Source of the DNA: an uncultured Anaerolineae bacterium
GTDB taxonomy: Bacteria; Chloroflexota; Anaerolineae; Anaerolineales; Villigracilaceae
DNA: 64,000 nt
Direction: 5' to 3'
Assembly (NCBI GenBank): GCA_903838415.1
Contig: CAILYI010000279.1
Coordinates: 11,270-75,269 of the forward strand
The notes under the pieces: generated by a model
What the model was told of the DNA's origin: nothing
The model's database searches: none
The model's input: the letters and a program-made list of their open reading frames with translations, nothing else
Translations under genes and position numbers: made by a program
Shown: positions 1 to 64,000 of the stretch, in pieces
Position numbering within the stretch: the stretch's first letter is position 1
How the letters are laid out: each line of letters opens with the position of its first letter

Positions 1-1751
1 CGTTTTGGGCTTTCATGTACCGGCTGAAAAACAGCCTGCTCAAACGCGTCTACATGATTTTCCCCGAACCTGAAGCCTCGCTGTTGGCCGGAATTTTGCT
101 CGGCGTGGATAACAACATCCCGGCTGATGTGCAGCAGGCCTTCAAAAATACCGGCACCTCGCACATTATCGCCATTTCAGGCTTTAACATTGCCATCATC
201 GCCGGTATTTTCGTGACCCTGTTCAGCCGTTTCTTTGGCAAGAATCTCGGCGCAATCCTGGCCATTCTCAGCATCAGCTTTTATACCTTATTGGTGGGAG
301 CAAGCGCCTCGGTGGTGCGCGCTGCCATCATGGGCGTGCTTTCCATTATCGCCATGCAGTTTGGACGGCGCAACCTGGCCTTGATTGCGCTGGCCGGGTC
401 GGCCTTTGTCATGGCGCTCTTCAATCCTTTTGTTTTGTGGGATGTTGGTTTTCAACTGTCCTTTGCGGCCACGCTCGGGCTGGTATTATACGCCCAGCCC
501 ATGCAGGATGCCGTCACCGCTTTTCTGATTCACTACTACCCCTTATCAAGCGTTGAAAAATTTGTCGCCCCGTTTTCCGATTACTTCCTGCTGACTCTGG
601 CCGCCCAAATCACCACGCTGCCGATCACCATTTATCACTTTGGGCGCATGTCGCTGGTTTCGTTTATTGCAAATCCGGTTGTCCTGCCGCCTCAACCGGC
701 GGTGATGGTGCTCAGCGGGCTGGCGGTGCTGCTCAGCCGCATCTACCTGCCGTTGGGACAGGTCATGGCTTGGGTGGCGTGGCCGTTTGCCGCTTACACC
801 ATCCGCATGGTGGAATTTTTTAATGGATTCCCGGGCGCAGTCCTGATCCTGGGCGATTTCAGCCTGCTGGCTGTGATCCTGATTTACGGGCTTTTGATCG
901 GACTCACCTTTGCCTGGGATCGCGTTAAGGGAGTTTTCACGCCCTTTGTGCTGATCTCCCTGCTGGCGGTGTTCAGCTTCCTGACCTGGCGTTCCGTTGT
1001 CAACGCCTCGGATGGCCGTTTGCATCTCACTTTTCTGGATGTGGGTTCTTCGGATGCGGTGCTGATCAAAACCCCCACCGGACGGTTTGTGCTGATCAAT
1101 GGTGGCGCCAGCCCCTCCGCGTTGGCGGATGCGCTCGGACGGCGGATTCCGCCCTTCAGCCGCGGTATCGACTATCTGGTGGTGGCCTCCACGCAGGAGA
1201 ATCAAGTCGCTGCGCTGCCGCGGACGCTGGAACAATACCGGCCGAAGTTGGTGTTGTGGTCCGGCAACAATCAGGCTTCGTTTTCTTCCCAATTGCTGGG
1301 AACGTGGCTGACTCAAAACCGTGTTCCGCTGCGGCTGGCGCGCCCTGGCGATGCGCTTGATTTGGGCGGCGGAGCGAAGTTGACCGTTTTGGCGGTTTCT
1401 GCCCGCGGCGCAATCCTCAGCGTGGAAATGGGAGGCTTCAAAGCCTTGTTACCGGTCGGTGTGAACCTTGACGCTTTAACGGCATTAAATAACGGCCAGG
1501 GTCTCGGCCCGCTGACTGCGCTGCTGCTTTCTGAAAGCGGCTACGCCCCGGCCAATCCGCCCGAGTGGCTGGCGAATCTCAAACCGCAGCTGACGATTCT
1601 GAGCGTCGCGGCGGGCGACCCGGATGGTCTGCCCGCGCCGGAACTTGTCACAGCGCAGAAAAATGTCAATTTAATGCGCACAGATGTTAACGGGTGGATT
1701 GATCTTGCCAGTGACGGCCAGGGCTTGTGGATCTCTGTCGAACGAAAATAA
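1..1751 (+). CDS. comEC: ComEC/Rec2-family DNA internalization protein, 5'-truncated by the window edge (competence domain plus C-terminal metallo-beta-lactamase-like domain)
   Basis: The frame is open from base 3. The polytopic membrane region 'SHIIAISGFNIAII' is typical of the ComEC competence domain. The C-terminal 'LTFLDVGSSDAVLIKTP...LINGG' segment is MBL-like. The usual N-terminal ~200 aa are missing. Confidence 0.85.
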   Translation, partial: FWAFMYRLKNSLLKRVYMIFPEPEASLLAGILLGVDNNIPADVQQAFKNTGTSHIIAISGFNIAIIAGIFVTLFSRFFGKNLGAILAILSISFYTLLVGASASVVRAAIMGVLSIIAMQFGRRNLALIALAGSAFVMALFNPFVLWDVGFQLSFAATLGLVLYAQPMQDAVTAFLIHYYPLSSVEKFVAPFSDYFLLTLAAQITTLPITIYHFGRMSLVSFIANPVVLPPQPAVMVLSGLAVLLSRIYLPLGQVMAWVAWPFAAYTIRMVEFFNGFPGAVLILGDFSLLAVILIYGLLIGLTFAWDRVKGVFTPFVLISLLAVFSFLTWRSVVNASDGRLHLTFLDVGSSDAVLIKTPTGRFVLINGGASPSALADALGRRIPPFSRGIDYLVVASTQENQVAALPRTLEQYRPKLVLWSGNNQASFSSQLLGTWLTQNRVPLRLARPGDALDLGGGAKLTVLAVSARGAILSVEMGGFKALLPVGVNLDALTALNNGQGLGPLTALLLSESGYAPANPPEWLANLKPQLTILSVAAGDPDGLPAPELVTAQKNVNLMRTDVNGWIDLASDGQGLWISVERK

Positions 1752-1864
1752 ACCCACAGCCGGGAAAATCATCGATTTTGTACATCCAATAATGACAATC
1801 ATCACTGTATTCGACCACATCGGAATGCTATAATTCTGCCGATCATTATCCAAAGGAGAAAAAA

Positions 1865-3268
1865 ATGACTTACCAATTGGTGAAAGTGCCCGAAGGTGGG
1901 GCAAAAATCAGTATCAAAGATGGCAAGCTTCAGGTTCCTGATAACCCGATTCTGCCATTCATCGAAGGTGATGGCACCGGGCGTGACATTTGGCGCGCGT
2001 CGGTGCGCGTGTTTGACGCGGCTGTGGAGAAAGCTTATGGCGGAAAACGCAAAATACATTGGATGGAAGTGTATGCCGGAGAAAAGGCCTTCCTTCAATT
2101 CCAGAACTGGCTGCCCGATGAGACCATCCAGGCCTTTACCGAATTTTTGGTGGGCATCAAGGGGCCGCTGACTACCCCGATTGGCGGCGGTATTCGCTCG
2201 CTGAACGTGGCCCTGCGCAAACTGCTCGATCTGTATGTTTGCCAGCGCCCGGTGCGTTATTACAACGGCGTGCCTTCGCCTGTCAAGCATCCCGAATATG
2301 TGGATATGGTGATTTTCCGCGAAAACACGGAAGATATTTATACCGGTATCGAGTTTGCTCATGGCACGGAAGAAAACAAAAAATTCAAAGAACTGTTCAA
2401 GGAAGCCTTCCCCAAGGAATATGCCAAGATGCGCTTCCCCGACACGGCGGGAATTGGCATCAAGCCGGTTTCTGTTGAAGGCACTGAGCGCCTGGTGCGC
2501 GCCGCCCTGCAATGGGCGCTGGATAACAATCGCAAGAGCGTGAACTTTGTCCACAAAGGCAATATTATGAAGTTCACCGAAGGCGCCTTCAAGGATTGGG
2601 GCTATGCCCTCGCCAAGCGCGAATTCCGCGATCAGATCGTGACCGAGCGTGAGTCATGGATTTTGGGCAACAAGGAAAAGAACGCCAATTTGAGTGTGGC
2701 AGAAAACGCCAAACAGATTGATCCCGGCTTCGATATGATGTCGCCCGCTCAACAGAACGACATCAAGGCTGAAGTGGAAGAAGCGCTCAAGTTGTGGGAT
2801 TCTCATGGCGATGGCAAGTGGAAATCCAAGCTGATGGTTAAGGATTCGATCGCTGACGTCAGCCTGCAATTCACCATCATCCGCCCCAAGGATTACGATG
2901 TGATCGCCACCCTCAACCTGAACGGCGACTACCTGTCAGACGCGTTGGCCGCACAGGTGGGCGGAATCGGAATCGCCCCTGGCGCCAACATCAACTACGT
3001 GACGGGTCACGCCATCTTTGAAGCCACCCACGGCACCGCACCCAAGTACGCCGACCTGGATAAGGTCAACCCCGGCTCCGTCATTCTCTCTGGCGAGATG
3101 ATGTTCCGCTACATGGGCTGGACGGAAGTTGCCGACTTGATCGTCAAAGGCATGGAAGGCGCGATCGCTGAAAAAATCGTCACCTACGACTTTGCCCGTT
3201 TGATGGATAATGCCACCGAAGTCAAATGCTCCGAGTTTGGCGACGCGATCATCAGGAACATGGGCTAA
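1865..3268 (+). CDS. icd: NADP-dependent isocitrate dehydrogenase (homodimeric prokaryotic type)
   Basis: 467 aa. Contains '[14 protein letters not shown]', '[21 protein letters not shown]' and '[25 protein letters not shown]'. GGAGA SD precedes the ATG. Confidence 0.95.
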
Positions 3269-3291
3269 TCTGCCCATTTAGAAAGTTAAAA

Positions 3292-3325
3292 ATCTACCGC
3301 TCATCAAAGGAGCGGTAGATTTTTT
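3292..3325 (+). terminator. Rho-independent terminator of icd
   Basis: Perfect 10-bp stem atctaccgct/agcggtagat with a 9-nt loop, followed by TTTTT. Confidence 0.85.
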
Positions 3326-3430
3326 AAGTCGGATTTCTCGGCGCTAAAAGGTCATGGCAGTTAAAGCAAAAGCGGCCCAAAAGGCCGCTTGATTGGCAAG
3401 AATAGATTCACCCGAACCTGGCAGGTCAGC

Positions 3431-3571
3431 CTATTTCTCAGGGGTCTGCGCTGTATTCTCTGTGGACTGAACAGGTTTCTTACTGACCTTGCTTTTGATC
3501 TTTTGATCCTTTTTCTTTTTCTTTTCCAACTCTCTCTGGCGCTTTTCTTGTTTGTAGTTTACTTGTGGCAA
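3431..3571 (-). CDS. Possible small lysine-rich protein (46 aa, TTG start); hypothetical
   Basis: In-frame TTG sits 8 nt after GGAAGGG. The product is 'PQVNYKQEKRQRELEKKKKKDQKIKSKVSKKPVQ...'. A hairpin agcggcc/ggccgct (3371-3389) lies downstream on the minus strand. The sequence is low complexity, so coding status is uncertain. Confidence 0.25.
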   Translation of the reverse strand: MPQVNYKQEKRQRELEKKKKKDQKIKSKVSKKPVQSTENTAQTPEK

Positions 3572-3832
3572 TGGATTATCCCTTCCTTTGATTGTGCCGC
3601 AAAAGCGGTGATTGTAAGATATACAGATATTATGCCATAGAAATGCGTTATTTTCTCTTTTTCGTAAGGATTGCGCCCTGGATGGCGGCGTCAGTCGATG
3701 ATCTCGACAGATCACGCCGGTTGAAAGAGACGCAAAATCAGATTCGCTTAATTGTCATACAATGTGATATACTCTTCCGGCTCATGAAACAAGAGTAAAT
3801 GCTTGGGACAATGTTTTGATATTCCGATTGAT

Positions 3833-3863
3833 TGCCCGCTGCACCAGGGATCGGGCATTTTTG
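3833..3863 (+). terminator. Terminator-like or attenuator hairpin in the long region upstream of the DEAD-box helicase gene
   Basis: Stem TGCCCG/CGGGCA with a 13-nt loop, followed by TTTTTG. It lies ~155 nt upstream of the helicase start. Confidence 0.4.
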
Positions 3864-4017
3864 TTGCTAGGATAAACGTCGAAGCGACGTAAATCCGCAG
3901 GGACGGTTCGCCCGTGAGGGCCAACCGATGCATGCAAGAATTTGACGGAGTCATCAGAACGTTCCCTTTTTCCGTGGCGTCCCACTGGGACGGGCACGAA
4001 CATTATTAGGAGTTTTG

Positions 4018-5745
4018 ATGACAACCGAATTTAATATCTTTAACCTGCGCCCGGAACTGGTGCAGGCCATTACTGCGCTTGGTTATGTGGAACCCACCCC
4101 CATCCAGGCTGGCATGATCCCGCTCATGCTGACCGGCGTCGACGTGATCGGCCAGGCTCAAACTGGCACCGGTAAGACCGCCGCCTTCGCCCTCCCCATT
4201 TTGAACAATTTAGAAACCGGCTTGCGAGCGCCCCAGGCGCTTGTTATGGCTCCGACTCGCGAACTGGCTTTGCAGGTGGCTGATGCAATGACCACCTTCG
4301 GGCAATTCTGCCGCGTCAGAGTCCTGCCTGTCTATGGCGGCGCACCCTACATCAAACAAATTAACGAGCTCAAACGTGGCGTGGATATCGTCGTTGGCAC
4401 GCCCGGACGTTTGATTGACCTGATGAAGCGCGGCGTGCTCGACCTCAGCATGGTTCGCACGCTGGTCCTGGACGAAGCTGATGAAATGCTCAGCATGGGC
4501 TTCATCGAAGACATCGAAACCATCATGGCGGCCACGCCCGTTGAGCGACAGACCGCTCTCTTTTCTGCCACCATGCCCACGCCCATTCGCCGCCTGGCGG
4601 ATAAATACATGCGCGATCCGCAGTCGGTCACGATTACGCGCGCGCAGGTGACGGTGGAAGGTACCGAACAGCGCTACTATATGGTCAATGAGCATGAAAA
4701 AGCCGCAGTATTAACGCGACTTTTCGAAGTGGAGGAAATCTCTTCGGCTTTGATTTTTGTCCGCACCCGCGCCGGAACCGGAGAACTGGCCAATGCGCTC
4801 TCCGTCCGGGGCTTTGCTTCCGAAGTGCTGAATGGGGATCTCAATCAGGATGCCCGCGAGCGCACCCTGAGCCGCTTCCGCGCCGGACAGATCAAGGTGC
4901 TCGTGGCGACAGATGTTGCCGCGCGCGGCTTGGATATTGACGATATTTCCCACGTTTTCAACTACGATCTGCCCGATGATCCTGAAATCTACGTTCATCG
5001 TGTGGGACGCACCGGCCGCGCCGGAAAAACCGGTATCGCCATTTCGTTGGTGCCGCTTTCTGAGAAGCGCCGTTTAAAGGATATTGAACGCTTTACCCGC
5101 TCGAAGCTGGTTCAGGGTACCATTCCCACCGTCGAGGAAATCGTTGCCCGCCGCGAAAACGAACTGACCAATCAGATCACCGTCTGGCTGACGCGTGGAC
5201 GCTGCAAGACGGAACGCACCATCGTCGAAAAGCTGGTCGCTAATGGCGTGGATCCGCTCGAAATCGCCGCTGTTGCCCTGAAAATTGCGCGTGGCGATGA
5301 AAAGCAGCGCCCGATTGCGCCGATCAGCGAACTTGTCGAAACCCGTTCCACCCGCCCGGTGCGCGGTGGCCTGCGCCGCGATTCTGGCGAGAAACGTCCT
5401 TATGCTGAAAAACGTGCCTTTGGTGGCGAAAAGAGCAGCTTTGAGCGCCCGGCCCATTCCGTGCGCCGCGAAGGGTTCCCGCGTGCCAAATTTGGTGGCA
5501 CATCCAACGAGCCGGGCATGGTCCGCATGACCATGAGCATGGGCAAAGAACACGGAATTCGTCCATCCGATGTGGTTGGCGCGATCGCCTACCACGCCGA
5601 CATCCCTGGCAACACGATCGGCAAGATTTTTATCGAAGATCAACATACCCTGGTCGATGTTCCGGAACAGTTTGTCAACCAGGTGCTGGCCAAGGCTGGC
5701 AAGTACAGCATCCGCAAGCAGGCTTTTACGGTCGAAAAGGCATAA
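4018..5745 (+). CDS. deaD: DEAD-box ATP-dependent RNA helicase (DeaD/CsdA-like) with a C-terminal DbpA-type RNA-binding domain
   Basis: Q-motif 'PTPIQ', Walker A 'AQTGTGKT', 'VLDEADEML', 'SAT' and 'HRVGRTGRAG'. The C-terminal 'RMTMSMGKEHGIRPSDVVGAI' is DbpA-like. AGGAG lies 5 nt before the ATG at 4018; the ORF track starts at a TTG at 4015. Confidence 0.93.
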   Translation: MTTEFNIFNLRPELVQAITALGYVEPTPIQAGMIPLMLTGVDVIGQAQTGTGKTAAFALPILNNLETGLRAPQALVMAPTRELALQVADAMTTFGQFCRVRVLPVYGGAPYIKQINELKRGVDIVVGTPGRLIDLMKRGVLDLSMVRTLVLDEADEMLSMGFIEDIETIMAATPVERQTALFSATMPTPIRRLADKYMRDPQSVTITRAQVTVEGTEQRYYMVNEHEKAAVLTRLFEVEEISSALIFVRTRAGTGELANALSVRGFASEVLNGDLNQDARERTLSRFRAGQIKVLVATDVAARGLDIDDISHVFNYDLPDDPEIYVHRVGRTGRAGKTGIAISLVPLSEKRRLKDIERFTRSKLVQGTIPTVEEIVARRENELTNQITVWLTRGRCKTERTIVEKLVANGVDPLEIAAVALKIARGDEKQRPIAPISELVETRSTRPVRGGLRRDSGEKRPYAEKRAFGGEKSSFERPAHSVRREGFPRAKFGGTSNEPGMVRMTMSMGKEHGIRPSDVVGAIAYHADIPGNTIGKIFIEDQHTLVDVPEQFVNQVLAKAGKYSIRKQAFTVEKA

Positions 5746-5770
5746 AAAAGTAAAGAGTAAAAAGAAAAAA

Positions 5771-5796
5771 GCAGAGGCCGCGTGCCTCTGCTTTTT
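5771..5796. terminator. Bidirectional intrinsic terminator between the convergent deaD and ppgK genes
   Basis: Stem gcagaggc/gcctctgc flanked by an A-run upstream and a T-run downstream. Confidence 0.8.
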
Positions 5797-5812
5797 GATT
5801 CATTCCAGCGTC

Positions 5813-6550
5813 TTATTTTTTCAAACTTGCCGCCAGCGCCGCGCCGACGATGCCCGCTTCGTTCAAAAACTGCGCCGGGGTGATCGGTGTCTCCACCGTC
5901 AGCAGCGGAAGATACTTCTCGTGCTCCTTGCTGATTCCGCCGCCGATGATGAATAAATCCGGCCAGAATAGCTTTTCCATTTGAAACATGTAGCGGTCCA
6001 GGCGTTTGGCATATTTTTTCCACGAAAGCTCATCACGCTGACGGGCCGCATCGGAGGCGCCTGCCTCGGCATCCTCTCCATTGATTTGAAGATGACCAAA
6101 TTCGGTGTTGGGAATTAACTTCCCGCCATGAAAAATTGCCGAGCCGATTCCCGTTCCCAGCGTCAGCATGATGACGGTACCATACTGACCTTTGCCCGCC
6201 CCAAAAGTCATTTCTGCCAGTCCGGCCACATCCGCATCATTGCCCATCGACACTTCACAGCCGGTGGCTTTTGTGAGCAAGTCGTCCGCATTGATGCCAA
6301 CCCAGGCCGGGGAGATGTTGGCCGCCATCCTGATAATACTGTGCTTGATCGGCGCCGGGAATCCGATGCCCACCGGCCCGGTCCACTCAAAGTATTTGAC
6401 AATTTCCGTCACGACCCCGGCAACGGCCTCTGGCTCCGCGCCTTTTGGGGTTTTCAGCCGAAAACGGTCCACCGTCAGCATGCCGGTCTTGGTGTTGACC
6501 GGTGCGCCTTTGATGCCTGATCCACCCACATCGATGCCAAGAACTTCCAT
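5813..6550 (-). CDS. ppgK: Polyphosphate glucokinase (ROK family)
   Basis: Contains '[15 protein letters not shown]', '[10 protein letters not shown]', '[10 protein letters not shown]', 'NTEFGHL' and 'GGGISK', close to actinobacterial PpgK. GGAGG lies 5 nt before the ATG at 6550. Confidence 0.88.
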
Positions 6551-6662
6551 ACACACCTCCCGAATGAGTAATATGAATTATTTTACATCGACATTCGGCG
6601 AATGTGTAATTTAAAAAAATAAAGGGCAGATTGCTATCTGCCCTTGTGGGTTTGCCTGGAAT

Positions 6663-7838
<1,176 letters not shown>

Positions 7839-7901
7839 GGTTCCTCCTCAGGAACATTACATCAACCAATCGAATGATTTCTATAATCCTATGGATTTTC
7901 G

Positions 7902-8915
7902 CTAAAGTTGGATGCTGGAGTTATCCCCGATGTTGACCGTCTTGGGATGACCCTCCACCTTGGCATGCCGGCCGATAAACGAGCCAGTTAGCACTGAATC
8001 GGTGACAGCCGCACCGTCATCCAGAATGCTGTTGCGGATGACGCAGCCGTGCACTTCGCAATCTGCGCTGACGGAAACGTGCGGCCCAACGACCGACTCT
8101 TCCACCTTGGCTGATGGGTGAATATACACTGGCGGGACGATGGTCACGCCAGCCCGTTTTTCGGCTTCGGCAGAGTTGTCACGCCCGTGCTCGAGCATGT
8201 AAGTGTTTGTTTCGAGCGTGGCTTCAATCGTGCCGGTATCCAGCCAGACGTCCACGCTGTTGGTGCGCATCTGCGCGCCATAATCGATCATGATGTTAAT
8301 GGCATCCACCAAAAAGTATTCGCCCTTCAACTGGATGTCACGCTTCATCTGTTCGTTGATGGCCGCCACCAGGTTTTCACCCTTTTTGAAATAGTAACAA
8401 CCCACCAGCGCCAGGTTATTTTCCATCGTTTGCGGCTTTTCGATCAGGCGGATGATGCCGCCCTCTTGATTGATTTCGGCCACCCCAAAGCGGCGCGGAT
8501 CGGGGACGGCTTTCACCCAGGCCACCCCGTCGCTTTTTTCGGTTGCCAGGAAGGAAAAATCTGTCTCGAGCAGGGTATCGGAAAAAACCATGATGGTGGG
8601 TCCGCTCAATAAATGGCGCGCCAGCCACAGGGCGTGGCTTTGTCCCTTCATCTCTTCCTGAACGATATAGTGGGCTTTTACTTCCGGATAATTTTTCTTG
8701 ACGTAAATCGGGATTTGTTCTCCCAGGAACGGTCCAATGATGAAAATGTATTCCGTGTTTTTGGGGTTGGGGATGGATTGGAACATATCCATCAGGTGAT
8801 CGAAGGATGGTTTTCCGGCCACGCCGACCAGCGGCTTGGGCTTGCTCCAGGTGTGCGGACGCATGCGCGTGCCCCAGCCCGCCATTGGGATGACAATTTT
8901 CAGTGTGTCAGACAA
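7902..8915 (-). CDS. Sugar-phosphate nucleotidyltransferase with a C-terminal left-handed beta-helix
   Basis: The N-terminus 'IPMAGWGTRMRP...KPLVGVAGKP' carries the NTP-transferase signature. The C-terminus has hexapeptide-like repeats. TTG start sits 6 nt after GGAGG. Confidence 0.8.
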   Translation of the reverse strand: MSDTLKIVIPMAGWGTRMRPHTWSKPKPLVGVAGKPSFDHLMDMFQSIPNPKNTEYIFIIGPFLGEQIPIYVKKNYPEVKAHYIVQEEMKGQSHALWLARHLLSGPTIMVFSDTLLETDFSFLATEKSDGVAWVKAVPDPRRFGVAEINQEGGIIRLIEKPQTMENNLALVGCYYFKKGENLVAAINEQMKRDIQLKGEYFLVDAINIMIDYGAQMRTNSVDVWLDTGTIEATLETNTYMLEHGRDNSAEAEKRAGVTIVPPVYIHPSAKVEESVVGPHVSVSADCEVHGCVIRNSILDDGAAVTDSVLTGSFIGRHAKVEGHPKTVNIGDNSSIQL

Positions 8916-8973
8916 GGTTTTCCTCCTGTGAAAGGCTTGAGTTTATTTTACCTTTTAAAGTGAAGTTTTTGAG

Positions 8974-9537
8974 TTAGCGATACACCAAGAGACCCAGTAC
9001 TGCCGCGGCAATCACCAGAAACACCGGGTTGATATCCGTAAAGGTCAGAATGCCGAAGGAAACCCCGGCGATCAGAACGCCATCCCAATGCTGACTCAGC
9101 GCCTGTCCCCAGCCGAGTTTTTTGGCGCCCAGCACCGAGTAGGACATATTGTAAGCCGTCCAGATCAGCAGGCCAATAATCACCGGGCGGACGGCAGTCA
9201 GCATGGCGGCGACGGTTGGGCTGTCTTTGATGCCGAAGAAGAAAATAATCATGAGCAGCATCAAAAGCGTTGTCGGCAGGACGGTTCCGGTGACGGCTGA
9301 AACTGCTCCGGGCAGGCCCACCAGTTTGTAGCCGATATAGGCCGAAACCTGCGGCGCAATCGGTCCCGGCAGGGCGTTGCCCACCGCCAGGGCATCGGCA
9401 AACTCATCGGGTGTCACCCAACCGGCGCTGACCACTTCGCGCTGCATCAATCCCATTGACGCCGGGCCTCCTCCCCACGAAAACAGGGCCACGCGGCTGA
9501 ACACGATAAACAGGTCCCAGATGAGTTTCCAATTCAT
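8974..9537 (-). CDS. Chromate transporter (CHR) family protein, single half-size unit
   Basis: 187 aa polytopic protein. 'FSWGGGPASMGLMQREVV' is typical of the ChrA family. Confidence 0.75.
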   Translation of the reverse strand: MNWKLIWDLFIVFSRVALFSWGGGPASMGLMQREVVSAGWVTPDEFADALAVGNALPGPIAPQVSAYIGYKLVGLPGAVSAVTGTVLPTTLLMLLMIIFFFGIKDSPTVAAMLTAVRPVIIGLLIWTAYNMSYSVLGAKKLGWGQALSQHWDGVLIAGVSFGILTFTDINPVFLVIAAAVLGLLVYR

Positions 9538-9561
9538 GTTGATGTGTATCCTACGACAAGA

Positions 9562-10545
9562 TTACGAATGTCCCAGTACGGGATGAGGCTGGTAGGGTTC
9601 CTCCAGCTGTTTGATTTCGTCGACCGAAAGCTTGATTTCCAGCGCGGCAATGGCCTGATCGAGATGATCCAGCTTGCTCGCGCCGATAATCGGCGCCGTG
9701 ATATGCGATTTGTTCAACATCCAGGCCAGGGCGATCTGTGAGCCGGTCGCGTTGTGTCCGCCCGCCAGCTCTTGTGCTCTCTCCGCCACGATAAAATCCC
9801 CATCGCGGAAATAAAGCTGATCGGCAAAGGGATCGTTTTGGGCGCGGGTGGTTTCGCCGCCGCCCGATTTGCTGCGATTTCCGGCAAAAAAGCCGCGCGC
9901 CATCGGGCTCCACGGAATCAACCCCACGCCCTGATCGACGCAAAACGGGATCATCTCGCGTTCTTCTTCGCGGTAGACCAGGTTGTAGTGATTTTGCATC
10001 GAGACAAAGCGCGTCCAGCCGTGTAAATCGGCGTTGTACTGCGCCTTGGCAAACTGCCAGGCCGACATGGACGAGGCGCCGATGTAGCGCGCTTTGCCAG
10101 CCCGGACAACGTCATTTAATGCTTCCATCGTTTCTTCGATCGGAACTTCATAATCCCAGCGATGGATCTGGTACAAATCGACATAATCCATTTGCAGGCG
10201 GCGCAGCGATTTGTCGATCGAATCCATGATATGTTTGCGTGAGAGGCCGCGATCGTTAATATCGTCGCTCATCACACCGTTGACCTTGGTGGCGACAACG
10301 ACATTTTCGCGCTTCACACCCAGTTTTTTGAGCAAATTCCCGGTGATTTTTTCGCTCTCTCCGAGCGAGTAGACATCCGCCGTATCGAAAAAGTTGATCC
10401 CGGCCTCCAGCGCACGGCGGACAAACGGCTCGGCTTGTTTTTCATCCAAAACCCAGGGGCGCCAAGTTGTCGCGCCATAAGTCATCATGCCCAGGCACAG
10501 GCGCGAAACTTTCAAACCGCTCTTGCCAAGTCTACCGTATTGCAT
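9562..10545 (-). CDS. Aldo/keto reductase
   Basis: Contains 'MQYGRLGKSGLKVSRLCLGMMTYG', 'INFFDTADVY' and 'YIGASS'. GGAGG lies 5 nt before the ATG at 10545. Confidence 0.88.
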   Translation of the reverse strand: MQYGRLGKSGLKVSRLCLGMMTYGATTWRPWVLDEKQAEPFVRRALEAGINFFDTADVYSLGESEKITGNLLKKLGVKRENVVVATKVNGVMSDDINDRGLSRKHIMDSIDKSLRRLQMDYVDLYQIHRWDYEVPIEETMEALNDVVRAGKARYIGASSMSAWQFAKAQYNADLHGWTRFVSMQNHYNLVYREEEREMIPFCVDQGVGLIPWSPMARGFFAGNRSKSGGGETTRAQNDPFADQLYFRDGDFIVAERAQELAGGHNATGSQIALAWMLNKSHITAPIIGASKLDHLDQAIAALEIKLSVDEIKQLEEPYQPHPVLGHS

Positions 10546-10594
10546 ATTTTCCTCCAGAGACACCAGTTCTTGGGGTCTGTTTCATTATAATTTT

Positions 10595-12772
10595 TTATTT
10601 CAGGACGCTCAAATGTGCCAGGCTGGCTGCCAGGCGTTTGATGCCTACGCTATTGAAAACCACATCCACGATTTCATCGCCATCCTGGGCGCGGCTGTCG
10701 AGCACAATCCCTTCACCCCAACTGGGATGACTGACGCGTATCCCGGCCCGAAATTTTTGCTCGATAATTTGAGCGGGACGTGACGGCGATGGCAGAGTCC
10801 AGGTGGATTTGCTGCTCGCGGACCCGAAACCTGAATTCCGTTTCCCGGCGCGCCCCTGCCCGCTGACGAGTTCCGCTGGAACATCCCCCAGAAAACGGGA
10901 TTCAATCGTTTCCTCGGCATACCCTCGTCCGCCGCGGCGCATGGCGCGCAACAGATACAGGCGTTCCTTGGCGCGCGTGATGCCCACGTAAAACAGACGG
11001 CGTTCCTCCTCCATTTCTTCGGGCTCATCGAAGGAACGACTGTGTGGCAGAATCCCATCATCCAGGCCGACGATAAAGACGACGCCGAATTCCAGGCCTT
11101 TGGCGGCGTGCAAAGTCAACAGCGTGGGAACATTTCCCTCGCTGATGGTGTCCTGGTCAGAGATCAGGGCCACGTTCTCAAGGAATTCGGTCAGCGGTCG
11201 GGTTTCGTATTCATCCGCCAGGCGGTGAAGCTCGACCACGTTTTCCCAATGTTCCTTGCCTTCTTCGGTGCCATCGTCGAGATGGTCTTTGTAATGGATG
11301 TCCTGCGCGATCCGGTCGAACAGCTCGGAGATGGTGGCGGTGGCCGCGAAACTGTGCCAGGCCGAGAGCAGACCGCCGAAATCGGCCAGGGGCAGGGCCG
11401 CCCGTCCGGCAAATTGAGCAAAAAACGGGGAGTCAGAGCCGCGCGCCAGATCGAGCAGGATATCGCCCGAGGTCATCTGCGCCGTTTGGGCGGCGAGTCT
11501 CAGGGCCAGGACGGTCTTTTCCCCAATTCCGCGCGGTGGGACGTTGATGATGCGTCCGAGCGAAATATCATCATCCTTGTTTTGGACGAGGCGCAGAAAG
11601 GCGATGATGTCTTTCACTTCGCGGCGTCCGTAGAAGCGCTGTGCTCCTACCAGGCGGTAGGGCAGGCGCGCTTGCAAGAAAGTTTCTTCCAGCAGGCGGG
11701 ACATGGCGTTGGTGCGGTACATCACGGCGCAATCGCCGGGCTCAAACTGGCGGCTGGCGACGAGTTGCGCGATGGTATCGATGACGAAACTGGCTTCGCT
11801 GTAATCGTCGTTGGCTTCATAAAAAACGATCTTTTCGCCTTTGCCCAGGTCGCTGAAAAGCTGCTTGCGTTTGCGGCGCGGATTTCGGTCGATGACGGCC
11901 ATGGCGGCATCGAGAATTGTCTGGCGTGAGCGGTAGTTTTGTTCCAACAGGATGGTCTGGCAGCCGGGATGGTCTTCCTCGAAGCGCAGCACGTTGCGAT
12001 AATCTGCGCCGCGCCAACGGTAGACCGATTGATCGGGATCCCCAACGCAAAAAACGTTGTGATGCGCCGATGAAAGGTGCTTGATCAGGTTGTACTGGGC
12101 AATGTTGGTATCCTGGAATTCATCGACGAGCACATGACGAAAACGCTGGGCGTATTTTTCGCGCACATCGGGGTTATCGGCCAGCAGGTTGGTGGTCATC
12201 AGCAGCAGGTCGTCAAAATCGACGCCATTGGAGGCCTGCAGCAGTTCCTGGTAGCGTTTGTAGATGCGTTTGACGGCTTCGTCGCGGTAGGTGGTGATGG
12301 GGAAATCGGCGGGGCCGATCAATTCGTTTTTGGCGCGCGAAATCGCGGCATGGACGGCGACCGGGCGATAGAGTTTGTCACTGAGATTGAGTTCCTTGAG
12401 CGCGCTTTTCACCACCGATAGCTGGTCGTCGGCGTCAAAGATGACGAAATCGCCGCTGACAGGCAGTCTTTCAGACTCGCGTCGCAAAATCCGCGCACAG
12501 GTGGAGTGGAAAGTTCCCAGCAGCAGGCCGCGCGTCATTTCCTCGCCCAGCAATTGTTGGACGCGGTGTTCCATTTCGCGGGCGGCTTTGTTGGTGAAGG
12601 TGACCGCCAGCATCTGGTAGGGACGCACGCCCTCGTAGCCGATCAAATAGGCGATGCGCTGAGTCAGCACGCGGGTTTTGCCAGAGCCGGGGCCAGCCAG
12701 CACGAGTACCGGGCCATCGCCCGCCGTGACGGCGCTTTTCTGTGCAGGGTTGAGTTTGTCGAGGAAATCCAT
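10595..12772 (-). CDS. pcrA: ATP-dependent DNA helicase PcrA/UvrD (SF1)
   Basis: Contains 'LNPAQKSAV', Walker A 'AGPGSGKTRVL', 'VDEFQDTN', 'QNYRS' and 'TLHAAKGLEF', plus a C-terminal Tudor-like 'HPSWGEGIV' segment. Confidence 0.93.
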   Translation of the reverse strand: MDFLDKLNPAQKSAVTAGDGPVLVLAGPGSGKTRVLTQRIAYLIGYEGVRPYQMLAVTFTNKAAREMEHRVQQLLGEEMTRGLLLGTFHSTCARILRRESERLPVSGDFVIFDADDQLSVVKSALKELNLSDKLYRPVAVHAAISRAKNELIGPADFPITTYRDEAVKRIYKRYQELLQASNGVDFDDLLLMTTNLLADNPDVREKYAQRFRHVLVDEFQDTNIAQYNLIKHLSSAHHNVFCVGDPDQSVYRWRGADYRNVLRFEEDHPGCQTILLEQNYRSRQTILDAAMAVIDRNPRRKRKQLFSDLGKGEKIVFYEANDDYSEASFVIDTIAQLVASRQFEPGDCAVMYRTNAMSRLLEETFLQARLPYRLVGAQRFYGRREVKDIIAFLRLVQNKDDDISLGRIINVPPRGIGEKTVLALRLAAQTAQMTSGDILLDLARGSDSPFFAQFAGRAALPLADFGGLLSAWHSFAATATISELFDRIAQDIHYKDHLDDGTEEGKEHWENVVELHRLADEYETRPLTEFLENVALISDQDTISEGNVPTLLTLHAAKGLEFGVVFIVGLDDGILPHSRSFDEPEEMEEERRLFYVGITRAKERLYLLRAMRRGGRGYAEETIESRFLGDVPAELVSGQGRAGKRNSGFGSASSKSTWTLPSPSRPAQIIEQKFRAGIRVSHPSWGEGIVLDSRAQDGDEIVDVVFNSVGIKRLAASLAHLSVLK

Positions 12773-12835
12773 AGTGGAGTGATTATAACAAAAGTAGGGG
12801 CGACCCAACGGGTCGCCCCTACCAGATGATGATGT

Positions 12836-13270
12836 TTACAACTGTGAAGTGCAATTTGGACAGCGCGTTGCCTTGAGCGGGATTTCCGTTACGCAATGCG
12901 GGCAGGTTTTGCTGGTGGGCTCGGCAGCGATGACCGGCGCAGGTTTTGTCATGTGGTTCATCTGGCGGATGACCAGGAAGATTACGAAAGCCACGATGAT
13001 GAAGTCAAAAATGGTATTTAGAAACAGGCCGTAATTGAGAGTGGCAGCTCCAGCGGCTTTGGCGTCTGCCAGGGTGGCGAAACCTTTCCCGGAGAGATCG
13101 ATAAAAAGATCAGCGAAATTGACTCGCCCCAACAGCATCCCAATCGGTGGCATGATTATGTCATTGACCAGTGATGTGACAATCTTGCCAAAGGCTCCGC
13201 CGATGATGACGCCGACCGCCAGGTCGATGACGTTGCCGCGCATTGCAAATTCCTTGAATTCTTTTAACAT
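12836..13270 (-). CDS. mscL: Large-conductance mechanosensitive channel MscL with a C-terminal CxxC...CxxC zinc-ribbon tail
   Basis: '[27 protein letters not shown]' is the MscL TM1 signature. The tail is '[20 protein letters not shown]'. GGAGG precedes the ATG at 13270. Confidence 0.9.
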
Positions 13271-13414
13271 TAAAAACCTCCTGATAGAATATGGAAAATT
13301 GATTACGGACAAATTGTATCGTCATGGAAGCACACTGTCAACGTGGGCAAACGGAGCGGCGGAGAAAAGCCTTTTCTCCGGAGAACTTTCAGTTTTGTTG
13401 AAGTAGAGGCCTAA

Positions 13415-13442
13415 TTGACGCACTTCTGAATTAGTGTATAAT
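13415..13442 (+). promoter_or_regulatory. Sigma-70-type promoter for ABC operon 1
   Basis: TTGACG (13415-13420), a 16-nt spacer ending in TG (extended -10), then TATAAT (13437-13442). Confidence 0.6.
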
Positions 13443-13518
13443 CTTAATGCCTGTTTTGTAGTACTATAAGCAGACGAGATGGTTCCAATAAAACCAACAA
13501 AGCAAAGGACCTACGCGG

Positions 13519-14511
13519 ATGCCCGAATTGCTACTCGATGTTCAAGGGCTCGAAACCCAGTTCCGCACTCCTGATGGAGTTGTTCATGCAGTAAACGGCG
13601 TTTCCTTCGGGTTAAAAGAAGGTGAGACGCTGGGGGTGGTCGGTGAATCCGGTTGTGGCAAGAGCGTCACTATGCTTTCAGCTCTTCGTCTGATCCCATC
13701 CCCACCAGGTAAAGTAACGGCGGGAAAAGCATTTTACCGTGGTCAAGATTTGCTCAAAATGACCGATGAAGAAATTCGCCACATTCGTGGTGCCCACATT
13801 GCCATGATTTTTCAGGACCCGATGACTTCGCTCAACCCGGTTTTGACCGTGGAGCGGCAGATGACCGAGTCGTTGGAGTTGCATCTGGGCATGACGCGCG
13901 ACCAGGCTCGTAACCGCTCCGCTGAACTGCTGGCCATGGTGGGAATTCCGAATCCAAAAGACCGTCTGAAGGATTTTCCGCACCAATTTTCGGGCGGCAT
14001 GCGTCAGCGTGTGATGATTGCGATGGCCCTGGCCTGCAATCCACAAATTTTGATCGCGGACGAACCAACCACCGCGCTCGATGTGACCATCCAGGCGCAG
14101 ATTGTGGAGCTTGTAAAACGTCTGCGTGACGAATTGGGCATGGCAATTATCTGGATTACGCACGACCTCGGCATTGTCGCCGGGCTGGCCCAGCGCGTGG
14201 TGGTGATGTATGGCGGATTTATTATCGAAGATTCGCCTGTCAAAGAACTGTATGCCAATCCACAGCATCCTTATACGATTGGTCTGTTGGGCAGCATTCC
14301 TCGTGTGGATGGTGTCAAACACGGCAAGCTTTACTCAATCGAAGGTCTCCCCCCAACCCTCTATCAAAAACCGACAAGTTGTCCCTTTGCGCCGCGCTGC
14401 CAGTGGGCGATGGAACGCTGTACCAAGGAAAATCCTGCCCTTGAAGAAATTGCTCCGGAACATCGGGTGTCTTGCTGGGTAGAACCCAAAACCGGGAGAC
14501 CACGCAAATGA
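13519..14511 (+). CDS. Peptide/nickel ABC transporter ATP-binding protein (OppD/DppD type)
   Basis: Walker A 'GESGCGKS', signature 'FSGGMRQR' and Walker B '[11 protein letters not shown]'. The C-terminal Cys-rich oligopeptide-ATPase extension is present. Confidence 0.92.
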
Positions 14512-15482
14512 CCGAAGAAACCCTGCTCCGCGTAGAAAACCTGTATAAGCATTTTCCGATTTTCAAGGGATTTATCCAACGCCAGGTGGGCGCTGTGCAT
14601 GCCGTCGATGGAGTTTCTTTTACCGTCAAGCGTGGTGAGACTCTGGGTCTGGTGGGCGAATCGGGCTGCGGCAAGTCAACCACCGGGCGTACCATTTTGC
14701 AACTTTACCGCCCCACGGCAGGTCATGTCTTTTTTGAAGATGTTGATCTGGCATCGATCAAGGGCGAAGACTTGCGCCGTATGCGCCGCAAGATGCAGAT
14801 GATTTTTCAGGATCCGTACGCCAGCCTTAATCCACGCATGACGGTGGGGGAAATTGTCGGCGAGCCCCTGATTGTGCATAATTCCGCCAGCGGCAAGGAA
14901 GTTAATGAACGTGTGGCTGAATTGCTTGATCTGGTGCGACTCAACCCTTCGTTTGCCTCGCGTTACCCGCATGAATTTTCCGGTGGACAGCGTCAGCGTG
15001 TGGGGGTTGCCCGCGCCCTGGCTTTGCAACCATCTTTTATCGTTTGTGATGAACCCATTTCTGCGCTGGATGTTTCCATCCAGGCCCAGGTGGTCAACTT
15101 GCTTGAAGACCTGCAAAAACAATTCGGGCTGACGTATCTGTTCATCGCCCATGATCTCTCCATGGTACGGCATATCAGCGACCGCGTGGCCGTGATGTAC
15201 CTGGGCATCATTGTGGAACTTGCCGCTCGCGACGAGCTCTACACTGACCCACGTCATCCATATACGCAGGCGCTGCTCTCAGCCGTGCCGATTCCGGATC
15301 CAACCGTGGAAGAAAGCCGCAAGCGCACAATCCTGGAAGGGGATGTGCCTTCCCCGGTTAATCCACCCTCGGGATGCCGCTTCCGCACCCGTTGCCCGAT
15401 CGCCAAGGAAATCTGCGCTGAAACCCAACCTGAGTTTCGCGAGATTGCTCCAGGCCATTTTGTTGCCTGCTACTTTGCCTAG
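14508..15482 (+). CDS. Peptide/nickel ABC transporter ATP-binding protein (OppF/DppF type)
   Basis: ATGA overlap with the upstream stop codon. Contains 'GESGCGKST', '[15 protein letters not shown]' and '[10 protein letters not shown]'. Confidence 0.92.
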
Positions 15483-15567
15483 TCAAAAGGAGGTGGTCTG
15501 TTCACAAATCTAAACATTCACCCTTTGTCCGTATCCACATCCAACTTTTATCAAGAGGAGAAGATCT

Positions 15568-17361
15568 ATGCGTAAGTTATTTGTTGTTTTGAGCGCCCTG
15601 ATTGTGGCCAGCATGTTGCTCTCTGCCTGCGGCGCCCCCGCCACCCCCGCGACTGTCGTCCAGACCGTTGTGGTTGCCGGTACCCCTGAAGTCCAGGTCG
15701 TCGTTGCGACCCCGGCTCCCGAAGCCAAGCCTGCCGTGCTGCGCGTTAACACCAGCACCTACCCGGATATCATTGACCCGCAGAAGTCGTCTTTCGTCAA
15801 TGAAATCGCCCACCTGAACAAAGTGTACATGGGCCTGACCGCTCTCAATGAAAAACTCGAAACCGTCCCCGGTTCCGCCGAGAGCTGGAAATTCAATGAC
15901 GATGCCACCCAGCTGACCTTCACCCTCAAAAAGGACCTGAAATACAGCGATGGTTCCGTTCTGAACGCCATGCGCTTCGCGTTTGCTTTCCAGCGCAATA
16001 TCGACCCCGCCACCGCCGGTGAATATGCTTCCATTACCGATGAAATCGCTGGCGCTCCTGAATGGCGCGCTGCCGATACGGCCGCTGCCGATTACGACCC
16101 CGCCACATTTATTGCAGCCCTGGGTATCAAAGCCTCGCATGCTGACGGCGCTGCCTGCGTCGATTACGAAGATGTCGCTTGCGATACCCTGACTTTGAAT
16201 TTCTCGAAGCCTGCTCCTTACTTCGCGACCATCGCGGGCATCTGGGTGGCTTATCCTGCCAAGGAAGAGAACATTTCAGCTGGCGGCGATATTTGGTGGA
16301 CCAGCTCTGTCTACCAGATCGGAAATGGCCCCTATATCTGGAAGAGCGTTGAGCCCTTCGTGAAGTCTGTCTTCACCCCCAACCCCCTTTACGCTGGCCC
16401 GGCCATCCCAACTTATGATATTGAATTCCGTTATATCACAGACAGCGCTGTGGCTATGGCTGCCTATCAGAACAACGAACTCGATGTGATTGTCTCTGCG
16501 GCGGAAGACCTGCCTGTGATCGAAGCTGATCCTGCTTTGACTGCCGAGCATGTCAAATACGCAGGTTCCTGCACCACCAAAATCCAGTTCAACCTGCACC
16601 CGACCTGGAATGGCAACCCCAATCCGTTCTCCGACAAGAAAGTTCGCGAAGCCTTTGCGTTCGCTTACGATGCCGAAGGTTGGGTCACTGCTGTGGATGG
16701 CGGGCTTGGCTCAGCCACCTGGAGTTGGATCCCCAATGGCTATCCTGGTTATGATGCCAACTCCCCACTCAAATTCGATGTTGCAGCCGCCAAAGCCGCT
16801 CTTGCTGCCGCATCCGAGCCCTTCAACACTCCCGAAAAACTGAACGCGCTTGGTCTCAAAATGACTTACTCTGACAGCGCCCGCAACCGCGCGCGCCATG
16901 AGTGGCTGGCTGCCAACTACAAAGCCAACCTTGGTGTTGACCTTGCCCTCGACCCGGTTGATGCCACCACCTACACCGCTCTCCAGAAAGATCCCACCAC
17001 CTTCCCGCTCTTGGGCCGTGGCGGTTGGTGCGCGGACTACCCGGATCCCCAAAACTGGCTCTCCGTTTACTGGCGCTCTGATACTACCTTTGCCAGTCGC
17101 CCAGGTTATGCCAACGCCGAGTTCGACAAACTGGTCAATGAAGCTGACACCACCGTTGATCCCGCCAAGCGCGCTGATCTGTACAAACAGGCTCAGCAGG
17201 TTATGCTCGCCGATATTCCGGCCGCTTTCGGTTACAACTCCCTCAACCACTTCTTGGTGAAGCCGTGGGTCAAGGGTTTCAATACCACTCCGCAGGACGG
17301 CGAATTCCCCGGCGATGTGACCCCTTGGACCATCACGATCGACACCACCATGATCCCGTAA
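15568..17361 (+). CDS. ABC transporter substrate-binding lipoprotein, family 5 (peptide/oligosaccharide)
   Basis: Signal peptide with 'LLSAC' lipobox and an Ala/Pro/Thr/Val linker, followed by an SBP_bac_5-like body. GAGGAG SD is present. Confidence 0.88.
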   Translation: MRKLFVVLSALIVASMLLSACGAPATPATVVQTVVVAGTPEVQVVVATPAPEAKPAVLRVNTSTYPDIIDPQKSSFVNEIAHLNKVYMGLTALNEKLETVPGSAESWKFNDDATQLTFTLKKDLKYSDGSVLNAMRFAFAFQRNIDPATAGEYASITDEIAGAPEWRAADTAAADYDPATFIAALGIKASHADGAACVDYEDVACDTLTLNFSKPAPYFATIAGIWVAYPAKEENISAGGDIWWTSSVYQIGNGPYIWKSVEPFVKSVFTPNPLYAGPAIPTYDIEFRYITDSAVAMAAYQNNELDVIVSAAEDLPVIEADPALTAEHVKYAGSCTTKIQFNLHPTWNGNPNPFSDKKVREAFAFAYDAEGWVTAVDGGLGSATWSWIPNGYPGYDANSPLKFDVAAAKAALAAASEPFNTPEKLNALGLKMTYSDSARNRARHEWLAANYKANLGVDLALDPVDATTYTALQKDPTTFPLLGRGGWCADYPDPQNWLSVYWRSDTTFASRPGYANAEFDKLVNEADTTVDPAKRADLYKQAQQVMLADIPAAFGYNSLNHFLVKPWVKGFNTTPQDGEFPGDVTPWTITIDTTMIP

Positions 17362-17384
17362 GTTTGTAAGCCTTTGTTTCACCC

Positions 17385-17412
17385 GGGCTGGTCGGATAAC
17401 TCCGACCAGCCC
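17385..17412 (+). other. Intra-operon 12-bp perfect stem-loop just after the binding-protein gene
   Basis: GGGCTGGTCGGA-taac-TCCGACCAGCCC with no immediate T-run. This is typical of mRNA-stabilizing or partial-terminator hairpins after SBP genes. Confidence 0.6.
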
Positions 17413-17518
17413 GCTCTTCCGAAAAATCTTTTTCTGTCATTATTTTTATTTTTCTGTTGGTTGAATCGCCTGCAAAGCTTTAATCGAAGATCTATTGTGC
17501 GTTATTGGAGAAGTTCCA

Positions 17519-18520
17519 ATGTCAACATATTTCCTGCGTCGTTTCTTGTGGTTGATCCCGGTACTAATCACTGTTTCACTGGTGACTTTTATTATCATGC
17601 GCAGTGCCCCCGGCGGCCCGTGGGATACCAGCGAAGAACGCCGGCAGGTGGATGCTTCCACTCAGAAATCGCTGAACGCCTATTATGGGTTGGATAAACC
17701 CATGTGGCGGCAGTTTGTTGGTTATATCATTGGCGATGTAAATTCGCAGACCGGCAAATATGCCTGTGGTCTGATTTGTGGCAACCTTGGCCCTTCCTAT
17801 CGCCAACGCGGTAGAACAGTTCAGGGTATTTTGTTTGGAGCGCCGGAAGGAAAGACTTTCTGGGAAAGCCGCTTCGGTTACTCGCTGCGCCTGGGCGGTT
17901 TGGCGCTTAGTTTTGCAATAATTTTTGGCATTCCGATCGGGGTGATCGCGGCCCTCAAACAAAATACACTTTGGGATTATTTCGGTCTGTTTTTGGCCAC
18001 TAGCGGCATCTCGGTGCCCAGCTTTGTGCTGGCCATCTTTTTGATCATTATCTTCGGTACCTGGCTGCATTGGATTAATATCATCGTAGACGATTGGACG
18101 CAGTTTAAATACTGGCTGATGCCGGCCCTAGTCTTGGGTTTTGGTACCATGGCTTTTACTGCGCGACTAACGCGCTCGGCCATGCTCGAAGTGCTGCGCC
18201 AAGATTATGTGCGCACGGCGCGTTCCAAGGGTCTGGCTGAACGGGTGGTCGTCATCCGCCACATGCTTAAAAATGCGCTCATTCCAGTGATTACCATTCT
18301 GGGCCCGGCGCTGGCTGGCTTGGTCACTGGTTCGTTCGTGATCGAGACCATGTTCAGTTTCCCTGGTATGGGCCGCGCCTATGTTAGCGCAATCGGTCAG
18401 CGTGATTACTCGATGATCATGGGTACGACGGTCATCTATGCCTTACTGGTTGCAGTGGCTAACCTGAGTGTGGACTTTGTGTATGTTTTGATCGATCCAC
18501 GCATCCGGTTGGAAGACTAA
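17519..18520 (+). CDS. ABC transporter permease (DppB/OppB type)
   Basis: The N-terminus 'YFLRRFLWLIPVLITVSLVTFIIM' and the EAA-like 'YVRTARSKGL' segment. Confidence 0.9.
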   Translation: MSTYFLRRFLWLIPVLITVSLVTFIIMRSAPGGPWDTSEERRQVDASTQKSLNAYYGLDKPMWRQFVGYIIGDVNSQTGKYACGLICGNLGPSYRQRGRTVQGILFGAPEGKTFWESRFGYSLRLGGLALSFAIIFGIPIGVIAALKQNTLWDYFGLFLATSGISVPSFVLAIFLIIIFGTWLHWINIIVDDWTQFKYWLMPALVLGFGTMAFTARLTRSAMLEVLRQDYVRTARSKGLAERVVVIRHMLKNALIPVITILGPALAGLVTGSFVIETMFSFPGMGRAYVSAIGQRDYSMIMGTTVIYALLVAVANLSVDFVYVLIDPRIRLED

Positions 18521-18540
18521 AAGACGTTAGGAGCAAAGGC

Positions 18541-19530
18541 ATGTCTGAAACTGAAGCAGAGAAGAAACAAAAAATTGCCGACCTTGATGTTTACCGCGCC
18601 GGCCGCAGCCTGGGCCAGGAAGCCTGGTATCGCTTGATTCGCAACAAGGCGGCTGTGGTTGGTATGTTTATTATTGCCTTTTTTGTACTGCTGGCGATTT
18701 TTGCCTCAGTGATTGTGCCGGAAAACCCACTACAGATCAATGCTGGCAAACGCTTTTTGCCGCCGCCATTCTATACCACCGGTTTAACCAAAACACAACC
18801 TGATCCCAGATTTTTACTTGGCACGGATTCACTGGGCCGTGATGTCTTGAGCCGTGTCATCTATGGTTCGCGCGTCTCCATGGTGGTCGGTTTTATTCCC
18901 ACTACCATCATTCTGGTGATGGGAACCATGATCGGCATGATCGCCGGCTACATTGGCGGGCGCTGGGATAATATCTTGATGCGTATCACCGATGTCATCT
19001 ACGCCTTCCCGGACCTGTTGTTCTTTATTATCGTCATGGTCGCCCTGCGCGACTCTTTCATCGGTCAGTTGATGAATGGCATGATCCTGCTTTTCGCAGC
19101 ATTGGCAATTGTCAACTGGGTGGGCGTGGCGCGCCTGATACGCGGGCAGGTGCTTTCGATCAAGGAAAAGGAATACATCGAAGCCGCGCGCTGTATTGGC
19201 GTCAAGGACGTGCGCATCATGACCCGCCATATTCTTCCCAATAGCCTGGGGCCGTTGATCGTCAGCGCAGCCTTCAGCATTCCCGGATTAATCATTACCG
19301 AGGCTATTCTGGGCTATCTAGGTATCGGACTGCGCCCTTCCACTGACCCAGCGGCCTTCTTTATTACCAGTTGGGGTGTGTTGATGCTGGATGGTCAGAG
19401 CGCCATCAATTCCCAGCCATTTATATTACTTTCTCCCGCGGTGTGTGTGGCGCTCGTCGTACTGGCTTTCACCTTCCTGGGCGATGGCTTGCGTGACGCG
19501 CTCGACCCACGCATGCGCGGAACTCAGTAA
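18541..19530 (+). CDS. ABC transporter permease (DppC/OppC type)
   Basis: Contains 'LLGTDSLGRDVLSRVIYG' and 'YIEAARCIGV'. Confidence 0.9.
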   Translation: MSETEAEKKQKIADLDVYRAGRSLGQEAWYRLIRNKAAVVGMFIIAFFVLLAIFASVIVPENPLQINAGKRFLPPPFYTTGLTKTQPDPRFLLGTDSLGRDVLSRVIYGSRVSMVVGFIPTTIILVMGTMIGMIAGYIGGRWDNILMRITDVIYAFPDLLFFIIVMVALRDSFIGQLMNGMILLFAALAIVNWVGVARLIRGQVLSIKEKEYIEAARCIGVKDVRIMTRHILPNSLGPLIVSAAFSIPGLIITEAILGYLGIGLRPSTDPAAFFITSWGVLMLDGQSAINSQPFILLSPAVCVALVVLAFTFLGDGLRDALDPRMRGTQ

Positions 19531-19562
19531 GTTCGCGCTTGCCCTAAAAGAAAAGTTGGGAT

Positions 19563-19594
19563 AGGATTCAGGTACGCCTGAATCCTGTTTTTTT
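19563..19594 (+). terminator. Rho-independent terminator after the permease genes
   Basis: Stem aggattcagg/cctgaatcct with a tacg loop, followed by GTTTTTTT. Confidence 0.8.
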
Positions 19595-19606
19595 ATGGAG
19601 GTGTCT

Positions 19607-21556
19607 ATGCACAGGAAGCGTAATTCCCTATATTTTGCTATTTTTGTCCTTGGGTTGATGCTCTCAGCCTGCAATGCCGCGGCTGGAAAGACCGGCACGC
19701 CAGCGCCTGCAGAGTCGCCAATCGCTACGCTTCAACCGGCGCCCACCCCCACTGCGTTGCCTCGCCTGCTGACAATTTGTACCGGCCAGGAACCCAACAG
19801 CCTGTATCCGTTTGGCACGCTTAATCTGGCGGCGCGCAGCGTGCTGGGAGCCATATACGATGGCCCCATCGACACCTTCACCAATGGATATCGGGCGGTC
19901 ATCCTCCAAAAAATCCCGGCCATCGGAAAAGATGATGTGCAGGTGGCCGCGGTATCTGTCAAACGCGGAGAAACCGTGGTGGATACCGCTGGAAACCCGG
20001 CAGTGCTGGATATTGGCGTGAAGGTTTTTCCCAGCGGCTGCACAGATGAGGCCTGCGCCATCCAATATGACGGCCGCAGCGATTTGCAGATGGATCAACT
20101 GGTGGTGACCTTCCGCCTGCTGCCGAATCTCACCTGGTCTGACGGCACTCCGCTGACGGCCGCCGATTCCGTTTTTGCGTTTACGCTGGCCTCTGACCCG
20201 GCTACACCGGGTTCGAAATACCTGATCGATCGCACCAAAACCTATGAAGTGGCCGACGATCTGACGGCGCAGTGGTGGGGCTTGCCGGGATTTCACGACG
20301 CTTCCTACGCTGATAATTTTTGGCCGCCGCTCCCCAAACATCTCTGGGAAAAAATCCCCGCCGCGGAACTGGCCAAAGCTGATGTCAAAGCCCACCCTCC
20401 AATGGGTTGGGGGCCATACGTTTTTAAGGAATGGGTTGTGGGAGAGTATATTCACCTCGACAAAAATCCCGCCTACTTCCGCGCCGCTGAAAATTTCCCC
20501 CGTTTCGACAGTCTCACATTCCGCTTCGTTAAAGATGCGCCCACCGGCGTCAGCGCCTTGATTGCCGGTCAATGCGATATTTTGGATACCAGCCTGCGCC
20601 TTGATGGCGAAATTGAATTATTGACCGAATTGGCGCGCAACAACCAGGTGAAACTGGTTACTTCCACCACGCCGCTGATCGAGCGCCTGGATTTTGGGAT
20701 TCGCCCCGCTTCGTACGATGACGGCTATGCTCCCGGAATTGGCGATCGCCAGGATATTTTGGGCGATGTGCGCACCCGCCAAGGGATCGCGTACTGTCTT
20801 GACCGGCAAAAGGTCGTCAATACCGTTTTGGGCGGCCTGTCGGAATTTCCGAATAGCTTTATTTCATCGCAGCATCTTCTTTATGATGACCAGATAGCAA
20901 AATATCCCTTTGACGTTAATCAGGGCATTGCCTTGTTGGAGCAGGCGGGCTGGGTGGATGCCGATAATAACCCCGCCACTCCCCGCGTGGCCAATACCGT
21001 CAGCGGGGTTTCGATGGGCACGCCGCTGACGCTGAATTATTGGACAACTTCCGCCCTGCAGCGGCGACAGGTGAGCGAGGTTTTATCCCAATCACTGACG
21101 GAATGCGGCGTGGGCGTCAACTTGCAATATTTCAGCCAGGATGAACTGTATGCTCCAGGCCCGGATGGCCCGCTATTTGGGCGGAAATTTGACCTGGTTG
21201 AATATGCCATCGGCAGTACCGGCGCTGAGCCGCCATGTTCCTGGTTTACCAGCCAACAGATTCCGGCCAGTTCCAATAAATGGCTAGGCGTAAATATCAG
21301 CGGATATTCCAACCCTGATTACGATGCCGCCTGTCGTAAGGCCATGCTAATGCTGCCAGGCCAGGACGAATATAAAAATTCATATGCCGCAGTCCAAACC
21401 ATTTTCGCCAATGACTTGCCATCTGTGCCGCTGTACATGCGCATCAAAGTCGCTGTTGCGCGGCCCGATATGTGCGACTTTAGCCTGAACGCTTTTGCCG
21501 TGAATGACCTGTGGAATATCGAAGGATTGGATTATGGTTCTGCCTGTGGCGGTTAG
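19607..21556 (+). CDS. Second family-5 ABC substrate-binding lipoprotein
   Basis: 'LMLSAC' lipobox and an SBP_bac_5-like body. GGAGG lies 5 nt before the ATG at 19607. Confidence 0.85.
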   Translation: MHRKRNSLYFAIFVLGLMLSACNAAAGKTGTPAPAESPIATLQPAPTPTALPRLLTICTGQEPNSLYPFGTLNLAARSVLGAIYDGPIDTFTNGYRAVILQKIPAIGKDDVQVAAVSVKRGETVVDTAGNPAVLDIGVKVFPSGCTDEACAIQYDGRSDLQMDQLVVTFRLLPNLTWSDGTPLTAADSVFAFTLASDPATPGSKYLIDRTKTYEVADDLTAQWWGLPGFHDASYADNFWPPLPKHLWEKIPAAELAKADVKAHPPMGWGPYVFKEWVVGEYIHLDKNPAYFRAAENFPRFDSLTFRFVKDAPTGVSALIAGQCDILDTSLRLDGEIELLTELARNNQVKLVTSTTPLIERLDFGIRPASYDDGYAPGIGDRQDILGDVRTRQGIAYCLDRQKVVNTVLGGLSEFPNSFISSQHLLYDDQIAKYPFDVNQGIALLEQAGWVDADNNPATPRVANTVSGVSMGTPLTLNYWTTSALQRRQVSEVLSQSLTECGVGVNLQYFSQDELYAPGPDGPLFGRKFDLVEYAIGSTGAEPPCSWFTSQQIPASSNKWLGVNISGYSNPDYDAACRKAMLMLPGQDEYKNSYAAVQTIFANDLPSVPLYMRIKVAVARPDMCDFSLNAFAVNDLWNIEGLDYGSACGG

Positions 21557-21670
21557 CGCTGCCGGTGTATAGGCCGAAACGGAAATTCTTGATTTTGACC
21601 AGCTTTCGTCCTGAGTGCCCTTTTTAGCGACTTTACCATCGCAATCTTCCTCCAAGGCTGTGCTTTTTTC

Positions 21671-21699
21671 TTGACTGAGAAAAACCCTTGTGCTATAGT
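21671..21699 (+). promoter_or_regulatory. Sigma-70-type promoter for ABC operon 2
   Basis: TTGACT, a 17-nt spacer, then TATAGT, located ~140 nt upstream of the SBP start. Confidence 0.55.
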
Positions 21700-21841
21700 G
21701 CTCAATTATGTTTCCTGCCCGGGTTTTGTAATCTGCGGGATGAAGCATAATTGAAAAGGATGAAAACTGCCTGACGTAAGAACGCTGATGTCTGCTTACT
21801 TCACCCTACCCCCATTCAATATTCTTTAGGAGGCGAAACAC

Positions 21842-24388
21842 ATGTTACGAAATCGTTTGTTGACCGTTCTCGGCTTCGTGTTGATTGCCAGCATGGTCCT
21901 TTCTGCTTGCGGCACTCCCACGGCTGCACCCACTGAGGCACCTGCTGCTGCTCCGACCGAAGCTCCCGCAGCGACTGCTGTCCCTGAACCGACCGCAGTT
22001 CCCACCGCAGTGCCGGTTACCCGTCATGGCGGCTGGCTCGATGAGATTGTCTTCTCTGTCGTTGCTGGAGATTCTGCCGTTACACAGCTCAAAGCCGGTG
22101 CGATCGATATTTACGCCAACGGCCTGTCCTCTGCGGACCTGCCATCCATTAAGGATGCTGGACTGAGCTATTCCGACTCAAACGGCCTGTATTATGACAT
22201 TTTGTACAACCCGGCCGCTTGCAAGGATGCGAACCTTTTAAATCCGTTCTCCGATCGCAAGATCCGCGAAGCGACCAACTGGTTGTATGACCGCAACTAT
22301 ATTAACCAGGAAGTTTATGCTGGTGGCGGTCTGCCCAAGTTCTTCACCATCCAGACCAATGGGCCAGATTACGCTGATCTGGCGGATGTTGCCCGCGGAT
22401 TGGAATCCAAGTATTCCTACAACCCCGATAAGGCCAAGCAAGTCATTGCTGATGAAATGACCGCTTTGGGCGCAACCCTCGGCGCAAATGGCAAATGGAT
22501 GTTCAAGGATAAGCCCGTATCCATCCTCTTCCTGATCCGCCCCGATAGCGACGGCACCCGCAAGCCAATCGGCGATTACGTTGCCGGTCAACTTGAGAGC
22601 GTTGGCTTCACGGTCGATCGCCAGTACAAGAAATCCTCCGAAGCCTCCCCGCTTTGGATTCAGAGCGATCCGGTTGAGTGCCTTTGGAGCGCTTATACCG
22701 CGGCCTGGAGCTCCACTGCCATCAACCGCGATGAAAAGAATATGTTCCAGCAGATGTACCTGAGCAGCAGTCCCCAGGGTATGCCTGTTTTCCTGGCCAA
22801 TGTCGCGGATCCTGAATACCAGAAGCTGGGCGATGATCTGAATAATGGCGTCTTCACCACCATCGAACAGCGCCGCGCGATGTTCTCCAAGGCTATGGAA
22901 CTCAGCCTGCAGGATTCGCTGCAAGTCTTCCTGATCGATGGAAAGAACTATACCCCCTACGTGAATACAGTCCAGGCTACTTCCGATCTGGCGGCCGGGA
23001 TTGAAAGCGCCCCGATTTATCCCTACACCCTGCGCTTTATCGGTAAAGAAGGCGGCCAGCTGAAGTGGGCCACCCAGAACCTCTTCGCTGATCCGTGGAA
23101 CCCGATTGCCGGTAGTAACTGGACCTTCGACCAGGGCGCAGCCCGCGCCACATCCAGCGGCGGCTTCATGTCTGATCCTTACACCGGTCTTGCCTGGCCT
23201 CTGCGCGCTGAATCGGCTGAAATTACCGTGCTCGACAGCCTGCCTCCCACCAACAAGACTCTGGATTGGGTGACTCTCAAGACCGCTCCCGAGATCAAAG
23301 TTCCGGCAGATGCCTGGGCTGATTGGGATGCCAAGACTCAGACCTTCATTCCGGTTGGCGAGGGCAAGACCGCCAAGGTCAAATCCGTCGTGACTTACCC
23401 GGCTGACCTGTATAAGAATGTCAAGTGGCATGATGGCAGCAACTTTAGCGCTGCGGATGTGGTCATGAGCCTGATCCTGACCTTCGATCGCTCCAAGAAA
23501 GACAGCCCGCTTTATGATGAAGCCAGCGTGCCGCTGTTCGAATCTTTCATGTCTGCTTTCAAGGGCGTCAAGATTACTTCGACGGATCCGCTGGTGGTTG
23601 AATACTATACCGATGTTACCTACCCGGATGCTGAAAGTATGGCGGTTTCCTTGTGGCCGAATTACGGCTACGGCGAAGCCAAGTGGGATATGATTGCGAT
23701 CGCCAATCTGGCCGAAACCGGTGGTGAACTGGCTTATTCGACCGATAAGGCCGGTGCTGCAAAAGTTGAGTGGACCAGCTTTGTGGGTGGCCCCAGCCTC
23801 GAAATCCTGAAGAAGTATCTCGATCAGGCCGCTGGAGAAAGCTACATTCCCTACGCTCCTACCATGAGCCAATTTGTCACCGCTGATGATGCCAAGGCTC
23901 GTTACTCCAACCTTGCCAAGTTCTACGCTGATCACAGTCATTTCAATGTCGGAACCGGTCCGTACGTTCTGGACAAGGTCTTCCTGACTGAAAAGTCCCT
24001 GACTCTCAAGAATTTTGCGGACTATCCCGATTTGGCCGACCGCTGGTCGAACTTTGGTCAACCCAAACTGGCTGAAGCCCAAATCGACGGCGCTGGCCAG
24101 ATCAAGATTGGGGAAGGTGCCAGTTTTGATGTCTTCGTGACCTTCAATGGCGATCCTTATCCACAGGCCGAGATCAAGCAGGTCAAGTTCCTTCTGTACA
24201 ACGCCAAGGGCGAAGTTGCGCTGGTTGGAAATGCAGACTTTGTTGCCGATGGCCAGTACAAGGTTGTTCTTACCAAGGATAGCACTTCCAAGCTTGAAGC
24301 TGGTTCCAATAAGATCGAAGTTGCGGTCATCCCGCTGCCCGTCAGCGTTCCCACCTTCACCAATATGGAGTTCATAACGACTCCGTAA
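21842..24388 (+). CDS. Large (848 aa) family-5 ABC substrate-binding lipoprotein with a C-terminal extension
   Basis: 'MVLSAC' lipobox and a repeated 'AAPTEAPAA' linker, followed by an SBP-like body. An extra ~130 aa beta-rich C-terminal segment is present. Confidence 0.85.
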   Translation: MLRNRLLTVLGFVLIASMVLSACGTPTAAPTEAPAAAPTEAPAATAVPEPTAVPTAVPVTRHGGWLDEIVFSVVAGDSAVTQLKAGAIDIYANGLSSADLPSIKDAGLSYSDSNGLYYDILYNPAACKDANLLNPFSDRKIREATNWLYDRNYINQEVYAGGGLPKFFTIQTNGPDYADLADVARGLESKYSYNPDKAKQVIADEMTALGATLGANGKWMFKDKPVSILFLIRPDSDGTRKPIGDYVAGQLESVGFTVDRQYKKSSEASPLWIQSDPVECLWSAYTAAWSSTAINRDEKNMFQQMYLSSSPQGMPVFLANVADPEYQKLGDDLNNGVFTTIEQRRAMFSKAMELSLQDSLQVFLIDGKNYTPYVNTVQATSDLAAGIESAPIYPYTLRFIGKEGGQLKWATQNLFADPWNPIAGSNWTFDQGAARATSSGGFMSDPYTGLAWPLRAESAEITVLDSLPPTNKTLDWVTLKTAPEIKVPADAWADWDAKTQTFIPVGEGKTAKVKSVVTYPADLYKNVKWHDGSNFSAADVVMSLILTFDRSKKDSPLYDEASVPLFESFMSAFKGVKITSTDPLVVEYYTDVTYPDAESMAVSLWPNYGYGEAKWDMIAIANLAETGGELAYSTDKAGAAKVEWTSFVGGPSLEILKKYLDQAAGESYIPYAPTMSQFVTADDAKARYSNLAKFYADHSHFNVGTGPYVLDKVFLTEKSLTLKNFADYPDLADRWSNFGQPKLAEAQIDGAGQIKIGEGASFDVFVTFNGDPYPQAEIKQVKFLLYNAKGEVALVGNADFVADGQYKVVLTKDSTSKLEAGSNKIEVAVIPLPVSVPTFTNMEFITTP

Positions 24389-24420
24389 TTTTGAAGGTAA
24401 ATATAGTTCTGTAATCTATG

Positions 24421-24450
24421 ATAGGGGCAAGGTTAATTCCTTGCCCCTAT
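24421..24450 (+). other. 12-bp perfect stem-loop just after the binding-protein gene
   Basis: ATAGGGGCAAGG-ttaatt-CCTTGCCCCTAT. Confidence 0.6.
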
Positions 24451-24476
24451 CAATCCTAATTCCCCGAGGCAAGAAC

Positions 24477-25592
24477 ATGACAATCGGCAATCAGTCAGGT
24501 TCAGCAACTGAAAAGAAATCTTCAAACAGCAGCACACTGGTGCGCGTGGCACGATACACGGGCGTCAGACTGATTACTTTATTTGTAACCATCGTGATTG
24601 GTATTTATTTGACAATAGTGATCGCGAACATGGGCGGATATGTGGATAGCATCATGCGTTCCGAAATCCGCGAACGCGTTACGCAAATGGTGATGAGCAA
24701 CCCCGCGAATAAGAACATGGCGAATGAAACCAAGCGCAAACTGACTGAGGAAATGATTCGGTTGCAAGAGAAACGCATGGGACTGGATATTCCAGTTGCA
24801 ATTCGCAATTTTGGTTACCTGAGCAACGCGCTCCAAATGAATCTGGGCCGCGCCATCAATATGTCGAGCGACAGCGGCTCCAGGCAAGTCCGCCTGATTA
24901 TCCTGGAACGTTTGCCAGCCACCCTGCTGCTGATGGGTTCTTCCAATTTGATTTTGTTTTTTGCCAGTCTGTACCTGGCGCTCTCACTTTCCAGGAAGTA
25001 CGGCAGTTTCTGGGACAAGCTCGTGATTGCGCTTTCGCCGACTTCGGCCGCTCCACCCTGGTTTTACGGCATTTTTTTCATCCTGATTTTCGCCGCAATC
25101 TTTAAAATCCTGCCCTTCGGCGGCATGGTGTCCGCGCCACCGCCGGAAAATAAAATTGACTATGCCATCAGTTTGCTTCAGCATCTGATTTTGCCCGCCG
25201 CTTCCCTGATTGTCAGTTCCGTCTTTATCAGTATTTACAGTTGGCGTACCTTTTTCCTGATTTATTCCAGTGAAGATTATGTTGAGATGGCCAAGGCCAA
25301 GGGCTTGCCGCCTCGGGATATTGAGCAGCGTTATATTTTACGTCCCACCCTCCCGACCATCATCACCAATTTTGCGCTGATGCTGATCGGCTTGTGGACG
25401 GGCGCCATCATCACTGAGACGGTTTTTCTTTGGCCGGGGCTGGGTCGCACCTCGTTTGAAGCCATTGGACTGTATGACACGCCTGTCATCGTGGGTACAA
25501 CGATTATTTATGCCTATTTGCTGGCGATAACCGTTTTTGTGCTCGATTTCGTTTACGCCTTGGTTGATCCCAGAGTAAAAGTTGGCGGATAA
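24477..25592 (+). CDS. ABC transporter permease (DppB-like, extended)
   Basis: Polytopic protein with the EAA-type 'YVEMAKAKGL' segment. Confidence 0.85.
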   Translation: MTIGNQSGSATEKKSSNSSTLVRVARYTGVRLITLFVTIVIGIYLTIVIANMGGYVDSIMRSEIRERVTQMVMSNPANKNMANETKRKLTEEMIRLQEKRMGLDIPVAIRNFGYLSNALQMNLGRAINMSSDSGSRQVRLIILERLPATLLLMGSSNLILFFASLYLALSLSRKYGSFWDKLVIALSPTSAAPPWFYGIFFILIFAAIFKILPFGGMVSAPPPENKIDYAISLLQHLILPAASLIVSSVFISIYSWRTFFLIYSSEDYVEMAKAKGLPPRDIEQRYILRPTLPTIITNFALMLIGLWTGAIITETVFLWPGLGRTSFEAIGLYDTPVIVGTTIIYAYLLAITVFVLDFVYALVDPRVKVGG

Positions 25593-25600
25593 AACAATCC

Positions 25601-26947
25601 ATGAAATTACTTAAGAACTCCTTCCGCGAAATGATGCTCTATCCATCGGCCATTGTAGGCGTGTTTGTTATCCTGCTGCTGGTCGTTCAGGCGGCTTATG
25701 CCATGATCACCATCCCTTACGACGAGGCCATCCGGTTGTGGCGTGGTGGAGAAGATGTCTGGTACCAGAATCCGCGCTTTGCCCCGCCTGCTTGGACCAA
25801 CCTATTCTCAGCGAAAAAACTACCCGAATCTTTTGCCGTAAAAAGCTCCAACGGTGGCATGACCAAAGTTGTCACCCCGGGCGCCAAGGGCACCAGTTCG
25901 ATCGAAATCACTTACAAGTTCAATTTCTCTTACGATGATTTCCCGCAAGAGATGATGATTTATTTCAATGCCAAGTACAAACAAAAGCAGCCGTTTGTGT
26001 CGATTTACTTGCTGTCGCCGGATGGCAGAAAAACCCGGATCAGTGACTTCGGTGTCGATCAGAAGATGAACTTCCGTTTTGCCCAGGATGAAAAGCTAAA
26101 ACGCAGGCTGGGTGGCATCGACAATATCATGGTCGGTTTGTTTTCCGTGCCAAAATCTGACCCGGCGGTGCCCCTCAAAGGTGAATACCAGTTGATTTTG
26201 AACGCGGTCACTTTCGAAGAAGGCGCCGATCTTGACGCCGAGTTCGTGTTCCACGGCCTGGTGTATGGCCTGGCTGGGACGGACCACGCGCGCCGGGACC
26301 TGATGGTGCCGCTGCTGTGGGGCGCGCCGATTGCGCTGGCCTTTGGCCTGATTGCATCCCTGGGCACCTCGGTTCTGACCATGATCATCGCCGCGCTCGG
26401 GGCCTGGTATGCGGGCTGGGTCGATGAACTGATTCAGCGCATTACAGAGGTCAACCTGGTTTTGCCATTCCTGAACATCCTGATTATGGTGGGCACTTTC
26501 TATTCGCGCAGTATCTGGTTAATCCTGGGTGTCACCATCCTGTTGAGTATTTTTACCGGGGCAATCAAGGGCTATCGCGCCATTTTCATGCAGGTGAAAG
26601 AATCCACCTACATTGAGGCGGCGCGCGCTTACGGCGCCAGCAACAGTCGGATCGTCTTCCTGTACCTGATTCCGCGCATGATTCCGCTCTTGATTCCGGG
26701 ACTGGTCTCGTCCATCCCCGCCTTTGTGTTTCTCGAAGCGACGCTGGCTGTGCTCGGCCTGGGTGACCCCGTTCTGCCGACCTGGGGCAAAATCATCAAT
26801 GACGCCTGGTCGCATGGCGCCCTCTACAAAGGCATGTATTATTGGATTTTGGAACCAGCCGTCCTGCTGATGGTGACTGGTTTGGGTTTTGCCATGTTGG
26901 GCTTTGCGCTTGACCGAATTTTCAATCCCCGCTTGAGAGGCATGTAA
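25601..26947 (+). CDS. ABC transporter permease (DppC-like) with a ~220 aa extracytoplasmic insert after TM1
   Basis: An N-terminal TM is followed by a long soluble segment. A permease core with 'YIEAARAYGA' follows. Confidence 0.85.
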   Translation: MKLLKNSFREMMLYPSAIVGVFVILLLVVQAAYAMITIPYDEAIRLWRGGEDVWYQNPRFAPPAWTNLFSAKKLPESFAVKSSNGGMTKVVTPGAKGTSSIEITYKFNFSYDDFPQEMMIYFNAKYKQKQPFVSIYLLSPDGRKTRISDFGVDQKMNFRFAQDEKLKRRLGGIDNIMVGLFSVPKSDPAVPLKGEYQLILNAVTFEEGADLDAEFVFHGLVYGLAGTDHARRDLMVPLLWGAPIALAFGLIASLGTSVLTMIIAALGAWYAGWVDELIQRITEVNLVLPFLNILIMVGTFYSRSIWLILGVTILLSIFTGAIKGYRAIFMQVKESTYIEAARAYGASNSRIVFLYLIPRMIPLLIPGLVSSIPAFVFLEATLAVLGLGDPVLPTWGKIINDAWSHGALYKGMYYWILEPAVLLMVTGLGFAMLGFALDRIFNPRLRGM

Positions 26948-26950
26948 ACC

Positions 26951-27907
26951 ATGGCAGACAAGAAGCTTTTACGTGTTGATAAGCTGGTTCTGCATTTTCG
27001 TGCCGGGAGCGGAGTGGTGCAGGCTGTGGATGGGGTCGATTTTGACCTTGACTACAACCGCGCCGTGGTGATCTTGGGCGAATCCGGCTGTGGCAAGAGT
27101 TCCCTGGCCAAGGCTATTTTGCGACTGCTGCCGCGCAACGTCGCTTCGTATGGCGGACAGGTTTTCCTGGAAGGCAAGGACGTGATGTCCTTGAGTGAAG
27201 AAGAATTCCGGCAGAATATTCGCTGGGTTGGCATGTCGATTGTGCCGCAGGCTGCCATGAATGCGCTGAATCCGGTGCTCAAAGTGGGAGATCAGGTGGC
27301 GGAACCGGCCATGGTGCACCTGGGCGTTTCCAAAAAGGAAGCCCTCGAGATGTCCCGTAAGATGTTCCAGCACGTGGGCGTTTCCGTCGACTTTTTGGAA
27401 CGTTATCCGTTTGAGCTTTCCGGCGGTATGCGTCAGCGGGTGGCGATCGCCATGTCGCTGGTGACTTCTCCCAACCTGGTGATCCTGGATGAACCCACCT
27501 CGGCGCTGGATGTTTTGACGCAGGCGAATATTTTTAACGTGCTGAAGCGCATCAAGCGTGACCTGGGCGTCAGCTTTATCCTGATTACTCACGATATTGC
27601 CACTTCCAGCGAGCTGGCGGATGACGTTGCCGTGATGTATGCGGGCCAGGTAGTTGAAATGAGCGATGCCGCCCGTTTTTTCTCTATGCCCCTGCATCCC
27701 TATTCGCAAAAACTGATGTCCAGCGTGCCACGTTTGCGCGGAACCAAGGAATTGGAATTTATCACCGGCCAGCCGCCCAGTTTGATCAATCCTCCCACGG
27801 GATGCCGTTTTGCCGCGCGCTGCACCATGCGTTATGAAAAATGCAGCGAAGAACCGCCCGTTTTTGAAAAAGAGGGGCGTAAAGTCAAGTGCTGGTTACA
27901 TCAATGA
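26951..27907 (+). CDS. ABC transporter ATP-binding protein (OppD type)
   Basis: Contains 'GESGCGKSS', '[12 protein letters not shown]' and 'ILDEPTSALD'. Confidence 0.9.
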   Translation: MADKKLLRVDKLVLHFRAGSGVVQAVDGVDFDLDYNRAVVILGESGCGKSSLAKAILRLLPRNVASYGGQVFLEGKDVMSLSEEEFRQNIRWVGMSIVPQAAMNALNPVLKVGDQVAEPAMVHLGVSKKEALEMSRKMFQHVGVSVDFLERYPFELSGGMRQRVAIAMSLVTSPNLVILDEPTSALDVLTQANIFNVLKRIKRDLGVSFILITHDIATSSELADDVAVMYAGQVVEMSDAARFFSMPLHPYSQKLMSSVPRLRGTKELEFITGQPPSLINPPTGCRFAARCTMRYEKCSEEPPVFEKEGRKVKCWLHQ

Positions 27908-27920
27908 TAGGGAGCCAGGC

Positions 27921-28958
27921 ATGCCTGCTGAGATGACAACAACAAAAGAAATAAATCCGCCGGGCCAAAACCAGTCCGCAGATCGGGATGTGATTCTTTC
28001 CATCACAGACTTACATGTATGGTTCGAATTGCGCCGCTGGGGTTTTGGGAATGCCGGTTATGTTCGCGCAGTGGATAACGTCAGCTTTGACCTGCGCCGC
28101 GGCGAATCCATCGCCGTTGTGGGCGAGTCGGGCTGCGGAAAATCCAGCTTGATGAAGACTATCCTTGGGTTGTACAAACCAACCAAAGGGACCATCTCCT
28201 TTGACGGCAAGGATATCAGCAAGTTTGACACCAAGGCCATGCGTTGGTATCACTCGCAGGTCGGTTATGTTCAACAGGATCCTTTTGGCGCGCTGCCGCC
28301 GTTTATGACCATTCAGCGCATTCTCGAAGAACCGCTCATTATTGGCGGTGTTTCGGATAAGTCCGAACGCATCCAGCGCATCCGTAAGACGATGGAAGAA
28401 GTGAAGCTCGCGCCCGTGGAAGATTTCCTCGAGAAATTCCCCCACATGCTCAGCGGTGGGCAACTTCAGCGCGTGGTCATCGCCCGCGCCATGATCCTTG
28501 AACCAAAATTTATCGTGGCTGATGAGCCGGTTTCCATGCTCGATGCTTCCGTCCGCGTTGAAGTTTTGAAACTGCTGCGCGGCTTGCAGGAAAAACACAA
28601 TCTCTCGGTCATTTACATTACGCATGATCTCTCCACGGTGAGTTATTTTTCCGAACGAATTTTCGTGATGTACGCCGGGAAATTGGTCGAAAAAGCCAAA
28701 GTGCAGGATCTGCTGCAGAATGCCGGGCACCCGTATACCCACGCCCTGTTGTTGGGAACATCCGACCCCGATGCCAATAACGCCAAAACCTTCAAGGAAG
28801 TCCCGCCTGGTGAGCCGCCCAGTCTGGTGAAGCCCCCCGAGGGCTGTCGCTTTCATCCACGCTGTACCCGGATGATCCAGGGCGAGTGCGATATCAACTT
28901 GCCGCCTGAATTCGAAATTGAACCTGCGCACCAGGTCTCCTGCTGGCTGCATAAATGA
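27921..28958 (+). CDS. ABC transporter ATP-binding protein (OppF type)
   Basis: GGGAG SD precedes the ATG at 27921. Contains 'GESGCGKSS', 'LSGGQLQRVVIARA' and 'VADEPVSMLD'. Confidence 0.9.
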   Translation: MPAEMTTTKEINPPGQNQSADRDVILSITDLHVWFELRRWGFGNAGYVRAVDNVSFDLRRGESIAVVGESGCGKSSLMKTILGLYKPTKGTISFDGKDISKFDTKAMRWYHSQVGYVQQDPFGALPPFMTIQRILEEPLIIGGVSDKSERIQRIRKTMEEVKLAPVEDFLEKFPHMLSGGQLQRVVIARAMILEPKFIVADEPVSMLDASVRVEVLKLLRGLQEKHNLSVIYITHDLSTVSYFSERIFVMYAGKLVEKAKVQDLLQNAGHPYTHALLLGTSDPDANNAKTFKEVPPGEPPSLVKPPEGCRFHPRCTRMIQGECDINLPPEFEIEPAHQVSCWLHK

Positions 28959-29167
28959 TCAGGATCAATTCGCGTTCCATCATCGTCATCGGATTCGTCC
29001 TGGTTTTTCTGGGCTTTTTGTTGCCATTTCTAATGGTGATGAAGATTCTCGCCTCGACATATTTTCTAAACTTTTTTTCATTCACGGTTTCCCTGGTCGG
29101 CTTGTTGCTGGGATTGATGGGCGCTGCTCAGATGTCAGTTGAAGCGCGTCGATCCCGTGATGAATAA
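28955..29167 (+). CDS. Small two-TM membrane protein (70 aa), translationally coupled to the preceding ATPase gene
   Basis: ATGA start/stop overlap. Two clear hydrophobic helices: 'IIVIGFVLVFLGFLLPFLMV' and 'FFSFTVSLVGLLLGLMGAA'. Confidence 0.55.
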   Translation: MIRINSRSIIVIGFVLVFLGFLLPFLMVMKILASTYFLNFFSFTVSLVGLLLGLMGAAQMSVEARRSRDE

Positions 29168-29284
29168 TCCTGGTTTTTCCGAAATATGGTATGAGCGCTG
29201 GGTTTTGAAAAAGGCCGGTACGCGTACTGGACTTTGAAAAAAGTCCAGTATAATGAGTGCAATTCAACTGACGGGAGTAGTACC

Positions 29285-30307
29285 GTGGCAGAGCAAAAAA
29301 CCAAACAACCGCTTCTGGAAGTAAAAAACCTGAAAACGTATTTCTATACCGAAGATGGCGTTGTCAAAGCCGTTGACGGGGTGGATTTTTTTGTTTATCC
29401 AGGAGAAGTCATGGGGCTGGTGGGAGAGTCGGGGTGCGGGAAGAGCGTCACCTCACTTTCCATCATGCGCCTCATCAGCCCGCCAGGGAAGATCGTTTCA
29501 GGCGAGATCATCTTCGAAGGCAAAGACCTGGCGCGAGCCAGTGAAGATGAAATGATCAAGGTGCGTGGAAATCGCGTTTCGATGATTTTCCAGCAACCCC
29601 AAACCGCCCTTAATCCCGTTTTCAAAGTGGGTGACCAGATTGCCGAGGTACTCAGCATTCATCAGTCCATGGGCAAGGAGCAGGGACGCCTCCGTGCGAT
29701 TGAATTGCTGAAAATGGTCGGTATTCCAGATCCAGAACGGCGCGCCGAAGCTTTTCCGCACGAGCTTTCAGGCGGACAGGCCCAGCGTGTGATGATTGCC
29801 ATGGCCCTGGCTTGTGTGCCCGACCTGCTGATTGCTGACGAGCCAACCACGGCCCTGGATGTGACCATTCAAGCCCAGATTTTGGATTTGATGCGCAACC
29901 TGCGCCAAAATATTGGTACTGCAATTATTCTCATTACGCACGATTTGGGTGTTGTGGCTGAAATGTGCGAACGAGTGGCGGTCATGTATGCTGGGTATAT
30001 TGTCGAACAGGCCGATATTCAGCCGCTGTTTGACAAACCCCTGCATCCCTACACCCAGGGTTTGATCGGCTCCATCCCGATCCTTGGAAAACTGAAAGAA
30101 CGCTTGGAAGTGATTCCCGGTTCGGTGCCCAACCTCGTCAATCTTCCGGTTGGCTGTCGCTTTGCTCCACGCTGCCACGCTCGGACGGAATATGCCTTAT
30201 CCATTTGTACCGATAAAGAACCCGGGCTTGTCGCATACAGCCCGAACCACACTGTGCGCTGCTGGTTGTACCAGGACGCTGAAGGTCACAGTGCGCCGCT
30301 TAAGTAA
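29285..30307 (+). CDS. Third OppD-type ABC ATP-binding protein (no adjacent permease)
   Basis: GTG start sits 7 nt after GGGAG; the ORF track begins at 29234. Contains 'GESGCGKS', '[12 protein letters not shown]' and '[11 protein letters not shown]'. Confidence 0.88.
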
Positions 30308-30328
30308 AATCCCATTGCGGAGCTTTTG

Positions 30329-31306
30329 ATGAGCCAGAACCTAGCTAACGAACTTATTCAAGTTAAGAATCTTGTCAAATATTTTCCTGTGCGTGAAGGC
30401 TTACTTCAACGCGTCAAGGATCATGTTCGGGCGGTTGATAACGTCAGTTTTGTTGTGCGCGAGGGCGAGACCCTCGGAATGGTGGGCGAATCCGGTTGCG
30501 GAAAGACCACCATTGGGCGGACTATGCTGAGGCTGATTGAACCCACCTCGGGCTCGGTCATTGTTGACGGGAAAGATGTCTTCAAACTGGCGGGCGCTGA
30601 AATGAAGGCCATGCGCCGAAACATGCAAATCATCTTCCAGGACCCTTACGCTTCGCTCGATCCGCGCATGCCGATCGGCGAATCGGTGATGGAAGGCTTG
30701 AACATTCACAAAATTGGCACGCCCAAAGAACGTTTCGAAATTATGCTCGATACGCTCAAAAAGGTTGGCCTTGAAGATTACCACGCCCGCCGTTATCCGC
30801 ACGAATTCTCCGGTGGACAGCGCCAGCGTATTGGTATCGCCCGCGCCCTGGCCCTGCGACCAAAATTCATCGTTTGCGACGAGCCGGTTTCGGCGCTGGA
30901 TGTGTCCATTCAGTCGCAGGTGCTCAATATTTTGAAGGATTTACAGGGTGAGTTCGGCCTGACGTTCCTGTTCATTGCTCACAACCTGAGCGTGGTTGAG
31001 CATATTTCCAAGCGCGTGGCCGTCATGTACCTCGGGAAAATGGTGGAACTCTCGGAGCGGGATGAGTTATTCGCCAATCCTCTCCATCCTTACAGCAAAG
31101 CCCTTATGTCGGCCATCCCCATCCCAGATCCGATGCTCAAACGCGAGCGCACCATCCTCAAGGGTGACGTTCCCAGCCCGCTCAATCCGCCTTCAGGCTG
31201 CCGCTTCCATCCCCGCTGCCCGGTTGCTGTCGACATTTGCTCTCAACAAGAACCCGAATTTCGCGAGGCTGCGCCCGATCATTGGGTGGCCTGTTGGAAG
31301 GCGTGA
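30329..31306 (+). CDS. Third OppF-type ABC ATP-binding protein
   Basis: Contains 'GESGCGKTT', '[15 protein letters not shown]' and '[10 protein letters not shown]'. Confidence 0.9.
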
Positions 31307-31330
31307 TTCCGGTAATCCTGGAGTAAGCTT

Positions 31331-32371
31331 ATGCCTTACCATGTCTTGATAGTCGATGATCAGAAAGACGTCAGCCGGTTGCTGCGCTCTGCGTTGGAGA
31401 CCATTGAGCAGGGGTTGAAGGTTTCCGAGGCTCCTTCGGGTGAGGAAGCCATTCTTGAAGCAGGCCGTACCAAGGTGGATTTGTTGATCGCCGATTTTCG
31501 ACTTCCCGGCATCAATGGCGTGGAATTGACGAGAAAATTCCGTGCTCGCAACCCTGAGGGCAAAGTCATTTTGATTTCGGGGGTTTCTGATCCCAGGGTT
31601 TTGAAGGAAGTCGCCGAGTGCGGCGCTGATGCTTTTTTCTCGAAACCCGTCCCGATGAGTGATTTTTTGGATGCGGTTGAGCGCTGTCTAGGGCTTGCCC
31701 GCACCATCATAAACACCACCGGTGTTGATTCGGAACTGGAAGATCGCAAGGGCCTGGGCGATTTGCTGATTAACCTGCGCAAGGATTTAAACGCCCAATC
31801 TGTTTTGCTGCTCAATAATCAGGGGCAGGTCGTGGCGGAAGCCGGTCAACTGCCGGAGCCGCGTAACACTCCTGCCATGATTTCCGCGCTGCTGGGCATG
31901 TTTAATGCGGCGCAGAAAATTGCCAACCTGCTTGATCGCACTGAAAACCACCTGCACTTGTTCAACGGCGAATCCGCCGATGGGATTTTCCTGCCGATCG
32001 GGCCGGTGCATGCTCTTTTGCTGGCAGGCGAAGGCCTGGCAAATCCGAAAATGATGGCCACCCGGCTGGATTTGCTCTTTACCGCCCGGATTGAGTTGTT
32101 GAATGCGCTGAAAAGCATTGGCGTTACGGTGGAAGCTGAACAGGCCTCATCCAGCCTGCCGGTGGCCGTTGATGAGCCGCTGATTCCAGCGGAAGAATTG
32201 TCGCCAGATTTTTTGGATGTCTTGAATCAGGTTGGCAAAAAAACAGACGACGTCAACTCCTTTTGGGATAGCGCTATTGAAAAAGGTACGACTTTCACTG
32301 AACCTGATAAACTGACTTATGAACAAGCCTCGCGTTTGGGTCTGGCTCCAGACTCGGCGCAAGACAAATAG
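31331..32371 (+). CDS. Orphan response regulator: receiver domain fused to a Roadblock/LC7 (MglB)-like C-terminal region
   Basis: Receiver motifs 'LIVDDQ', 'DLLIADFRLPG', 'ILISG' and 'FFSKP'. The C-terminal 'AQSVLLLNNQGQVVAEAG...ISALLGMFNAA...LHLFNGE...IFLPIG..HALLLAGEG' resembles a Roadblock fold. That assignment is inference. Confidence 0.75.
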   Translation: MPYHVLIVDDQKDVSRLLRSALETIEQGLKVSEAPSGEEAILEAGRTKVDLLIADFRLPGINGVELTRKFRARNPEGKVILISGVSDPRVLKEVAECGADAFFSKPVPMSDFLDAVERCLGLARTIINTTGVDSELEDRKGLGDLLINLRKDLNAQSVLLLNNQGQVVAEAGQLPEPRNTPAMISALLGMFNAAQKIANLLDRTENHLHLFNGESADGIFLPIGPVHALLLAGEGLANPKMMATRLDLLFTARIELLNALKSIGVTVEAEQASSSLPVAVDEPLIPAEELSPDFLDVLNQVGKKTDDVNSFWDSAIEKGTTFTEPDKLTYEQASRLGLAPDSAQDK

Positions 32372-32395
32372 TGTGATAAAATCTCCCCCGCTTAT

Positions 32396-32466
32396 TGGGG
32401 TGTGGTGCAACGGCAGCACATCAGCCTTTGGAGCTGAGTATCTTGGTTCGAGTCCAGGCGCCCCAG
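32396..32466 (+). tRNA. tRNA-Gln (anticodon UUG)
   Basis: Manual cloverleaf. Acceptor TGGGGTG/CGCCCCA with U1-A72; D stem GTGC/GCAC; anticodon stem TCAGC/GCTGA with loop CT-TTG-GA. T arm CTTGG-TTCGAGT-CCAGG; discriminator G. CCA is not encoded. Confidence 0.9.
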
Positions 32467-32506
32467 CCTTTTGGATTATTGCCCTGTAAAGGGTGTACCA
32501 TATGAC

Positions 32507-32544
32507 AGGCTTTGCGCCCAAACGGGTGCAAGGCCTTTTTATTT
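32507..32544 (+). terminator. Intrinsic terminator downstream of tRNA-Gln
   Basis: 13-bp stem AGGCTTTGCGCCC/GGGTGCAAGGCCT with 2 G-U pairs and an AAAC loop, followed by TTTTTATTT. Confidence 0.75.
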
Positions 32545-32580
32545 CCCCTCTGCGGTTTTGATTGAGGGGCAGGAGATGAC

Positions 32581-33942
32581 ATGAAAGTCACAGTAGTCTT
32601 ACTTGCCGCTGGACAGGGCACGCGCATGAAGTCGGATTTGCCTAAAATGCTGCATCCCGTTTGCGGACAGCCGATCGTTTTTCACGCCCTGGCGGCCGCC
32701 AAAGCTGCCAGCACGGAAACGCCGGTTGTGGTGATCGGGCATGGTGCGGATGCGGTACGCAAAGCTTTGGGCCAGGCGGCTCGTTGCGTGGTACAGGAAC
32801 AGCAGCTCGGAACCGGTCACGCCGTTTTACAGGCCTCCTCCCTGCTGAAAGACCAAACCGATTATGTGCTGGTGACCTATGGCGATATGCCGCTTTTGCG
32901 CGCTGAAACGCTTCAAAAGCTGGTGGAAGTACAGCAAGCCAACCCGGGCCCTCTGACCATGCTGACCGTTGTCCACGACAATCCGCGCGGATTTGGGCGC
33001 GTGCTGCGCAAGGCGGATGGCACGGTGGCTGCGGTTGTCGAAGAATTTGTGGCCACGCCGGAGCAGCTGGCCATTAACGAACTGAACGTGGGCGCATATT
33101 GTTTCCGCGCCGATTGGCTGTGGCAGGCTTTGCAGCGTATCCAGGTTTCGCCAAAAGGTGAGTATTTCCTGACCGATACTGTGGAGTTGGCAGTCAAGGA
33201 TAATCTCCCGGTTCAAGCCATTTCCACTGATGATTTTTCCGAGACGATTGGCGTTAACACTCGCATTCATCTGGCGGAAGCTGAAGCGGCAATGCGCCTG
33301 CGTATTAATCAGCGCCACATGCTGGCGGGCGTCAGCTTCATCGACCCGGCCTCGACGTATATCGAAGCGGAAGTCAGCCTCGGGCGGGATACGGTCGTTT
33401 GGCCGAATACCTATCTGTTCGGGAAAACCTCCATCGGACAGAATTGTCAAATCGGGCCGAATTCCCACATCCGCGATACGATGATTGGAAACGGCTGCAC
33501 GGTGCTTATGTCCGTGTTGGAGGGCGCTGTGCTCGAAGATGATGTCGATATGGGGCCGTTTGCACGCCTGCGCAAGGGCGCGTATTTGTCCAAAGGCGTG
33601 CATATGGGCAATTTTGGCGAGGTGAAAGACTCCAGGCTGGGACCGGGCGTCAAAATGGGACATTTCTCTTATATTGGCAACGCCACCATCGGCGCGGAGA
33701 CCAATATCGGCGCGGGCACGATTACCTGCAATTTTGACGGCGAGATAAAACACCCCACCATCATTGGCGAGGGCGTGTTCATCGGTTCCGATACAATGCT
33801 GGTGGCTCCGGTCACGTTGGGCGATGGTGCGCGGACGGGCGCCGGTTCGGTGGTGACGCGGGATATCCCTGCCGATACGCTGGCGGTGGGCGTCCCGGCG
33901 CGGCCCATCAGACAATTGGAACGCAAACCCAAGAAAGATTAG
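32581..33942 (+). CDS. glmU: Bifunctional UDP-N-acetylglucosamine pyrophosphorylase / glucosamine-1-phosphate N-acetyltransferase
   Basis: The N-terminus is 'LLAAGQGTRMKSDLPKMLH'. The C-terminus carries hexapeptide repeats (LbH). Confidence 0.93.
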   Translation: MKVTVVLLAAGQGTRMKSDLPKMLHPVCGQPIVFHALAAAKAASTETPVVVIGHGADAVRKALGQAARCVVQEQQLGTGHAVLQASSLLKDQTDYVLVTYGDMPLLRAETLQKLVEVQQANPGPLTMLTVVHDNPRGFGRVLRKADGTVAAVVEEFVATPEQLAINELNVGAYCFRADWLWQALQRIQVSPKGEYFLTDTVELAVKDNLPVQAISTDDFSETIGVNTRIHLAEAEAAMRLRINQRHMLAGVSFIDPASTYIEAEVSLGRDTVVWPNTYLFGKTSIGQNCQIGPNSHIRDTMIGNGCTVLMSVLEGAVLEDDVDMGPFARLRKGAYLSKGVHMGNFGEVKDSRLGPGVKMGHFSYIGNATIGAETNIGAGTITCNFDGEIKHPTIIGEGVFIGSDTMLVAPVTLGDGARTGAGSVVTRDIPADTLAVGVPARPIRQLERKPKKD

Positions 33943-33985
33943 CCCCGGGCGCGGAATGCTCCGCGCCGTGTTTGGAAAGGTGTTT

Positions 33986-34399
33986 ATGAACAAAATCGCT
34001 GCTGACGAAGCCAAATTTCTGATTGACCTTGCCAACGAAGCCCGCCGCCGGGCCTATGTGCCTTATTCCAACTATGCGGTTGGCGCGGCGCTGCGCACCA
34101 AAAGCGGGCGCATTTTCACTGGCGTCAACGTGGAAAACGCCGCCTATCCCACCACGATGTGCGCCGAACGTGTGGCGATTTTCAAAGCCGTGTCTGAAGG
34201 CGAGCGCGAATTTGACGTGATTGCCGTCGTCACCTCCAATGGCGGCTCGCCCTGCGGCGGCTGCCGTCAGGTGATGGCCGAGTTTGGGCTGGATACGATC
34301 GTGCTGATCGGCAATGGCGAAGGAAAAATTCTCGACCAGACCACCGTCAATGGCCTGCTGCCCGGAGCGTTCACCCCGGCGCATCTTCCCAAGCCGTAG
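33986..34399 (+). CDS. cdd: Cytidine deaminase
   Basis: Zinc motifs 'CAERVAI' and 'PCGGCRQVM'. About 137 aa from the ATG at 33986. Confidence 0.9.
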   Translation: MNKIAADEAKFLIDLANEARRRAYVPYSNYAVGAALRTKSGRIFTGVNVENAAYPTTMCAERVAIFKAVSEGEREFDVIAVVTSNGGSPCGGCRQVMAEFGLDTIVLIGNGEGKILDQTTVNGLLPGAFTPAHLPKP

Positions 34400-34402
34400 C
34401 GC

Positions 34403-34888
34403 ATGCCACACATCACCTATATTGCGCTGGGTACCAACCTGGGCGACCGCCTCGAAAATTTGCGCGCCGCGTTGGTGGACTTTGCGCCTGAAATTCAAGT
34501 GTTGGATGAATCTCCCGTTTACGAGACGGAACCCTGGGGATATGCTGATCAACCTCCGTTTCTGAACATGGTCGTCCGCGCTCAAACGGAATTATCTCCC
34601 CGCGGCCTGCTTGACCGTTTAAAAGAGATCGAATCCACGCTGGGACGGGTGCCTTCCTTTCGCTACGGGCCGCGTCAGATTGACCTCGACATTCTCTTTT
34701 ACGACGAGCTCGTCCTCGATAGCGAATCACTCGTCGTCCCGCACCCGCGCCTGCACGAACGGGCTTTTGTGCTGGTGCCGCTGGCCTCGATTGCCCCGGC
34801 GTTGCTACATCCGCGGCTGGGCCTGAGCGTGGCGCAGCTGCTCGAAACAGTGGACCGGCGCGGGGTGAGCGTTTTTCAGTCCGTTTAA
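34403..34888 (+). CDS. folK: 2-amino-4-hydroxy-6-hydroxymethyldihydropteridine diphosphokinase (HPPK)
   Basis: Contains 'YIALGTNLGDR', 'SPVYETEPWGY', 'RYGPRQIDLDIL' and 'PHPRLHERAFVLVPL'. Confidence 0.93.
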   Translation: MPHITYIALGTNLGDRLENLRAALVDFAPEIQVLDESPVYETEPWGYADQPPFLNMVVRAQTELSPRGLLDRLKEIESTLGRVPSFRYGPRQIDLDILFYDELVLDSESLVVPHPRLHERAFVLVPLASIAPALLHPRLGLSVAQLLETVDRRGVSVFQSV

Positions 34889-34987
34889 CCGGAGAAATGT
34901 GACTGCGCTGTCTGCCTCGATTTCGCGCTGTCCGCTCCCGAATCCCTTTTCAGTTATAATGATGGCAAGCGCAAACTGGAGGTTCAA

Positions 34988-35407
34988 ATGGATGAATTGA
35001 AACCACTCAATTGGAAGCAGAAGCCCGGCGTCGGCTATTCGGTGGCTCGCCGCGCGGATGGCGGCATGAATTTGACGTTTACTGATCTTTCGGATGCGAC
35101 CATTGCCGATTGGCGTGAGTTTGCTTTTGAGCATTTGATGGGATCGGATCGCCTGACCCGCAATCTGTATGACCTGCGGGATGTCAGCAATATTCACGAA
35201 AAAGCCATCAAAATGGCGGTGGAAGTCAACAGCGATCCTTCCACGCGCAACCTGCGTGTGGCGGTGTTGGTGGCTTCGGAAGATGCGCGCCAGGCCATCA
35301 TGAATGTGGCGGCGGGTGCGGTGGGCAGCGGTGCGGCCATCCGTATTTTTACGAGCATGGCCGAAGCTGAAACCTGGCTAATGAAATCGATGGAGCAGTT
35401 TTTGTAA
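34988..35407 (+). CDS. Hypothetical protein (139 aa) embedded between folK and folP; possibly a SpoIIAA/STAS-like fold
   Basis: GGAGG SD is present, and the stop abuts the folP start (TAAATG). No recognizable catalytic motif. Confidence 0.6.
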   Translation: MDELKPLNWKQKPGVGYSVARRADGGMNLTFTDLSDATIADWREFAFEHLMGSDRLTRNLYDLRDVSNIHEKAIKMAVEVNSDPSTRNLRVAVLVASEDARQAIMNVAAGAVGSGAAIRIFTSMAEAETWLMKSMEQFL

Positions 35408-36286
35408 ATGGCTGCGCTGTCCATTGGTTCGAAAACGTTTGAATGGGGTGCCCGCACAATTGTGATGGGCATCCTTAATATTACGCCGGATAGTTTTTCG
35501 GGCGACGGCTTGCTGACTTCAACTTCTCAGCGCGATGAAGCTGCTTTGGATCAGGCGCGGCGCTTTCTGGCGGCTGGCGCCGATATTCTGGATGTGGGCG
35601 GTGAATCCACTCGCCCCGGCTCGCAGCTGGTCAGCGCGGACGAGGAACTGGAGCGGGTCATCCCGGTCATTTCTGCGCTGAGACAGGAATTCCCCGACGC
35701 GCTCATTTCGGTCGATACCTATAAGGCGGACGTGGCTGAAGCGGCCCTGCGGGCGGGCGCGCACATGCTCAACGATGTGTGGGGCTTGCGCGCGGATCCG
35801 CGCCTGGCGGAAGTGGTGGCCCACAGCGGCGCGCCGGTGGTGCTGATGCATAATCGCAGCAAACCGTCCAACGCGCAAATCGAGACCAACCTGGGCGGGC
35901 GCTATGTGGGCATGGAATATGTCAACCTGCTGGAAGATGTCAAAAACGAATTACTTGAATCGGTGGCGCTCGCCCGAAAGGCTGGCATCCCCGCTGAGAA
36001 AATTATCCTTGACCCGGGCATTGGGTTTGGCAAAACCGTCGAACAAAACCTGGAACTGCTTAACCGGCTGGGCGAAATCTGCGCGCTGGGCTTTCCCATT
36101 TTGCTGGGGCCTTCGCGCAAATCGTTCATCGGATATACCTTGAACTTGCCTCCCGATCAGCGCGTGGAAGGCACCGCCGCGGCGGTTTCTGTTGGCATTG
36201 TGCGCGGGGCGGATATTATCCGCGTGCATGATGTCGAAATGATGACGCGCGTGGCGCGCATGACGGACGCCATTGTGCGTCACTGA
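35408..36286 (+). CDS. folP: Dihydropteroate synthase
   Basis: Contains 'MGILNITPDSFSGDG', 'DVGGESTRPG' and 'GPSRKSFIG'. Confidence 0.93.
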   Translation: MAALSIGSKTFEWGARTIVMGILNITPDSFSGDGLLTSTSQRDEAALDQARRFLAAGADILDVGGESTRPGSQLVSADEELERVIPVISALRQEFPDALISVDTYKADVAEAALRAGAHMLNDVWGLRADPRLAEVVAHSGAPVVLMHNRSKPSNAQIETNLGGRYVGMEYVNLLEDVKNELLESVALARKAGIPAEKIILDPGIGFGKTVEQNLELLNRLGEICALGFPILLGPSRKSFIGYTLNLPPDQRVEGTAAAVSVGIVRGADIIRVHDVEMMTRVARMTDAIVRH

Positions 36287-36294
36287 ACAGGCTG

Positions 36295-37563
36295 ATGATG
36301 TCATCCGATTACGATAATAAACTCTTGCGCGAAGCGATCATGAATATCCGGGCCAAAGATTTCAGCCTGGCGCGCCGCTATCTGGAACGCGCGCTCGATA
36401 TTGCGGATGATCGTGAGACGCTGACCTGGGCCAATTATTGGATGAGCCAGATCAGCGACGATCCTCTGGAGAAGCGCAAATATCTCGAAGAAGCGGTTGC
36501 CAACGATCCGACTCATCCCGAGGCGCGCAAAGCGCTGGCCATTATGAACGGCCAACTCAAGCCGGAAGAAATCGTCGACCCGAATGCTCTGCCCGTCCAG
36601 CCCACAGAAACGCAGGGCGCCAAAGCGGACCGCTTCACCTGTCCCAAATGCGGCGGGCGCATGGTCTTTGATGGCGATGGGCGCACGCTGCTGTGTGAAC
36701 ACTGTGCCCGCAATCAGCCCCTGGATCGTTCCGCGCCGCAGTTTGAGCAGGATTTTGTGCTGGCGATGGCGACCGGCAAGGGACATCGCGCGCCGGTGGC
36801 GGTGAAGACCTTTAACTGTCAGGGCTGCGGAGCGCAGTTCATCCTGCCGCCGCTGGAAATTTCCTGTGTCTGCGCTTATTGTGGTTCGGCGCATGTCGTT
36901 ATCGCGACAAAAGAACTCGTTGAACCGGATTCGATTATTCCAATGGCGTTTAATCAGCGCCAGGCGGCGACCTTGCTGGTGGAGTGGGTCGAAAAACAAA
37001 AAATCACGCCCGAAGGAAAAGTCCAGGCGCCGCGCGGAATGTACCTGCCGGTCTGGACTTTTGACATGATGGGCATCGTTCCCTGGAATGGCGTCATCGA
37101 GCGCAGGGATCAGAATGAGCCTATCTCAGGCGAAAAAAACGTCAGCTATGACGATCTCGCCGTCCCTGGCGCGTCCAAACTGGCGGACTTGCTGCCCAAG
37201 ATTATGCCCGGTTTCGATACTTCCAGCGCTGCGGCGTATGATCCGCGCTACCTGGCCGGTTGGCCTGCTGAAGTGTACGACCTGCTCATGTCTGACGCTT
37301 CGCTGGAAGCCCGCCAACAGGCGGCTCAACGCGTGCGCCACGAGATTCAATCTGACATGCGGAATGTCAGCGATTTGAGTTATAGCACCTCCAACCTGTC
37401 GATTCTGTCGTTCAAACTGGTGCTGATTCCGCTGTGGGTCACCACGTATCCACTCGGCGGGCGCGATTTCCGCGTCATCATCAATGGACAGACCGGCGCC
37501 GTCTACGGTGAAACCAACAAACAGGGGCTTAAGGGCTGGTTGGAAGAACTCCTGGGTAGCTGA
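36295..37563 (+). CDS. Hypothetical protein: N-terminal TPR-like helices, two zinc-ribbon motifs, conserved C-terminal beta-rich domain
   Basis: Contains 'CPKCGGRMVFDGDGRTLLCEHC' and 'CQGCGAQF...CVCAYCGS'. The C-terminus is 'LIPLWVTTY..GGRDFRVIINGQTGAVYGE'. Confidence 0.7.
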   Translation: MMSSDYDNKLLREAIMNIRAKDFSLARRYLERALDIADDRETLTWANYWMSQISDDPLEKRKYLEEAVANDPTHPEARKALAIMNGQLKPEEIVDPNALPVQPTETQGAKADRFTCPKCGGRMVFDGDGRTLLCEHCARNQPLDRSAPQFEQDFVLAMATGKGHRAPVAVKTFNCQGCGAQFILPPLEISCVCAYCGSAHVVIATKELVEPDSIIPMAFNQRQAATLLVEWVEKQKITPEGKVQAPRGMYLPVWTFDMMGIVPWNGVIERRDQNEPISGEKNVSYDDLAVPGASKLADLLPKIMPGFDTSSAAAYDPRYLAGWPAEVYDLLMSDASLEARQQAAQRVRHEIQSDMRNVSDLSYSTSNLSILSFKLVLIPLWVTTYPLGGRDFRVIINGQTGAVYGETNKQGLKGWLEELLGS

Positions 37564-37575
37564 TACAATAAAAGC

Positions 37576-40086
37576 ATGTCCGCCCTTCCACTTCTGCGCC
37601 GACGCCGCGAGCGCCGTAACGATCAGCGTCAGCGTTCACAAAGCCGCCTGACGCGCAGCCTGCTCGGCGCAGGCTTGATAGTGGCCGTCTTTCTGGGCGC
37701 GCTGATCATTGGCGGGACTTTTGCGTATGCCTCCGTCACCGCCGACCTGCCTTCGCTCGACCAACTCCCCGTTTTGCTCAATCCGACCACTGGCAGCCTG
37801 CTCCAGCCGACGCGCGTCTATGACCGCACCGGCACGCATCTGTTGACCGTGCTGGCGCCACAGGATGCGCAGCGCAGCTATCTGCCCATCGATCCCCAAT
37901 CTGCCGAACATTTGCCCGATACCCTGGTCCACGCCACGCTGGCGCTGATGGATCCCGGTTTCTGGAGTCATCCCGGGTTCCTACTGGACGGACTCGGCAA
38001 TCCTGACGCCCATCCCACCCTGGCGCAAAAACTGGCCGTCGACCTGCTGTTGTGGAATGAACCGGCCAGCCTGCGCCGTGCCATGCGTGAGCGCATTCTG
38101 GCCGCGCAGATGACTTCCCGTTTTGGGCGCGAGCAGGTGTTGGAGTGGTATCTCAACAGCGCCAACTACGGCCATTTTGCCTATGGCGCCGAGAGCGCCG
38201 CGCGCCTGTACTTTGGCAAACCGGTCACGCAGATTAACCTGGCCGAGGCCGCATTGCTGGCCTCCGTCAACGAATCTCCGGCCATCAATCCGTTGGATGC
38301 GCCGCAGGCCGCTTTGCAGCGCGGGCAGGAGGCGCTCAACCGCATCCAGGCGCGCGGACTGGCTTCTGCGGATGAGATCAACCTGGCCCATTTTGTTTCG
38401 ATCAGCTTTCAGCCGCAGCCGCAGCCGTCCAACCTGGCGCCGACTTTTACGGCGCTGGTGCTTTCGCAGCTTGAAAACCGCTTCAACCGAGCGCGCGCCG
38501 AGCGCGGCGGCATGTTGGTGTTGACCACGCTTGATTTTGACCTTCAGCGCCGCGCCACCTGCGCCGTCCAGACTCAGCTCGTGCGCCTGAATGGCGCCGA
38601 CTCGCAGCCCTGCGAAGGCGCGGGCGCCCTGCCGCCTCTGCCGCCCGGCCAGAACGCGCCGAATGCCGCCGCCAGCGCCGTAGTGCTCGATCCACGCAGC
38701 GGGCAGGTGTTGGCGTTGATTGGGGATATTAAGGAAAGTGGGACGGAATCGGCCTTTTTGACACCGCATCGCCCCGGAACTTTGCTGACGCCTTTTGTGT
38801 ACCTGGCCGGATTTACCCGCGGCCTGTCTCCCGCCACACTGACTTGGGACATCCCGCCAGCGGATTCCGCTGCCCCGGCCAGCGACGGCGCGTATCATGG
38901 CCCGCTGCGTCTGCGGGAGGCTTTCGCCAACGATACGCTGGGGCCCACCACGCAGGTCTTTGACCAAATGGGCGCGGCGCTTGTCCAACAAACGCTGTCA
39001 TCTTTCGGGTTGGATCTGCCCGCCGCCAGCTTGAATGCGTTGGTCGAAACGGAAAACCGCTACTCGGTCATCCAAATGGCCCGCTTGTACGGAGTCTTCG
39101 CCGCCCAGGGCACGCTGATTGGACAGGCTTCCGCCGAAGGTATGCTTCCATCCGCACTTTTGGCGCTGCGCGGCGCGGACGGCACTTCCTACGCCGATTG
39201 GAGCGTCCCGGCCTCTGAACAGATTGTCAGCGGACAACTGGCTTACCTGGTGACGGATGTCTTGAGCGGTCAGCGCCCCAATCTGCCCGATTTGGGGCGG
39301 CCCGTGGCGATCAAGCCCGCGCTGACGCTGGATGGCGCCGACACCTGGGCGGCGGGCTACACTCCGCATCGCGTGGTGGTGGTCTGGATGGGCGGCGAGG
39401 GCCTGTCGCAGCGCCCGGTGACCGGACTCTGGTCGGCGCTGATGCAATCTGCCAGCCTGGATGTGCCGCCCGATGGCTGGCCGCTGCCGGTTGGCATGCT
39501 GCGCCTGAAAGTATGCAACCCATCCGGCCTGCTGCCAACCGAGGCCTGTCCCAACCTGGTGGACGAGGTTTTTATCGAAGGCTATCAGCCGGTTCAGGCT
39601 GATACGCTGTTTCGCTCCTATGCCATCAACCGCGAAACCGGCTTTCTGGCGACGATTTTTACGCCGCCGCAGCTGGTGGAGAAACGCGTTTTCATGCTGG
39701 TGCCGCCTGAAGCGCAGACTTGGGCCCGGGCCGCCAATTTGCCGGTTCCACCCACGCAATACGACACGCTTCAGCCGCCGCCCGTCAACGCGGATGTGAA
39801 TATCAGCTCTCCGGCCATGTTTGCCGCGCTGAAGGGCAAAGTCAGCATCCAGGGCACGGCGGGTGGCGCGGATTTTGCGTATTATCGTTTGCAGTATGGC
39901 CAGGGATTAAATCCGGAGGCCTGGGTGCTGATCGGCACGGATATGAAAAAGCCCGTCAACGGCGGCGCGCTCTCAGAATGGGAGACGGCCGGGTTGCAGG
40001 GCTTGTATTCTTTGCAATTGATGGTCGTGCGGGGGGATAACACGATCGCCACATCCACGGTGCAGGTGACGATCGATCAGCCTTAA
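37576..40086 (+). CDS. Class A penicillin-binding-protein homolog (GT51 + transpeptidase fold) with degenerate catalytic motifs and a C-terminal extension
   Basis: N-terminal TM anchor. GT51-like 'RERILAAQMTSRFGREQVLEWYLN...YFGK'. The transpeptidase context 'HRPGTLLTPFVYLAG' has TLLT where SxxK is expected. Confidence 0.8.
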   Translation: MSALPLLRRRRERRNDQRQRSQSRLTRSLLGAGLIVAVFLGALIIGGTFAYASVTADLPSLDQLPVLLNPTTGSLLQPTRVYDRTGTHLLTVLAPQDAQRSYLPIDPQSAEHLPDTLVHATLALMDPGFWSHPGFLLDGLGNPDAHPTLAQKLAVDLLLWNEPASLRRAMRERILAAQMTSRFGREQVLEWYLNSANYGHFAYGAESAARLYFGKPVTQINLAEAALLASVNESPAINPLDAPQAALQRGQEALNRIQARGLASADEINLAHFVSISFQPQPQPSNLAPTFTALVLSQLENRFNRARAERGGMLVLTTLDFDLQRRATCAVQTQLVRLNGADSQPCEGAGALPPLPPGQNAPNAAASAVVLDPRSGQVLALIGDIKESGTESAFLTPHRPGTLLTPFVYLAGFTRGLSPATLTWDIPPADSAAPASDGAYHGPLRLREAFANDTLGPTTQVFDQMGAALVQQTLSSFGLDLPAASLNALVETENRYSVIQMARLYGVFAAQGTLIGQASAEGMLPSALLALRGADGTSYADWSVPASEQIVSGQLAYLVTDVLSGQRPNLPDLGRPVAIKPALTLDGADTWAAGYTPHRVVVVWMGGEGLSQRPVTGLWSALMQSASLDVPPDGWPLPVGMLRLKVCNPSGLLPTEACPNLVDEVFIEGYQPVQADTLFRSYAINRETGFLATIFTPPQLVEKRVFMLVPPEAQTWARAANLPVPPTQYDTLQPPPVNADVNISSPAMFAALKGKVSIQGTAGGADFAYYRLQYGQGLNPEAWVLIGTDMKKPVNGGALSEWETAGLQGLYSLQLMVVRGDNTIATSTVQVTIDQP

Positions 40087-40090
40087 TCGC

Positions 40091-40723
40091 CTACTGCGGA
40101 TTTTCTGCCAGCGCGGCAGTCATGCCCAACCCAATGTAAATCAGCCCAACCACATAGCGTTCCGCCTGCCAGACCTTGCGCTGGGATTTCAGCCATTGTC
40201 CCGCGGAACTGGCTAGCAGGGCATACATGCCGTCGCTCACGATGGCCATCAAAACGAACAGCACGCCCAACGACAGCAGCTGCAGGCTAATCTGTCCCTT
40301 GCTGTGGTCGACGAACTGCGGCAGGAAAGCCAGGAAAAACAGCGCGGTTTTCGGGTTGAGCACCGCGACCGTCACGCCCTGTGAAAAAATCCGTTTCAGG
40401 CTTTGCGGCTCGACCTTGGTCTCTTGCAGTGCACTTTCGCGTGAAAACAGTTTACGCACTCCAAGATACACCAAGTAAGCCGCGCCGAGATATTTAACCA
40501 CGCTGAAAGCGGTCGCGGAGGAGAACAACAGCGCCGAAAGCCCGATGGCGGCGGCCAGCGCATGGAAAAAGTTGCCCACTTCCACACTTAAGACCGAAAC
40601 CAGACCGGCCACACGGCCCTGGTCGACACTGCGGGCGATGATGTAGAGCACCGCCGGGCCGGGGGTAAGTAACAGTACAATCGAAGCAAAGATGAAAATG
40701 GGAAGTTTATCGAGGTTTAGCAT
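40091..40723 (-). CDS. LysE/RhtB-family amino-acid exporter
   Basis: 'IFASIVLLLTPGPAVLYI' at the N-terminus and a six-TM profile. Confidence 0.85.
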   Translation of the reverse strand: MLNLDKLPIFIFASIVLLLTPGPAVLYIIARSVDQGRVAGLVSVLSVEVGNFFHALAAAIGLSALLFSSATAFSVVKYLGAAYLVYLGVRKLFSRESALQETKVEPQSLKRIFSQGVTVAVLNPKTALFFLAFLPQFVDHSKGQISLQLLSLGVLFVLMAIVSDGMYALLASSAGQWLKSQRKVWQAERYVVGLIYIGLGMTAALAENPQ

Positions 40724-40826
40724 GGCGTATTCCAGTTGAGGGGTTTGGGATGGGAAACATAGAGAATACATTACTCCAAATTTTTGCTGATTTCAAGTGC
40801 CAGTTTTTCAGGAAACGGCTGTGCCG

Positions 40827-41336
40827 TCAGTCGGCGGGCGAGAACAGCAGCAATTCCGGGCCAGCCTCAACCAGGGTGACATTCTTTTCATAGCGCAGTC
40901 CCAGCTTTTTCAGCAGGTGAATCGAAGCCTGGTTATCGGATTGGGTCACGCCTACGATGCGAGTCAGCCCCAATTGACTTTTGCCATAAGCCAGCACCGC
41001 CGCAGCCGCTTCAAAGCCGTAGCCTTTTAGCCAGAACTGCGGCAGAAATGCGAAACCAATATCCACATCCTGCAAGACTGCCCGCTTGATCAGCCCGCAC
41101 ATTCCAATCGGAATCCCGCTGTCCTTCAACAGGATGGCATATAGGCCAAAGCCGAAGCGTTCGTAGCTGGCAATTGGGCCATTCAGAATATAGGCGCGCG
41201 CCTGCTCAAGGGTTCTGACGCCCCGATCGCCGATGAACTGAATAAACGAAGGCTGATTCAACAAATCAAGGATAAACCCGACATCATCCAGGCCGAGTTT
41301 ACGCAGGGCCAGGCGTTCTGTTTCTAGGATATTCAT
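40827..41336 (-). CDS. GNAT family N-acetyltransferase (RimJ/RimL-like)
   Basis: Contains 'TERLALRKL' and 'WLKGYGFEAAAAVLAYG...LTRIVGVTQSDNQASIHLLKKLG'. Confidence 0.85.
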   Translation of the reverse strand: MNILETERLALRKLGLDDVGFILDLLNQPSFIQFIGDRGVRTLEQARAYILNGPIASYERFGFGLYAILLKDSGIPIGMCGLIKRAVLQDVDIGFAFLPQFWLKGYGFEAAAAVLAYGKSQLGLTRIVGVTQSDNQASIHLLKKLGLRYEKNVTLVEAGPELLLFSPAD

Positions 41337-41381
41337 GGCATAAAACCTGTGGGGAATCTCGTAAAACCGGGCGTGACCGCT

Positions 41382-41888
41382 TTACAGAGGCTTGATCCCG
41401 GTAATCATCAGCCCATCATCGTGCAGCTGGGATACTTTTTCGGGGTTATTGGTCAGCAGGGTGATGGATTGAACCTGCAGTTCGCGCAAGATTTCTGCGG
41501 CGCGGATATAACTGCGCGCATCCGCCGAATAGCCCAGTTTCACGTAGGCTTCGCTTTGAGACACGCCCGCCTCCTTCAGTTTGCGGCTCAACAGCAGCGC
41601 CAGATGCCCATTGTTTTTCCCCTGCTGATCGAGCCAGATGATGACTCCCTGCCCCGCATCCTGAATGAGCCGCTGCGCCATTTCCATCTGCTCGCGGCAA
41701 TCGCATTCGATACTATTAAAAACGTGCCCGGAGATACATTGGGAATGCACCCGGCACAGCACATTCTCGCGGTTGGCGACCTCGCCCATCACCAGCGCGA
41801 TGATTTCCTTTTGTCCATCGTAATAAAGGATTTGCGTGAACGTGCCAAAGCGGGTTTCGAGCTTGCCATCGGCTAAACGGATAATCAT
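41382..41888 (-). CDS. GTP cyclohydrolase II (RibA)-like protein, divergent
   Basis: Zinc-Cys context 'RVHSQCISGHVFNSIECDCREQ' compared with canonical 'RVHSECLTGD..SLRCDCG'. 'LLTNNPEKV' is present. AAGGA SD precedes the ATG at 41888. Confidence 0.75.
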   Translation of the reverse strand: MIIRLADGKLETRFGTFTQILYYDGQKEIIALVMGEVANRENVLCRVHSQCISGHVFNSIECDCREQMEMAQRLIQDAGQGVIIWLDQQGKNNGHLALLLSRKLKEAGVSQSEAYVKLGYSADARSYIRAAEILRELQVQSITLLTNNPEKVSQLHDDGLMITGIKPL

Positions 41889-41978
41889 GGAAACGATCCT
41901 TCTGTGTGGATTTGACCTGTTACCTAGTTTGACTCCCCCCGAGTTTAACATAGTTATCAGACGGCTGTAAACCCGCAC

Positions 41979-42062
41979 CATTGAAGCATTATGGTCGGTC
42001 ATTGAAGCATTCTGACGCACCATTGAAGCATTATGGTCGATCTCCAAAGCCTTATGGTTCGT
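41979..42062. repeat. Four tandem 21-bp units (three near-identical, one degenerate)
   Basis: The units are cattgaagcattatggtcggt, cattgaagcattctgacgcac, cattgaagcattatggtcgat and ctccaaagccttatggttcgt. Confidence 0.85.
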
Positions 42063-42088
42063 CGTCCATTCCCCAACGCAAACCGAAA

Positions 42089-42634
42089 TCAGGCCTCCCC
42101 CAGCGCCAATTTATGCAACACATTGACCGTGTTCCAATTTCTGGTAGTGGCGGCGACCTTCAATTTTCTTTCGAAAAAATTGTTGGATAACTTCGTCTGA
42201 CCATAGCCGTTCGGGCAAAAAAGGAAGATTTCATTGTCGCCCACTAAAAACTCATCGCTGCTGTTTTCCGAGACAGCCAACACCCTCAGCGCCGACTCGG
42301 GTGGGGCGCTGTATAAAAAAGTGACGTGCAGTTTGGCCGGGTCCGTGTTTCTTTTCAAGAAGGGATTGCTGGCGATCACCCGCTCAAAATCCCTCGCGTC
42401 GCGTAGAAAAACCGCCACGGAAAAGCCAAAAGCCCGCTCGATGCCCGCTTCGATTGATTCGGCCAGCTTGACTGGGTTCTCCTCCGGGCTGTCGAAAACC
42501 ACATTGCCACTCTGCACATACGTCCTGACATTGACCGGTCCCAGCGACTCATACAAGCCCTTTAACTCACCCATCAGCATCCGTTTTTGCCCGCTGACAT
42601 TGATTCCGCGCAGCATTGAAATAAAAGTATCCAT
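42089..42634 (-). CDS. DUF1697 family protein
   Basis: 'MLRGINVSGQKRMLMGELK...VRTYVQSGNVVF' is the characteristic DUF1697 N-terminus. Confidence 0.8.
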   Translation of the reverse strand: MDTFISMLRGINVSGQKRMLMGELKGLYESLGPVNVRTYVQSGNVVFDSPEENPVKLAESIEAGIERAFGFSVAVFLRDARDFERVIASNPFLKRNTDPAKLHVTFLYSAPPESALRVLAVSENSSDEFLVGDNEIFLFCPNGYGQTKLSNNFFERKLKVAATTRNWNTVNVLHKLALGEA

Positions 42635-42726
42635 GCAAGCTCACCAAACGATCCCTTTCTCGAAACAGCGTTCACGGCCCGGTGTTCATCCGCATGTCTG
42701 ACCAGGCTGGTTGTGACCGGTTTATT

Positions 42727-43569
42727 TTATTTTTCCGCCTTTGCGACGATGGCAAACTCATTCTCATCAGCCTTGAATTCATCGCCCGCAACATTCGCCA
42801 GATACTGCTCAATTTGCAAGCCGCTTTCGGCGAATTCTTTGGTCAGGCTGTCTTTGTCATAATGCTGCAACCAGTTATAGATTTTCCGGGTGCGATTTCT
42901 TTCGATGATTGTATATTTGTCCAAAGTTACTTTAGCATCAGCGTATTTGAACGTGTTTTGAAACACGAAATTTTTTTCTGGAGACCAAAAATTATTTTCA
43001 GGGTTGGCGGTGTACGTGGCGCTTTCTTCTCTTTGATTGAAAGCATTGAACGAATGCACATCCAACAGGATGGACCCCTCAGGTTTCAGGCAAATCTTGA
43101 ACTTTTCCAATAATGCTTTTCTTTGTCCCGGGCTTAAAGCGCAAAAATCACAGAAGATCATCACGATCAAATCGTATTGGTTTACCGAATTGAACTCCAA
43201 GTAATTTTGATTGACATATTGGATGTTTAGTTTTTCATCCCTGGCCCTGTTCCTGGCATATTCAATGGAATTCCTTGAGAAATCAATCCCCGTAATGCTT
43301 GCATTGGCTTTTGCGAGTCGTTCCGTGTATAACCCCGGCCCACATCCAAAATCAATAACGGACTTGCCTTCACGAATCTCAAATTGAGAGATTATCCAAT
43401 CAACGGATTTGTTGATGAAAGAAAAATTTCTGCTTGATGCATCAATCTCGCCATTCAGATGATAGGAAAGCATTTGCCTTGAAATATATTCATCCACCCA
43501 TAACTCGTGCGCTGTATAAAACTCAAAAGGCTTGGGGCGAGAATTGATTTCTTCGAGTTGAACAAACAT
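42727..43569 (-). CDS. Class I SAM-dependent methyltransferase
   Basis: Motif I 'VIDFGCGPGLYT', motif II-like 'YDLIVMIF' and post-I 'GIDFS'. Confidence 0.85.
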   Translation of the reverse strand: MFVQLEEINSRPKPFEFYTAHELWVDEYISRQMLSYHLNGEIDASSRNFSFINKSVDWIISQFEIREGKSVIDFGCGPGLYTERLAKANASITGIDFSRNSIEYARNRARDEKLNIQYVNQNYLEFNSVNQYDLIVMIFCDFCALSPGQRKALLEKFKICLKPEGSILLDVHSFNAFNQREESATYTANPENNFWSPEKNFVFQNTFKYADAKVTLDKYTIIERNRTRKIYNWLQHYDKDSLTKEFAESGLQIEQYLANVAGDEFKADENEFAIVAKAEK

Positions 43570-43704
43570 TTACACATTCCTTAAGCGCCATGTCCAACGG
43601 CTGGGAGTGGCGCGTTTGTGGATAGCGCATATTCCATGTTTTACCGTTACAGTTGAAAAGTAATTAGCAGCGCTCGCATGATACGGATTTATTTCTCATC
43701 GAAA

Positions 43705-44295
43705 TTACCGATCATCCAATCCCTTTCCATTGAGAATTTGCGGTAACCATTTTTCAACCCTTGCCTCGCGGGTTTTGGATTGTTTGGGCGCAGAAAAATG
43801 AAGAATGTATGCTCTTTGCCGTCCCGGCGTCAGGGCATCAAAAGCGTCTTGTAGGCCGGGAACTTGCTCCAACCTGGAGATAAATTCTTCAGGAACGGTG
43901 AATTCTGTCGCCTTTTTAAAATCCACTTTTAAACCGGCTTTTTCCACTTCAATGGCTTCATCAAGATAGGCTTTCAAGATGGATTCCATTTCAACTATTT
44001 CTTTGAGATTGGTGAACCGAATCTGGCGACCTGCCTGCACGTTCTCCGTTTGTTGGATCAGGATGCCCTCGGCATCTTGTAACAAGGCACCCTTGATAAA
44101 CAGAATCGCACAGTATTCTTTAAATCCATGAATTAAGACGACGTTGCTTTTCTCGAACATGTAACAAGGAACGCCCCACTTTAATTCTTCAGTTAGCGGG
44201 CGGTCAAGAATGATCATTCTCAATTTCTTGAATTCTTCCTGCCACTTTTCGGCTTTATTAAAATACCAATCAACCTTGGGGTTTGTGCTATTCAT
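43705..44295 (-). CDS. YdeI/DUF1801-family protein
   Basis: 'KVDWYFNKAEKWQEEFKKLRMIIL...ELKWGVPCY' and C-terminal 'TPGRQRAYILHFSAPKQSKTREARVEK'. Confidence 0.75.
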   Translation of the reverse strand: MNSTNPKVDWYFNKAEKWQEEFKKLRMIILDRPLTEELKWGVPCYMFEKSNVVLIHGFKEYCAILFIKGALLQDAEGILIQQTENVQAGRQIRFTNLKEIVEMESILKAYLDEAIEVEKAGLKVDFKKATEFTVPEEFISRLEQVPGLQDAFDALTPGRQRAYILHFSAPKQSKTREARVEKWLPQILNGKGLDDR

Positions 44296-44390
44296 TTGTT
44301 GCTACTCCTTTATGTGGTGTCCGGGGAATATTTTCTCCATGCCACCAGCGATAAATTCCTGGCGAATGCCGCCAGACGCTTTCTTGGCCG

Positions 44391-45125
44391 CTATGCCTTA
44401 ATCCGATACCAGTATTGATACTGCTCCTGAAAACCAATTTTTGCATAAAGATGGAGCGCAGGCGCATTATCAAGCATTACTTGTAAATAAGCCTGCCTGG
44501 CCTGGTTTTGTTTGCCCCAAGCTAGGATGCGCTTTACGATTTGTTGTCCGTAACCGCGACCACGGAAATCCTGAGCGGTGACAATATCAAACAAACCAAT
44601 ATAACCAGATTGTAGCACTCCCAGCCCGCAGGCAACAACTTTGCTATCGGATTTGAGAGATACAAAACAGTGGCGAGGAACAATGTTGAGTAGGATTTCT
44701 CGCAAGGTTTTGCCATTTCGTTCAGAAACCGCGCTCATGGCACAAAAACTTTTCAGCCATTCAGCGGATAAATTTTCTTGCAGCGCTGTTTCTGACAGTG
44801 CGCGCAAATCCACGCTTTCCAAATCTACGGTTTGGACGCTGGTCTGGGAGTTTTTTTGATAACCGCTTTGCTGCAGCCTGTCATCCAGATCGCCTGGATG
44901 ACAGGCTGGGGTCATTTTGAAGACTACCGGTAGATTCTTCTGTTGATAAAGACTTTCGCAGAAACGAAGGTTCTCATCAATGTTTACGTTTGAAGGATAT
45001 AGCGGATTGATGGAATTCGCCCGTTTGGTGTATCCATTGGCGAAACGGATAATCCAGCCATCATAGACTACTGTTTGCAGCGCTGCCCACGCATTCAAGG
45101 AGAGTTCTTCAATCGTGGGGATCAT
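44391..45125 (-). CDS. GNAT family N-acetyltransferase (two-lobed, ~244 aa)
   Basis: N-terminal 'LNAWAALQTVVYDGWIIRFANGYTKRANS' and the acetyl-CoA motif 'FRGRGYGQQIVKRIL'. Confidence 0.8.
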   Translation of the reverse strand: MIPTIEELSLNAWAALQTVVYDGWIIRFANGYTKRANSINPLYPSNVNIDENLRFCESLYQQKNLPVVFKMTPACHPGDLDDRLQQSGYQKNSQTSVQTVDLESVDLRALSETALQENLSAEWLKSFCAMSAVSERNGKTLREILLNIVPRHCFVSLKSDSKVVACGLGVLQSGYIGLFDIVTAQDFRGRGYGQQIVKRILAWGKQNQARQAYLQVMLDNAPALHLYAKIGFQEQYQYWYRIKA

Positions 45126-45273
45126 TTTGCTCCGAGAAGGGAAATAGTTTGTGGCGGATGGGGATTCTTTTTCGAGCCGGGAAAACTCGTAGCGCGGAAA
45201 ATGTTTGACTTCCCCTGGGGCGTGGCGACGAATCCCACATGTTTATTGCGCGATTTGTTCGCCCGCTTTTGGA

Positions 45274-45894
45274 TCACAAGATGCTTTTCTCTGTTGCAGG
45301 ACGATACGGTTCTTCTTTGACCAAATGCCCGTACAAAATCTTAATCATCAGAGCTGGAGCAAACCATTCAAATCCTTGAACAGGAGAAATAACATAGATG
45401 TTCAATAATAACGCTAAGGATATGGCCAGGAATGCTACGGGTCTTTTGAGATATAGCGGAGTACTTATGATGATTATCGTGCCTGCCAGTAGAAAGGCGT
45501 ACCAAAAAATTCCATAAAAATAACCTGGTGCCCCGAAAAGGATTGCAATTAGTAAAGTGTGAACGTGCAAAGCAGAAAAGGCGAAATGATTTTTGAAGAA
45601 AGCAGTGTATTGTGGCTCATCAGGTTTTACCGCTGTATGATAGAACCGCTTGCAAGAATTGAGACTATTGGCAACGATGCCGCCAATAACGTCGAAGGCA
45701 AGAAATCCCGCCAAAATATATTGCCACCAAGCCCAATTTAGCGCATGTGTCAGATACAAATATCCATAAAGGCTTGCGCCTACCAAACTTGCAACCCAAC
45801 CCAAAACCTGTTCTGCATTCGTTGCGCCAGTACCCAGTAAAAAATCTGCTTCTCCGCTGTAATTCCAATTAATATTGACCTTGTCGTCGGGCAT
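45274..45894 (-). CDS. Hypothetical polytopic membrane protein (~206 aa)
   Basis: GGAGA lies 5 nt before the ATG at 45894. About 6 hydrophobic helices. The longer TTG-initiated ORF reaching 46011 adds an implausible Cys/Pro-rich leader. Confidence 0.6.
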   Translation of the reverse strand: MPDDKVNINWNYSGEADFLLGTGATNAEQVLGWVASLVGASLYGYLYLTHALNWAWWQYILAGFLAFDVIGGIVANSLNSCKRFYHTAVKPDEPQYTAFFKNHFAFSALHVHTLLIAILFGAPGYFYGIFWYAFLLAGTIIIISTPLYLKRPVAFLAISLALLLNIYVISPVQGFEWFAPALMIKILYGHLVKEEPYRPATEKSIL

Positions 45895-46007
45895 GAGTTT
45901 CTCCGTAAGAAAGGTTAGCGCGTAATAAATATTACAGCTTGTCCGCTGTACTGCAGTCCATGTTGCAGGGGCAGGGCATAAGGATGAGGATGGCAGACAG
46001 GCAATTC

Positions 46008-47024
46008 TCAAGCATTTGCTTCGGCGACCGCCTCTTCAACGATGGTACTCATTGTCTGGAGGTAACGCGCATATGTAAATTCCTTCACGGTTTCCTGCGC
46101 AAGTTGTTCCATTTTATTTACTGCATCCCGGTTAGCGGAGTCATATACCCATTCAATACCTTCAACAAATCCCTGTTGCGTGCCGTCTGTAATAATTCCA
46201 TTAATGTAATTTTGGATATAGTCTGTTACACCAAGCACGTCTTTCCCATTTACTATGCTGATTTTTCCCATCCGCATAGCGTTAAGGTAAGTTTGTTGAC
46301 CTGACGACTTTGTTCTTCCGGAAACAAGAGGTGTTATTACCATGTCAGCTTCACGCATCAGCCGAATAAATTCAGGGTGTGAAACCTGGACTACCTTGAC
46401 ATTCGCAGGAATATCTTTATGCCCATTCAGCACACGTGTAGCGATAATAAACTGCCGGTGTGGGAGTTGGCGGGCGGTCTCCAGCAGTAAATCATAATCT
46501 CTCGAGGGATTTCCTCCCGCAAAGATATACCCTTTGGTGGCCATTGCCCCAGCATTGATTTCATCATCAGTAAACGTATAGTTATAAATACATACCTTTA
46601 CTTTTTCAGGTGCAATGCCCCATAGTTGAGCGAAAATCTTTTCTTCCCCCAGGGAATGGACTGCATAACGCTGAATGGATCGATCTGCCAGCTGGATCAG
46701 TGTTTTTTGAAAGAGATATTTTAAGGTTCCCCCTTTATGCCACATATCATCTGCCATTACAACAGCAGGGCGCTTCGGAAAAAAACGCATAAAAATACAA
46801 GCCAGTAAATCCGGATGGATTTTCCCGCTGACACTATCCAAGACCATTACGTCACAATGGCGTGCCCATTTCAACAGTGTCCACAATCGCCTGATTGAAC
46901 CGAAAAGTTCTCCCTTAAGACCACCTGCAGAAGCAAATTGCGAAAAAGCGAGATACGGTACCAATCCGGAGCGCAAGGGAGGTAAATCAAGATCTACTGT
47001 AACAATATATTTGGGATGTTCCAT
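46008..47024 (-). CDS. Glycosyltransferase (GT-B fold, GT4-like)
   Basis: C-terminal Rossmann segment 'FAGGNPSRDYDLLLETA...ADMVITPL...QQTYLNAMRMGKISIV...NGIIT'. Confidence 0.78.
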   Translation of the reverse strand: MEHPKYIVTVDLDLPPLRSGLVPYLAFSQFASAGGLKGELFGSIRRLWTLLKWARHCDVMVLDSVSGKIHPDLLACIFMRFFPKRPAVVMADDMWHKGGTLKYLFQKTLIQLADRSIQRYAVHSLGEEKIFAQLWGIAPEKVKVCIYNYTFTDDEINAGAMATKGYIFAGGNPSRDYDLLLETARQLPHRQFIIATRVLNGHKDIPANVKVVQVSHPEFIRLMREADMVITPLVSGRTKSSGQQTYLNAMRMGKISIVNGKDVLGVTDYIQNYINGIITDGTQQGFVEGIEWVYDSANRDAVNKMEQLAQETVKEFTYARYLQTMSTIVEEAVAEANA

Positions 47025-47119
47025 TCTTATTCCTTCTATTCACTCGCATAAAAATGAATTCCTGCCATTTAGCTGCCAACGGATTGCCGTCAGCAGCGTG
47101 GCGGCGTTTGCGCCTTTGT

Positions 47120-48157
47120 TTACGGGGGTGGGATTGTCACGTTATTACTCACGGTTGCTCGCGGGACATTCACGAGCGGGGCGGGCACATCGATAAATCT
47201 GTTATCTCTGATAACCACATCCGTGAGGGAGACGGGTGTTTCCACATATACATTTATTCCCTGGCATTTTTCAATCATACCCCGCTCAATCAAAATATTT
47301 TTTAGTGGCAATTGCGCTTTTGATGTTTCCATTCCAAATCCAACCCCCTTCTGCCCTCCGCCTGTGCGGTAAAAGTTTGGATTGATACAACCCGCATAAT
47401 AACCTGAGAGGGTTATATTCTTCGATCCGTCAATGTAAACGTTTCTGCTCCAATTGTCATGAGTGTTTATATTGATCATGGTTACGTTGGATGAGTTCAG
47501 AACGCCCAACCCTTCGCCGCAATTATTATAAATGTGCATATTCGTAAGGGTTACATTGGAGGCCCAATCAATGGAAAGTCCCCGCCCCCATGTCTCCGCA
47601 TCAATGCACTTCTCGCCTGCACGATTCTGCCAGACTCCATCATGCACGGTTACATTATCCATAGCCAGGTTGTTCACTTTTGCGGATACCTTGGTTCGGG
47701 CAGTAAAGGCATAACCGCCACTAACATCCAGGTTTCTAATTTGAATGTTGCTTGCGTCAATGAGAAGGGCTTCATTGACTGATGTTTGCGGCGCGGCGAT
47801 ACTTCCTCCGTCAATAACAATTCCTGTCTTGGTGATTGTCACCTTGTCGGGATATATACCGGCAAAGTGGATTACATCACCTGTAATAAATATGTCTTGC
47901 GCCCGTTCATAAGTCTTGCACGGTGCAGAAAGACTGCAATTTGCGGCATCATTGCCTGTTGCATTGTTAACATACAGGCCGTTTAAGGGTTGAAGTTCTT
48001 CTACCGCTAGAGTACCAGTAACTGATGTTTGCACTTTGTTTGGGCCCAATGTTGGGATTGCCTCATTTGAAGGAGCTCCACAAGCCTGAGTTACAAAAAG
48101 TAAGATAGCCAGTGCAAAAGCAGGGTTCCATTTTTGTGAATAGTGCTTGATTTTCAA
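47120..48157 (-). CDS. Right-handed parallel beta-helix repeat lipoprotein (pectate-lyase-fold)
   Basis: 'LLFVTQAC' lipobox and 'NATGNDAANCSLSAPCKT' (DUF1565-like). Repeated 'N.T...(I/V).N' rungs. Confidence 0.78.
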   Translation of the reverse strand: MKIKHYSQKWNPAFALAILLFVTQACGAPSNEAIPTLGPNKVQTSVTGTLAVEELQPLNGLYVNNATGNDAANCSLSAPCKTYERAQDIFITGDVIHFAGIYPDKVTITKTGIVIDGGSIAAPQTSVNEALLIDASNIQIRNLDVSGGYAFTARTKVSAKVNNLAMDNVTVHDGVWQNRAGEKCIDAETWGRGLSIDWASNVTLTNMHIYNNCGEGLGVLNSSNVTMININTHDNWSRNVYIDGSKNITLSGYYAGCINPNFYRTGGGQKGVGFGMETSKAQLPLKNILIERGMIEKCQGINVYVETPVSLTDVVIRDNRFIDVPAPLVNVPRATVSNNVTIPPP

Positions 48158-48210
48158 GGTGAATTCCCTTATGTCTTTAGATTTTCGAAACAGTTCTCAT
48201 TTGAAGCGGG

Positions 48211-48837
48211 CTAACGGATTAAGAATTGATTCGGCAGGATGGGCAACTGGGGAGAGTCTATCACTCTCTCTCTATAGGGCGCTTTGATTATACTTTCTAC
48301 CACCCCGATTAACTCTCTGTCGGACATCTTTTTGACCTTGTCATTGCTGAAAGGAGCATGTATCAAGACTTCCAGTTCTGTATCAGGATCCATATACAGT
48401 CTGTTCGCAGGTTTCAGTTTATAGAATCCGTTGAGGGTAATAGGCAATAAATCCAGGGTGCTGTGCCTTAGGATGTACACAAATCCATGCTTGAATGGGT
48501 GGATTTGCCCATCGGGCGAACGCTGTCCCTCAGGAAAAATAATAACGTTTCCCAATGGATCACCTTCAAGGGCTTTATCCTGTGCCTGTTTGGTTTTTTG
48601 GGGGTCTTTCTTGTCCACAAACACGACCCCATTTTGTTTCTGGAAATGTCCCAGCACCGGTATGCGCGATATGAATGCCGCAGCCACAATGGCAGCTTCT
48701 GGAAACAAGCCCATCAGGATAAAAGAGCTATAGAAACACGGGTAATTGGAGATGATCAGGTAGCGCTTGTGTTGCTCTATTTGCCGGAGACCGGAAACGG
48801 AGAATTTTTTGCCGACAATTCGAAACAGAATCGTCAT
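48211..48837 (-). CDS. Lysophospholipid acyltransferase (PlsC/LPLAT)-like protein with a degenerate HX4D motif
   Basis: Block III 'IFPEGQRSPDG' is present. The block I position reads 'ISNYPCFYSS' instead of NHxSxxD. An upstream TM-encoding ORF (48728-48976) lies in another frame. Confidence 0.6.
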   Translation of the reverse strand: MTILFRIVGKKFSVSGLRQIEQHKRYLIISNYPCFYSSFILMGLFPEAAIVAAAFISRIPVLGHFQKQNGVVFVDKKDPQKTKQAQDKALEGDPLGNVIIFPEGQRSPDGQIHPFKHGFVYILRHSTLDLLPITLNGFYKLKPANRLYMDPDTELEVLIHAPFSNDKVKKMSDRELIGVVESIIKAPYRERVIDSPQLPILPNQFLIR

Positions 48838-49020
48838 GAAATATGGTTTTAATTGCCAGACGGATGCAGGTTAATACCCCAAGTACAAGCCCAATTGGAA
48901 GAGCGAAAAAAACTAAAAGGTGCGATACCACATACATTGACACGGTCGAGAGAACAATCCGTAAAAAGCGTTTCATCTCTTGTTCTTCAGCATGCCTTTT
49001 TACTCGACGCGCAGTCCAGC

Positions 49021-49049
49021 GGCAGGCGGCCTGCCCCGCACGCTCTTTG
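49021..49049. repeat. Direct repeat copy A flanking the toxin-antitoxin pair
   Basis: GGCAGGCGGCCTGCCCCGCACGcTCTTTG. 28 of 29 positions are identical to the copy at 49803-49831. Confidence 0.85.
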
Positions 49050-49083
49050 CGGGGATACCGGCAAGCACGGGATTTGGCCAGTT

Positions 49084-49467
49084 TTAAGGTTGCGAAGAAA
49101 CTATATTGTCGAGAGAAACTTGCAGAACTTGGGCAATGGCTGATAAAACATCAAGTGAGCCTTTGCGCTTACTGGTTTCCAACTGTGACAAATATGGAAC
49201 GCTAATCCCCGCTTTTTTGGCGGTCTCTGGCTGTGACATGCCGCGATACTCACGCCAGACTTTTATTGGGTTTTCGCCATCGAGAATGGCATAAATTACT
49301 TTGCTAGGAACTAATTCATCATCGCCGCGTTCTAAAGCCGCCTTTGCGCTGTCATAATCTTGGACGTCTTGCAACATTTCGGCTTTTTCGACGAGTTCCA
49401 AATAGATTTTATAAGGAATGACTGCCCATTCTGGCTGATCACCTTGTTTGATTACCTGTACGCTCAT
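49084..49467 (-). CDS. Type II antitoxin with a C-terminal Xre-type HTH domain
   Basis: 'IKVWREYRGMSQPETAKKAGISVPYLSQLETSKR' is an HTH_XRE segment. The gene overlaps the toxin gene by 4 nt. Confidence 0.8.
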   Translation of the reverse strand: MSVQVIKQGDQPEWAVIPYKIYLELVEKAEMLQDVQDYDSAKAALERGDDELVPSKVIYAILDGENPIKVWREYRGMSQPETAKKAGISVPYLSQLETSKRKGSLDVLSAIAQVLQVSLDNIVSSQP

Positions 49468-49721
49468 TTGTACACCTCGGCCCTGGGGGCAATTTTCATA
49501 ACAATAATTATCACCTGGTCTTTGTGGATTTCATAAATCACCCGCCAATCGCCAACCCACAACCGATAACCTGACCTACCTTGCAGTTTTTTGGCGTTTG
49601 AGATTGATGCAAATGGGTCAACGGCGACTTGCTCCATCTTTTCCCGAATCAACTGGGCAGTATTTCGGGGCATTTTGAGCAGGGTTTTCGCGGCTTGGGT
49701 GGTGTAGGTGATTTTGTACAC
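49464..49721 (-). CDS. Type II toxin, RelE/ParE family
   Basis: 85 aa. 'GYRLWVGDWRVIYEIHKDQVIIIVMKIAPRAEVY' is a typical RelE/ParE C-terminus. Confidence 0.82.
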   Translation of the reverse strand: MYKITYTTQAAKTLLKMPRNTAQLIREKMEQVAVDPFASISNAKKLQGRSGYRLWVGDWRVIYEIHKDQVIIIVMKIAPRAEVYK

Positions 49722-49802
49722 GCCCCTATATTAGCATAATGCTAATGATATTTCAATAGTTATTTGCTTATTGTGCCAAGGACGGGCGCAACGGCAGGCG
49801 GC

Positions 49803-49831
49803 CTGCCCCGCACGTTCTTTGGCGGATAAAA
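49803..49831. repeat. Direct repeat copy B flanking the toxin-antitoxin pair
   Basis: GGCAGGCGGCCTGCCCCGCACGtTCTTTG. Confidence 0.85.
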
Positions 49832-49940
49832 TCACCAGATGCCGAATTCGCCGCACGCCCCGTTGACGAAAAAACAGAACCACCGTTCAACCCAATTTTA
49901 CGGAACCATTGCGGCTGCTTTGATAATTTGACCGGAGCTG

Positions 49941-50318
49941 TTGTTTCGTGGCCCGGAATCGTTATTTCGGGGCGATGTTTCCTTGTTTCACGGGCATGAA
50001 TCTTTATTGCGGGCCAATGGTCCCTTGTTACGGAGTTCCGTTCCTTTGCTACGGGACTTCGTTCCTTTGTTACGGATACCCGTTTCCGACTGGCTCCGCC
50101 GAATTTCCCGATTTCCGCCGTGCTGTGGTTGACTTGCGCTGCAATGTTACTGACTTGCGGTGCAATGTTATTGACTTACGTCACGATGTTATTGACTTGT
50201 GCTGCGATGTTATTGACTTACGCCGTGATGTTCCTTTGTTACGGGGGCATGTTCCTTTGCTACGGAGTTCCGTTCCTTTCCTACGGAGCTACGTTCCTTG
50301 TTACGGAGTTATGTTCGC
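49941..50318. repeat. Array of ~18 tandem 21-bp units in two sequence families
   Basis: Manual phasing gives units starting at 49941, 49962, 49983 and so on to 50298. A-type units resemble TTGTTACGGAGTTCCGTTCCT. B-type units resemble TGACTTACGTCACGATGTTAT. Confidence 0.9.
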
Positions 50319-50433
50319 AAGATGATTGACGCAGAACTACCTTTTGGACGAGTTCAAGCCCGTTTTCTTCTCTCGATGTGGCTCTGCTAACCGGCTGGTT
50401 TTTGAGAAACGATGTGTTGGGTTGCTACTTGAA

Positions 50434-51500
50434 TTAACCAGTAGTTGCCATTATTTCATCAATATCATTATCCAAAAAACCTATCAATTTACCAACCTGC
50501 TTTACAAACATCTTTTCGGTAATGTGGAAAGTGCCATCGCGTTTTGCAAGCGTCACCATATCTACTAACAAACCAATCGCGTCATCAGGCGAGCTGGCAA
50601 ATGCTGAGTAATCTACGACAAACTTTCCGCTTTTATCTATTGCCTGCATCAGGTCTGCTCTTTCACTTTCCGTTAAATCCGCATTTCTTATTATGGTTTG
50701 GACATACTCGCGTTCTTCCGCTTTGATTGTGCCATCAACTTTCATTAGATTTACAAGCGTTTGCACCTTTGGCATATCAGGGCTAATGCTTTGAGTAGAC
50801 GCACGGCTAATGGTAGCGGTTGGGACAGATACGGATTCAGTTTCCAGCGGCATTTCTTCAATGACTTCTTCCGAAAGCACAATCTCTTTTTCAAAAATCT
50901 CAATGGCTTTTTTGCCAACTTGTCGCGTCAAGTAGTTTGACCAAACTGCCATCGCCGCCGCACCAACACCGGGAAGCCATTTGCTGATAGCCGATTTTAG
51001 GGCTTGTTGTGTAACCTTTCCTGCTAACATCGCGATAATTTGCTGAAATGCCCGTAAGGCAACACGCTTTACTAAAACTTTGCTACCCTGCATAACCAGC
51101 AATGAGCCTGCGCTTGACCCCATCGCAGTTATAAGAACACCGGCTAATAGTTCTTTGTTCAGAACTTTGCTTTTTCCATATGCCATGCCTACATCGTAAA
51201 TCAGCGCCAACTGATTACGAATGACAGCGGCATTTCGGGGATAACGGCAACCATGCCCCAAGGACCTGGCACAAGCCCTGCGCCGCCCGAAATAGCGGCA
51301 TTGGTGATGGAATACGAATTGATAATAGACGGAACAGATTTTTTGTCAGGGATTTCGTCAGGGTGTTTGGCAAAATGACCACTACGGTCAGAAACCACTA
51401 ACTCAAATACCCCCGTCATTTTTTCGGTAAGTTTGTTTTGTAGAGCGTTCTCAACTTCCTTGCTTTCACCATTGGTTTTTGCGTCATCTTGTTTTGTCAT
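50434..51500 (-). pseudogene. Frameshifted gene: N-terminal glycine-rich membrane-associated domain (EcsC/DUF697-like) plus C-terminal TerB-like domain
   Basis: Two overlapping ORFs (51201-51611 and 50434-51261) read as one protein if one base is restored near 51230-51240. The junction would read '...GPWGMVAVIPE | AAVIRNQLALIYDVGMAYGK...'. The C-terminal 'MKVDGTIKAEEREYVQTII' is TerB-like. Confidence 0.6.
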
Positions 51501-51833
51501 TCTATGTACTCCAATTTTAGTATGATAGTGCGGAATCAAGCGGCCCACTGAATTAAGGATTGATACGGCAGGATGGACAGAAGTCAGAAGAAGGACTCTG
51601 TGCGCCGCCAAAGGTAAGGCATTTTGCGGGGCATGGTTGGGCAGGAGGCCCGCCGTGGGTGCAATTTTGGTCAGGAAAAACTAAAAATTTAGGGGCAAAA
51701 TCACACAGCGTTTTACCAATAGAATTCCCGCGCTATGGGCGGCCTGTTGAGTCAGGCCGCCGGAGTTGATAAGAATAGTATAGCGAGTTTTTGGTTGGGT
51801 TGCAATCCTTTTTCGCAAATTTGGGCGGAATTT

Positions 51834-52421
51834 TCAGGGTTGATCCTGCCGCATCCAGCGTTTGACGGCTTCGGTGGGGTGCTGGTGCTGGTTCATGCGG
51901 GCCAGTAGTTCCTGCGGGGTTTCGGCCAGGCTGATCATTTCGCGGTGTTCGGGGTAGAGAAAGCCTTCTTTTTCGGCGTGCAGCACCATCGCCATGAGTG
52001 GGTCAAAGTAGCGGAGCACGTTCAACAGGCCGATCGGTTTTTCGTGTTCGCCAATCTGCGCCCAGGTGATGGTTTCGAATAACTCGTCGAAGGTGCCGAA
52101 GCCGCCGGGCAGGGCAATGTAGCCTTCGGCCAGTTCGTACATGCGCGCTTTGCGCTCGTGGATGGTGGGCAGCACCTCCAAAACCGTCAGCCCGAGGTGG
52201 GCCAGGGCCGGGGTGTTCATCGAGGTCACCAGCACGCCGGTCACTTCTCCGCCAGCCTCCAGTGTCCCATCGGCCACGGCGCCCATCACGCCAGTCTTGC
52301 CGCCACCGTAGATTAAACGGATACCGTTTTCTGCCAGGGTGCGCCCCATTTGACGGCCAGCCAGTTTATAGTCCGGGTGGATTTTTTCCGAAGCGCCACA
52401 GTAGATGCAAATTGATTTCAT
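51834..52421 (-). CDS. LOG-family (TIGR00730) nucleotide 5'-monophosphate nucleosidase
   Basis: Contains 'IYGGGKTGVMGAVA' and 'ALPGGFGTFDELFE'. Confidence 0.9.
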   Translation of the reverse strand: MKSICIYCGASEKIHPDYKLAGRQMGRTLAENGIRLIYGGGKTGVMGAVADGTLEAGGEVTGVLVTSMNTPALAHLGLTVLEVLPTIHERKARMYELAEGYIALPGGFGTFDELFETITWAQIGEHEKPIGLLNVLRYFDPLMAMVLHAEKEGFLYPEHREMISLAETPQELLARMNQHQHPTEAVKRWMRQDQP

Positions 52422-52579
52422 GTGTTATTCATCTTTCTGGATTATGATGTTTGGATGGGACGACTCCGCTCATCAGCGGCGGATTTTTCCACGAAACCGG
52501 CGTAATTTTGAGCGTGTGGGTCTATTCTACCCCGTGATTTGAATCAGGTTAGAGTTCCGTTAATCCCTCATCAAACGGC

Positions 52580-52609
52580 TTGACTCTCTTCTCCAAACAG
52601 ACATAGAAT
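52580..52609 (+). promoter_or_regulatory. Candidate promoter placing the transcription start at or near the dnaJ-like ATG (leaderless)
   Basis: TTGACT, an 18-nt spacer, then TAGAAT ending 6 nt before the ATG at 52616. No SD is visible. Confidence 0.4.
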
Positions 52610-52615
52610 GATGAT

Positions 52616-53533
52616 ATGGACTATAAAGATTACTATCAGATCCTGGGTGTCGCCCGTACCGCCAGCGCCGATGAAATCCGCGCTGCGTATCGCAAGTTGG
52701 CGTTAAAGTACCACCCCGATCGCAATCCCGGGGACAAGCAGGCTGAAGACAAGTTCAAAGAAATGAATGAGGCTTACCAGGTGCTCTCGGATCCGCAAAA
52801 ACGCGCCCGCTACGATCAACTGGGCAGCGACTATACCAACTATCAGCGCGGCGGCGGCCAGCCGGGTGGTTTCGATTGGAACAAGTGGTATACGAGCGGC
52901 GGCGCGGGCGGTCAGCAGGTCAATTTTGATGATTTGTTTGGCGGCGGCGCGGGCGCGAGCGGCGGCGGTGGTTTCTCTGACTTTTTCAGCGCGATATTTG
53001 GAGGGATGGGCGGGATGGCTGGCGGCGAGGCCCGGAATCGGCGCGCGCCCCAATACGAACAACCCGTCTCGATTTCGCTGCAAGAGGCCTATGCGGGCGC
53101 TGCCCGTCTGCTCGAAACCGGGGAGCGGCGCTTGCATGTGACGATTCCGGCGGGCGCGAAAACCGGCACCAAAGTCCGCATGGCGGGCGGCGCGCCGGAT
53201 GGCTCTGATTTGTATCTGAAAGTTACCGTGCAGGACGATGCGCGTTTTGAGCGCGACGGCGCCGACCTGTACGCCCCCGTCAGCGTGGATGTGTTTACGG
53301 CCCTGCTGGGCGGCGAAGTGGAAGTGCCCACCCTGGGCGGGCGCGTGAAATTGACCATCCCCGCCGGTACCCAGTCCGACCAGAAGATCCGCTTGGCGGG
53401 ACGCGGCATGCCCCACCTGAAAAATCCGCAGTTGAAGGGTGATTTGTTTGTGCAGGTCAAAGTGCGTATTCCCAAAAGCTTGAGCGCTGAGCAAAAGTCG
53501 CTGTTACAAAAAGCCCGCGAGTTCGAAAAATGA
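52616..53533 (+). CDS. cbpA: J-domain co-chaperone, CbpA-like (class II: J domain, G/F region, no zinc-finger domain)
   Basis: 'DYYQILGV...[10 protein letters not shown]' followed by a Gly-rich linker and C-terminal substrate-binding domains. No CxxCxGxG repeats. Confidence 0.88.
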
Positions 53534-53558
53534 TTTCGAAAGAAAGCCAGGAGAGAAA

Positions 53559-54716
53559 ATGAAAAAGAATGTTCGTTTATTGGTGGCAATTACTGCTCTA
53601 ATCTTCGCTTCGTTAGCCTGCCAGGTACTTCAACCGGTCACCGTCGCCACGCCACAGGTGGCGATTCCAACCGTTGCGGTGCCCACCGCGGCCCCGGTCG
53701 TGGTGGCATCGGAGAGTCTCAGCCAGCAGGATACGTTGATTTCCATTTATCGGAAGGTCTCGCCCGGCATCGTTGCCATCCAGGTACTGACGGATCAGGG
53801 CGGCAGCCTGGGCACCGGCTTCGTTTTCGATGACCAGGGTCATATTGTGACCAATTATCACGTCGTTGAAGGCGAGAAGAAGATCGAGGTCGATTTCACT
53901 TCCGGCTACAAGGCCTATGGCAAGGTGGTCGGCACCGATCTGGATTCGGACCTGGCGGTCATTAAAGTGGATGCGCCCGCCAGCGAAATCCACCCGCTGC
54001 TGTTGGGCGATTCCAGCCAGCTGCAGGTGGGTCAATCTGTGGTGGCGATTGGCAATCCCTTCGGTTTGAGCGGCACCATGACATTGGGGATTGTCTCAGC
54101 CTTGGGACGCAGCCTGCCCTCCAACCGCGAATCCCCCGGCGGCGGCTTCTTCAGCGCTGGCGATCTGATCCAGACGGATGCCTCCATCAATCCCGGCAAC
54201 TCGGGCGGGCCGCTCTTGAATTTGAGTGGTGAAGTGGTCGGCATCAACCGCGCCATTCGCACCGACGCCTCCAATACCACCGGCGAGCCGGTCAATTCAG
54301 GCATCGGCTTTTCGATTGCGATCAACATCGTCAAGCGCGTGGTGCCGGTCATTATCGCCAATGGAAAATATGATTACCCCTACATGGGCCTCGGCTCCGC
54401 ATCAGATTTGAGCCTGGATGAGATCACCGCCCTTGGCCTGCCGCAGTTCACCGGCGCGTATGTGACCAATGTCACGCCCGGCGGCCCGGCTGAAATAGCC
54501 GGTCTCGTTGCCGGGACAAAGGATGTGGGCCTGCAGGGTAACCTGTTCGGCGGCGGCGACTTAATCATTGCGATGGACGGCAATTCCATCAAGAACTTTG
54601 ACGATTTGATCGGCTACCTGGTGGATAACAAGTCTCCCGGCGATACCGTGCTGCTGACGATCATCCGCGATGGCAACAAGATCGACCTGCCGCTGGTACT
54701 GGTCAGCCGTCCGTAA
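53559..54716 (+). CDS. htrA: HtrA/DegP-family serine protease with one PDZ domain
   Basis: Triad contexts 'TNYHVV', 'DSDLAVIKV' and 'GNSGGPLLN'. An N-terminal signal/anchor is present. Confidence 0.9.
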
Positions 54717-54729
54717 GCGAGCTGAAAAC

Positions 54730-54769
54730 AAAAAATGGTGGCGTACAATTTTGTGCGCCACCATTTTTT
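54730..54769. terminator. Bidirectional intrinsic terminator
   Basis: aaaaaaTGGTGGCGTACAA-tt-TTGTGCGCCACCAtttttt, lying between convergent genes. Confidence 0.85.
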
Positions 54770-54782
54770 GTTCGCTGAACAC

Positions 54783-55424
54783 TTACGAGTACCGTTCCTC
54801 TTTCCACACATCCGCCCGGTTGTGATAACCGGCCTGCTCCCAGAAACCGCGCCGGTCGGCGGGCATGAATTCCAGGCTGCGCAGCCATTTGGCGCCTTTC
54901 CAAAGATAGGGCGTCTCCATGTCGGCTTTCGCCGGGAGATGTCCCACCACGCCGCGCAGGGGATAACCGTGGTCAAGGTCAAGCGGCTGGCCATCGAAGT
55001 GCGTCGCCAGCAGGAAATTCTCCTGTAAAACGACTTCGAGCGGTAAATTGACGGTAAAGCCATGTTCGGCGTGCTGCATCACATATTTGGCAGTCGGCTT
55101 GAGCTTGAACAGGCCCGCATCCAGCAGCGTTTTGACCGAGACACCTTCCCAGAGCGTGTCGAACTTGCTCCATTTGGTCACGCAATGGATATCCATGACC
55201 AGTTTGGTGCGCGGCAGCTGGTTAAACTCATCCCAGCTCCAGCGTTTTTCCTGCTCAACTTCGCCCCAGATGCGCAAATCCCAGGTGGCGGCGTTGAACG
55301 CTGGCACCGGTCCATAATGCAGCACGGGGAATTTCAGGGTCAGTGACTGACCAGGGGGCAGGCGTCCGGCACTGCGGACGCGTTCTTCTTCCTTCCGGCG
55401 GTCGGGACCTTCAAACATAAACAT
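54783..55424 (-). CDS. Small sulfite-oxidase-family molybdopterin oxidoreductase (YuiH-like)
   Basis: 'DIHCVTKWSK' gives the Mo-ligand Cys context. 'GYPLRGVVGHL' and 'YLWKGAKWL' are also present. Confidence 0.82.
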   Translation of the reverse strand: MFMFEGPDRRKEEERVRSAGRLPPGQSLTLKFPVLHYGPVPAFNAATWDLRIWGEVEQEKRWSWDEFNQLPRTKLVMDIHCVTKWSKFDTLWEGVSVKTLLDAGLFKLKPTAKYVMQHAEHGFTVNLPLEVVLQENFLLATHFDGQPLDLDHGYPLRGVVGHLPAKADMETPYLWKGAKWLRSLEFMPADRRGFWEQAGYHNRADVWKEERYS

Positions 55425-55537
55425 AGTGGACTCCTCCTGTCGGATTTGATTATATCAATTTTGGCGTTTAAATCCTTACAGCAGGATTAGTCCTGTGTAA
55501 GAATTTTATTTACGTAGCAAGGGCGAGCCCCTATCGA

Positions 55538-57262
55538 TTAAAATCCCAATTCCTTCAACAGGTCTCCTTCGCTGTGATTACCCTTGTTTCCGAGCAAATC
55601 GCGCCAGAACTGGTCATCATAACGGCGCGAGCGCACCGGCAGCGGCATGGGCACGCCCCAGCCCAGCAGCAGCACTTCCTCCTTGGGCTGCAGCCGCGCC
55701 AGCATCCCGCGGATGGCTTCGCGCCCCGAAAGACCCGAAAGCGCGGCCTGGATGTCATCGTCATCGCCCAGCCAGCCGCTGATGCGCGTGCCGAGTTGCG
55801 ACATGACCTCGTCATAAATTTGCGAGGGGCGCTGATCCACGATCAACAGCGTCACGTAATATTTGCGCAGTTCGCGCGCGATGGTGGCAAAGGTGGTCTG
55901 AGCGGCCATTTCGCGGTTGAGCAGTTTGTGGGCTTCCTCCACCACGATCACCAGCGGGCGCGGTTCGCGCGTGCCATGTCCGCGGAATTCGTTGGTGCGC
56001 TTTTCCCAGGCGTCGCGGATGTGGCGCGTCAGCAGGTTGGAGACCAGCAGGTCATCCAGGTCGCTTTCAAAATCGCCAAACGACAACACCACATGCTGCC
56101 CGGCTTCCAGCGCCTTGATGATCTCGGCGATGCTGTCGGTGGCGGGCTTTTCGACGATGTAGGGCTTGCCGAACAGGCGGCGCAGTTTGTCGTGCAGGGC
56201 CTCGGCGGCCATCACGTTCACGCCACTCCCATCCGCCCAGGCCGCCACACTCTCGGGATGCGGCACTTTCTTGATTTTGCCCGTCTTCTCGTCTTCCACT
56301 TCCATTTCTTCGCGGTTCATGGCCTTGAAACGCGCGAACCAGTCGCTTTTGAACGAGGTGTACAGCGCGTTGAGCGTGGTGGGCGTGGTGTCCTTCAGGT
56401 TCAGCTCGCGCGCCAGCATTTCCACGTCCGCCGCGGAGATATCGCGCATGGCAATTTCGAGATTGAAATCGGGCACCTGGCTGTGGCGGATTCTGGCTCC
56501 CGCGCCCAATCCAACCACGCGCACTTTACTCTGGAATTTGGTCTTTAATCCGATTACGGGCATTTTCGTGTCTGACGCCACGTCGTCGAAGCCGTACTCG
56601 TTGTGCATATCCAGCACCAGCACCGAGGCCTTGTTGTAATGCATCAACCCGGCCAGTACCAGCCGCGTCAGGAAGGATTTGCCTGTGCCGGTAGCGCCAA
56701 ACACACCCGAGGAGCGCTGCACAAACCGATCCAGGTTGATGCAGACGGGATGTCCCTGCTCGCGGGTGTAGCCGATGACGAAGTTGCCTTCCTTTTCCGG
56801 GTCGCCGAAAATGGCGGCGATATCGGTCTGGTCGGCCAGGGAGACGGGGGCGTGGTGCAGCGGCACGGTCTTGACCGGGATGGGGCGCGGGTCTTCGGGG
56901 TGAGCGGCCCGCCAGAGTTTGTAGTCGGGAGTGCCCGGTTCGGGGCCGCGTTCCAGCATCAGCGCGGGCAGGATTTCCAGGTTGGTGTAGAGTGTCTGCC
57001 CGTGCAGGGCTTTGGCCAGGGCGGGTGGCAGGCGCGTCTCGGATTGTTCATCCGCGAAGCGCGGGTCGGTCGCTCCCAGCTTCAGGTCGGTGACCAGGCC
57101 GTAGAAACGGTAGTCGCCGCTGTCGATGACGACAAAGCCGCCCTCCTGCACGTCGAGCGGATCCACCGTCAGGCGCGCCGAGAACGACTCTTTCAATCCA
57201 CCGCCGACGATGTAGCCGATTTTGGATTGCTGATTTTCGATTTTTGATTGTTGATTGGCCAT
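55538..57262 (-). CDS. herA: HerA/DUF87-family (FtsK-HerA superfamily) ATPase
   Basis: N-terminal HAS-barrel-like 'IGYIVGGGL...GGFVVIDSGDYRFYGLVTDLKL'. Walker A 'GATGTGKS', Walker B 'LVIVVEEAHKLL' and 'TLLIVDQRPSQI'. Confidence 0.85.
   Translation of the reverse strand: MANQQSKIENQQSKIGYIVGGGLKESFSARLTVDPLDVQEGGFVVIDSGDYRFYGLVTDLKLGATDPRFADEQSETRLPPALAKALHGQTLYTNLEILPALMLERGPEPGTPDYKLWRAAHPEDPRPIPVKTVPLHHAPVSLADQTDIAAIFGDPEKEGNFVIGYTREQGHPVCINLDRFVQRSSGVFGATGTGKSFLTRLVLAGLMHYNKASVLVLDMHNEYGFDDVASDTKMPVIGLKTKFQSKVRVVGLGAGARIRHSQVPDFNLEIAMRDISAADVEMLARELNLKDTTPTTLNALYTSFKSDWFARFKAMNREEMEVEDEKTGKIKKVPHPESVAAWADGSGVNVMAAEALHDKLRRLFGKPYIVEKPATDSIAEIIKALEAGQHVVLSFGDFESDLDDLLVSNLLTRHIRDAWEKRTNEFRGHGTREPRPLVIVVEEAHKLLNREMAAQTTFATIARELRKYYVTLLIVDQRPSQIYDEVMSQLGTRISGWLGDDDDIQAALSGLSGREAIRGMLARLQPKEEVLLLGWGVPMPLPVRSRRYDDQFWRDLLGNKGNHSEGDLLKELGF
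57218..57259. repeat. Six tandem heptanucleotides (GATTNNN on the + strand) covering codons 2-15 of herA
   Basis: GATTTTG GATTGCT GATTTTC GATTTTT GATTGTT GATTGGC. On the coding strand this encodes 'NQQSKIENQQSKIG'. Confidence 0.85.
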
Positions 57263-57272
57263 CTTGTCCTCG

Positions 57273-57629
57273 TTATTTCATATTGGCGCGCGCCGTTTTG
57301 ATGGACGCCGTAAAAATGGCGACCAACTCATCGGCTTCTTTGAGTAAATCTTTCAGTTTTTCCGCCGGGAAAATCCCTGCTTCTTGCAGCAATTCCATCC
57401 AATAAAGACATTCGTCAGCTTCTTCGAGCGAGATGCCCGCTTTGGCGACAAAATCGGCTTTTGATTTTCCCCGACAGGCAGCGCGATAATTTGCGCCTAC
57501 CGATATGCCAGCCCGCAAAAGTTGATGCCCGATGGTTTTGGCAGTGGTTGTGTTTGGCAAAGCTTCAACCAGCCGGATGACCCGCAAGCTGAACTGTTTG
57601 GTCCGCAGTTTTAATTCTTCCTCGTTCAT
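57273..57629 (-). CDS. Four-helix-bundle protein (23S rRNA intervening-sequence / Avd-like family)
   Basis: The pattern 'FSLRVIRLVEALP...IGHQLLRAGISVGANYRAA.RGKSKADF..K..I.LEEADE..YW..L' is characteristic of the TIGR02436/PF05635 family. Confidence 0.85.
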   Translation of the reverse strand: MNEEELKLRTKQFSLRVIRLVEALPNTTTAKTIGHQLLRAGISVGANYRAACRGKSKADFVAKAGISLEEADECLYWMELLQEAGIFPAEKLKDLLKEADELVAIFTASIKTARANMK

Positions 57630-57652
57630 CGCAGACTCCCGTGCTATCCCAC

Positions 57653-57687
57653 AATCGAAAATCGGAAATCAAAAATCTCCAATCAGA
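57653..57687. repeat. Five tandem heptanucleotides (AATCNNN on the + strand), inverted relative to 57218-57259
   Basis: AATCGAA AATCGGA AATCAAA AATCTCC AATCAGA. The array overlaps the stop codon of the 196-aa gene. Confidence 0.85.
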
Positions 57688-58273
57688 GCACTTCTCCAAG
57701 CGCGCCTAAAACGCTCATCAGCGTGGGATAGTCATCCCGCAGCAGGGTGATCAACTCTTGCGTGGCTTTTTCCTTCCATTGGGGGTTTTGCGCGGCCCCC
57801 GCTTGCTGGATGTGCGCCGCCAGGATTTCGCCAATCGGTATATCCTGGGCGCGGAGGATGTGACGGAAGTAGCCGAAGCGACCGGCGGTGGTGAAGCGTT
57901 TCAGGTCGGCGTTATCGCACAGGTAGATCACATCCAAACTCAGCGGCGGACGTGGCGGCAGGAGATGGAAGATTTTGCCGTCAAGTTCGTAGCCGACCGC
58001 GAGCACTGACATTTCCACCGGCACGATGCGGCGTTCACGGTTGTCCTTCATCACTTCGTTGGTGACGTTGTCGGCGGTGACCAACTGGCGTACCAGCCCG
58101 TCATCGTCGATGTGGATGTCGTAGATCAGGCCGTAGACCTGGTAGTCGTTGCCCAGCGGGGCGCGGACCAGCGCGCCAAAGGCCGGGGTTTCAAATTGCG
58201 AAACGGAGCACCCGGCGATGAAGCCGGTTGTCCCGGCGCGCAGCAAACGTCCAATTTCAATTGATGACATCAT
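57683..58273 (-). CDS. Hypothetical 196-aa protein whose N-terminus is a HAS-barrel paralog of the HerA N-terminus
   Basis: 'IGRLLRAGTTGFIAG...GALVRAPLGNDYQVYGLIYDIHI' aligns with HerA 'IGYIVGGGLKESFSA...GGFVVIDSGDYRFYGLVTDLKL'. No ATPase motifs. Confidence 0.7.
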   Translation of the reverse strand: MMSSIEIGRLLRAGTTGFIAGCSVSQFETPAFGALVRAPLGNDYQVYGLIYDIHIDDDGLVRQLVTADNVTNEVMKDNRERRIVPVEMSVLAVGYELDGKIFHLLPPRPPLSLDVIYLCDNADLKRFTTAGRFGYFRHILRAQDIPIGEILAAHIQQAGAAQNPQWKEKATQELITLLRDDYPTLMSVLGALGEVL

Positions 58274-58282
58274 GCCTCCACT

Positions 58283-59479
58283 TTAATAGCGGGTTTTCCC
58301 CGGCAGCTCTTTGGCGGATTGTTTATGGGAGCCGTCGTCGGTTTCGGCCCCGGCGCGGCGCAGTTCCAGCTCGAGCAATTGCGCGATTTGATTTTGTTCT
58401 TCGAACGAAACGACGGCCGTTTCGTGGGCGCGATGCAGCAAATATGGATACGGTTTGGCGCCCATGATGCGGCATTGATGGATCAGAATGGCGTGCAGCA
58501 TGTCCAGCTTTTCAGCATCGTCAGCCACCCATTGGGGGATTTCAACGCGCACCGGCCAGGGATGACCTTTGGTGCCGACGTTGAGATAGAAGAAGTGCAG
58601 GCTGAGCACGCCGCTGTAGCGTTTTTCGTTTTTGGCCTGGATTTTGAAAACAGCCGAGCGTTCTCCGGGTTGGAGCAGCGGATTGGTTTTATCCCCAAAC
58701 AGCCAGCGGTCGCTGACGCCGCGCAGGGGATGATATTCGCGCAGTTTTTTCAGGTCGTCATCGCTGGCGATGGCAAGTTCGAGCAGGCGGATGACCAGGT
58801 CGGCGGCGGGTTTGTCGACGTAACCGGCGGTGAGGATGCCGCGTGTTTGCAGGCGCGAGAGCACTGCCAGGTAGCGGGTGAGACCGGCTTCGTAGGCGCT
58901 GGCGTCTTCGCCGCTGGCGGAGCCCCATAGTTCGATCGGCCCATCGGTGAAGGTGATGATCGGGGCGCTGTCGCCATCCATTTGGGCGGCCAGGTCGTAG
59001 AGTTTGGTGCGCTCCTGTAAGTCGCGCTGCAGGGCGACCATGCCATCCGAGATGAGGCCGGAGGCGGTGTAGAGTTCTTCGTCAAATAACAACTGACTGT
59101 CGGTGAAGATTTGCGGGGTGGCGCCGCTGTTCAGGCGTAAAACAATCGCGCCGACGTTGATCAGGCCGAATTGCAGCGCGGCGTGCCGGTCGGGGTTGAT
59201 CTGTGAGCCGTCAGCGGCGATTAAAACCGCGTTTAACGGCGGGTCGGGCGGCGGGGCGTGAAAGTCGAGCCGCTCCTTAAATGGGGCGGCGCAGCGGATG
59301 GCGGGATCGGCCGCTTTGACGGTTTCCAGTTTCCAGCGCAATTCTTCCAAATTATCGGCATGCAGATTGAGCAAGGCGCGCGCCTGCTCACGGCGTTCGT
59401 CCAGCGTCTTTTTGCGCTGTTGGGCGTTGGCGCCAATTTCGCGGATTTTCTGGTAGACCTGCTGAAAGTCAATCGCCAT
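58283..59479 (-). CDS. nurA: NurA-domain nuclease-like protein
   Basis: 'VLIAADGSQINPDRH' gives the catalytic Asp context. 'PIITFTDGPIELWG' and 'TAGYVDKPAADLV' are also present. The stop lies 9 nt before the next gene. Confidence 0.75.
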   Translation of the reverse strand: MAIDFQQVYQKIREIGANAQQRKKTLDERREQARALLNLHADNLEELRWKLETVKAADPAIRCAAPFKERLDFHAPPPDPPLNAVLIAADGSQINPDRHAALQFGLINVGAIVLRLNSGATPQIFTDSQLLFDEELYTASGLISDGMVALQRDLQERTKLYDLAAQMDGDSAPIITFTDGPIELWGSASGEDASAYEAGLTRYLAVLSRLQTRGILTAGYVDKPAADLVIRLLELAIASDDDLKKLREYHPLRGVSDRWLFGDKTNPLLQPGERSAVFKIQAKNEKRYSGVLSLHFFYLNVGTKGHPWPVRVEIPQWVADDAEKLDMLHAILIHQCRIMGAKPYPYLLHRAHETAVVSFEEQNQIAQLLELELRRAGAETDDGSHKQSAKELPGKTRY

Positions 59480-59596
59480 GCGGAACTCCGTTAGGATAGA
59501 ACATTTGTTATAATTCTACTCGATTTGAACATTTTCGGGAACTTTTGCCGGATTTGCGCGTCTTGATAAAGTAAACTCATCTTCATAGGAGAAAAA

Positions 59597-60304
59597 ATGA
59601 AAACCAAAACTTTTGTATTTTCAGTTGTTGCGCTGTTTGCGGTGCTGTTGAGCGCCTGTGCGGCTCCGGCGGCTACTACGCGGACTTTGACGGTCAGTGG
59701 TGCGGGCTTGGTTTCGCTCAAGCCGGATATGGCGTATGTGTATGTGGGCGTGCATACCGAGAAGCCCAGCGCGGCGGAAGCGGTGGCGGTGAATAATGCC
59801 AGCACCCAGCAGTTGATCGATGCTTTGACGGCGGCGGGCGTGGCGGTGAACGATATCCAGACCACGAATTTCAGCATCTGGCAGAATAACCAGTATGGGC
59901 CGGATAACCAGCCGACGGGCACCAATTACGCGGTCGATAACACCGTCTATGTGACGGTGCGCAAGTTGGAAACCCTGGGCAGCCTGCTCGATGCGGCCGT
60001 CAAGGCGGGCGCGAACAATATCAACAGCATCCAGTTTGACGTGGCCGATAAGACCGCCGCGCTCAGCCAGGCGCGCGCCGAGGCCGTCAAAACCGCCAAA
60101 ACCCAGGCCGGTGAATTGGCTGCCGCCGCCGGGGTGACGCTGGGCGACGTTCAGAGCATCCAATATTTCGATGCCAGCCCTTCGCCGGTTTTCTTGGGCA
60201 AAGGCATGGGCGGCGGCGAGGCCAGTGTCAACGCGGCCATGCCGATTAATCCCGGCCAGATGCAGATCACGGTAACGGTGACGATGGCGTATGAAATAAA
60301 GTAA
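59597..60304 (+). CDS. SIMPL-domain (DUF541) lipoprotein
   Basis: 'LLSAC' lipobox. 'LTVSGAG.V...PD.A.V.VGV', 'A....N' and 'PINPGQMQITVTVTMAYEI' are typical of SIMPL. Confidence 0.85.
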   Translation: MKTKTFVFSVVALFAVLLSACAAPAATTRTLTVSGAGLVSLKPDMAYVYVGVHTEKPSAAEAVAVNNASTQQLIDALTAAGVAVNDIQTTNFSIWQNNQYGPDNQPTGTNYAVDNTVYVTVRKLETLGSLLDAAVKAGANNINSIQFDVADKTAALSQARAEAVKTAKTQAGELAAAAGVTLGDVQSIQYFDASPSPVFLGKGMGGGEASVNAAMPINPGQMQITVTVTMAYEIK

Positions 60305-60445
60305 GAAGTAAAAAGTAAAAAGGAATGAGTTTCCTCCCCGATACGGGGAGGAAGCTTTGTTTTGTGGGAGGCGGTATAATCTCCCCGTTCCTTATTGCTT
60401 GTTTCTCATTACTCACCTCTCATAACTTATCTCCCCGGAGGCGCT

Positions 60446-61339
60446 ATGTTAAAAGTTGGCTATATCGGTCTCGGTCTGATGGGCAAATCCATCGCCCGCA
60501 ACATTCTCAAAGCCGGATTCCCGGTGGTGGTTCATAATCGCAGCCGCGCCACGGTGGCTGAACTGGTGGCTGAAGGTGCGCGGGCAGCCAATTCAGCGGC
60601 GGAAGTGGTGGGACAGGTGGATGTGGTCTTCACCAACCTGCCGGATTCACCCGATGTGGAGCAGGTTGTGCTCGGCCCGGGCGGAATCCTGGAAGCGGCT
60701 CACCCGGGGCTGATCTTCGTGGATAATTCAACGATCAAACCCGCCACGGCGCGACAAATTGCCGCAAGACTGAGCGAAAAAGGCGCCTTTGCGCTGGATG
60801 CGCCCGTCAGCGGTGGCGATATTGGCGCGAAAAACGGCACGCTGACGATCATGGTCGGCGGTGACGCCTCCGCGCTCGAAACAGTGCTGCCGGTTTTCAT
60901 GGCGATGGGCAAAACCGTCACGCATGTTGGCGAGGCGGGCGCCGGGCAGGTGGCCAAAGCCGCCAACCAGATCATGGTCGCCGCGCAGATGGTGGCGTTG
61001 GGCGAGCTGTTGGTCTTTTCGCAAAAAGCGGGAGTCGATCCCAAAAAAGTGGTCGAGGCCATCAAGGGCGGCGCGGCCCAGTGCTGGACGCTGGATGTCA
61101 AGCCGCCGCGCCTGTTCGCGGGCAACCGCAATCCGGGCTTCAAGGCTTACATGCAGGCCAAAGACCTGAACATCGTGCTCGAAACCGCGCGTGAATACGG
61201 TGTGCCGCTGCCCGCCACGGCGGAGCATACCCAATTGTTCCAGGCCATGCTCCAGATGGGCATGGGCGAGCTGGATAATTCCGCGGTGCTGGGCGTGATT
61301 GAGGCGCTGGCGGGCGTCAAGTTGAATATTGAAGGATGA
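60446..61339 (+). CDS. NAD(P)-dependent beta-hydroxyacid dehydrogenase (2-hydroxy-3-oxopropionate / 3-hydroxyisobutyrate reductase family)
   Basis: 'VGYIGLGLMGKSIARN', 'DAPVSGG' and 'GAGQVAKAANQ'. GGAGG precedes the ATG at 60446. Confidence 0.88.
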   Translation: MLKVGYIGLGLMGKSIARNILKAGFPVVVHNRSRATVAELVAEGARAANSAAEVVGQVDVVFTNLPDSPDVEQVVLGPGGILEAAHPGLIFVDNSTIKPATARQIAARLSEKGAFALDAPVSGGDIGAKNGTLTIMVGGDASALETVLPVFMAMGKTVTHVGEAGAGQVAKAANQIMVAAQMVALGELLVFSQKAGVDPKKVVEAIKGGAAQCWTLDVKPPRLFAGNRNPGFKAYMQAKDLNIVLETAREYGVPLPATAEHTQLFQAMLQMGMGELDNSAVLGVIEALAGVKLNIEG

Positions 61340-61351
61340 AATTGAAAACAG

Positions 61352-62227
61352 ATGTCGATGCTTAAACGTTATTGGCCAACCCTGCGTGACTTCAGCCTGG
61401 TCTTGATCGGTACCTTTGTCCAGGCGATAGGATTCCGTGTTTTCCTGGTCCCGGCCAACCTGGCTTCGGGCGGAGTAAGCGGCATTGCGCAGTTAATCAA
61501 CTACTTCACTGGCTGGCCGATCGGGCTGATGGTTTTTATCGGTAATCTGCCGCTGTTTGTGCTGGGATGGCGTTTTCTGGGCGGACGGCGTTTCGCTTTG
61601 CGGACGGCGGTCGCCATTGTGGCGTTGTCGTTTTTCACGGACGCCCTGTTGTGGCTGCCGTTTTTTCCGCGCAACGGGTTGACGAATGACCTTGTGCTCA
61701 ACGCGTTGTACGGGGCGGTCGTCTCCGGGGTGGGTTACGGCCTGGTCTATCGCGGAAAAGGTACCAGCGGCGGCAGTGACATCCTGGCGCGGATTCTCAA
61801 TCACTATCGCGGGATTCCCATCACCCAGAGTTATCTCATCACCGATACCGCTGTCATCCTGGGCGCGGGGTTCATTTTCGGCTGGGATAAAGCCCTATAC
61901 GCCGTCATCACGCTCTACGTCAGCGGGATTGTGGTCGATACGACCATGGAAGGCGCGGGGACGGTCCGCACGGCGCTGATTATCACATCCGAAGCGCAGC
62001 TCGTGGCTGAGACCATCATGTCCAACATGGAACGCGGTGTGACCATTCTAAACGCCAGAGGCGCTTATACCGGGGAAGAACGACTTGTCCTGTACTGTGT
62101 GGTCAACCGCTCCGAGATCCCACAGTTGAAGGCGATTGTGCACGAAGCCGATGAACTGGCGTTTATGGTGGTCGGCGCAGCGCACGAAGCGCTTGGCGAA
62201 GGTTTTCAACCGTTGAAAAAACACTGA
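61352..62227 (+). CDS. YitT-family membrane protein (with C-terminal DUF2179)
   Basis: 'GGVSGIAQLINY', 'GTSGGSDILARIL' and C-terminal 'GVTILNARGAYTGEE..VLYCVV'. Confidence 0.85.
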   Translation: MSMLKRYWPTLRDFSLVLIGTFVQAIGFRVFLVPANLASGGVSGIAQLINYFTGWPIGLMVFIGNLPLFVLGWRFLGGRRFALRTAVAIVALSFFTDALLWLPFFPRNGLTNDLVLNALYGAVVSGVGYGLVYRGKGTSGGSDILARILNHYRGIPITQSYLITDTAVILGAGFIFGWDKALYAVITLYVSGIVVDTTMEGAGTVRTALIITSEAQLVAETIMSNMERGVTILNARGAYTGEERLVLYCVVNRSEIPQLKAIVHEADELAFMVVGAAHEALGEGFQPLKKH

Positions 62228-62310
62228 TCAGACTTGACTCGTGTCAAGCCTGATTATTAGCAGTTCCAGCTCAAAACCTTTTTGCCGTGGATTTCGCGGA
62301 ATAATACAAT

Positions 62311-62348
62311 ATTTTTGGCCGACTCGCAAGATTGAGTCGGCCAAAAAT
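62311..62348. terminator. Bidirectional intrinsic terminator
   Basis: atttttGGCCGACTC-gcaagatt-GAGTCGGCCaaaaat. Confidence 0.85.
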
Positions 62349-62355
62349 ATTCTGC

Positions 62356-63030
62356 CTATTTCCCAAACTGACCGACCGCCCCGGCAATCAGGGCCATCTG
62401 TCCCAGGTGGTAAGTGATTATCAAAGCCAGCTGTCCGCCGCGAACCGGTCGGACGAATTTGTTCCAGGCCAGCAGCATGTCTGACGAGATGAATAAAACC
62501 GCCCCGAGGCTGACCAGATAGGCGGGCGTGGAGGCCCATTCGGTGCGGAACAGCGTCATCAGCGCCGAAAACAGCATCAGCGAGATGACGGTGGCATAGA
62601 CTCGCACAGGTTCGACCAGCTGTCGCAAGCCTTTTTTTGCCATCCCGAGCAAAATCCGCCGGATGAGTGGCAGGGCGGAGACCAGCACCATTAGCGCAAC
62701 GACAAAGGTCATGCTGTTGAACGCTGGCGGAGGGGTATTGAATCCGAGAATGTAAGCCACATGCGCCAGCAGGAAGGCTCCCAGCCCAAACAGGAACCAG
62801 CGCCGTTCGTTGGACAGCATCAGGAAAATATCTCCTGCCAGCGAAAGCAAGATTCCCAGCCCAAACCACAGCAGCGATCCACGCAAGTCGCCGGTCAGCA
62901 CCAACCAGGCCAACAGAAAGACCATCACGCCGGGTTTGGCGAAGTATTCCACTTTGCGCCAGTTTTTGTAGACAGCAACCCATTCGATGACCGCAGTCAC
63001 GATGGCAAGCGCGAACAGGGTGGTGGACAT
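62356..63030 (-). CDS. YhhN-family lysoplasmalogenase-like membrane protein
   Basis: AAGGAGAGA SD precedes the ATG at 63030. Polytopic, with 'YFAKPGVMVFLLAW', 'LLSLAGDIFLM' and 'GAVLFISSDMLLAWN'. Confidence 0.8.
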   Translation of the reverse strand: MSTTLFALAIVTAVIEWVAVYKNWRKVEYFAKPGVMVFLLAWLVLTGDLRGSLLWFGLGILLSLAGDIFLMLSNERRWFLFGLGAFLLAHVAYILGFNTPPPAFNSMTFVVALMVLVSALPLIRRILLGMAKKGLRQLVEPVRVYATVISLMLFSALMTLFRTEWASTPAYLVSLGAVLFISSDMLLAWNKFVRPVRGGQLALIITYHLGQMALIAGAVGQFGK

Positions 63031-63075
63031 TGTCTCTCCTTGCATAAGGGCGACCCACTGGGCCGCCCCTATCAT

Positions 63076-63996
63076 TCATTTTTTGTTTTTCTTCTTTGGT
63101 TCGATCTTGTACCCGAATCTCCGCAGGGATGATTCGTCGTCGCGCCAGTCTTTTTCGACCTTTACGCGCAGTTCCAAAAACACTTTGCGTCCGCTCATCG
63201 ACTCGATTTCCTGCCGGGCGGTGATGCCGATTTTCTTGAGCATGCTGCCGCCTTCGCCGATCATGATTCCTTTTTGCGAATCGCGCTCCACAAAAACGGT
63301 GGCAGAGATGTGCGCGCCCTTGTCGCCGCGCTCGGTGAATTCGTCGATGCGCACGTTGACGCCGTGTGGCACTTCGTTGCGCAGATGAATCAGGCAGGCC
63401 TCACGGATCAGTTCGGCAGCGATTTCGCGCTCGTAAAAGTCGGTGATCTGACCTTCGTCGAATTCCGGTTCGCGCAGCGGCATTTTGGCGATTAACGCTT
63501 CCAGCAGCTCGTTGCGGCCCTCGCCGCGTGTGGCGCTCAAAGCGAAAATCTGGACATCGCTGACGAGTTCGCTGTAGGCGGCCAGTTTGCCGGGAATCTG
63601 ATCAGTCGGGATCAGGTCAATTTTATTGAGAGCCAGGAAGAGCGGCGCGCGTTTTTTCATCTGCGCCAGGGTGGCGGCGATGCGCTGATCGTCGTCGGTC
63701 GGCCCTTCGGAGGCGTCTACCAACCACAGGATCACATCCACGCTTTGCATGGCTTCTTCGGCTTCCTGGTTCAAAAATTCGCCCAGCTTATGGTGCGGGG
63801 TATGGATGCCAGGGGTATCGAGAAAAACAAGTTGCATTTCGTCGGTGGTGAGAATGCCCATCTGGCGGCGACGGGTGGTCTGCGCCTTGGGGGTGACAGC
63901 CGCAATCTTTTGGCCGAGAAAAGCGTTTACAAGGGTGGACTTGCCCACGTTCGGGTGTCCGATGATCGAGATAAAGCCGGATTTCTTTTCAGTCAT
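63076..63996 (-). CDS. era: GTPase Era
   Basis: G1 'GHPNVGKST', G3 'DTPG', G4 'NKID' and a KH domain 'VERDSQKGIMIGEGG'. A Lys-rich C-terminal tail is present. Confidence 0.93.
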   Translation of the reverse strand: MTEKKSGFISIIGHPNVGKSTLVNAFLGQKIAAVTPKAQTTRRRQMGILTTDEMQLVFLDTPGIHTPHHKLGEFLNQEAEEAMQSVDVILWLVDASEGPTDDDQRIAATLAQMKKRAPLFLALNKIDLIPTDQIPGKLAAYSELVSDVQIFALSATRGEGRNELLEALIAKMPLREPEFDEGQITDFYEREIAAELIREACLIHLRNEVPHGVNVRIDEFTERGDKGAHISATVFVERDSQKGIMIGEGGSMLKKIGITARQEIESMSGRKVFLELRVKVEKDWRDDESSLRRFGYKIEPKKKNKK

Positions 63997-64000
63997 TTTT

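Follow-up and report, generated by a model that had tools for sequence, protein, structure and literature searches.

A HAS-barrel paralogue encoded between nurA and herA in Chloroflexota: a candidate third subunit of a NurA-HerA machine

What is the role of a small, unannotated protein encoded between a NurA-family nuclease and a HerA-family ATPase on a contig of an uncultured Anaerolineae bacterium? If the reading developed here is true, the two-part NurA-HerA machine gains a third subunit in Chloroflexota. The window, namely the whole stretch of 64,000 nucleotides that was analysed, was described in an earlier note as carrying four tightly spaced, co-directional minus-strand genes, and an ORF check found all four on that strand, in one direction and at exactly the coordinates given. 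The operon begins with nurA (58283–59479, 398 aa), followed by the unannotated gene, here called mid196 (57683–58273, 196 aa), by a gene for a four-helix-bundle protein of the 23S rRNA intervening-sequence (IVS) family (57273–57629, 118 aa), and by herA (55538–57262, 574 aa), which encodes a hexameric ATPase/translocase of the HerA family with its own N-terminal HAS barrel. The intergenic gaps are, in this order, 9, 53 and 10 nt, and a GGAGG Shine-Dalgarno sequence lies inside the first of them. The flanks are, as the note had stated, of housekeeping types (DnaJ, an HtrA-like protease, a molybdopterin oxidoreductase, SIMPL, an NAD-binding dehydrogenase and YitT) and of similar GC, which is even across 52–62 kb (0.575–0.588).

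Both outer proteins belong to the families to which they had been provisionally assigned. NurA matches PF09376 from residue 86 to residue 357, covering profile positions 3–254 of 254 (E 2.5e-19), and retains the invariant acidic and histidine residues: D90 (in ADGSQ), D153, E156 and Y346 are invariant among 80 family members, position 179 carries D or E in every one, and H352 is replaced by D in only one of the 80. HerA matches DUF87 (E 1.9e-27), HAS-barrel (E 5.5e-6; 26.8 bits, cutoff 25.2) and HerA_C (E 6.5e-5; 22.2 bits, cutoff 22) in Pfam. Its Walker A motif is GATGTGKS; over 40 orthologues neither G189, G192, G194 and K195 of this motif nor E442 and E443 of Walker B vary, and a long conserved insert lies inside its own HAS barrel. 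In phmmer comparisons with PDB sequences, no solved NurA was matched by the window's NurA at E ≤ 0.01, and the nine HerA matches at E ≤ 0.001 did not include DrHerA, the best being a SIR2-associated HerA at only E 5.5e-19. The two proteins are too diverged from those of Deinococcus for this kind of search, which is a point against a repair role.

No Pfam, NCBIfam or PADLOC model matches mid196, and it has no Walker A motif, in agreement with the initial observation that it lacks ATPase motifs. A parallel between its N-terminus and that of HerA (DYQVYGLIYDIHI against DYRFYGLVTDLKL) had also been noticed; it is real although weak by itself (BLASTP E 0.061), and it reaches significance once profiles are compared, the N-termini of mid196 and of its cognate HerA aligning without a shift in register (hhalign E 3.4e-5 over 59 columns, and up to 6.3e-5). 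The predicted structure bears it out. The AlphaFold2 model of mid196 (pLDDT 94.7, pTM 0.89) contains the predicted barrel at approximately residues 1–120, with a helical insert at 59–81, and a helical domain at 121–195. When this model was compared with the PDB by Foldseek, all 47 of the 47 matches at E ≤ 0.001 were chains of HerA-family (HerA/TdpA) ATPases, the best having an E of 3.4e-6, with about 130–140 aligned columns. In addition, PF09378 (HAS-barrel) is matched below threshold by 20 of 63 members of the mid196 family, and is the sole Pfam family matched by more than one of them. Since Foldseek on the model, hhalign and the sub-threshold PF09378 matches are three independent lines of evidence, mid196 is a paralogue of the N-terminal HAS barrel of HerA, fused to a small helical domain.

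That mid196 is clearly paralogous to the N-terminal part of HerA only would also be expected of the remnant of a partial herA duplication, decaying or recruited elsewhere and having no part in the NurA-HerA machine. This reading is already disfavoured and we regard it as highly improbable, because mid196 is the best conserved of the trio, with a mean identity to the window's protein of 78% as against 76% for HerA and 56% for NurA, and because its family comprises 456 clusters at 50% identity, with members uniformly some 200 aa long. Moreover, even members with about 30% identity have mid196 in its place between the two partner genes, its fold is predicted with very high confidence, and it possesses an extra conserved helical domain as well as the near-invariant motifs DDxLVRQL and LPPxPP.

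The family was found in at least 526 species genomes, and its named members are all Chloroflexota, except for one contig that is probably mis-binned. The synteny with nurA and herA on which the earlier note had staked its proposal was found in related genomes: NurA is upstream of mid196 in 74 of the 76 loci with room for it, and HerA is downstream in 51 of 57. The order nurA-mid-herA is kept even in members that are just 30–33% identical, including the cultured Thermoflexus hugenholtzii (gaps of 12 and 163 bp), and in two of these distant loci the starts and stops of the trio abut or overlap. The three genes are not always adjacent: at three loci with a mid-herA pair, NurA is missing from the ~430 bp to 5 kb of sequence available upstream of mid196, and at three others with a nurA-mid pair, 5 kb of sequence contains no HerA. 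The mid-herA junction is also often interrupted by inserted genes of 0.3–2.6 kb, which weakens the argument from translational coupling within Anaerolineae. The trio has no match in Pfam, NCBIfam or PADLOC, and no description of it was found in the literature searched; it is a real three-gene form of a known system, apparently not described before, as the first impression had suggested.

Among the closest known systems are NurA-HerA of Deinococcus radiodurans (PDB 7WRW; PMC9960219) and nurA-hepA of Thermus (PMC5448004), which share with the window a nurA gene upstream of a HerA-family gene within a single chromosomal operon, an N-terminal HAS barrel of HerA that docks the NurA dimer, and a non-mobile context. 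The end of nurA and the start of hepA overlap in Thermus (PMC5448004), and the Deinococcus pair was deleted "as an operon" (PMC9960219). Both are two-gene units, whereas the window has a third, HAS-barrel-only gene between nurA and herA, and the link to Deinococcota that had been suggested was not seen (PMC9960219, PMC5448004); the NurA of the window is also longer than that of Thermus (398 versus 293 aa). The archaeal HerA-NurA systems (Sulfolobus 4D2I; Thermococcus kodakarensis 9X1L/9X1M, PMC12977600) share the two enzymes and the HAS-barrel fold, and archaeal HerA chains align with the mid196 model at Foldseek ranks 20, 23, 38 and 43. However, their operons contain mre11 and rad50 where the window has the barrel paralogue, and a stand-alone HAS-barrel subunit is not described for them.

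We propose, with a confidence slightly better than even, that the locus encodes a Chloroflexota-specific, three-subunit NurA-HerA DNA-end-processing machine, chromosomal and vertically inherited, in which mid196 serves as an adaptor or regulator. A third subunit is probable because the conserved mid196, encoded between NurA and HerA, copies the HerA barrel. NurA docks on the HAS domains of HerA, at a HerA:NurA molar ratio of 6:2 (PMC9960219), and in solved complexes the NurA dimer, or in other cases a defence effector, appears to dock on the HAS-barrel face of the HerA hexamer. Since known partners use this face, mid196 would most likely assemble onto or beside the HerA collar via barrel-barrel contacts, and could be a stoichiometric subunit coupling the NurA nuclease with the HerA motor. 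The family is acidic (median pI 5.3), and the helical domain may offer a protein-protein surface and not a DNA-binding one. Judging from its context, the machine would most likely resect or degrade DNA ends for recombinational repair. HerA already has a HAS barrel of its own, which is a point against an adaptor.

Being a free copy of the domain by which HerA binds NurA in known complexes (PMC9960219), mid196 could instead be a negative regulator or decoy, sequestering NurA or capping the HerA ring and so holding nuclease and motor apart until it is released by a signal, for example DNA damage, and not a permanent structural adaptor. Its position directly after nurA, across the 9-nt gap with the Shine-Dalgarno sequence, and its continued adjacency to nurA in the three loci without a nearby herA are consistent with this, but mid196 equally adjoins herA in the three loci without a nearby NurA, and its very high conservation and its stop-start overlaps with both neighbours are no less in keeping with a stoichiometric subunit. 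We consider a decoy rather doubtful, if worth keeping in mind beside the adaptor or regulator proposed above.

Repair and defence had both been left open by the earlier note; both remain readings, but the balance now lies toward a housekeeping or repair role, because the genes around the trio are conserved on the chromosome, searches of 72,556 plasmids, 50,697 phage records and IMG/VR contigs found no relatives, and the GC content is homogeneous. On the NurA side, 57 of 84 loci keep SIMPL, 40 keep the dehydrogenase and 30 keep YitT, and such a fixed place across species is unlike a defence island. An anti-phage or anti-plasmid system, with HerA as sensor and motor, NurA as effector nuclease and mid196 as specificity or trigger subunit, would be analogous to Sir2-HerA and DUF4297-HerA, since pairs of HerA with an effector are established defence modules (PMC11472057, PMC11291478). 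In Sir2-HerA/Nezha, DUF4297-HerA and TdpAB the HAS-barrel face of the hexamer recruits a partner protein, and HerA chains of these anti-phage systems resemble mid196 most closely in structure (Foldseek ranks 1–19), most of its matches being HerA-effector complexes. Those partners, however, are effectors (the Sir2 NADase, the DUF4297 nuclease, TdpB), whereas mid196 copies the barrel itself, and those systems consist of defence genes with a patchy distribution while the trio is chromosomally anchored. The window's HerA gives partial matches to several of the HerA models in PADLOC (up to 106.9 bits), but falls far below the cutoffs of the NCBIfam antiphage HerA models (68.8 and 57.6 bits against 800 and 850), its top NCBIfam match being the archaeal repair HerA model (80 bits, equivalog cutoff 800). 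PADLOC gives nothing for mid196 and only a chance-level JetB match for NurA (E 0.0078). One distant trio locus lies amid toxin-antitoxin and methyltransferase fragments, and selfish cassettes pile up at the operon junction; nevertheless, the trio proteins are highly conserved and are not diversifying fast, and we judge a defence system to be unlikely.

The four-helix-bundle gene is indeed present in the operon, as first noted, and its product matches PF05635 (E 3e-18) and TIGR02436 (E 3.5e-26). As a fourth component of the module it was rejected: just 7 of 84 loci, the window's genome included, have it in the mid196-herA interval, and it is missing from an 80%-identical relative, in which these two genes are 43 bp apart. 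It is an unrelated, hairpin-bounded, IVS-like cassette at a recurrent insertion hotspot. An imperfect inverted repeat with units of the GATTTT(C/G) type brackets the gene, its upstream arm (in the direction of the operon) at 57651–57684 and its downstream arm at 57218–57251; the repeat search gave one pair of 34 nt (79% complementary) and another of 25 nt (88%). The GATTTT(C/G) motif occurs in 6 copies at the cassette, against 0.11 expected by chance, and when the RNA is folded the two arms pair with each other, in the minimum-energy structure as well as in the centroid. With a PF05635 ORF inside an inverted repeat and a predicted long stem, this cassette of about 470 nt (57218–57684) resembles the IVS of 23S rRNA, such as that of Coxiella burnetii, which is described as a 428-nt element carrying an S23p ORF (PMC4990558), but it lies in the junction of a protein-coding operon and not in 23S rRNA helix 45. 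The downstream arm lies in the 5'-terminal part of the herA ORF, where it encodes NQQSKIENQQSKI; one arm of the cassette is thus absorbed into the herA coding sequence, and cassette-free HerA orthologues mostly start about 8–15 residues later than the HerA of the window. At some loci (L002, L016) a single arm-like sequence is retained.

NurA-HerA is the model helicase-nuclease machine of DNA end resection in archaea and a few bacteria, and to our knowledge all solved NurA-HerA complexes are binary, with NurA docked on the collar formed by the HAS barrels (PF09378) of the HerA ring. The locus studied here is a real and widely conserved module of three genes, nurA, a gene for a predicted stand-alone HAS barrel, and herA; it is apparently undescribed so far, and as far as can be seen from the sequences sampled it is restricted to Chloroflexota. 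In the window, the operon lies on the minus strand and comprises nurA (58283-59479, 398 aa), the gene of the 196-aa middle protein, hereafter mid196 (57683-58273), a small ORF for a four-helix-bundle protein (57273-57629, 118 aa) and herA (55538-57262, 574 aa), with successive spacings of 9, 53 and 10 nt. These positions agree exactly with the four ORFs listed in the earlier note; its module of nurA, mid196 and herA stands, and the four-helix-bundle gene that it lists among them proves to be an inserted cassette. The start of mid196 is preceded by GGAGG, and GC content is even (0.575-0.588) over 52-62 kb of the window. No Rfam family matched within 55300-59800, and a promoter and terminator scan of the locus gave counts at or below the shuffle expectation.

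The two outer proteins match the profiles of the families that had been proposed for them. NurA scores 70.2 bits with PF09376, for which the gathering cutoff is 21 (E 2.5e-19), and the match takes in profile positions 3-254 of 254. Across 80 orthologues D90 (of the ADGSQ motif), D153, E156 and Y346 are invariant, position 179 is D or E throughout, and position 352 is H except for D in one member. The DUF87 domain of HerA (PF01935) scores 97.3 bits against 23.2 (E 1.9e-27), and the Pfam HerA_C domain is matched as well; the Walker A sequence GATGTGKS is present, and its G189, G192, G194 and K195, together with E442 and E443 of Walker B, are invariant in 40 orthologues. The N-terminal HAS barrel is matched at residues 15-74 with a score just over the PF09378 cutoff (26.8 against 25.2 bits), and a long, near-invariant insert begins where this match breaks off. 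HerA falls well below the NCBIfam cutoffs for archaeal repair HerA (80.3 against 800 bits for NF040937, 53.6 against 970 for NF040819) as well as for antiphage HerA (68.8 against 800 for NF042943, 57.6 against 850 for NF042944), its best match being of the archaeal repair type; judged by these scores, it belongs to a clade separate from the NCBIfam equivalogs.

The identity of mid196 is less obvious, since neither Pfam, NCBIfam nor PADLOC holds a match to the window protein, which also lacks a Walker A motif and does not reach the PF09378 gathering score. BLASTP against the window HerA recovered only the short motif on which the proposal of a stand-alone HAS barrel between nurA and herA had been based (E 0.061), a parallel that is not convincing by itself. 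An AlphaFold2 model built on 63 diverse family members (mean pLDDT 94.7, pTM 0.89) predicts seven barrel strands (residues 5-13, 17-22, 35-39, 44-55, 86-97, 100-102 and 115-118), a helical insert (59-81) that occupies the same topological position as the insert in the HerA barrel, and a C-terminal helical domain (121-195). When this model was compared with the PDB by Foldseek, all 47 matches at E <= 0.001 were chains of HerA-family (HerA/TdpA) ATPases, coming from DUF4297-HerA, Sir2-HerA, TdpAB, Thermococcus, Sulfolobus and Deinococcus; the best reached E 3.4e-6, and the top matches had probability 1.00 and an rmsd of 2.0-2.6 A over about 130 columns. Profile-profile alignment by hhalign of the mid196 family with the window HerA and its orthologues gave E 3.4e-5 at 72% probability, pairing mid196 residues ~3-56 with HerA residues ~11-63, both at the N-terminus, and an independent run gave E 6.3e-5. 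In addition, scanning the 63 members one by one found PF09378 at E <= 1 in 20 of them (best 6.9e-5), and no other Pfam family was matched by more than one member. Since the fold model, the profile match and the member-wise scan agree, the view that mid196 is a stand-alone HAS-barrel paralogue is supported.

Other identities for mid196 were considered. An ATPase fragment or a pseudogene was rejected. Searches of PDB sequences with mid196, singly or as a profile, returned nothing significant; the profile gave weak matches to uracil-DNA glycosylases (3CXM, E 0.11; 4UQM, E 1.9) spanning residues ~99-180 (window 57734-57979), where a conserved LPPxPPxSL..IY region looks like the proline-rich DNA-backbone loop of those enzymes. 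These matches are put down to chance, since it is HerA-family chains that the predicted fold resembles, with no uracil-DNA glycosylase among its 47 significant matches. The viral fold library BFVD held no match to mid196 at E <= 0.001. The protein is acidic (pI 5.18 in the window; family median 5.3, below 7 in 94% of members), which argues weakly for a role in binding protein rather than DNA.

These proteins constitute a new family, so far annotated only as hypothetical. A word-indexed search yielded 6,148 relatives at 90% clustering, each unnamed or labelled "hypothetical protein", and an exhaustive one gave 456 clusters at 50% identity, nearly all of ~190-220 aa, so the family comprises at least that many clusters; counting one genome per GTDB species, at least 526 genomes carry a relative. 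Among the best 80 loci, nearly every label reads Anaerolineae, Anaerolineales or Chloroflexota, one locus bearing the generic title "metagenome". As these are the best 80 loci among at least 526 genomes, the Chloroflexota limit rests on those members of the remotest clusters that bear a name, namely Thermoflexus hugenholtzii JAD2, Thermoflexus sp. and "Chloroflexota bacterium". Two protein searches directed towards distant lineages gave 3 and 20 matches, the named ones all belonging to Thermoflexus or Chloroflexota. No member outside the phylum was found, with the tail of the family sampled to a limited extent. A 4.3-kb contig labelled as the Firmicute Syntrophothermus sp. (JBLNAU010000562.1) carries a NurA 57% and a mid196 76% identical to the window proteins; given the latter identity, it is probably a mis-binned Anaerolineae contig and not evidence of the family outside Chloroflexota.

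The association of the three genes is strongly conserved, in keeping with the module proposed in the earlier note. Of the loci compared, 76 leave room for a gene upstream of mid196 and 57 offer more than 2.5 kb downstream; nurA is the immediate upstream neighbour in 74 of the former, and herA follows in 51 of the latter. This order persists in members whose mid196 is only 30-33% identical to that of the window. In a distant Chloroflexi metagenome-assembled genome the three genes (1769-2941, 2943-3593 and 3583-5238) abut or overlap, another distant contig has overlaps of 4 nt and 11 nt, and the same order is kept in the complete genome of Thermoflexus hugenholtzii JAD2, within the region 2755042-2769680 of CP076326.1. 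Coupling such as these overlaps is typical of genes whose products belong to one complex. Compared with the window proteins, mid196 has a mean identity of 78%, HerA of 76% and NurA of 56%, and by this measure mid196 is the most constrained of the three; that it might be a functionless relic is very unlikely. Three loci have mid196 and herA with no nurA in the available upstream sequence (~430 bp to 5 kb from mid196), and three others have nurA and mid196 with no herA within 5 kb; thus, mid196 stays with either partner. At one locus (L086:1-7059) a distant homologue of mid196 (34% identity) is paired with herA in the absence of nurA, and is followed by a 217-aa ORF of no known family, a MoxR-type AAA ATPase, a 545-aa ORF of no known family and a UvrD helicase, which may represent different partners for the mid196-HerA pair.

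Archaeal HerA-NurA operons include mre11 and rad50. In Deinococcus radiodurans, herA and nurA are treated as an operon, and their products assemble at a molar ratio of 6:2, each NurA protomer touching four HAS domains (PMC9960219); in Thermus, the nurA stop codon overlaps the hepA start in a "duet" (PMC5448004). None of the Deinococcus, Thermus and archaeal systems is known to have a separately encoded HAS barrel, whereas the operon described here has one, conserved as a third gene between the two that make up the Deinococcus and Thermus operons. The window proteins have, moreover, diverged so far that phmmer fails to retrieve their Deinococcus counterparts from PDB sequences: the HerA search missed Deinococcus HerA, and the NurA search detected no solved NurA, the Deinococcus protein included. 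The third gene and this divergence place the locus outside the characterised two-component clade, as a variant of a known system. No description of the trio or of the mid196 family turned up in the literature searched. Likewise, the trio is not catalogued as a named system with all its components in PADLOC-DB v2, where HerA partially matches generic HerA models and NurA has no significant match (JetB at E 0.0078 is at chance level).

Whether the module serves repair or defence had initially been left evenly balanced, and this balance has shifted. On the NurA side, neighbours are conserved among 84 loci at 55-95% identity, namely SIMPL (57 loci), an NAD-binding dehydrogenase (40) and YitT (30), and hence the operon occupies a stable chromosomal position. 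A tblastn search of 72,556 plasmids with mid196, HerA and NurA found nothing, nor did searches of 50,697 phage records and IMG/VR with mid196. A defence system is suggested by analogy with HerA-effector pairs, and one distant locus does lie among toxin-antitoxin genes; however, the conserved neighbours, the absence of relatives from those plasmid, phage and IMG/VR collections, and HerA scores far under the antiphage cutoffs make it the less likely role. The stable position, the same absence from mobile collections and the archaeal repair type of the best HerA match together favour chromosomal DNA-end processing as the probable function.

We envisage that the mid196 barrel would join or stack on the N-terminal collar of HerA, the docking surface of NurA, and would thereby couple or gate the nuclease, its acidic helical domain providing a second interface; taken as a whole, this is a reading towards which we incline slightly. 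The present data fit equally a decoy or inhibitor that copies the HAS barrel, a role that seems to us rather improbable. For the adaptor role, a more specific and distinctly tentative form would be a ring of mid196 barrels seated on top of the HerA collar; the resulting assembly, NurA2-mid6-HerA6, would have three tiers and serve as a Chloroflexota-wide end-resection apparatus. If true, it would be the first separately encoded, exchangeable "crown" barrel subunit of the HerA/ATP-synthase type, in a lineage-specific apparatus possibly replacing partners such as Mre11-Rad50 or RecJ, which load or regulate NurA-HerA elsewhere. A third subunit that copies the docking domain of NurA would alter the NurA-HerA architecture assumed for a whole phylum, whose members, above all Anaerolineae, abound in sediments, sludge and the subsurface. 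It would also serve as a natural experiment in the recruitment of partners by HerA rings, with a bearing on Sir2-HerA and DUF4297-HerA defence. Thermoflexus hugenholtzii JAD2, a cultured carrier of the family with a complete genome, is an organism in which these ideas are testable.

The fourth gene of the operon has a different history. Its 118-aa product matches TIGR02436 (91.6 bits, cutoff 24) and PF05635 (66.4 bits, cutoff 33.8), and such a gene occurs in only 7 of 84 loci, the window's own genome included. In an 80%-identical relative, 43 bp separate mid196 from herA and the gene is lacking; the protein was therefore rejected as a module component. The ORF belongs to a cassette of ~470 nt (window 57218-57684) bounded by imperfect inverted repeats of GATTTT(C/G) units, a motif with 6 local occurrences against 0.11 expected by chance. 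The arms (57651-57684 and 57218-57251) are 34 nt long and 79% complementary (88% over a 25-nt core), and they pair with each other in the minimum-energy RNA fold and in the centroid fold alike; the downstream arm falls in the herA ORF, where it encodes the HerA N-terminal NQQSKIENQQSKI. The whole has the appearance of an intervening-sequence element of 23S rRNA inserted into an mRNA operon. Small cassettes at this junction resemble such elements, for example the 428-nt Coxiella IVS with its S23p ORF (PMC4990558). Two loci without the four-helix-bundle cassette (L002:6640-6690 and L016 ~6220-6270) still have one sequence resembling an arm, caatctaaaatcgaaaatctaaaatc, at the start of herA; it is read as NQQSKIEN and represents either the scar of a lost cassette or a preferred target sequence.

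The junction between mid196 and herA is a recurrent insertion hotspot, the gap ranging from 14 bp to 2.6 kb in the 66 loci with both genes. Its inserts include 24 GxxExxY ORFs (TIGR04256), 7 four-helix-bundle genes and 3 GIY-YIG-like ORFs (by motif only), as well as HNH proteins, a metallophosphoesterase, membrane proteins and methyltransferases; examples from the hotspot loci (L004-L084) are L006:5631-6047, L062:5700-6101 and L010:5735-6031. Most of the small cassettes have strong, family-specific flanking inverted repeats, with duplex z-scores down to -8.5 against shuffles, the units flanking GxxExxY cassettes being CACAAAGG/CACGAAGG. Such a hotspot of IVS-type cassettes within an operon may help to explain the spread of small "selfish" genes. 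Gaps of 0.5-1.2 kb between nurA and mid196 in several loci suggest that this junction is used for insertion too. Three genomes encode an HNH-motif protein of 191-235 aa immediately next to herA (L004:934-1509, L065:7180-7755 and L075:4706-5413), in two of them between mid196 and herA and in one just after a herA with no adjacent nurA; these proteins may represent insertions of the homing type or an alternative partner with nuclease function.

Elsewhere in the window, a 10-kb stretch at ~42000-52000 has a GC content of 0.45-0.47, against ~0.55-0.58 outside it, and may be a horizontally acquired island. Its minus-strand genes, of accessory type, encode DUF1697, a SAM methyltransferase, DUF1801/OmdA, a GNAT acetyltransferase, a beta-helix protein, an acyltransferase, an HTH regulator, TerB and two ORFs with no Pfam match. 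At 37576-40086 an 836-aa ORF on the plus strand coincides with a GC peak of 0.637 in the 38-40 kb bin.

Follow-up and report, generated by a model that had tools for sequence, protein, structure and literature searches.

Intervening sequences (IVSs) in bacterial 23S rRNA genes, such as those of Coxiella burnetii and Leptospira, are elements of ~430-470 nt whose complementary termini surround an open reading frame (ORF) of the S23p/PF05635 family. To our knowledge, no function is established for PF05635/TIGR02436 proteins except that of Avd, a four-helix-bundle (4HB) protein of diversity-generating retroelements (DGRs). In the Coxiella IVS, a 28-bp terminal stem is cleaved by RNase III at the first of three to four GACAGAT heptamers, which are followed by an S23p ORF that is decaying and probably untranslated (PMC4990558). 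The sporadic distribution of ORF-bearing 23S IVSs suggests horizontal transfer (PMC4990558). Pentamers have been reported for the family member Xcc0516 and for Avd (PMC4990558; bioRxiv 10.1101/2023.10.23.563531), and in the positively charged pentameric barrel of Avd all five protomers touch an RNA stem-loop, with flipped-out bases held in the inter-protomer crevices (bioRxiv 10.1101/2023.10.23.563531). Separately, GGGAATC and GGGGAYT heptamers of Xanthomonas and Nostoc were read as G-quadruplex-forming simple repeats, with no link made to 4HB genes, and 70-75 convergent (inverted) heptamer pairs were found per Xanthomonas genome (Rehm et al. 2015, PMC4692102).

The element described here, at positions 57215-57687 of the window (the whole 64-kb stretch of DNA that was analysed), is probably an IVS-type palindromic gene cassette inserted at the p196-herA junction of a nurA-herA operon. 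Kinship to the ORF-bearing 23S IVSs had been suggested by the initial annotation and is upheld by the shared protein family, the complementary termini and the heptamers that precede the ORF in Coxiella (PMC4990558). The length of these IVSs is similar as well, and since tandem heptamers also lie between the stem and the start of the 4HB ORF in the Coxiella 23S IVS, the window element can be regarded as an IVS-type cassette residing in an mRNA operon. In contrast to the 23S IVSs, it lies between the genes of such an operon rather than in helix 9, 25 or 45 of 23S rRNA, its arms consist of heptads throughout, one of them being translated into the downstream protein, and RNase III excision, which at this locus is only proposed, would take the herA start codon. 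Unlike the Coxiella ORF, that of the window has a good ribosome-binding site (RBS) and is under strong purifying selection.

The Xanthomonas and Nostoc heptamers are likewise 7-nt units with an AATC/GATT core (GGGAATC rephased is AATCGGG), occur in a small preferred number, lie between co-oriented ORFs at ~50 nt or less from stops and starts, and are transcribed, but the preferred number is four there and five here. No GGG run occurs on either strand of the window arrays, and these G-tract-free arms therefore cannot form quadruplexes. Short palindromes of the Rickettsia palindromic element and MITE- or REP-like types also settle in gene junctions and are transcribed together with host genes, and Rickettsia palindromic elements can insert in frame and be translated within host proteins, as one arm of the cassette is translated in herA. 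Terminal inverted repeats are a further feature common to MITE- or REP-like palindromes and the cassette; however, the loop of the latter carries a conserved 118-aa gene, and its arms are periodic rather than unique inverted repeats.

Structure of the cassette

The host operon is opened by nurA (58283-59479; PF09376), from which read-through transcription presumably reaches the cassette, and continues with p196 (57683-58273), a 196-aa gene without a family match whose stop codon forms the upstream insertion boundary, the 4HB gene (57273-57629) and herA (55538-57262), which encodes a HAS-barrel and DUF87 ATPase with an N-terminus lengthened by the 3' arm. All four genes are on the minus strand, and the cassette is tightly packed between the host genes. 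In the direction of transcription it consists of five GATTKNN heptads, an RBS, the 4HB ORF, a second RBS with an ATG, and six reverse-complement heptads. The 5' arm (57650-57687, minus strand) contains the sense-strand heptads GATTGGA, GATTTTT, GATTTCC, GATTTTC and GATTGTG, and the 3' arm (57215-57259, minus strand) contains AATCAAC, AATCAAA, AATCGAA, AATCAGC, AATCCAA and AATCGGC. On the plus strand, positions 57218-57259 read GATTTTG, GATTGCT, GATTTTC, GATTTTT, GATTGTT and GATTGGC, and positions 57653-57687 read AATCGAA, AATCGGA, AATCAAA, AATCTCC and AATCAGA. Both arrays were called by TRF with a period of 7, and the 3' arm with a period of 21 as well (89% matches).

The initial annotation, which placed the 4HB gene between inverted arrays of five and six heptads, is thus confirmed from the sequence and by TRF, and its hand count of 26 matches over 33 positions agrees with the computed complementarity of 79% over arms of 33-34 nt. 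With up to one mismatch, the pattern GATTNNNGATTNNNGATT matches seven times in the 64-kb window, every time inside the two arrays; shuffled sequences gave a mean of 0.52 matches, and seven were reached in none of 100. The window holds one copy of the cassette and no further such arrays. As had been pointed out, one arm overlaps the stop codon of the upstream gene, the TGA of p196 (57683-57685) being located within the first heptad of the 5' arm. A Shine-Dalgarno-like GGGAG (57636-57640, minus strand) precedes the ATG of the 4HB gene by 6 nt, and its GGAG is kept in related cassettes (alignment columns 146-149). A second RBS and start, GAGGA followed by 4 nt and an ATG (57260-57271, minus strand), lie inside the cassette and now serve herA; the string 'ggtcaagATGGC' from this region is common to the window and to a copy at an unrelated locus (L009). 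The GC content is 46-52% over the cassette versus 57-68% in the flanking genes, a dip of ~10-15 points that bears out the lower GC noted earlier for the insert relative to herA.

Within the cassette no minus-strand promoter or terminator was predicted, no Rfam match was obtained for 56900-58000, and no transposase, integrase or reverse transcriptase is encoded in or near the cassette. An integron cassette was considered and rejected, as there are two periodic arms instead of a single attC and no integrase.

The 118-aa product matches PF05635 with 66.4 bits (cut-off 33.8) and TIGR02436 with 91.6 bits (cut-off 24), i.e. it is an S23p/Avd-like protein. Its AlphaFold monomer model (pLDDT 94) has helices at residues 3-23, 28-53, 57-83 and 89-115, and Foldseek matched this model to 2RLD (TM 0.87/0.91), 2GSC (0.82/0.86), Avd 4DWL (0.75/0.82) and also 8UB7; 2RLD and 2GSC were each matched via chains A-E, the query being a monomer. 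The dN/dS of the gene versus its orthologues is ~0.04, and the protein is, as judged from these comparisons, under strong purifying selection. PF05635/TIGR02436 proteins are abundant, and this subfamily by itself comprises 7,966 database clusters at E<=1e-5, with matches in hundreds of GTDB species. The Avd-like fold (4DWL, TM 0.75-0.82; 8UB7) would also suit a remnant of a DGR with the 4HB protein as its Avd. Almost no credence can be given to such an origin, however, as identity to Avd is ~10%, none of the genes in the flanking 6 kb on each side belongs to a reverse transcriptase family (identical contig L001), the proteins that match best in structure and sequence, 2RLD and 2GSC, are stand-alone members of the S23 family, and the repeats are 7-nt arrays rather than a template/variable repeat pair.

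Empty, differently filled and transposed sites

The p196-herA junction was surveyed in 47 metagenomic operons in which both genes are visible. In six of these p196 directly abuts herA (<60 nt), and such relatives represent empty sites, with junctions of 8-22 nt (L117, L135, L149, L156, L170, L171). Non-coding DNA of 60-275 nt, mostly palindromes, occupies the junction in 11 operons, a 4HB gene in four and a GxxExxY gene (TIGR04256) in 18, being located directly before herA in 17 of the 18 and in most cases accompanied by its own inverted arrays. The other operons contain different genes at this position, and every insert is co-oriented. Like the 4HB cassette, the GxxExxY cassettes carry a co-oriented ORF directly upstream of herA (~137 aa, PD-(D/E)XK-like), and most are bracketed by inverted periodic arrays; they differ in the protein fold and in having CAMRAMG cores 9-10 nt apart, with ~3 per arm. 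The two cassette types are interchangeable at the herA junction, and one operon (L118) retains a relic of the other arm type.

The copy at L009, which lies between genes for LPG_synthase_TM and an amino oxidase, can be aligned with the herA-site copies only over the stretch that begins with the first heptad and closes with the last, and the arms delimit the homology between copies at unrelated loci. On these sequence comparisons, insertion of the cassette into the p196-herA junction of the nurA-herA operon is strongly supported, and the earlier proposal of an insertion with its own terminal repeats is substantiated by the empty junctions together with the arm-to-arm homology of L009. Nor do orthologous operons always carry the gene without repeats, since empty and alternatively filled junctions were found. 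No direct repeat of the kind expected for a target-site duplication is visible at the outer cassette ends in the window and L009, and the 3' junction blends into heptad-like native herA codons (AAAATCGG). Among the close (>80%) relatives looked up, nearly all are situated at the same herA junction and only one transposed copy (L009) was found; in this clade the cassette is old and vertically inherited. Its occurrence among relatives is sporadic, with empty and differently filled sites. Some orthologues (L011, L015) have a decayed 5' arm and an intact 4HB gene, and arm pairing is thus dispensable once the cassette is fixed.

In another reading, the 4HB protein would be a dedicated accessory subunit or regulator of NurA-HerA and the repeats an operon-specific signal for translation or mRNA stability, with no foreign cassette involved. 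Many Anaerolineales assemblies have kept the gene immediately before herA; it evolves with the dN/dS of 0.04 given above and has a frame closely coupled to herA, 10 nt apart. Yet related operons lack the 4HB gene or contain a GxxExxY gene instead, the GC content dips over the cassette, and homologues with the same arms adjoin genes of 87 and 79 different Pfam families, all of which render a dedicated role in this operon unlikely.

Recruitment of the 3' arm by herA

The ATG of herA (57260-57262) is located 10 nt past the stop codon of the 4HB gene, on the loop-facing flank of the 3' arm, and is the sole in-frame start codon of herA. The six heptads of the 3' arm form herA codons 3-16 (NQQSKIENQQSKIG; NQQSKIE NQQSKIG), an in-frame doubled 21-nt unit; the duplicated heptapeptide had been recognised correctly in the initial annotation, with its codons given as 2-15. 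In the empty-site relatives the native N-terminus of herA is MEQ(S/R)TKIGY. In this lineage the 3' arm and the cassette ATG were taken over as the 5' end of herA, supplying the start and 15 codons, and the heptad number is consequently a multiple of three, every arm-translated copy among the orthologues having either 6 or 9. Where herA retains its own ATG, the arms are short and decayed (L014, L016, L175, L176). Provision of a downstream start codon by the cassette was rejected as a general rule on account of these four operons, of the many loci in which the 3' arm stops just short of the host ATG, and of L009, in which translation of the oxidase begins independently at a start of its own, 114 nt downstream (MKIAIIGAG). 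Gene callers will run downstream genes through the 3' arm, a reading that is real in herA here and probably spurious in L009, and the periodic arms may be taken for other repeat classes.

As 7-nt repeats lie within the first 16 codons of herA, adding or losing a single unit would put the gene out of frame, and the arrays could be imagined as a slippage-prone contingency (phase-variation) switch on herA, with the 4HB gene being incidental. The heptamer copy number in Coxiella does differ between strains (PMC4990558). The units at this locus are imperfect, however, with only 4-5 of 7 positions conserved, all orthologues keep 6 (or 9) heptads in the translated arm even at a dS of 1.6 or more, i.e. 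at synonymous saturation, and near-identical strains (the window, L001 and L094) show no length change. A switch of this kind is very improbable.

Potential pairing of the arms in the transcript

If the arms paired in the nurA-herA transcript, as proposed in the initial annotation, a duplex of ~33 bp would be formed, and its cleavage by RNase III would excise the 4HB cistron and uncouple or down-regulate herA. The predicted energy of the arm-arm duplex is -30.1 kcal/mol, a value equalled by none of 1000 shuffles, and the duplex is found in the MFE fold of 57200-57700. Complementarity between cognate arms reaches beyond the shared core, and the homologous stem of the Coxiella IVS is cut by RNase III at the first heptamer (PMC4990558). 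On the other hand, the long-range stem is gone from the predicted ensemble in 701- and 1101-nt contexts, i.e. with 100-300 nt more on each side, and the 501-nt whole-region fold has a z of -0.02 versus shuffles, a value that is uninformative because the ORF dominates the fold. Arm-only duplexes and ensemble pair counts consequently replaced the whole-region fold as the test of the stem. The comparison of the duplex with shuffled controls, called for in the initial annotation, thus comes out in favour of the arm duplex, and the 501-nt segment as a whole folds no more stably than shuffles.

Other features also argue against a function of the stem in the sense RNA. Mismatches between arms show no sense-strand G.U excess (23 G.U-type vs 32 A.C-type), duplex energies do not differ between the sense and antisense strands (48 vs 36 loci, p = 0.23), and the antisense duplex is even more stable, at -36.3 kcal/mol. 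The would-be excised part includes the only in-frame herA start codon, which cleavage of the stem would therefore remove. The operon is intact in L011 and L015 despite the decay of the 5' arm, and the stem would be unwound at its two ends by ribosomes ending on p196 and starting on herA. Excision of the 4HB cistron by RNase III is accordingly considered possible but doubtful.

Distribution across phyla

A cross-phylum set of 84 distinct 4HB loci was inspected for arrays, defined as at least three cores at exact 7-nt spacing; this count replaced a lag-7 autocorrelation (with a -2 mismatch penalty), which missed free-spacer arrays including those of the window itself, and duplex energies of 100-nt flanks, which were noisy (z < -3 in only 29 of 84 loci). 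Arrays were detected upstream of the 4HB gene in 60 loci and downstream in 52, while the same test with periods of 5, 6, 8, 9 and 10 gave 0-2, and control segments distant from the flanks gave 15 of 627. In 278.5 kb of DNA retrieved via p196, and hence unselected for 4HB genes, all seven GATT/AATC arrays are situated no more than 150 nt from one of its five 4HB genes, a neighbourhood that amounts to <2% of this DNA, and none was found near its GxxExxY genes. Heptad arrays also accompany distant homologues (33-39% identity) that are encoded on plasmids in Nostoc punctiforme and Treponema saccharophilum.

The logo of the heptads reads G A T T (G/T) N N, with 4-5 of 7 positions conserved, and arms of five heptads are the most frequent on both sides (21/41 and 20/41). 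Cognate arms outpair non-cognate arms in 37 of 41 loci (p = 3.6e-8). The upstream neighbour is co-oriented in 68 of 80 loci, its stop preceding the ATG of the 4HB gene by a median of 63 nt, and the diverse neighbouring genes include tRNA-Sec/dprA, acrB, uppS, nuo genes and restriction or BREX genes. A bias to defence genes was considered and dismissed, since some examples exist but the neighbouring genes as a whole vary widely. The same genomes also contain ORF-less hairpins built of this type of heptad (L030, L043, L067). An abundance of heptamer arrays at many unrelated loci had been named as a point against the initial interpretation; arrays are indeed seen at such loci in other genomes, but most adjoin 4HB genes or belong to ORF-less hairpins of the same type, which extends the finding rather than refuting it. 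No paper was found in the literature that ties heptameric or inverted repeats to PF05635/TIGR02436/S23p or GxxExxY genes.

Possible mechanism and significance

It is plausible that the cassette is, or once was, a selfish element that owes its expression to read-through of the host operon, and that it spreads or is exchanged via its arms. The 4+3 organisation of the heptads, with a GATT(G/T) core and a free spacer, and the preference for five units in each arm suggest that the arrays are recognised in a 7-nt register, for which the most economical candidate would be the pentameric 4HB protein itself. By analogy, Avd provides a precedent for a 4HB pentamer that reads a repetitive RNA element. 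Alternatively, the arms may pair within the transcript to give a stem of the RNase III type, like that of the Coxiella 23S IVS. As a tentative generalization, 4HB genes and, in parallel, GxxExxY genes with inverted periodic arrays might constitute an undescribed, phylum-spanning class of ORF-carrying palindromic cassettes in intercistronic junctions and rRNA helices. The heptad arrays would then be the cognate sites to which the pentameric 4HB barrel binds, with one GAUU(G/U) core per protomer and five per arm, similar to the binding of Avd to its RNA stem-loop, and the heptamer repeats of Xanthomonas, Nostoc and Coxiella would be arms or solo remnants of such cassettes.

The strict association with inverted 7-nt arrays across phyla ties operon-borne 4HB copies to the classical rRNA intervening sequences, and it offers a concrete ligand for testing, namely five GAUU(G/U)NN units. 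If the generalization is true, the large PF05635 family would gain a testable molecular function, and the origin of ORF-bearing rRNA IVSs would be explained. The cassettes may also explain why heptameric repeats are over-represented in bacterial genomes.

Cassette structure in the nurA operon

The four-helix-bundle (4HB) gene of the window belongs to an inserted, promoterless cassette that is co-oriented with its operon and has inverted heptad arrays at its two ends. On the minus strand, nurA (58283-59479) is followed by p196 (57683-58273; 196 aa, no match in a family search), the 4HB gene (57273-57629; 118 codons) and herA (55538-57262). The initial annotation had described arrays of six and five heptamers around an ORF of the family shared by Avd and the 23S rRNA intervening sequences (IVS), and each of these points was confirmed: on the plus strand the 3' arm comprises six GATTNNN units (57218-57259) and the 5' arm five AATCNNN units (57653-57687), both evident in the sequence and with period 7 in TRF, and the ORF matches PF05635 and TIGR02436 well over their cut-offs. 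The 3' array was also scored at a period of 21 nt (1.9 copies, 89%). A three-unit heptad pattern with at most one mismatch has seven matches in the 64 kb, all in the two arms, where 0.52 would be expected; no shuffle out of 100 gave seven.

The arms, 33-34 nt long, are 79% complementary, as had been estimated by hand, and the suggested overlaps with both neighbours hold as well, with the p196 TGA lying within the first heptad of the 5' arm and the six heptads of the 3' arm forming herA codons 3-16. Only 10 nt separate the 4HB stop codon from the herA ATG. The lower GC content first seen in spot counts extends over the cassette (46-52%, compared with 57-68% in both flanks), and a scan of the cassette strand in the window for promoter-like and terminator-like sites returned none. 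Elsewhere in the window, direct tandem repeats of 21 nt, in two unit families (approximately TTGACTTGCGCTGCAATGTTA and GTTCCTTTGTTACGGAGTTCC), form a block in apparently non-coding DNA at 49940-50320, beside RelE/HigB-like and HTH antitoxin-like genes (49084-49721, minus strand).

Insertion at the p196-herA junction

Eighty metagenomic loci were fetched via p196 and were hence unselected for the 4HB gene; p196 and herA are both visible in 47. The two genes abut in six of these (L117, L135, L149, L156, L170, L171), where the 8-22 nt between them hold the stop codon, ribosome-binding site and ATG alone and HerA begins with MEQSKIGY, MNKNQPIGY or similar; these are the uninterrupted junctions that a comparison of orthologous HerA operons had been proposed to reveal. 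Non-coding DNA of 60-275 nt, mostly CACAAAG/CTTTGTG palindromes, is found in 11/47, a 4HB gene immediately 5' of herA in 4/47, and a GxxExxY gene (TIGR04256, ~137 aa) in 18/47, immediately 5' of herA in 17 of them. Metallophosphoesterase, DNA methyltransferase, small K+ channel and ~470-aa membrane protein genes, all co-oriented, occur in the remaining operons and in some already counted. Being either empty or variously filled, the site between p196 and herA is thus a hot spot for insertion.

ORF-less CACAAAG/CTTTGTG hairpins occupy the gap in L104, L106, L151, L162, L164 and L165, and about four tandem copies are present in L148 (3602-4100). GxxExxY genes share the 4HB slot in L098, L105, L107, L109, L122, L131, L136, L141, L148 and others, most of them bracketed by their own inverted arrays (CAMRAMG cores at 9-10 nt spacing, about three per arm); together with these arrays they are a second type of ORF-in-palindrome cassette, for which no paper was found in open-access PMC or bioRxiv. 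The same membrane protein gene precedes 4HB and herA in L118 and L128, and GxxExxY and herA in L122 and L123. Directly 5' of the GATT arm, L118 carries two GxxExxY-type arm repeats (aacacgaagggcacaaag; 4538-4632, compared with L122:4524-4570), a relic indicating that one cassette has replaced another at this site.

A further copy resides on a 1.4-Mb contig (L009), where the 4HB protein (P0115) is 83% identical to that of the window and the cassette has an LPG_synthase_TM gene on one side and an amino oxidase gene on the other. Its homology to five herA-site copies, which share the string ggtcaagATGGC with it, takes in both arms up to their outermost heptads and all that lies between, with no relatedness beyond the arms in the alignment, so the repeat-ORF-repeat segment has moved as a single unit. 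The empty sites and these homology limits bear out the earlier suggestion of a cassette-like insertion carrying its own terminal repeats.

Take-over of the 3' arm by herA

The 3' arm of herA-site cassettes exists in two states. In L014, L016, L175 and L176 it is short and untranslated, and herA retains a ribosome-binding site and a start of its own (MEIQRTKIGY etc.). In the window, L002, L010, L174, L011, L015 and L169, herA starts at the cassette ATG and six heptads are translated, and in L118 and L128 nine; the translated count is a multiple of three in every case, five being commonest elsewhere. The duplicated heptapeptide noticed in HerA is no more than an in-frame 21-nt (three-heptad) duplication. 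The translated peptide varies (NQQSKIENQQSKIG, NQKSEIQNQKSQIG, NNQQSEIENQKSAIG) and the AATC cores stay put. Since the 42-nt arrays of the window and L010 differ at one position despite a dS of ~1.6 in the adjoining ORF, the constraint on the translated arm acts on nucleotides.

Supply of a start codon as a general cassette property was considered and rejected, as the L009 oxidase starts at a codon of its own, 114 nt farther downstream, and in many loci the 3' arm stops just short of the host ATG; uppS in L031 is a second clear translated-arm case. In L009 (4368-4481) the gene caller had added 38 codons to the amino oxidase, via the 3' arm to the cassette ATG; its true start is likely MKIAIIGAG at 4482. 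Thus 3' arms can give over-extended gene annotations.

Taxonomic distribution and genomic context

Scanning the window 4HB protein against one genome per GTDB species gave at least 600 stretches, with at least 528 confirmed. The best 80 loci (56-86% protein identity) are spread over Chloroflexota, Planctomycetota, Acidobacteriota, Cyanobacteriota, Verrucomicrobiota, Bacteroidota, Spirochaetota, Nitrospinota, Proteobacteria and one CPR lineage. For 84 distinct 4HB loci, the 100-nt flanks were searched for a 4-nt core occurring at least three times at exactly 7-nt spacing. Such arrays are present upstream in 60/84 and downstream in 52/84, compared with counts of 0-2 for spacings of 5, 6, 8, 9 and 10 nt and with 15/627 random 100-nt segments from the same loci. 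The upstream and downstream cores are reverse complements of each other in 31 loci (at least three units on each side), or in 47 at a looser threshold (at least three on one side and two on the other), and direct copies in 8/84; the AATCTAA-type heptads flanking the 4HB gene of a Bernardetia plasmid (L184; NZ_CP147018.1) likewise appear direct. The heptad sequence varies by lineage (GATTNNN, GAATGCG, CAGAAGT, TTACGAA) with a constant period of 7. In the DNA fetched via p196 (278.5 kb), each of the seven GATT/AATC arrays is no more than 150 nt away from one of the five 4HB genes, a neighbourhood of less than 2% of that DNA, and none was found near GxxExxY genes.

Distant relatives on plasmids of cultured organisms also have heptad arrays. 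GTCGGAR x4 and its inverse accompany the 4HB gene of Nostoc punctiforme pNPUN01 (39% identity), that of Treponema saccharophilum (33%) has GGAAAGT/CTCTCCG-type heptads on both sides with no simple inverse pair, and in Gloeocapsa PCC 7428 (64%) the cassette, with 2-3 heptads on each side, fills a DUF1156 / HEPN_Swt1-DUF499 gap. Outside the Coxiella IVS, no paper linking heptad arrays to 4HB genes was found in open-access PMC or bioRxiv, and these cross-phylum regularities appear to be previously undescribed.

The upstream neighbour is co-oriented in 68/80 loci and the downstream one in 52/79. The median distance from the upstream stop to the 4HB ATG is 63 nt (80 loci), and the gap is therefore essentially filled by the 5' arm. 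Neighbours are highly diverse: the 60 upstream genes represent 87 Pfam families and the 49 downstream genes 79, including purA, nuo genes, hsp90, tRNA synthetases, acrB, uppS, tldD/pmbA and dprA, and this promiscuity argues against a HerA-tied function. A preference for defence genes was also rejected: restriction, BREX and HEPN operon examples exist but are not dominant among such varied neighbours. Cassettes between defence-type genes were seen in L179 (an IMG/VR contig; unassigned gene and PglZ), L037 (ResIII helicase and N6_Mtase/Methylase_S) and L177/L178 (DUF1156 and HEPN_Swt1-DUF499), the last in a cyanobacterium and a Chloroflexota plasmid (NC_019759.1, NZ_CP128402.1). Four Acidobacteriota loci (L052, L053, L082, L083) share the order tRNA-Sec, 4HB, dprA, their 5' arm beginning a few nt from the tRNA-Sec 3' end.

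The 4HB protein and the arms

The cassette encodes a constrained protein. Its dN/dS is 0.04 against orthologues, and in distant orthologue pairs synonymous sites are saturated, yet the proteins are 84-90% identical. Structure prediction gives, with confidence (pLDDT 94), a four-helix bundle whose best matches are the S23-family structures 2RLD (TM 0.87/0.91) and 2GSC, then Avd (4DWL, 8UB7); 2RLD was also the single match in a sequence search of the PDB. On this evidence the protein is functional. The ORF of L015 (3001-3357) has an in-frame TAA (LLQ*AG), with both arms and herA intact, which reflects either pseudogene status or a sequencing error.

Where both arms are of the GATT class (41 loci), they share one heptad logo, G(0.9) A(0.97) T(0.84) T(0.95) G/T N N, and the number of heptads peaks sharply at five (5' arm, 21/41; 3' arm, 20/41). 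Cognate arms pair better than same-class arms of other cassettes (-0.91 vs -0.61 kcal/mol per nt; 37/41 loci, p = 3.6e-8), which means that the free spacer positions co-vary from one arm to the other. Arm complementarity is thus maintained. As to sense RNA being the level of maintenance, neither of two tests supports it, as G.U-type mismatches were not in excess of A.C-type ones in the sense strand (23 vs 32) and sense and antisense duplex energies did not differ. ORF-less hairpins built of the same heptads, a 5' array followed directly by its inverse, occur at other positions in the same loci, in genomes that also have 4HB cassettes (L030:123-194; L043:1567-1654 and 2105-2195; L067:2147-2255; L039:3908-4118). 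A 13-unit GATTNGR array in L010 (7699-7786), 3.3 kb from the cassette and adjoining no 4HB gene, lies either within a DEAD/HNH helicase gene or past its end.

Relation to known elements and possible mechanism

The kinship with 23S rRNA IVS that the initial annotation had drawn is well founded. The Coxiella IVS (428 nt) has a 28-bp terminal stem and, 5' of its S23p ORF, heptamers whose copy number differs among strains (Warrier et al., PMC4990558), the same design as the cassette. By analogy, the arms could form an RNase III stem in the transcript; a cut here would part herA from its start codon, however, and the folding prediction at the window locus is not robust, so this possibility ranks as a minority reading of the present function. 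The element is an IVS-type 4HB cassette in an mRNA operon, with arms built wholly of heptads, one of them translated after being taken over by herA, and its expression would occur by read-through and translational coupling inside the nurA operon.

Heptamers of the types GGGAATC and GGGGAYT have been catalogued in Xanthomonas and Nostoc, with 70-75 convergent pairs per Xanthomonas genome no more than 50 nt from gene ends, and were read as G-quadruplex repeats (Rehm et al., PMC4692102), in a text with no mention of S23p or four-helix-bundle genes. Rephased, GGGAATC is AATCGGG, the same core as in the window arms, which unlike those heptamers have no G-tracts, so quadruplex potential can hardly be the common denominator.

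It is plausible that the cassette was acquired, and is exchangeable, via its arms: recombination at the arrays is suggested by the swapping of cassettes at one site and by the likeness of native herA codons (CAATCAAAAATCGG) to two heptads. A conserved core of 4-5 nt, a free spacer and a preference for five units point to possible recognition of the arms by an oligomer in 7-nt register. Avd offers a precedent for the reading of repetitive RNA by a 4HB pentamer, as in a cryo-EM structure of a DGR ribonucleoprotein all five protomers grip an RNA stem-loop and flipped-out bases sit in crevices between them (bioRxiv 10.1101/2023.10.23.563531). The obvious candidate for recognising the arms would be the cassette's own, putatively pentameric, 4HB protein.
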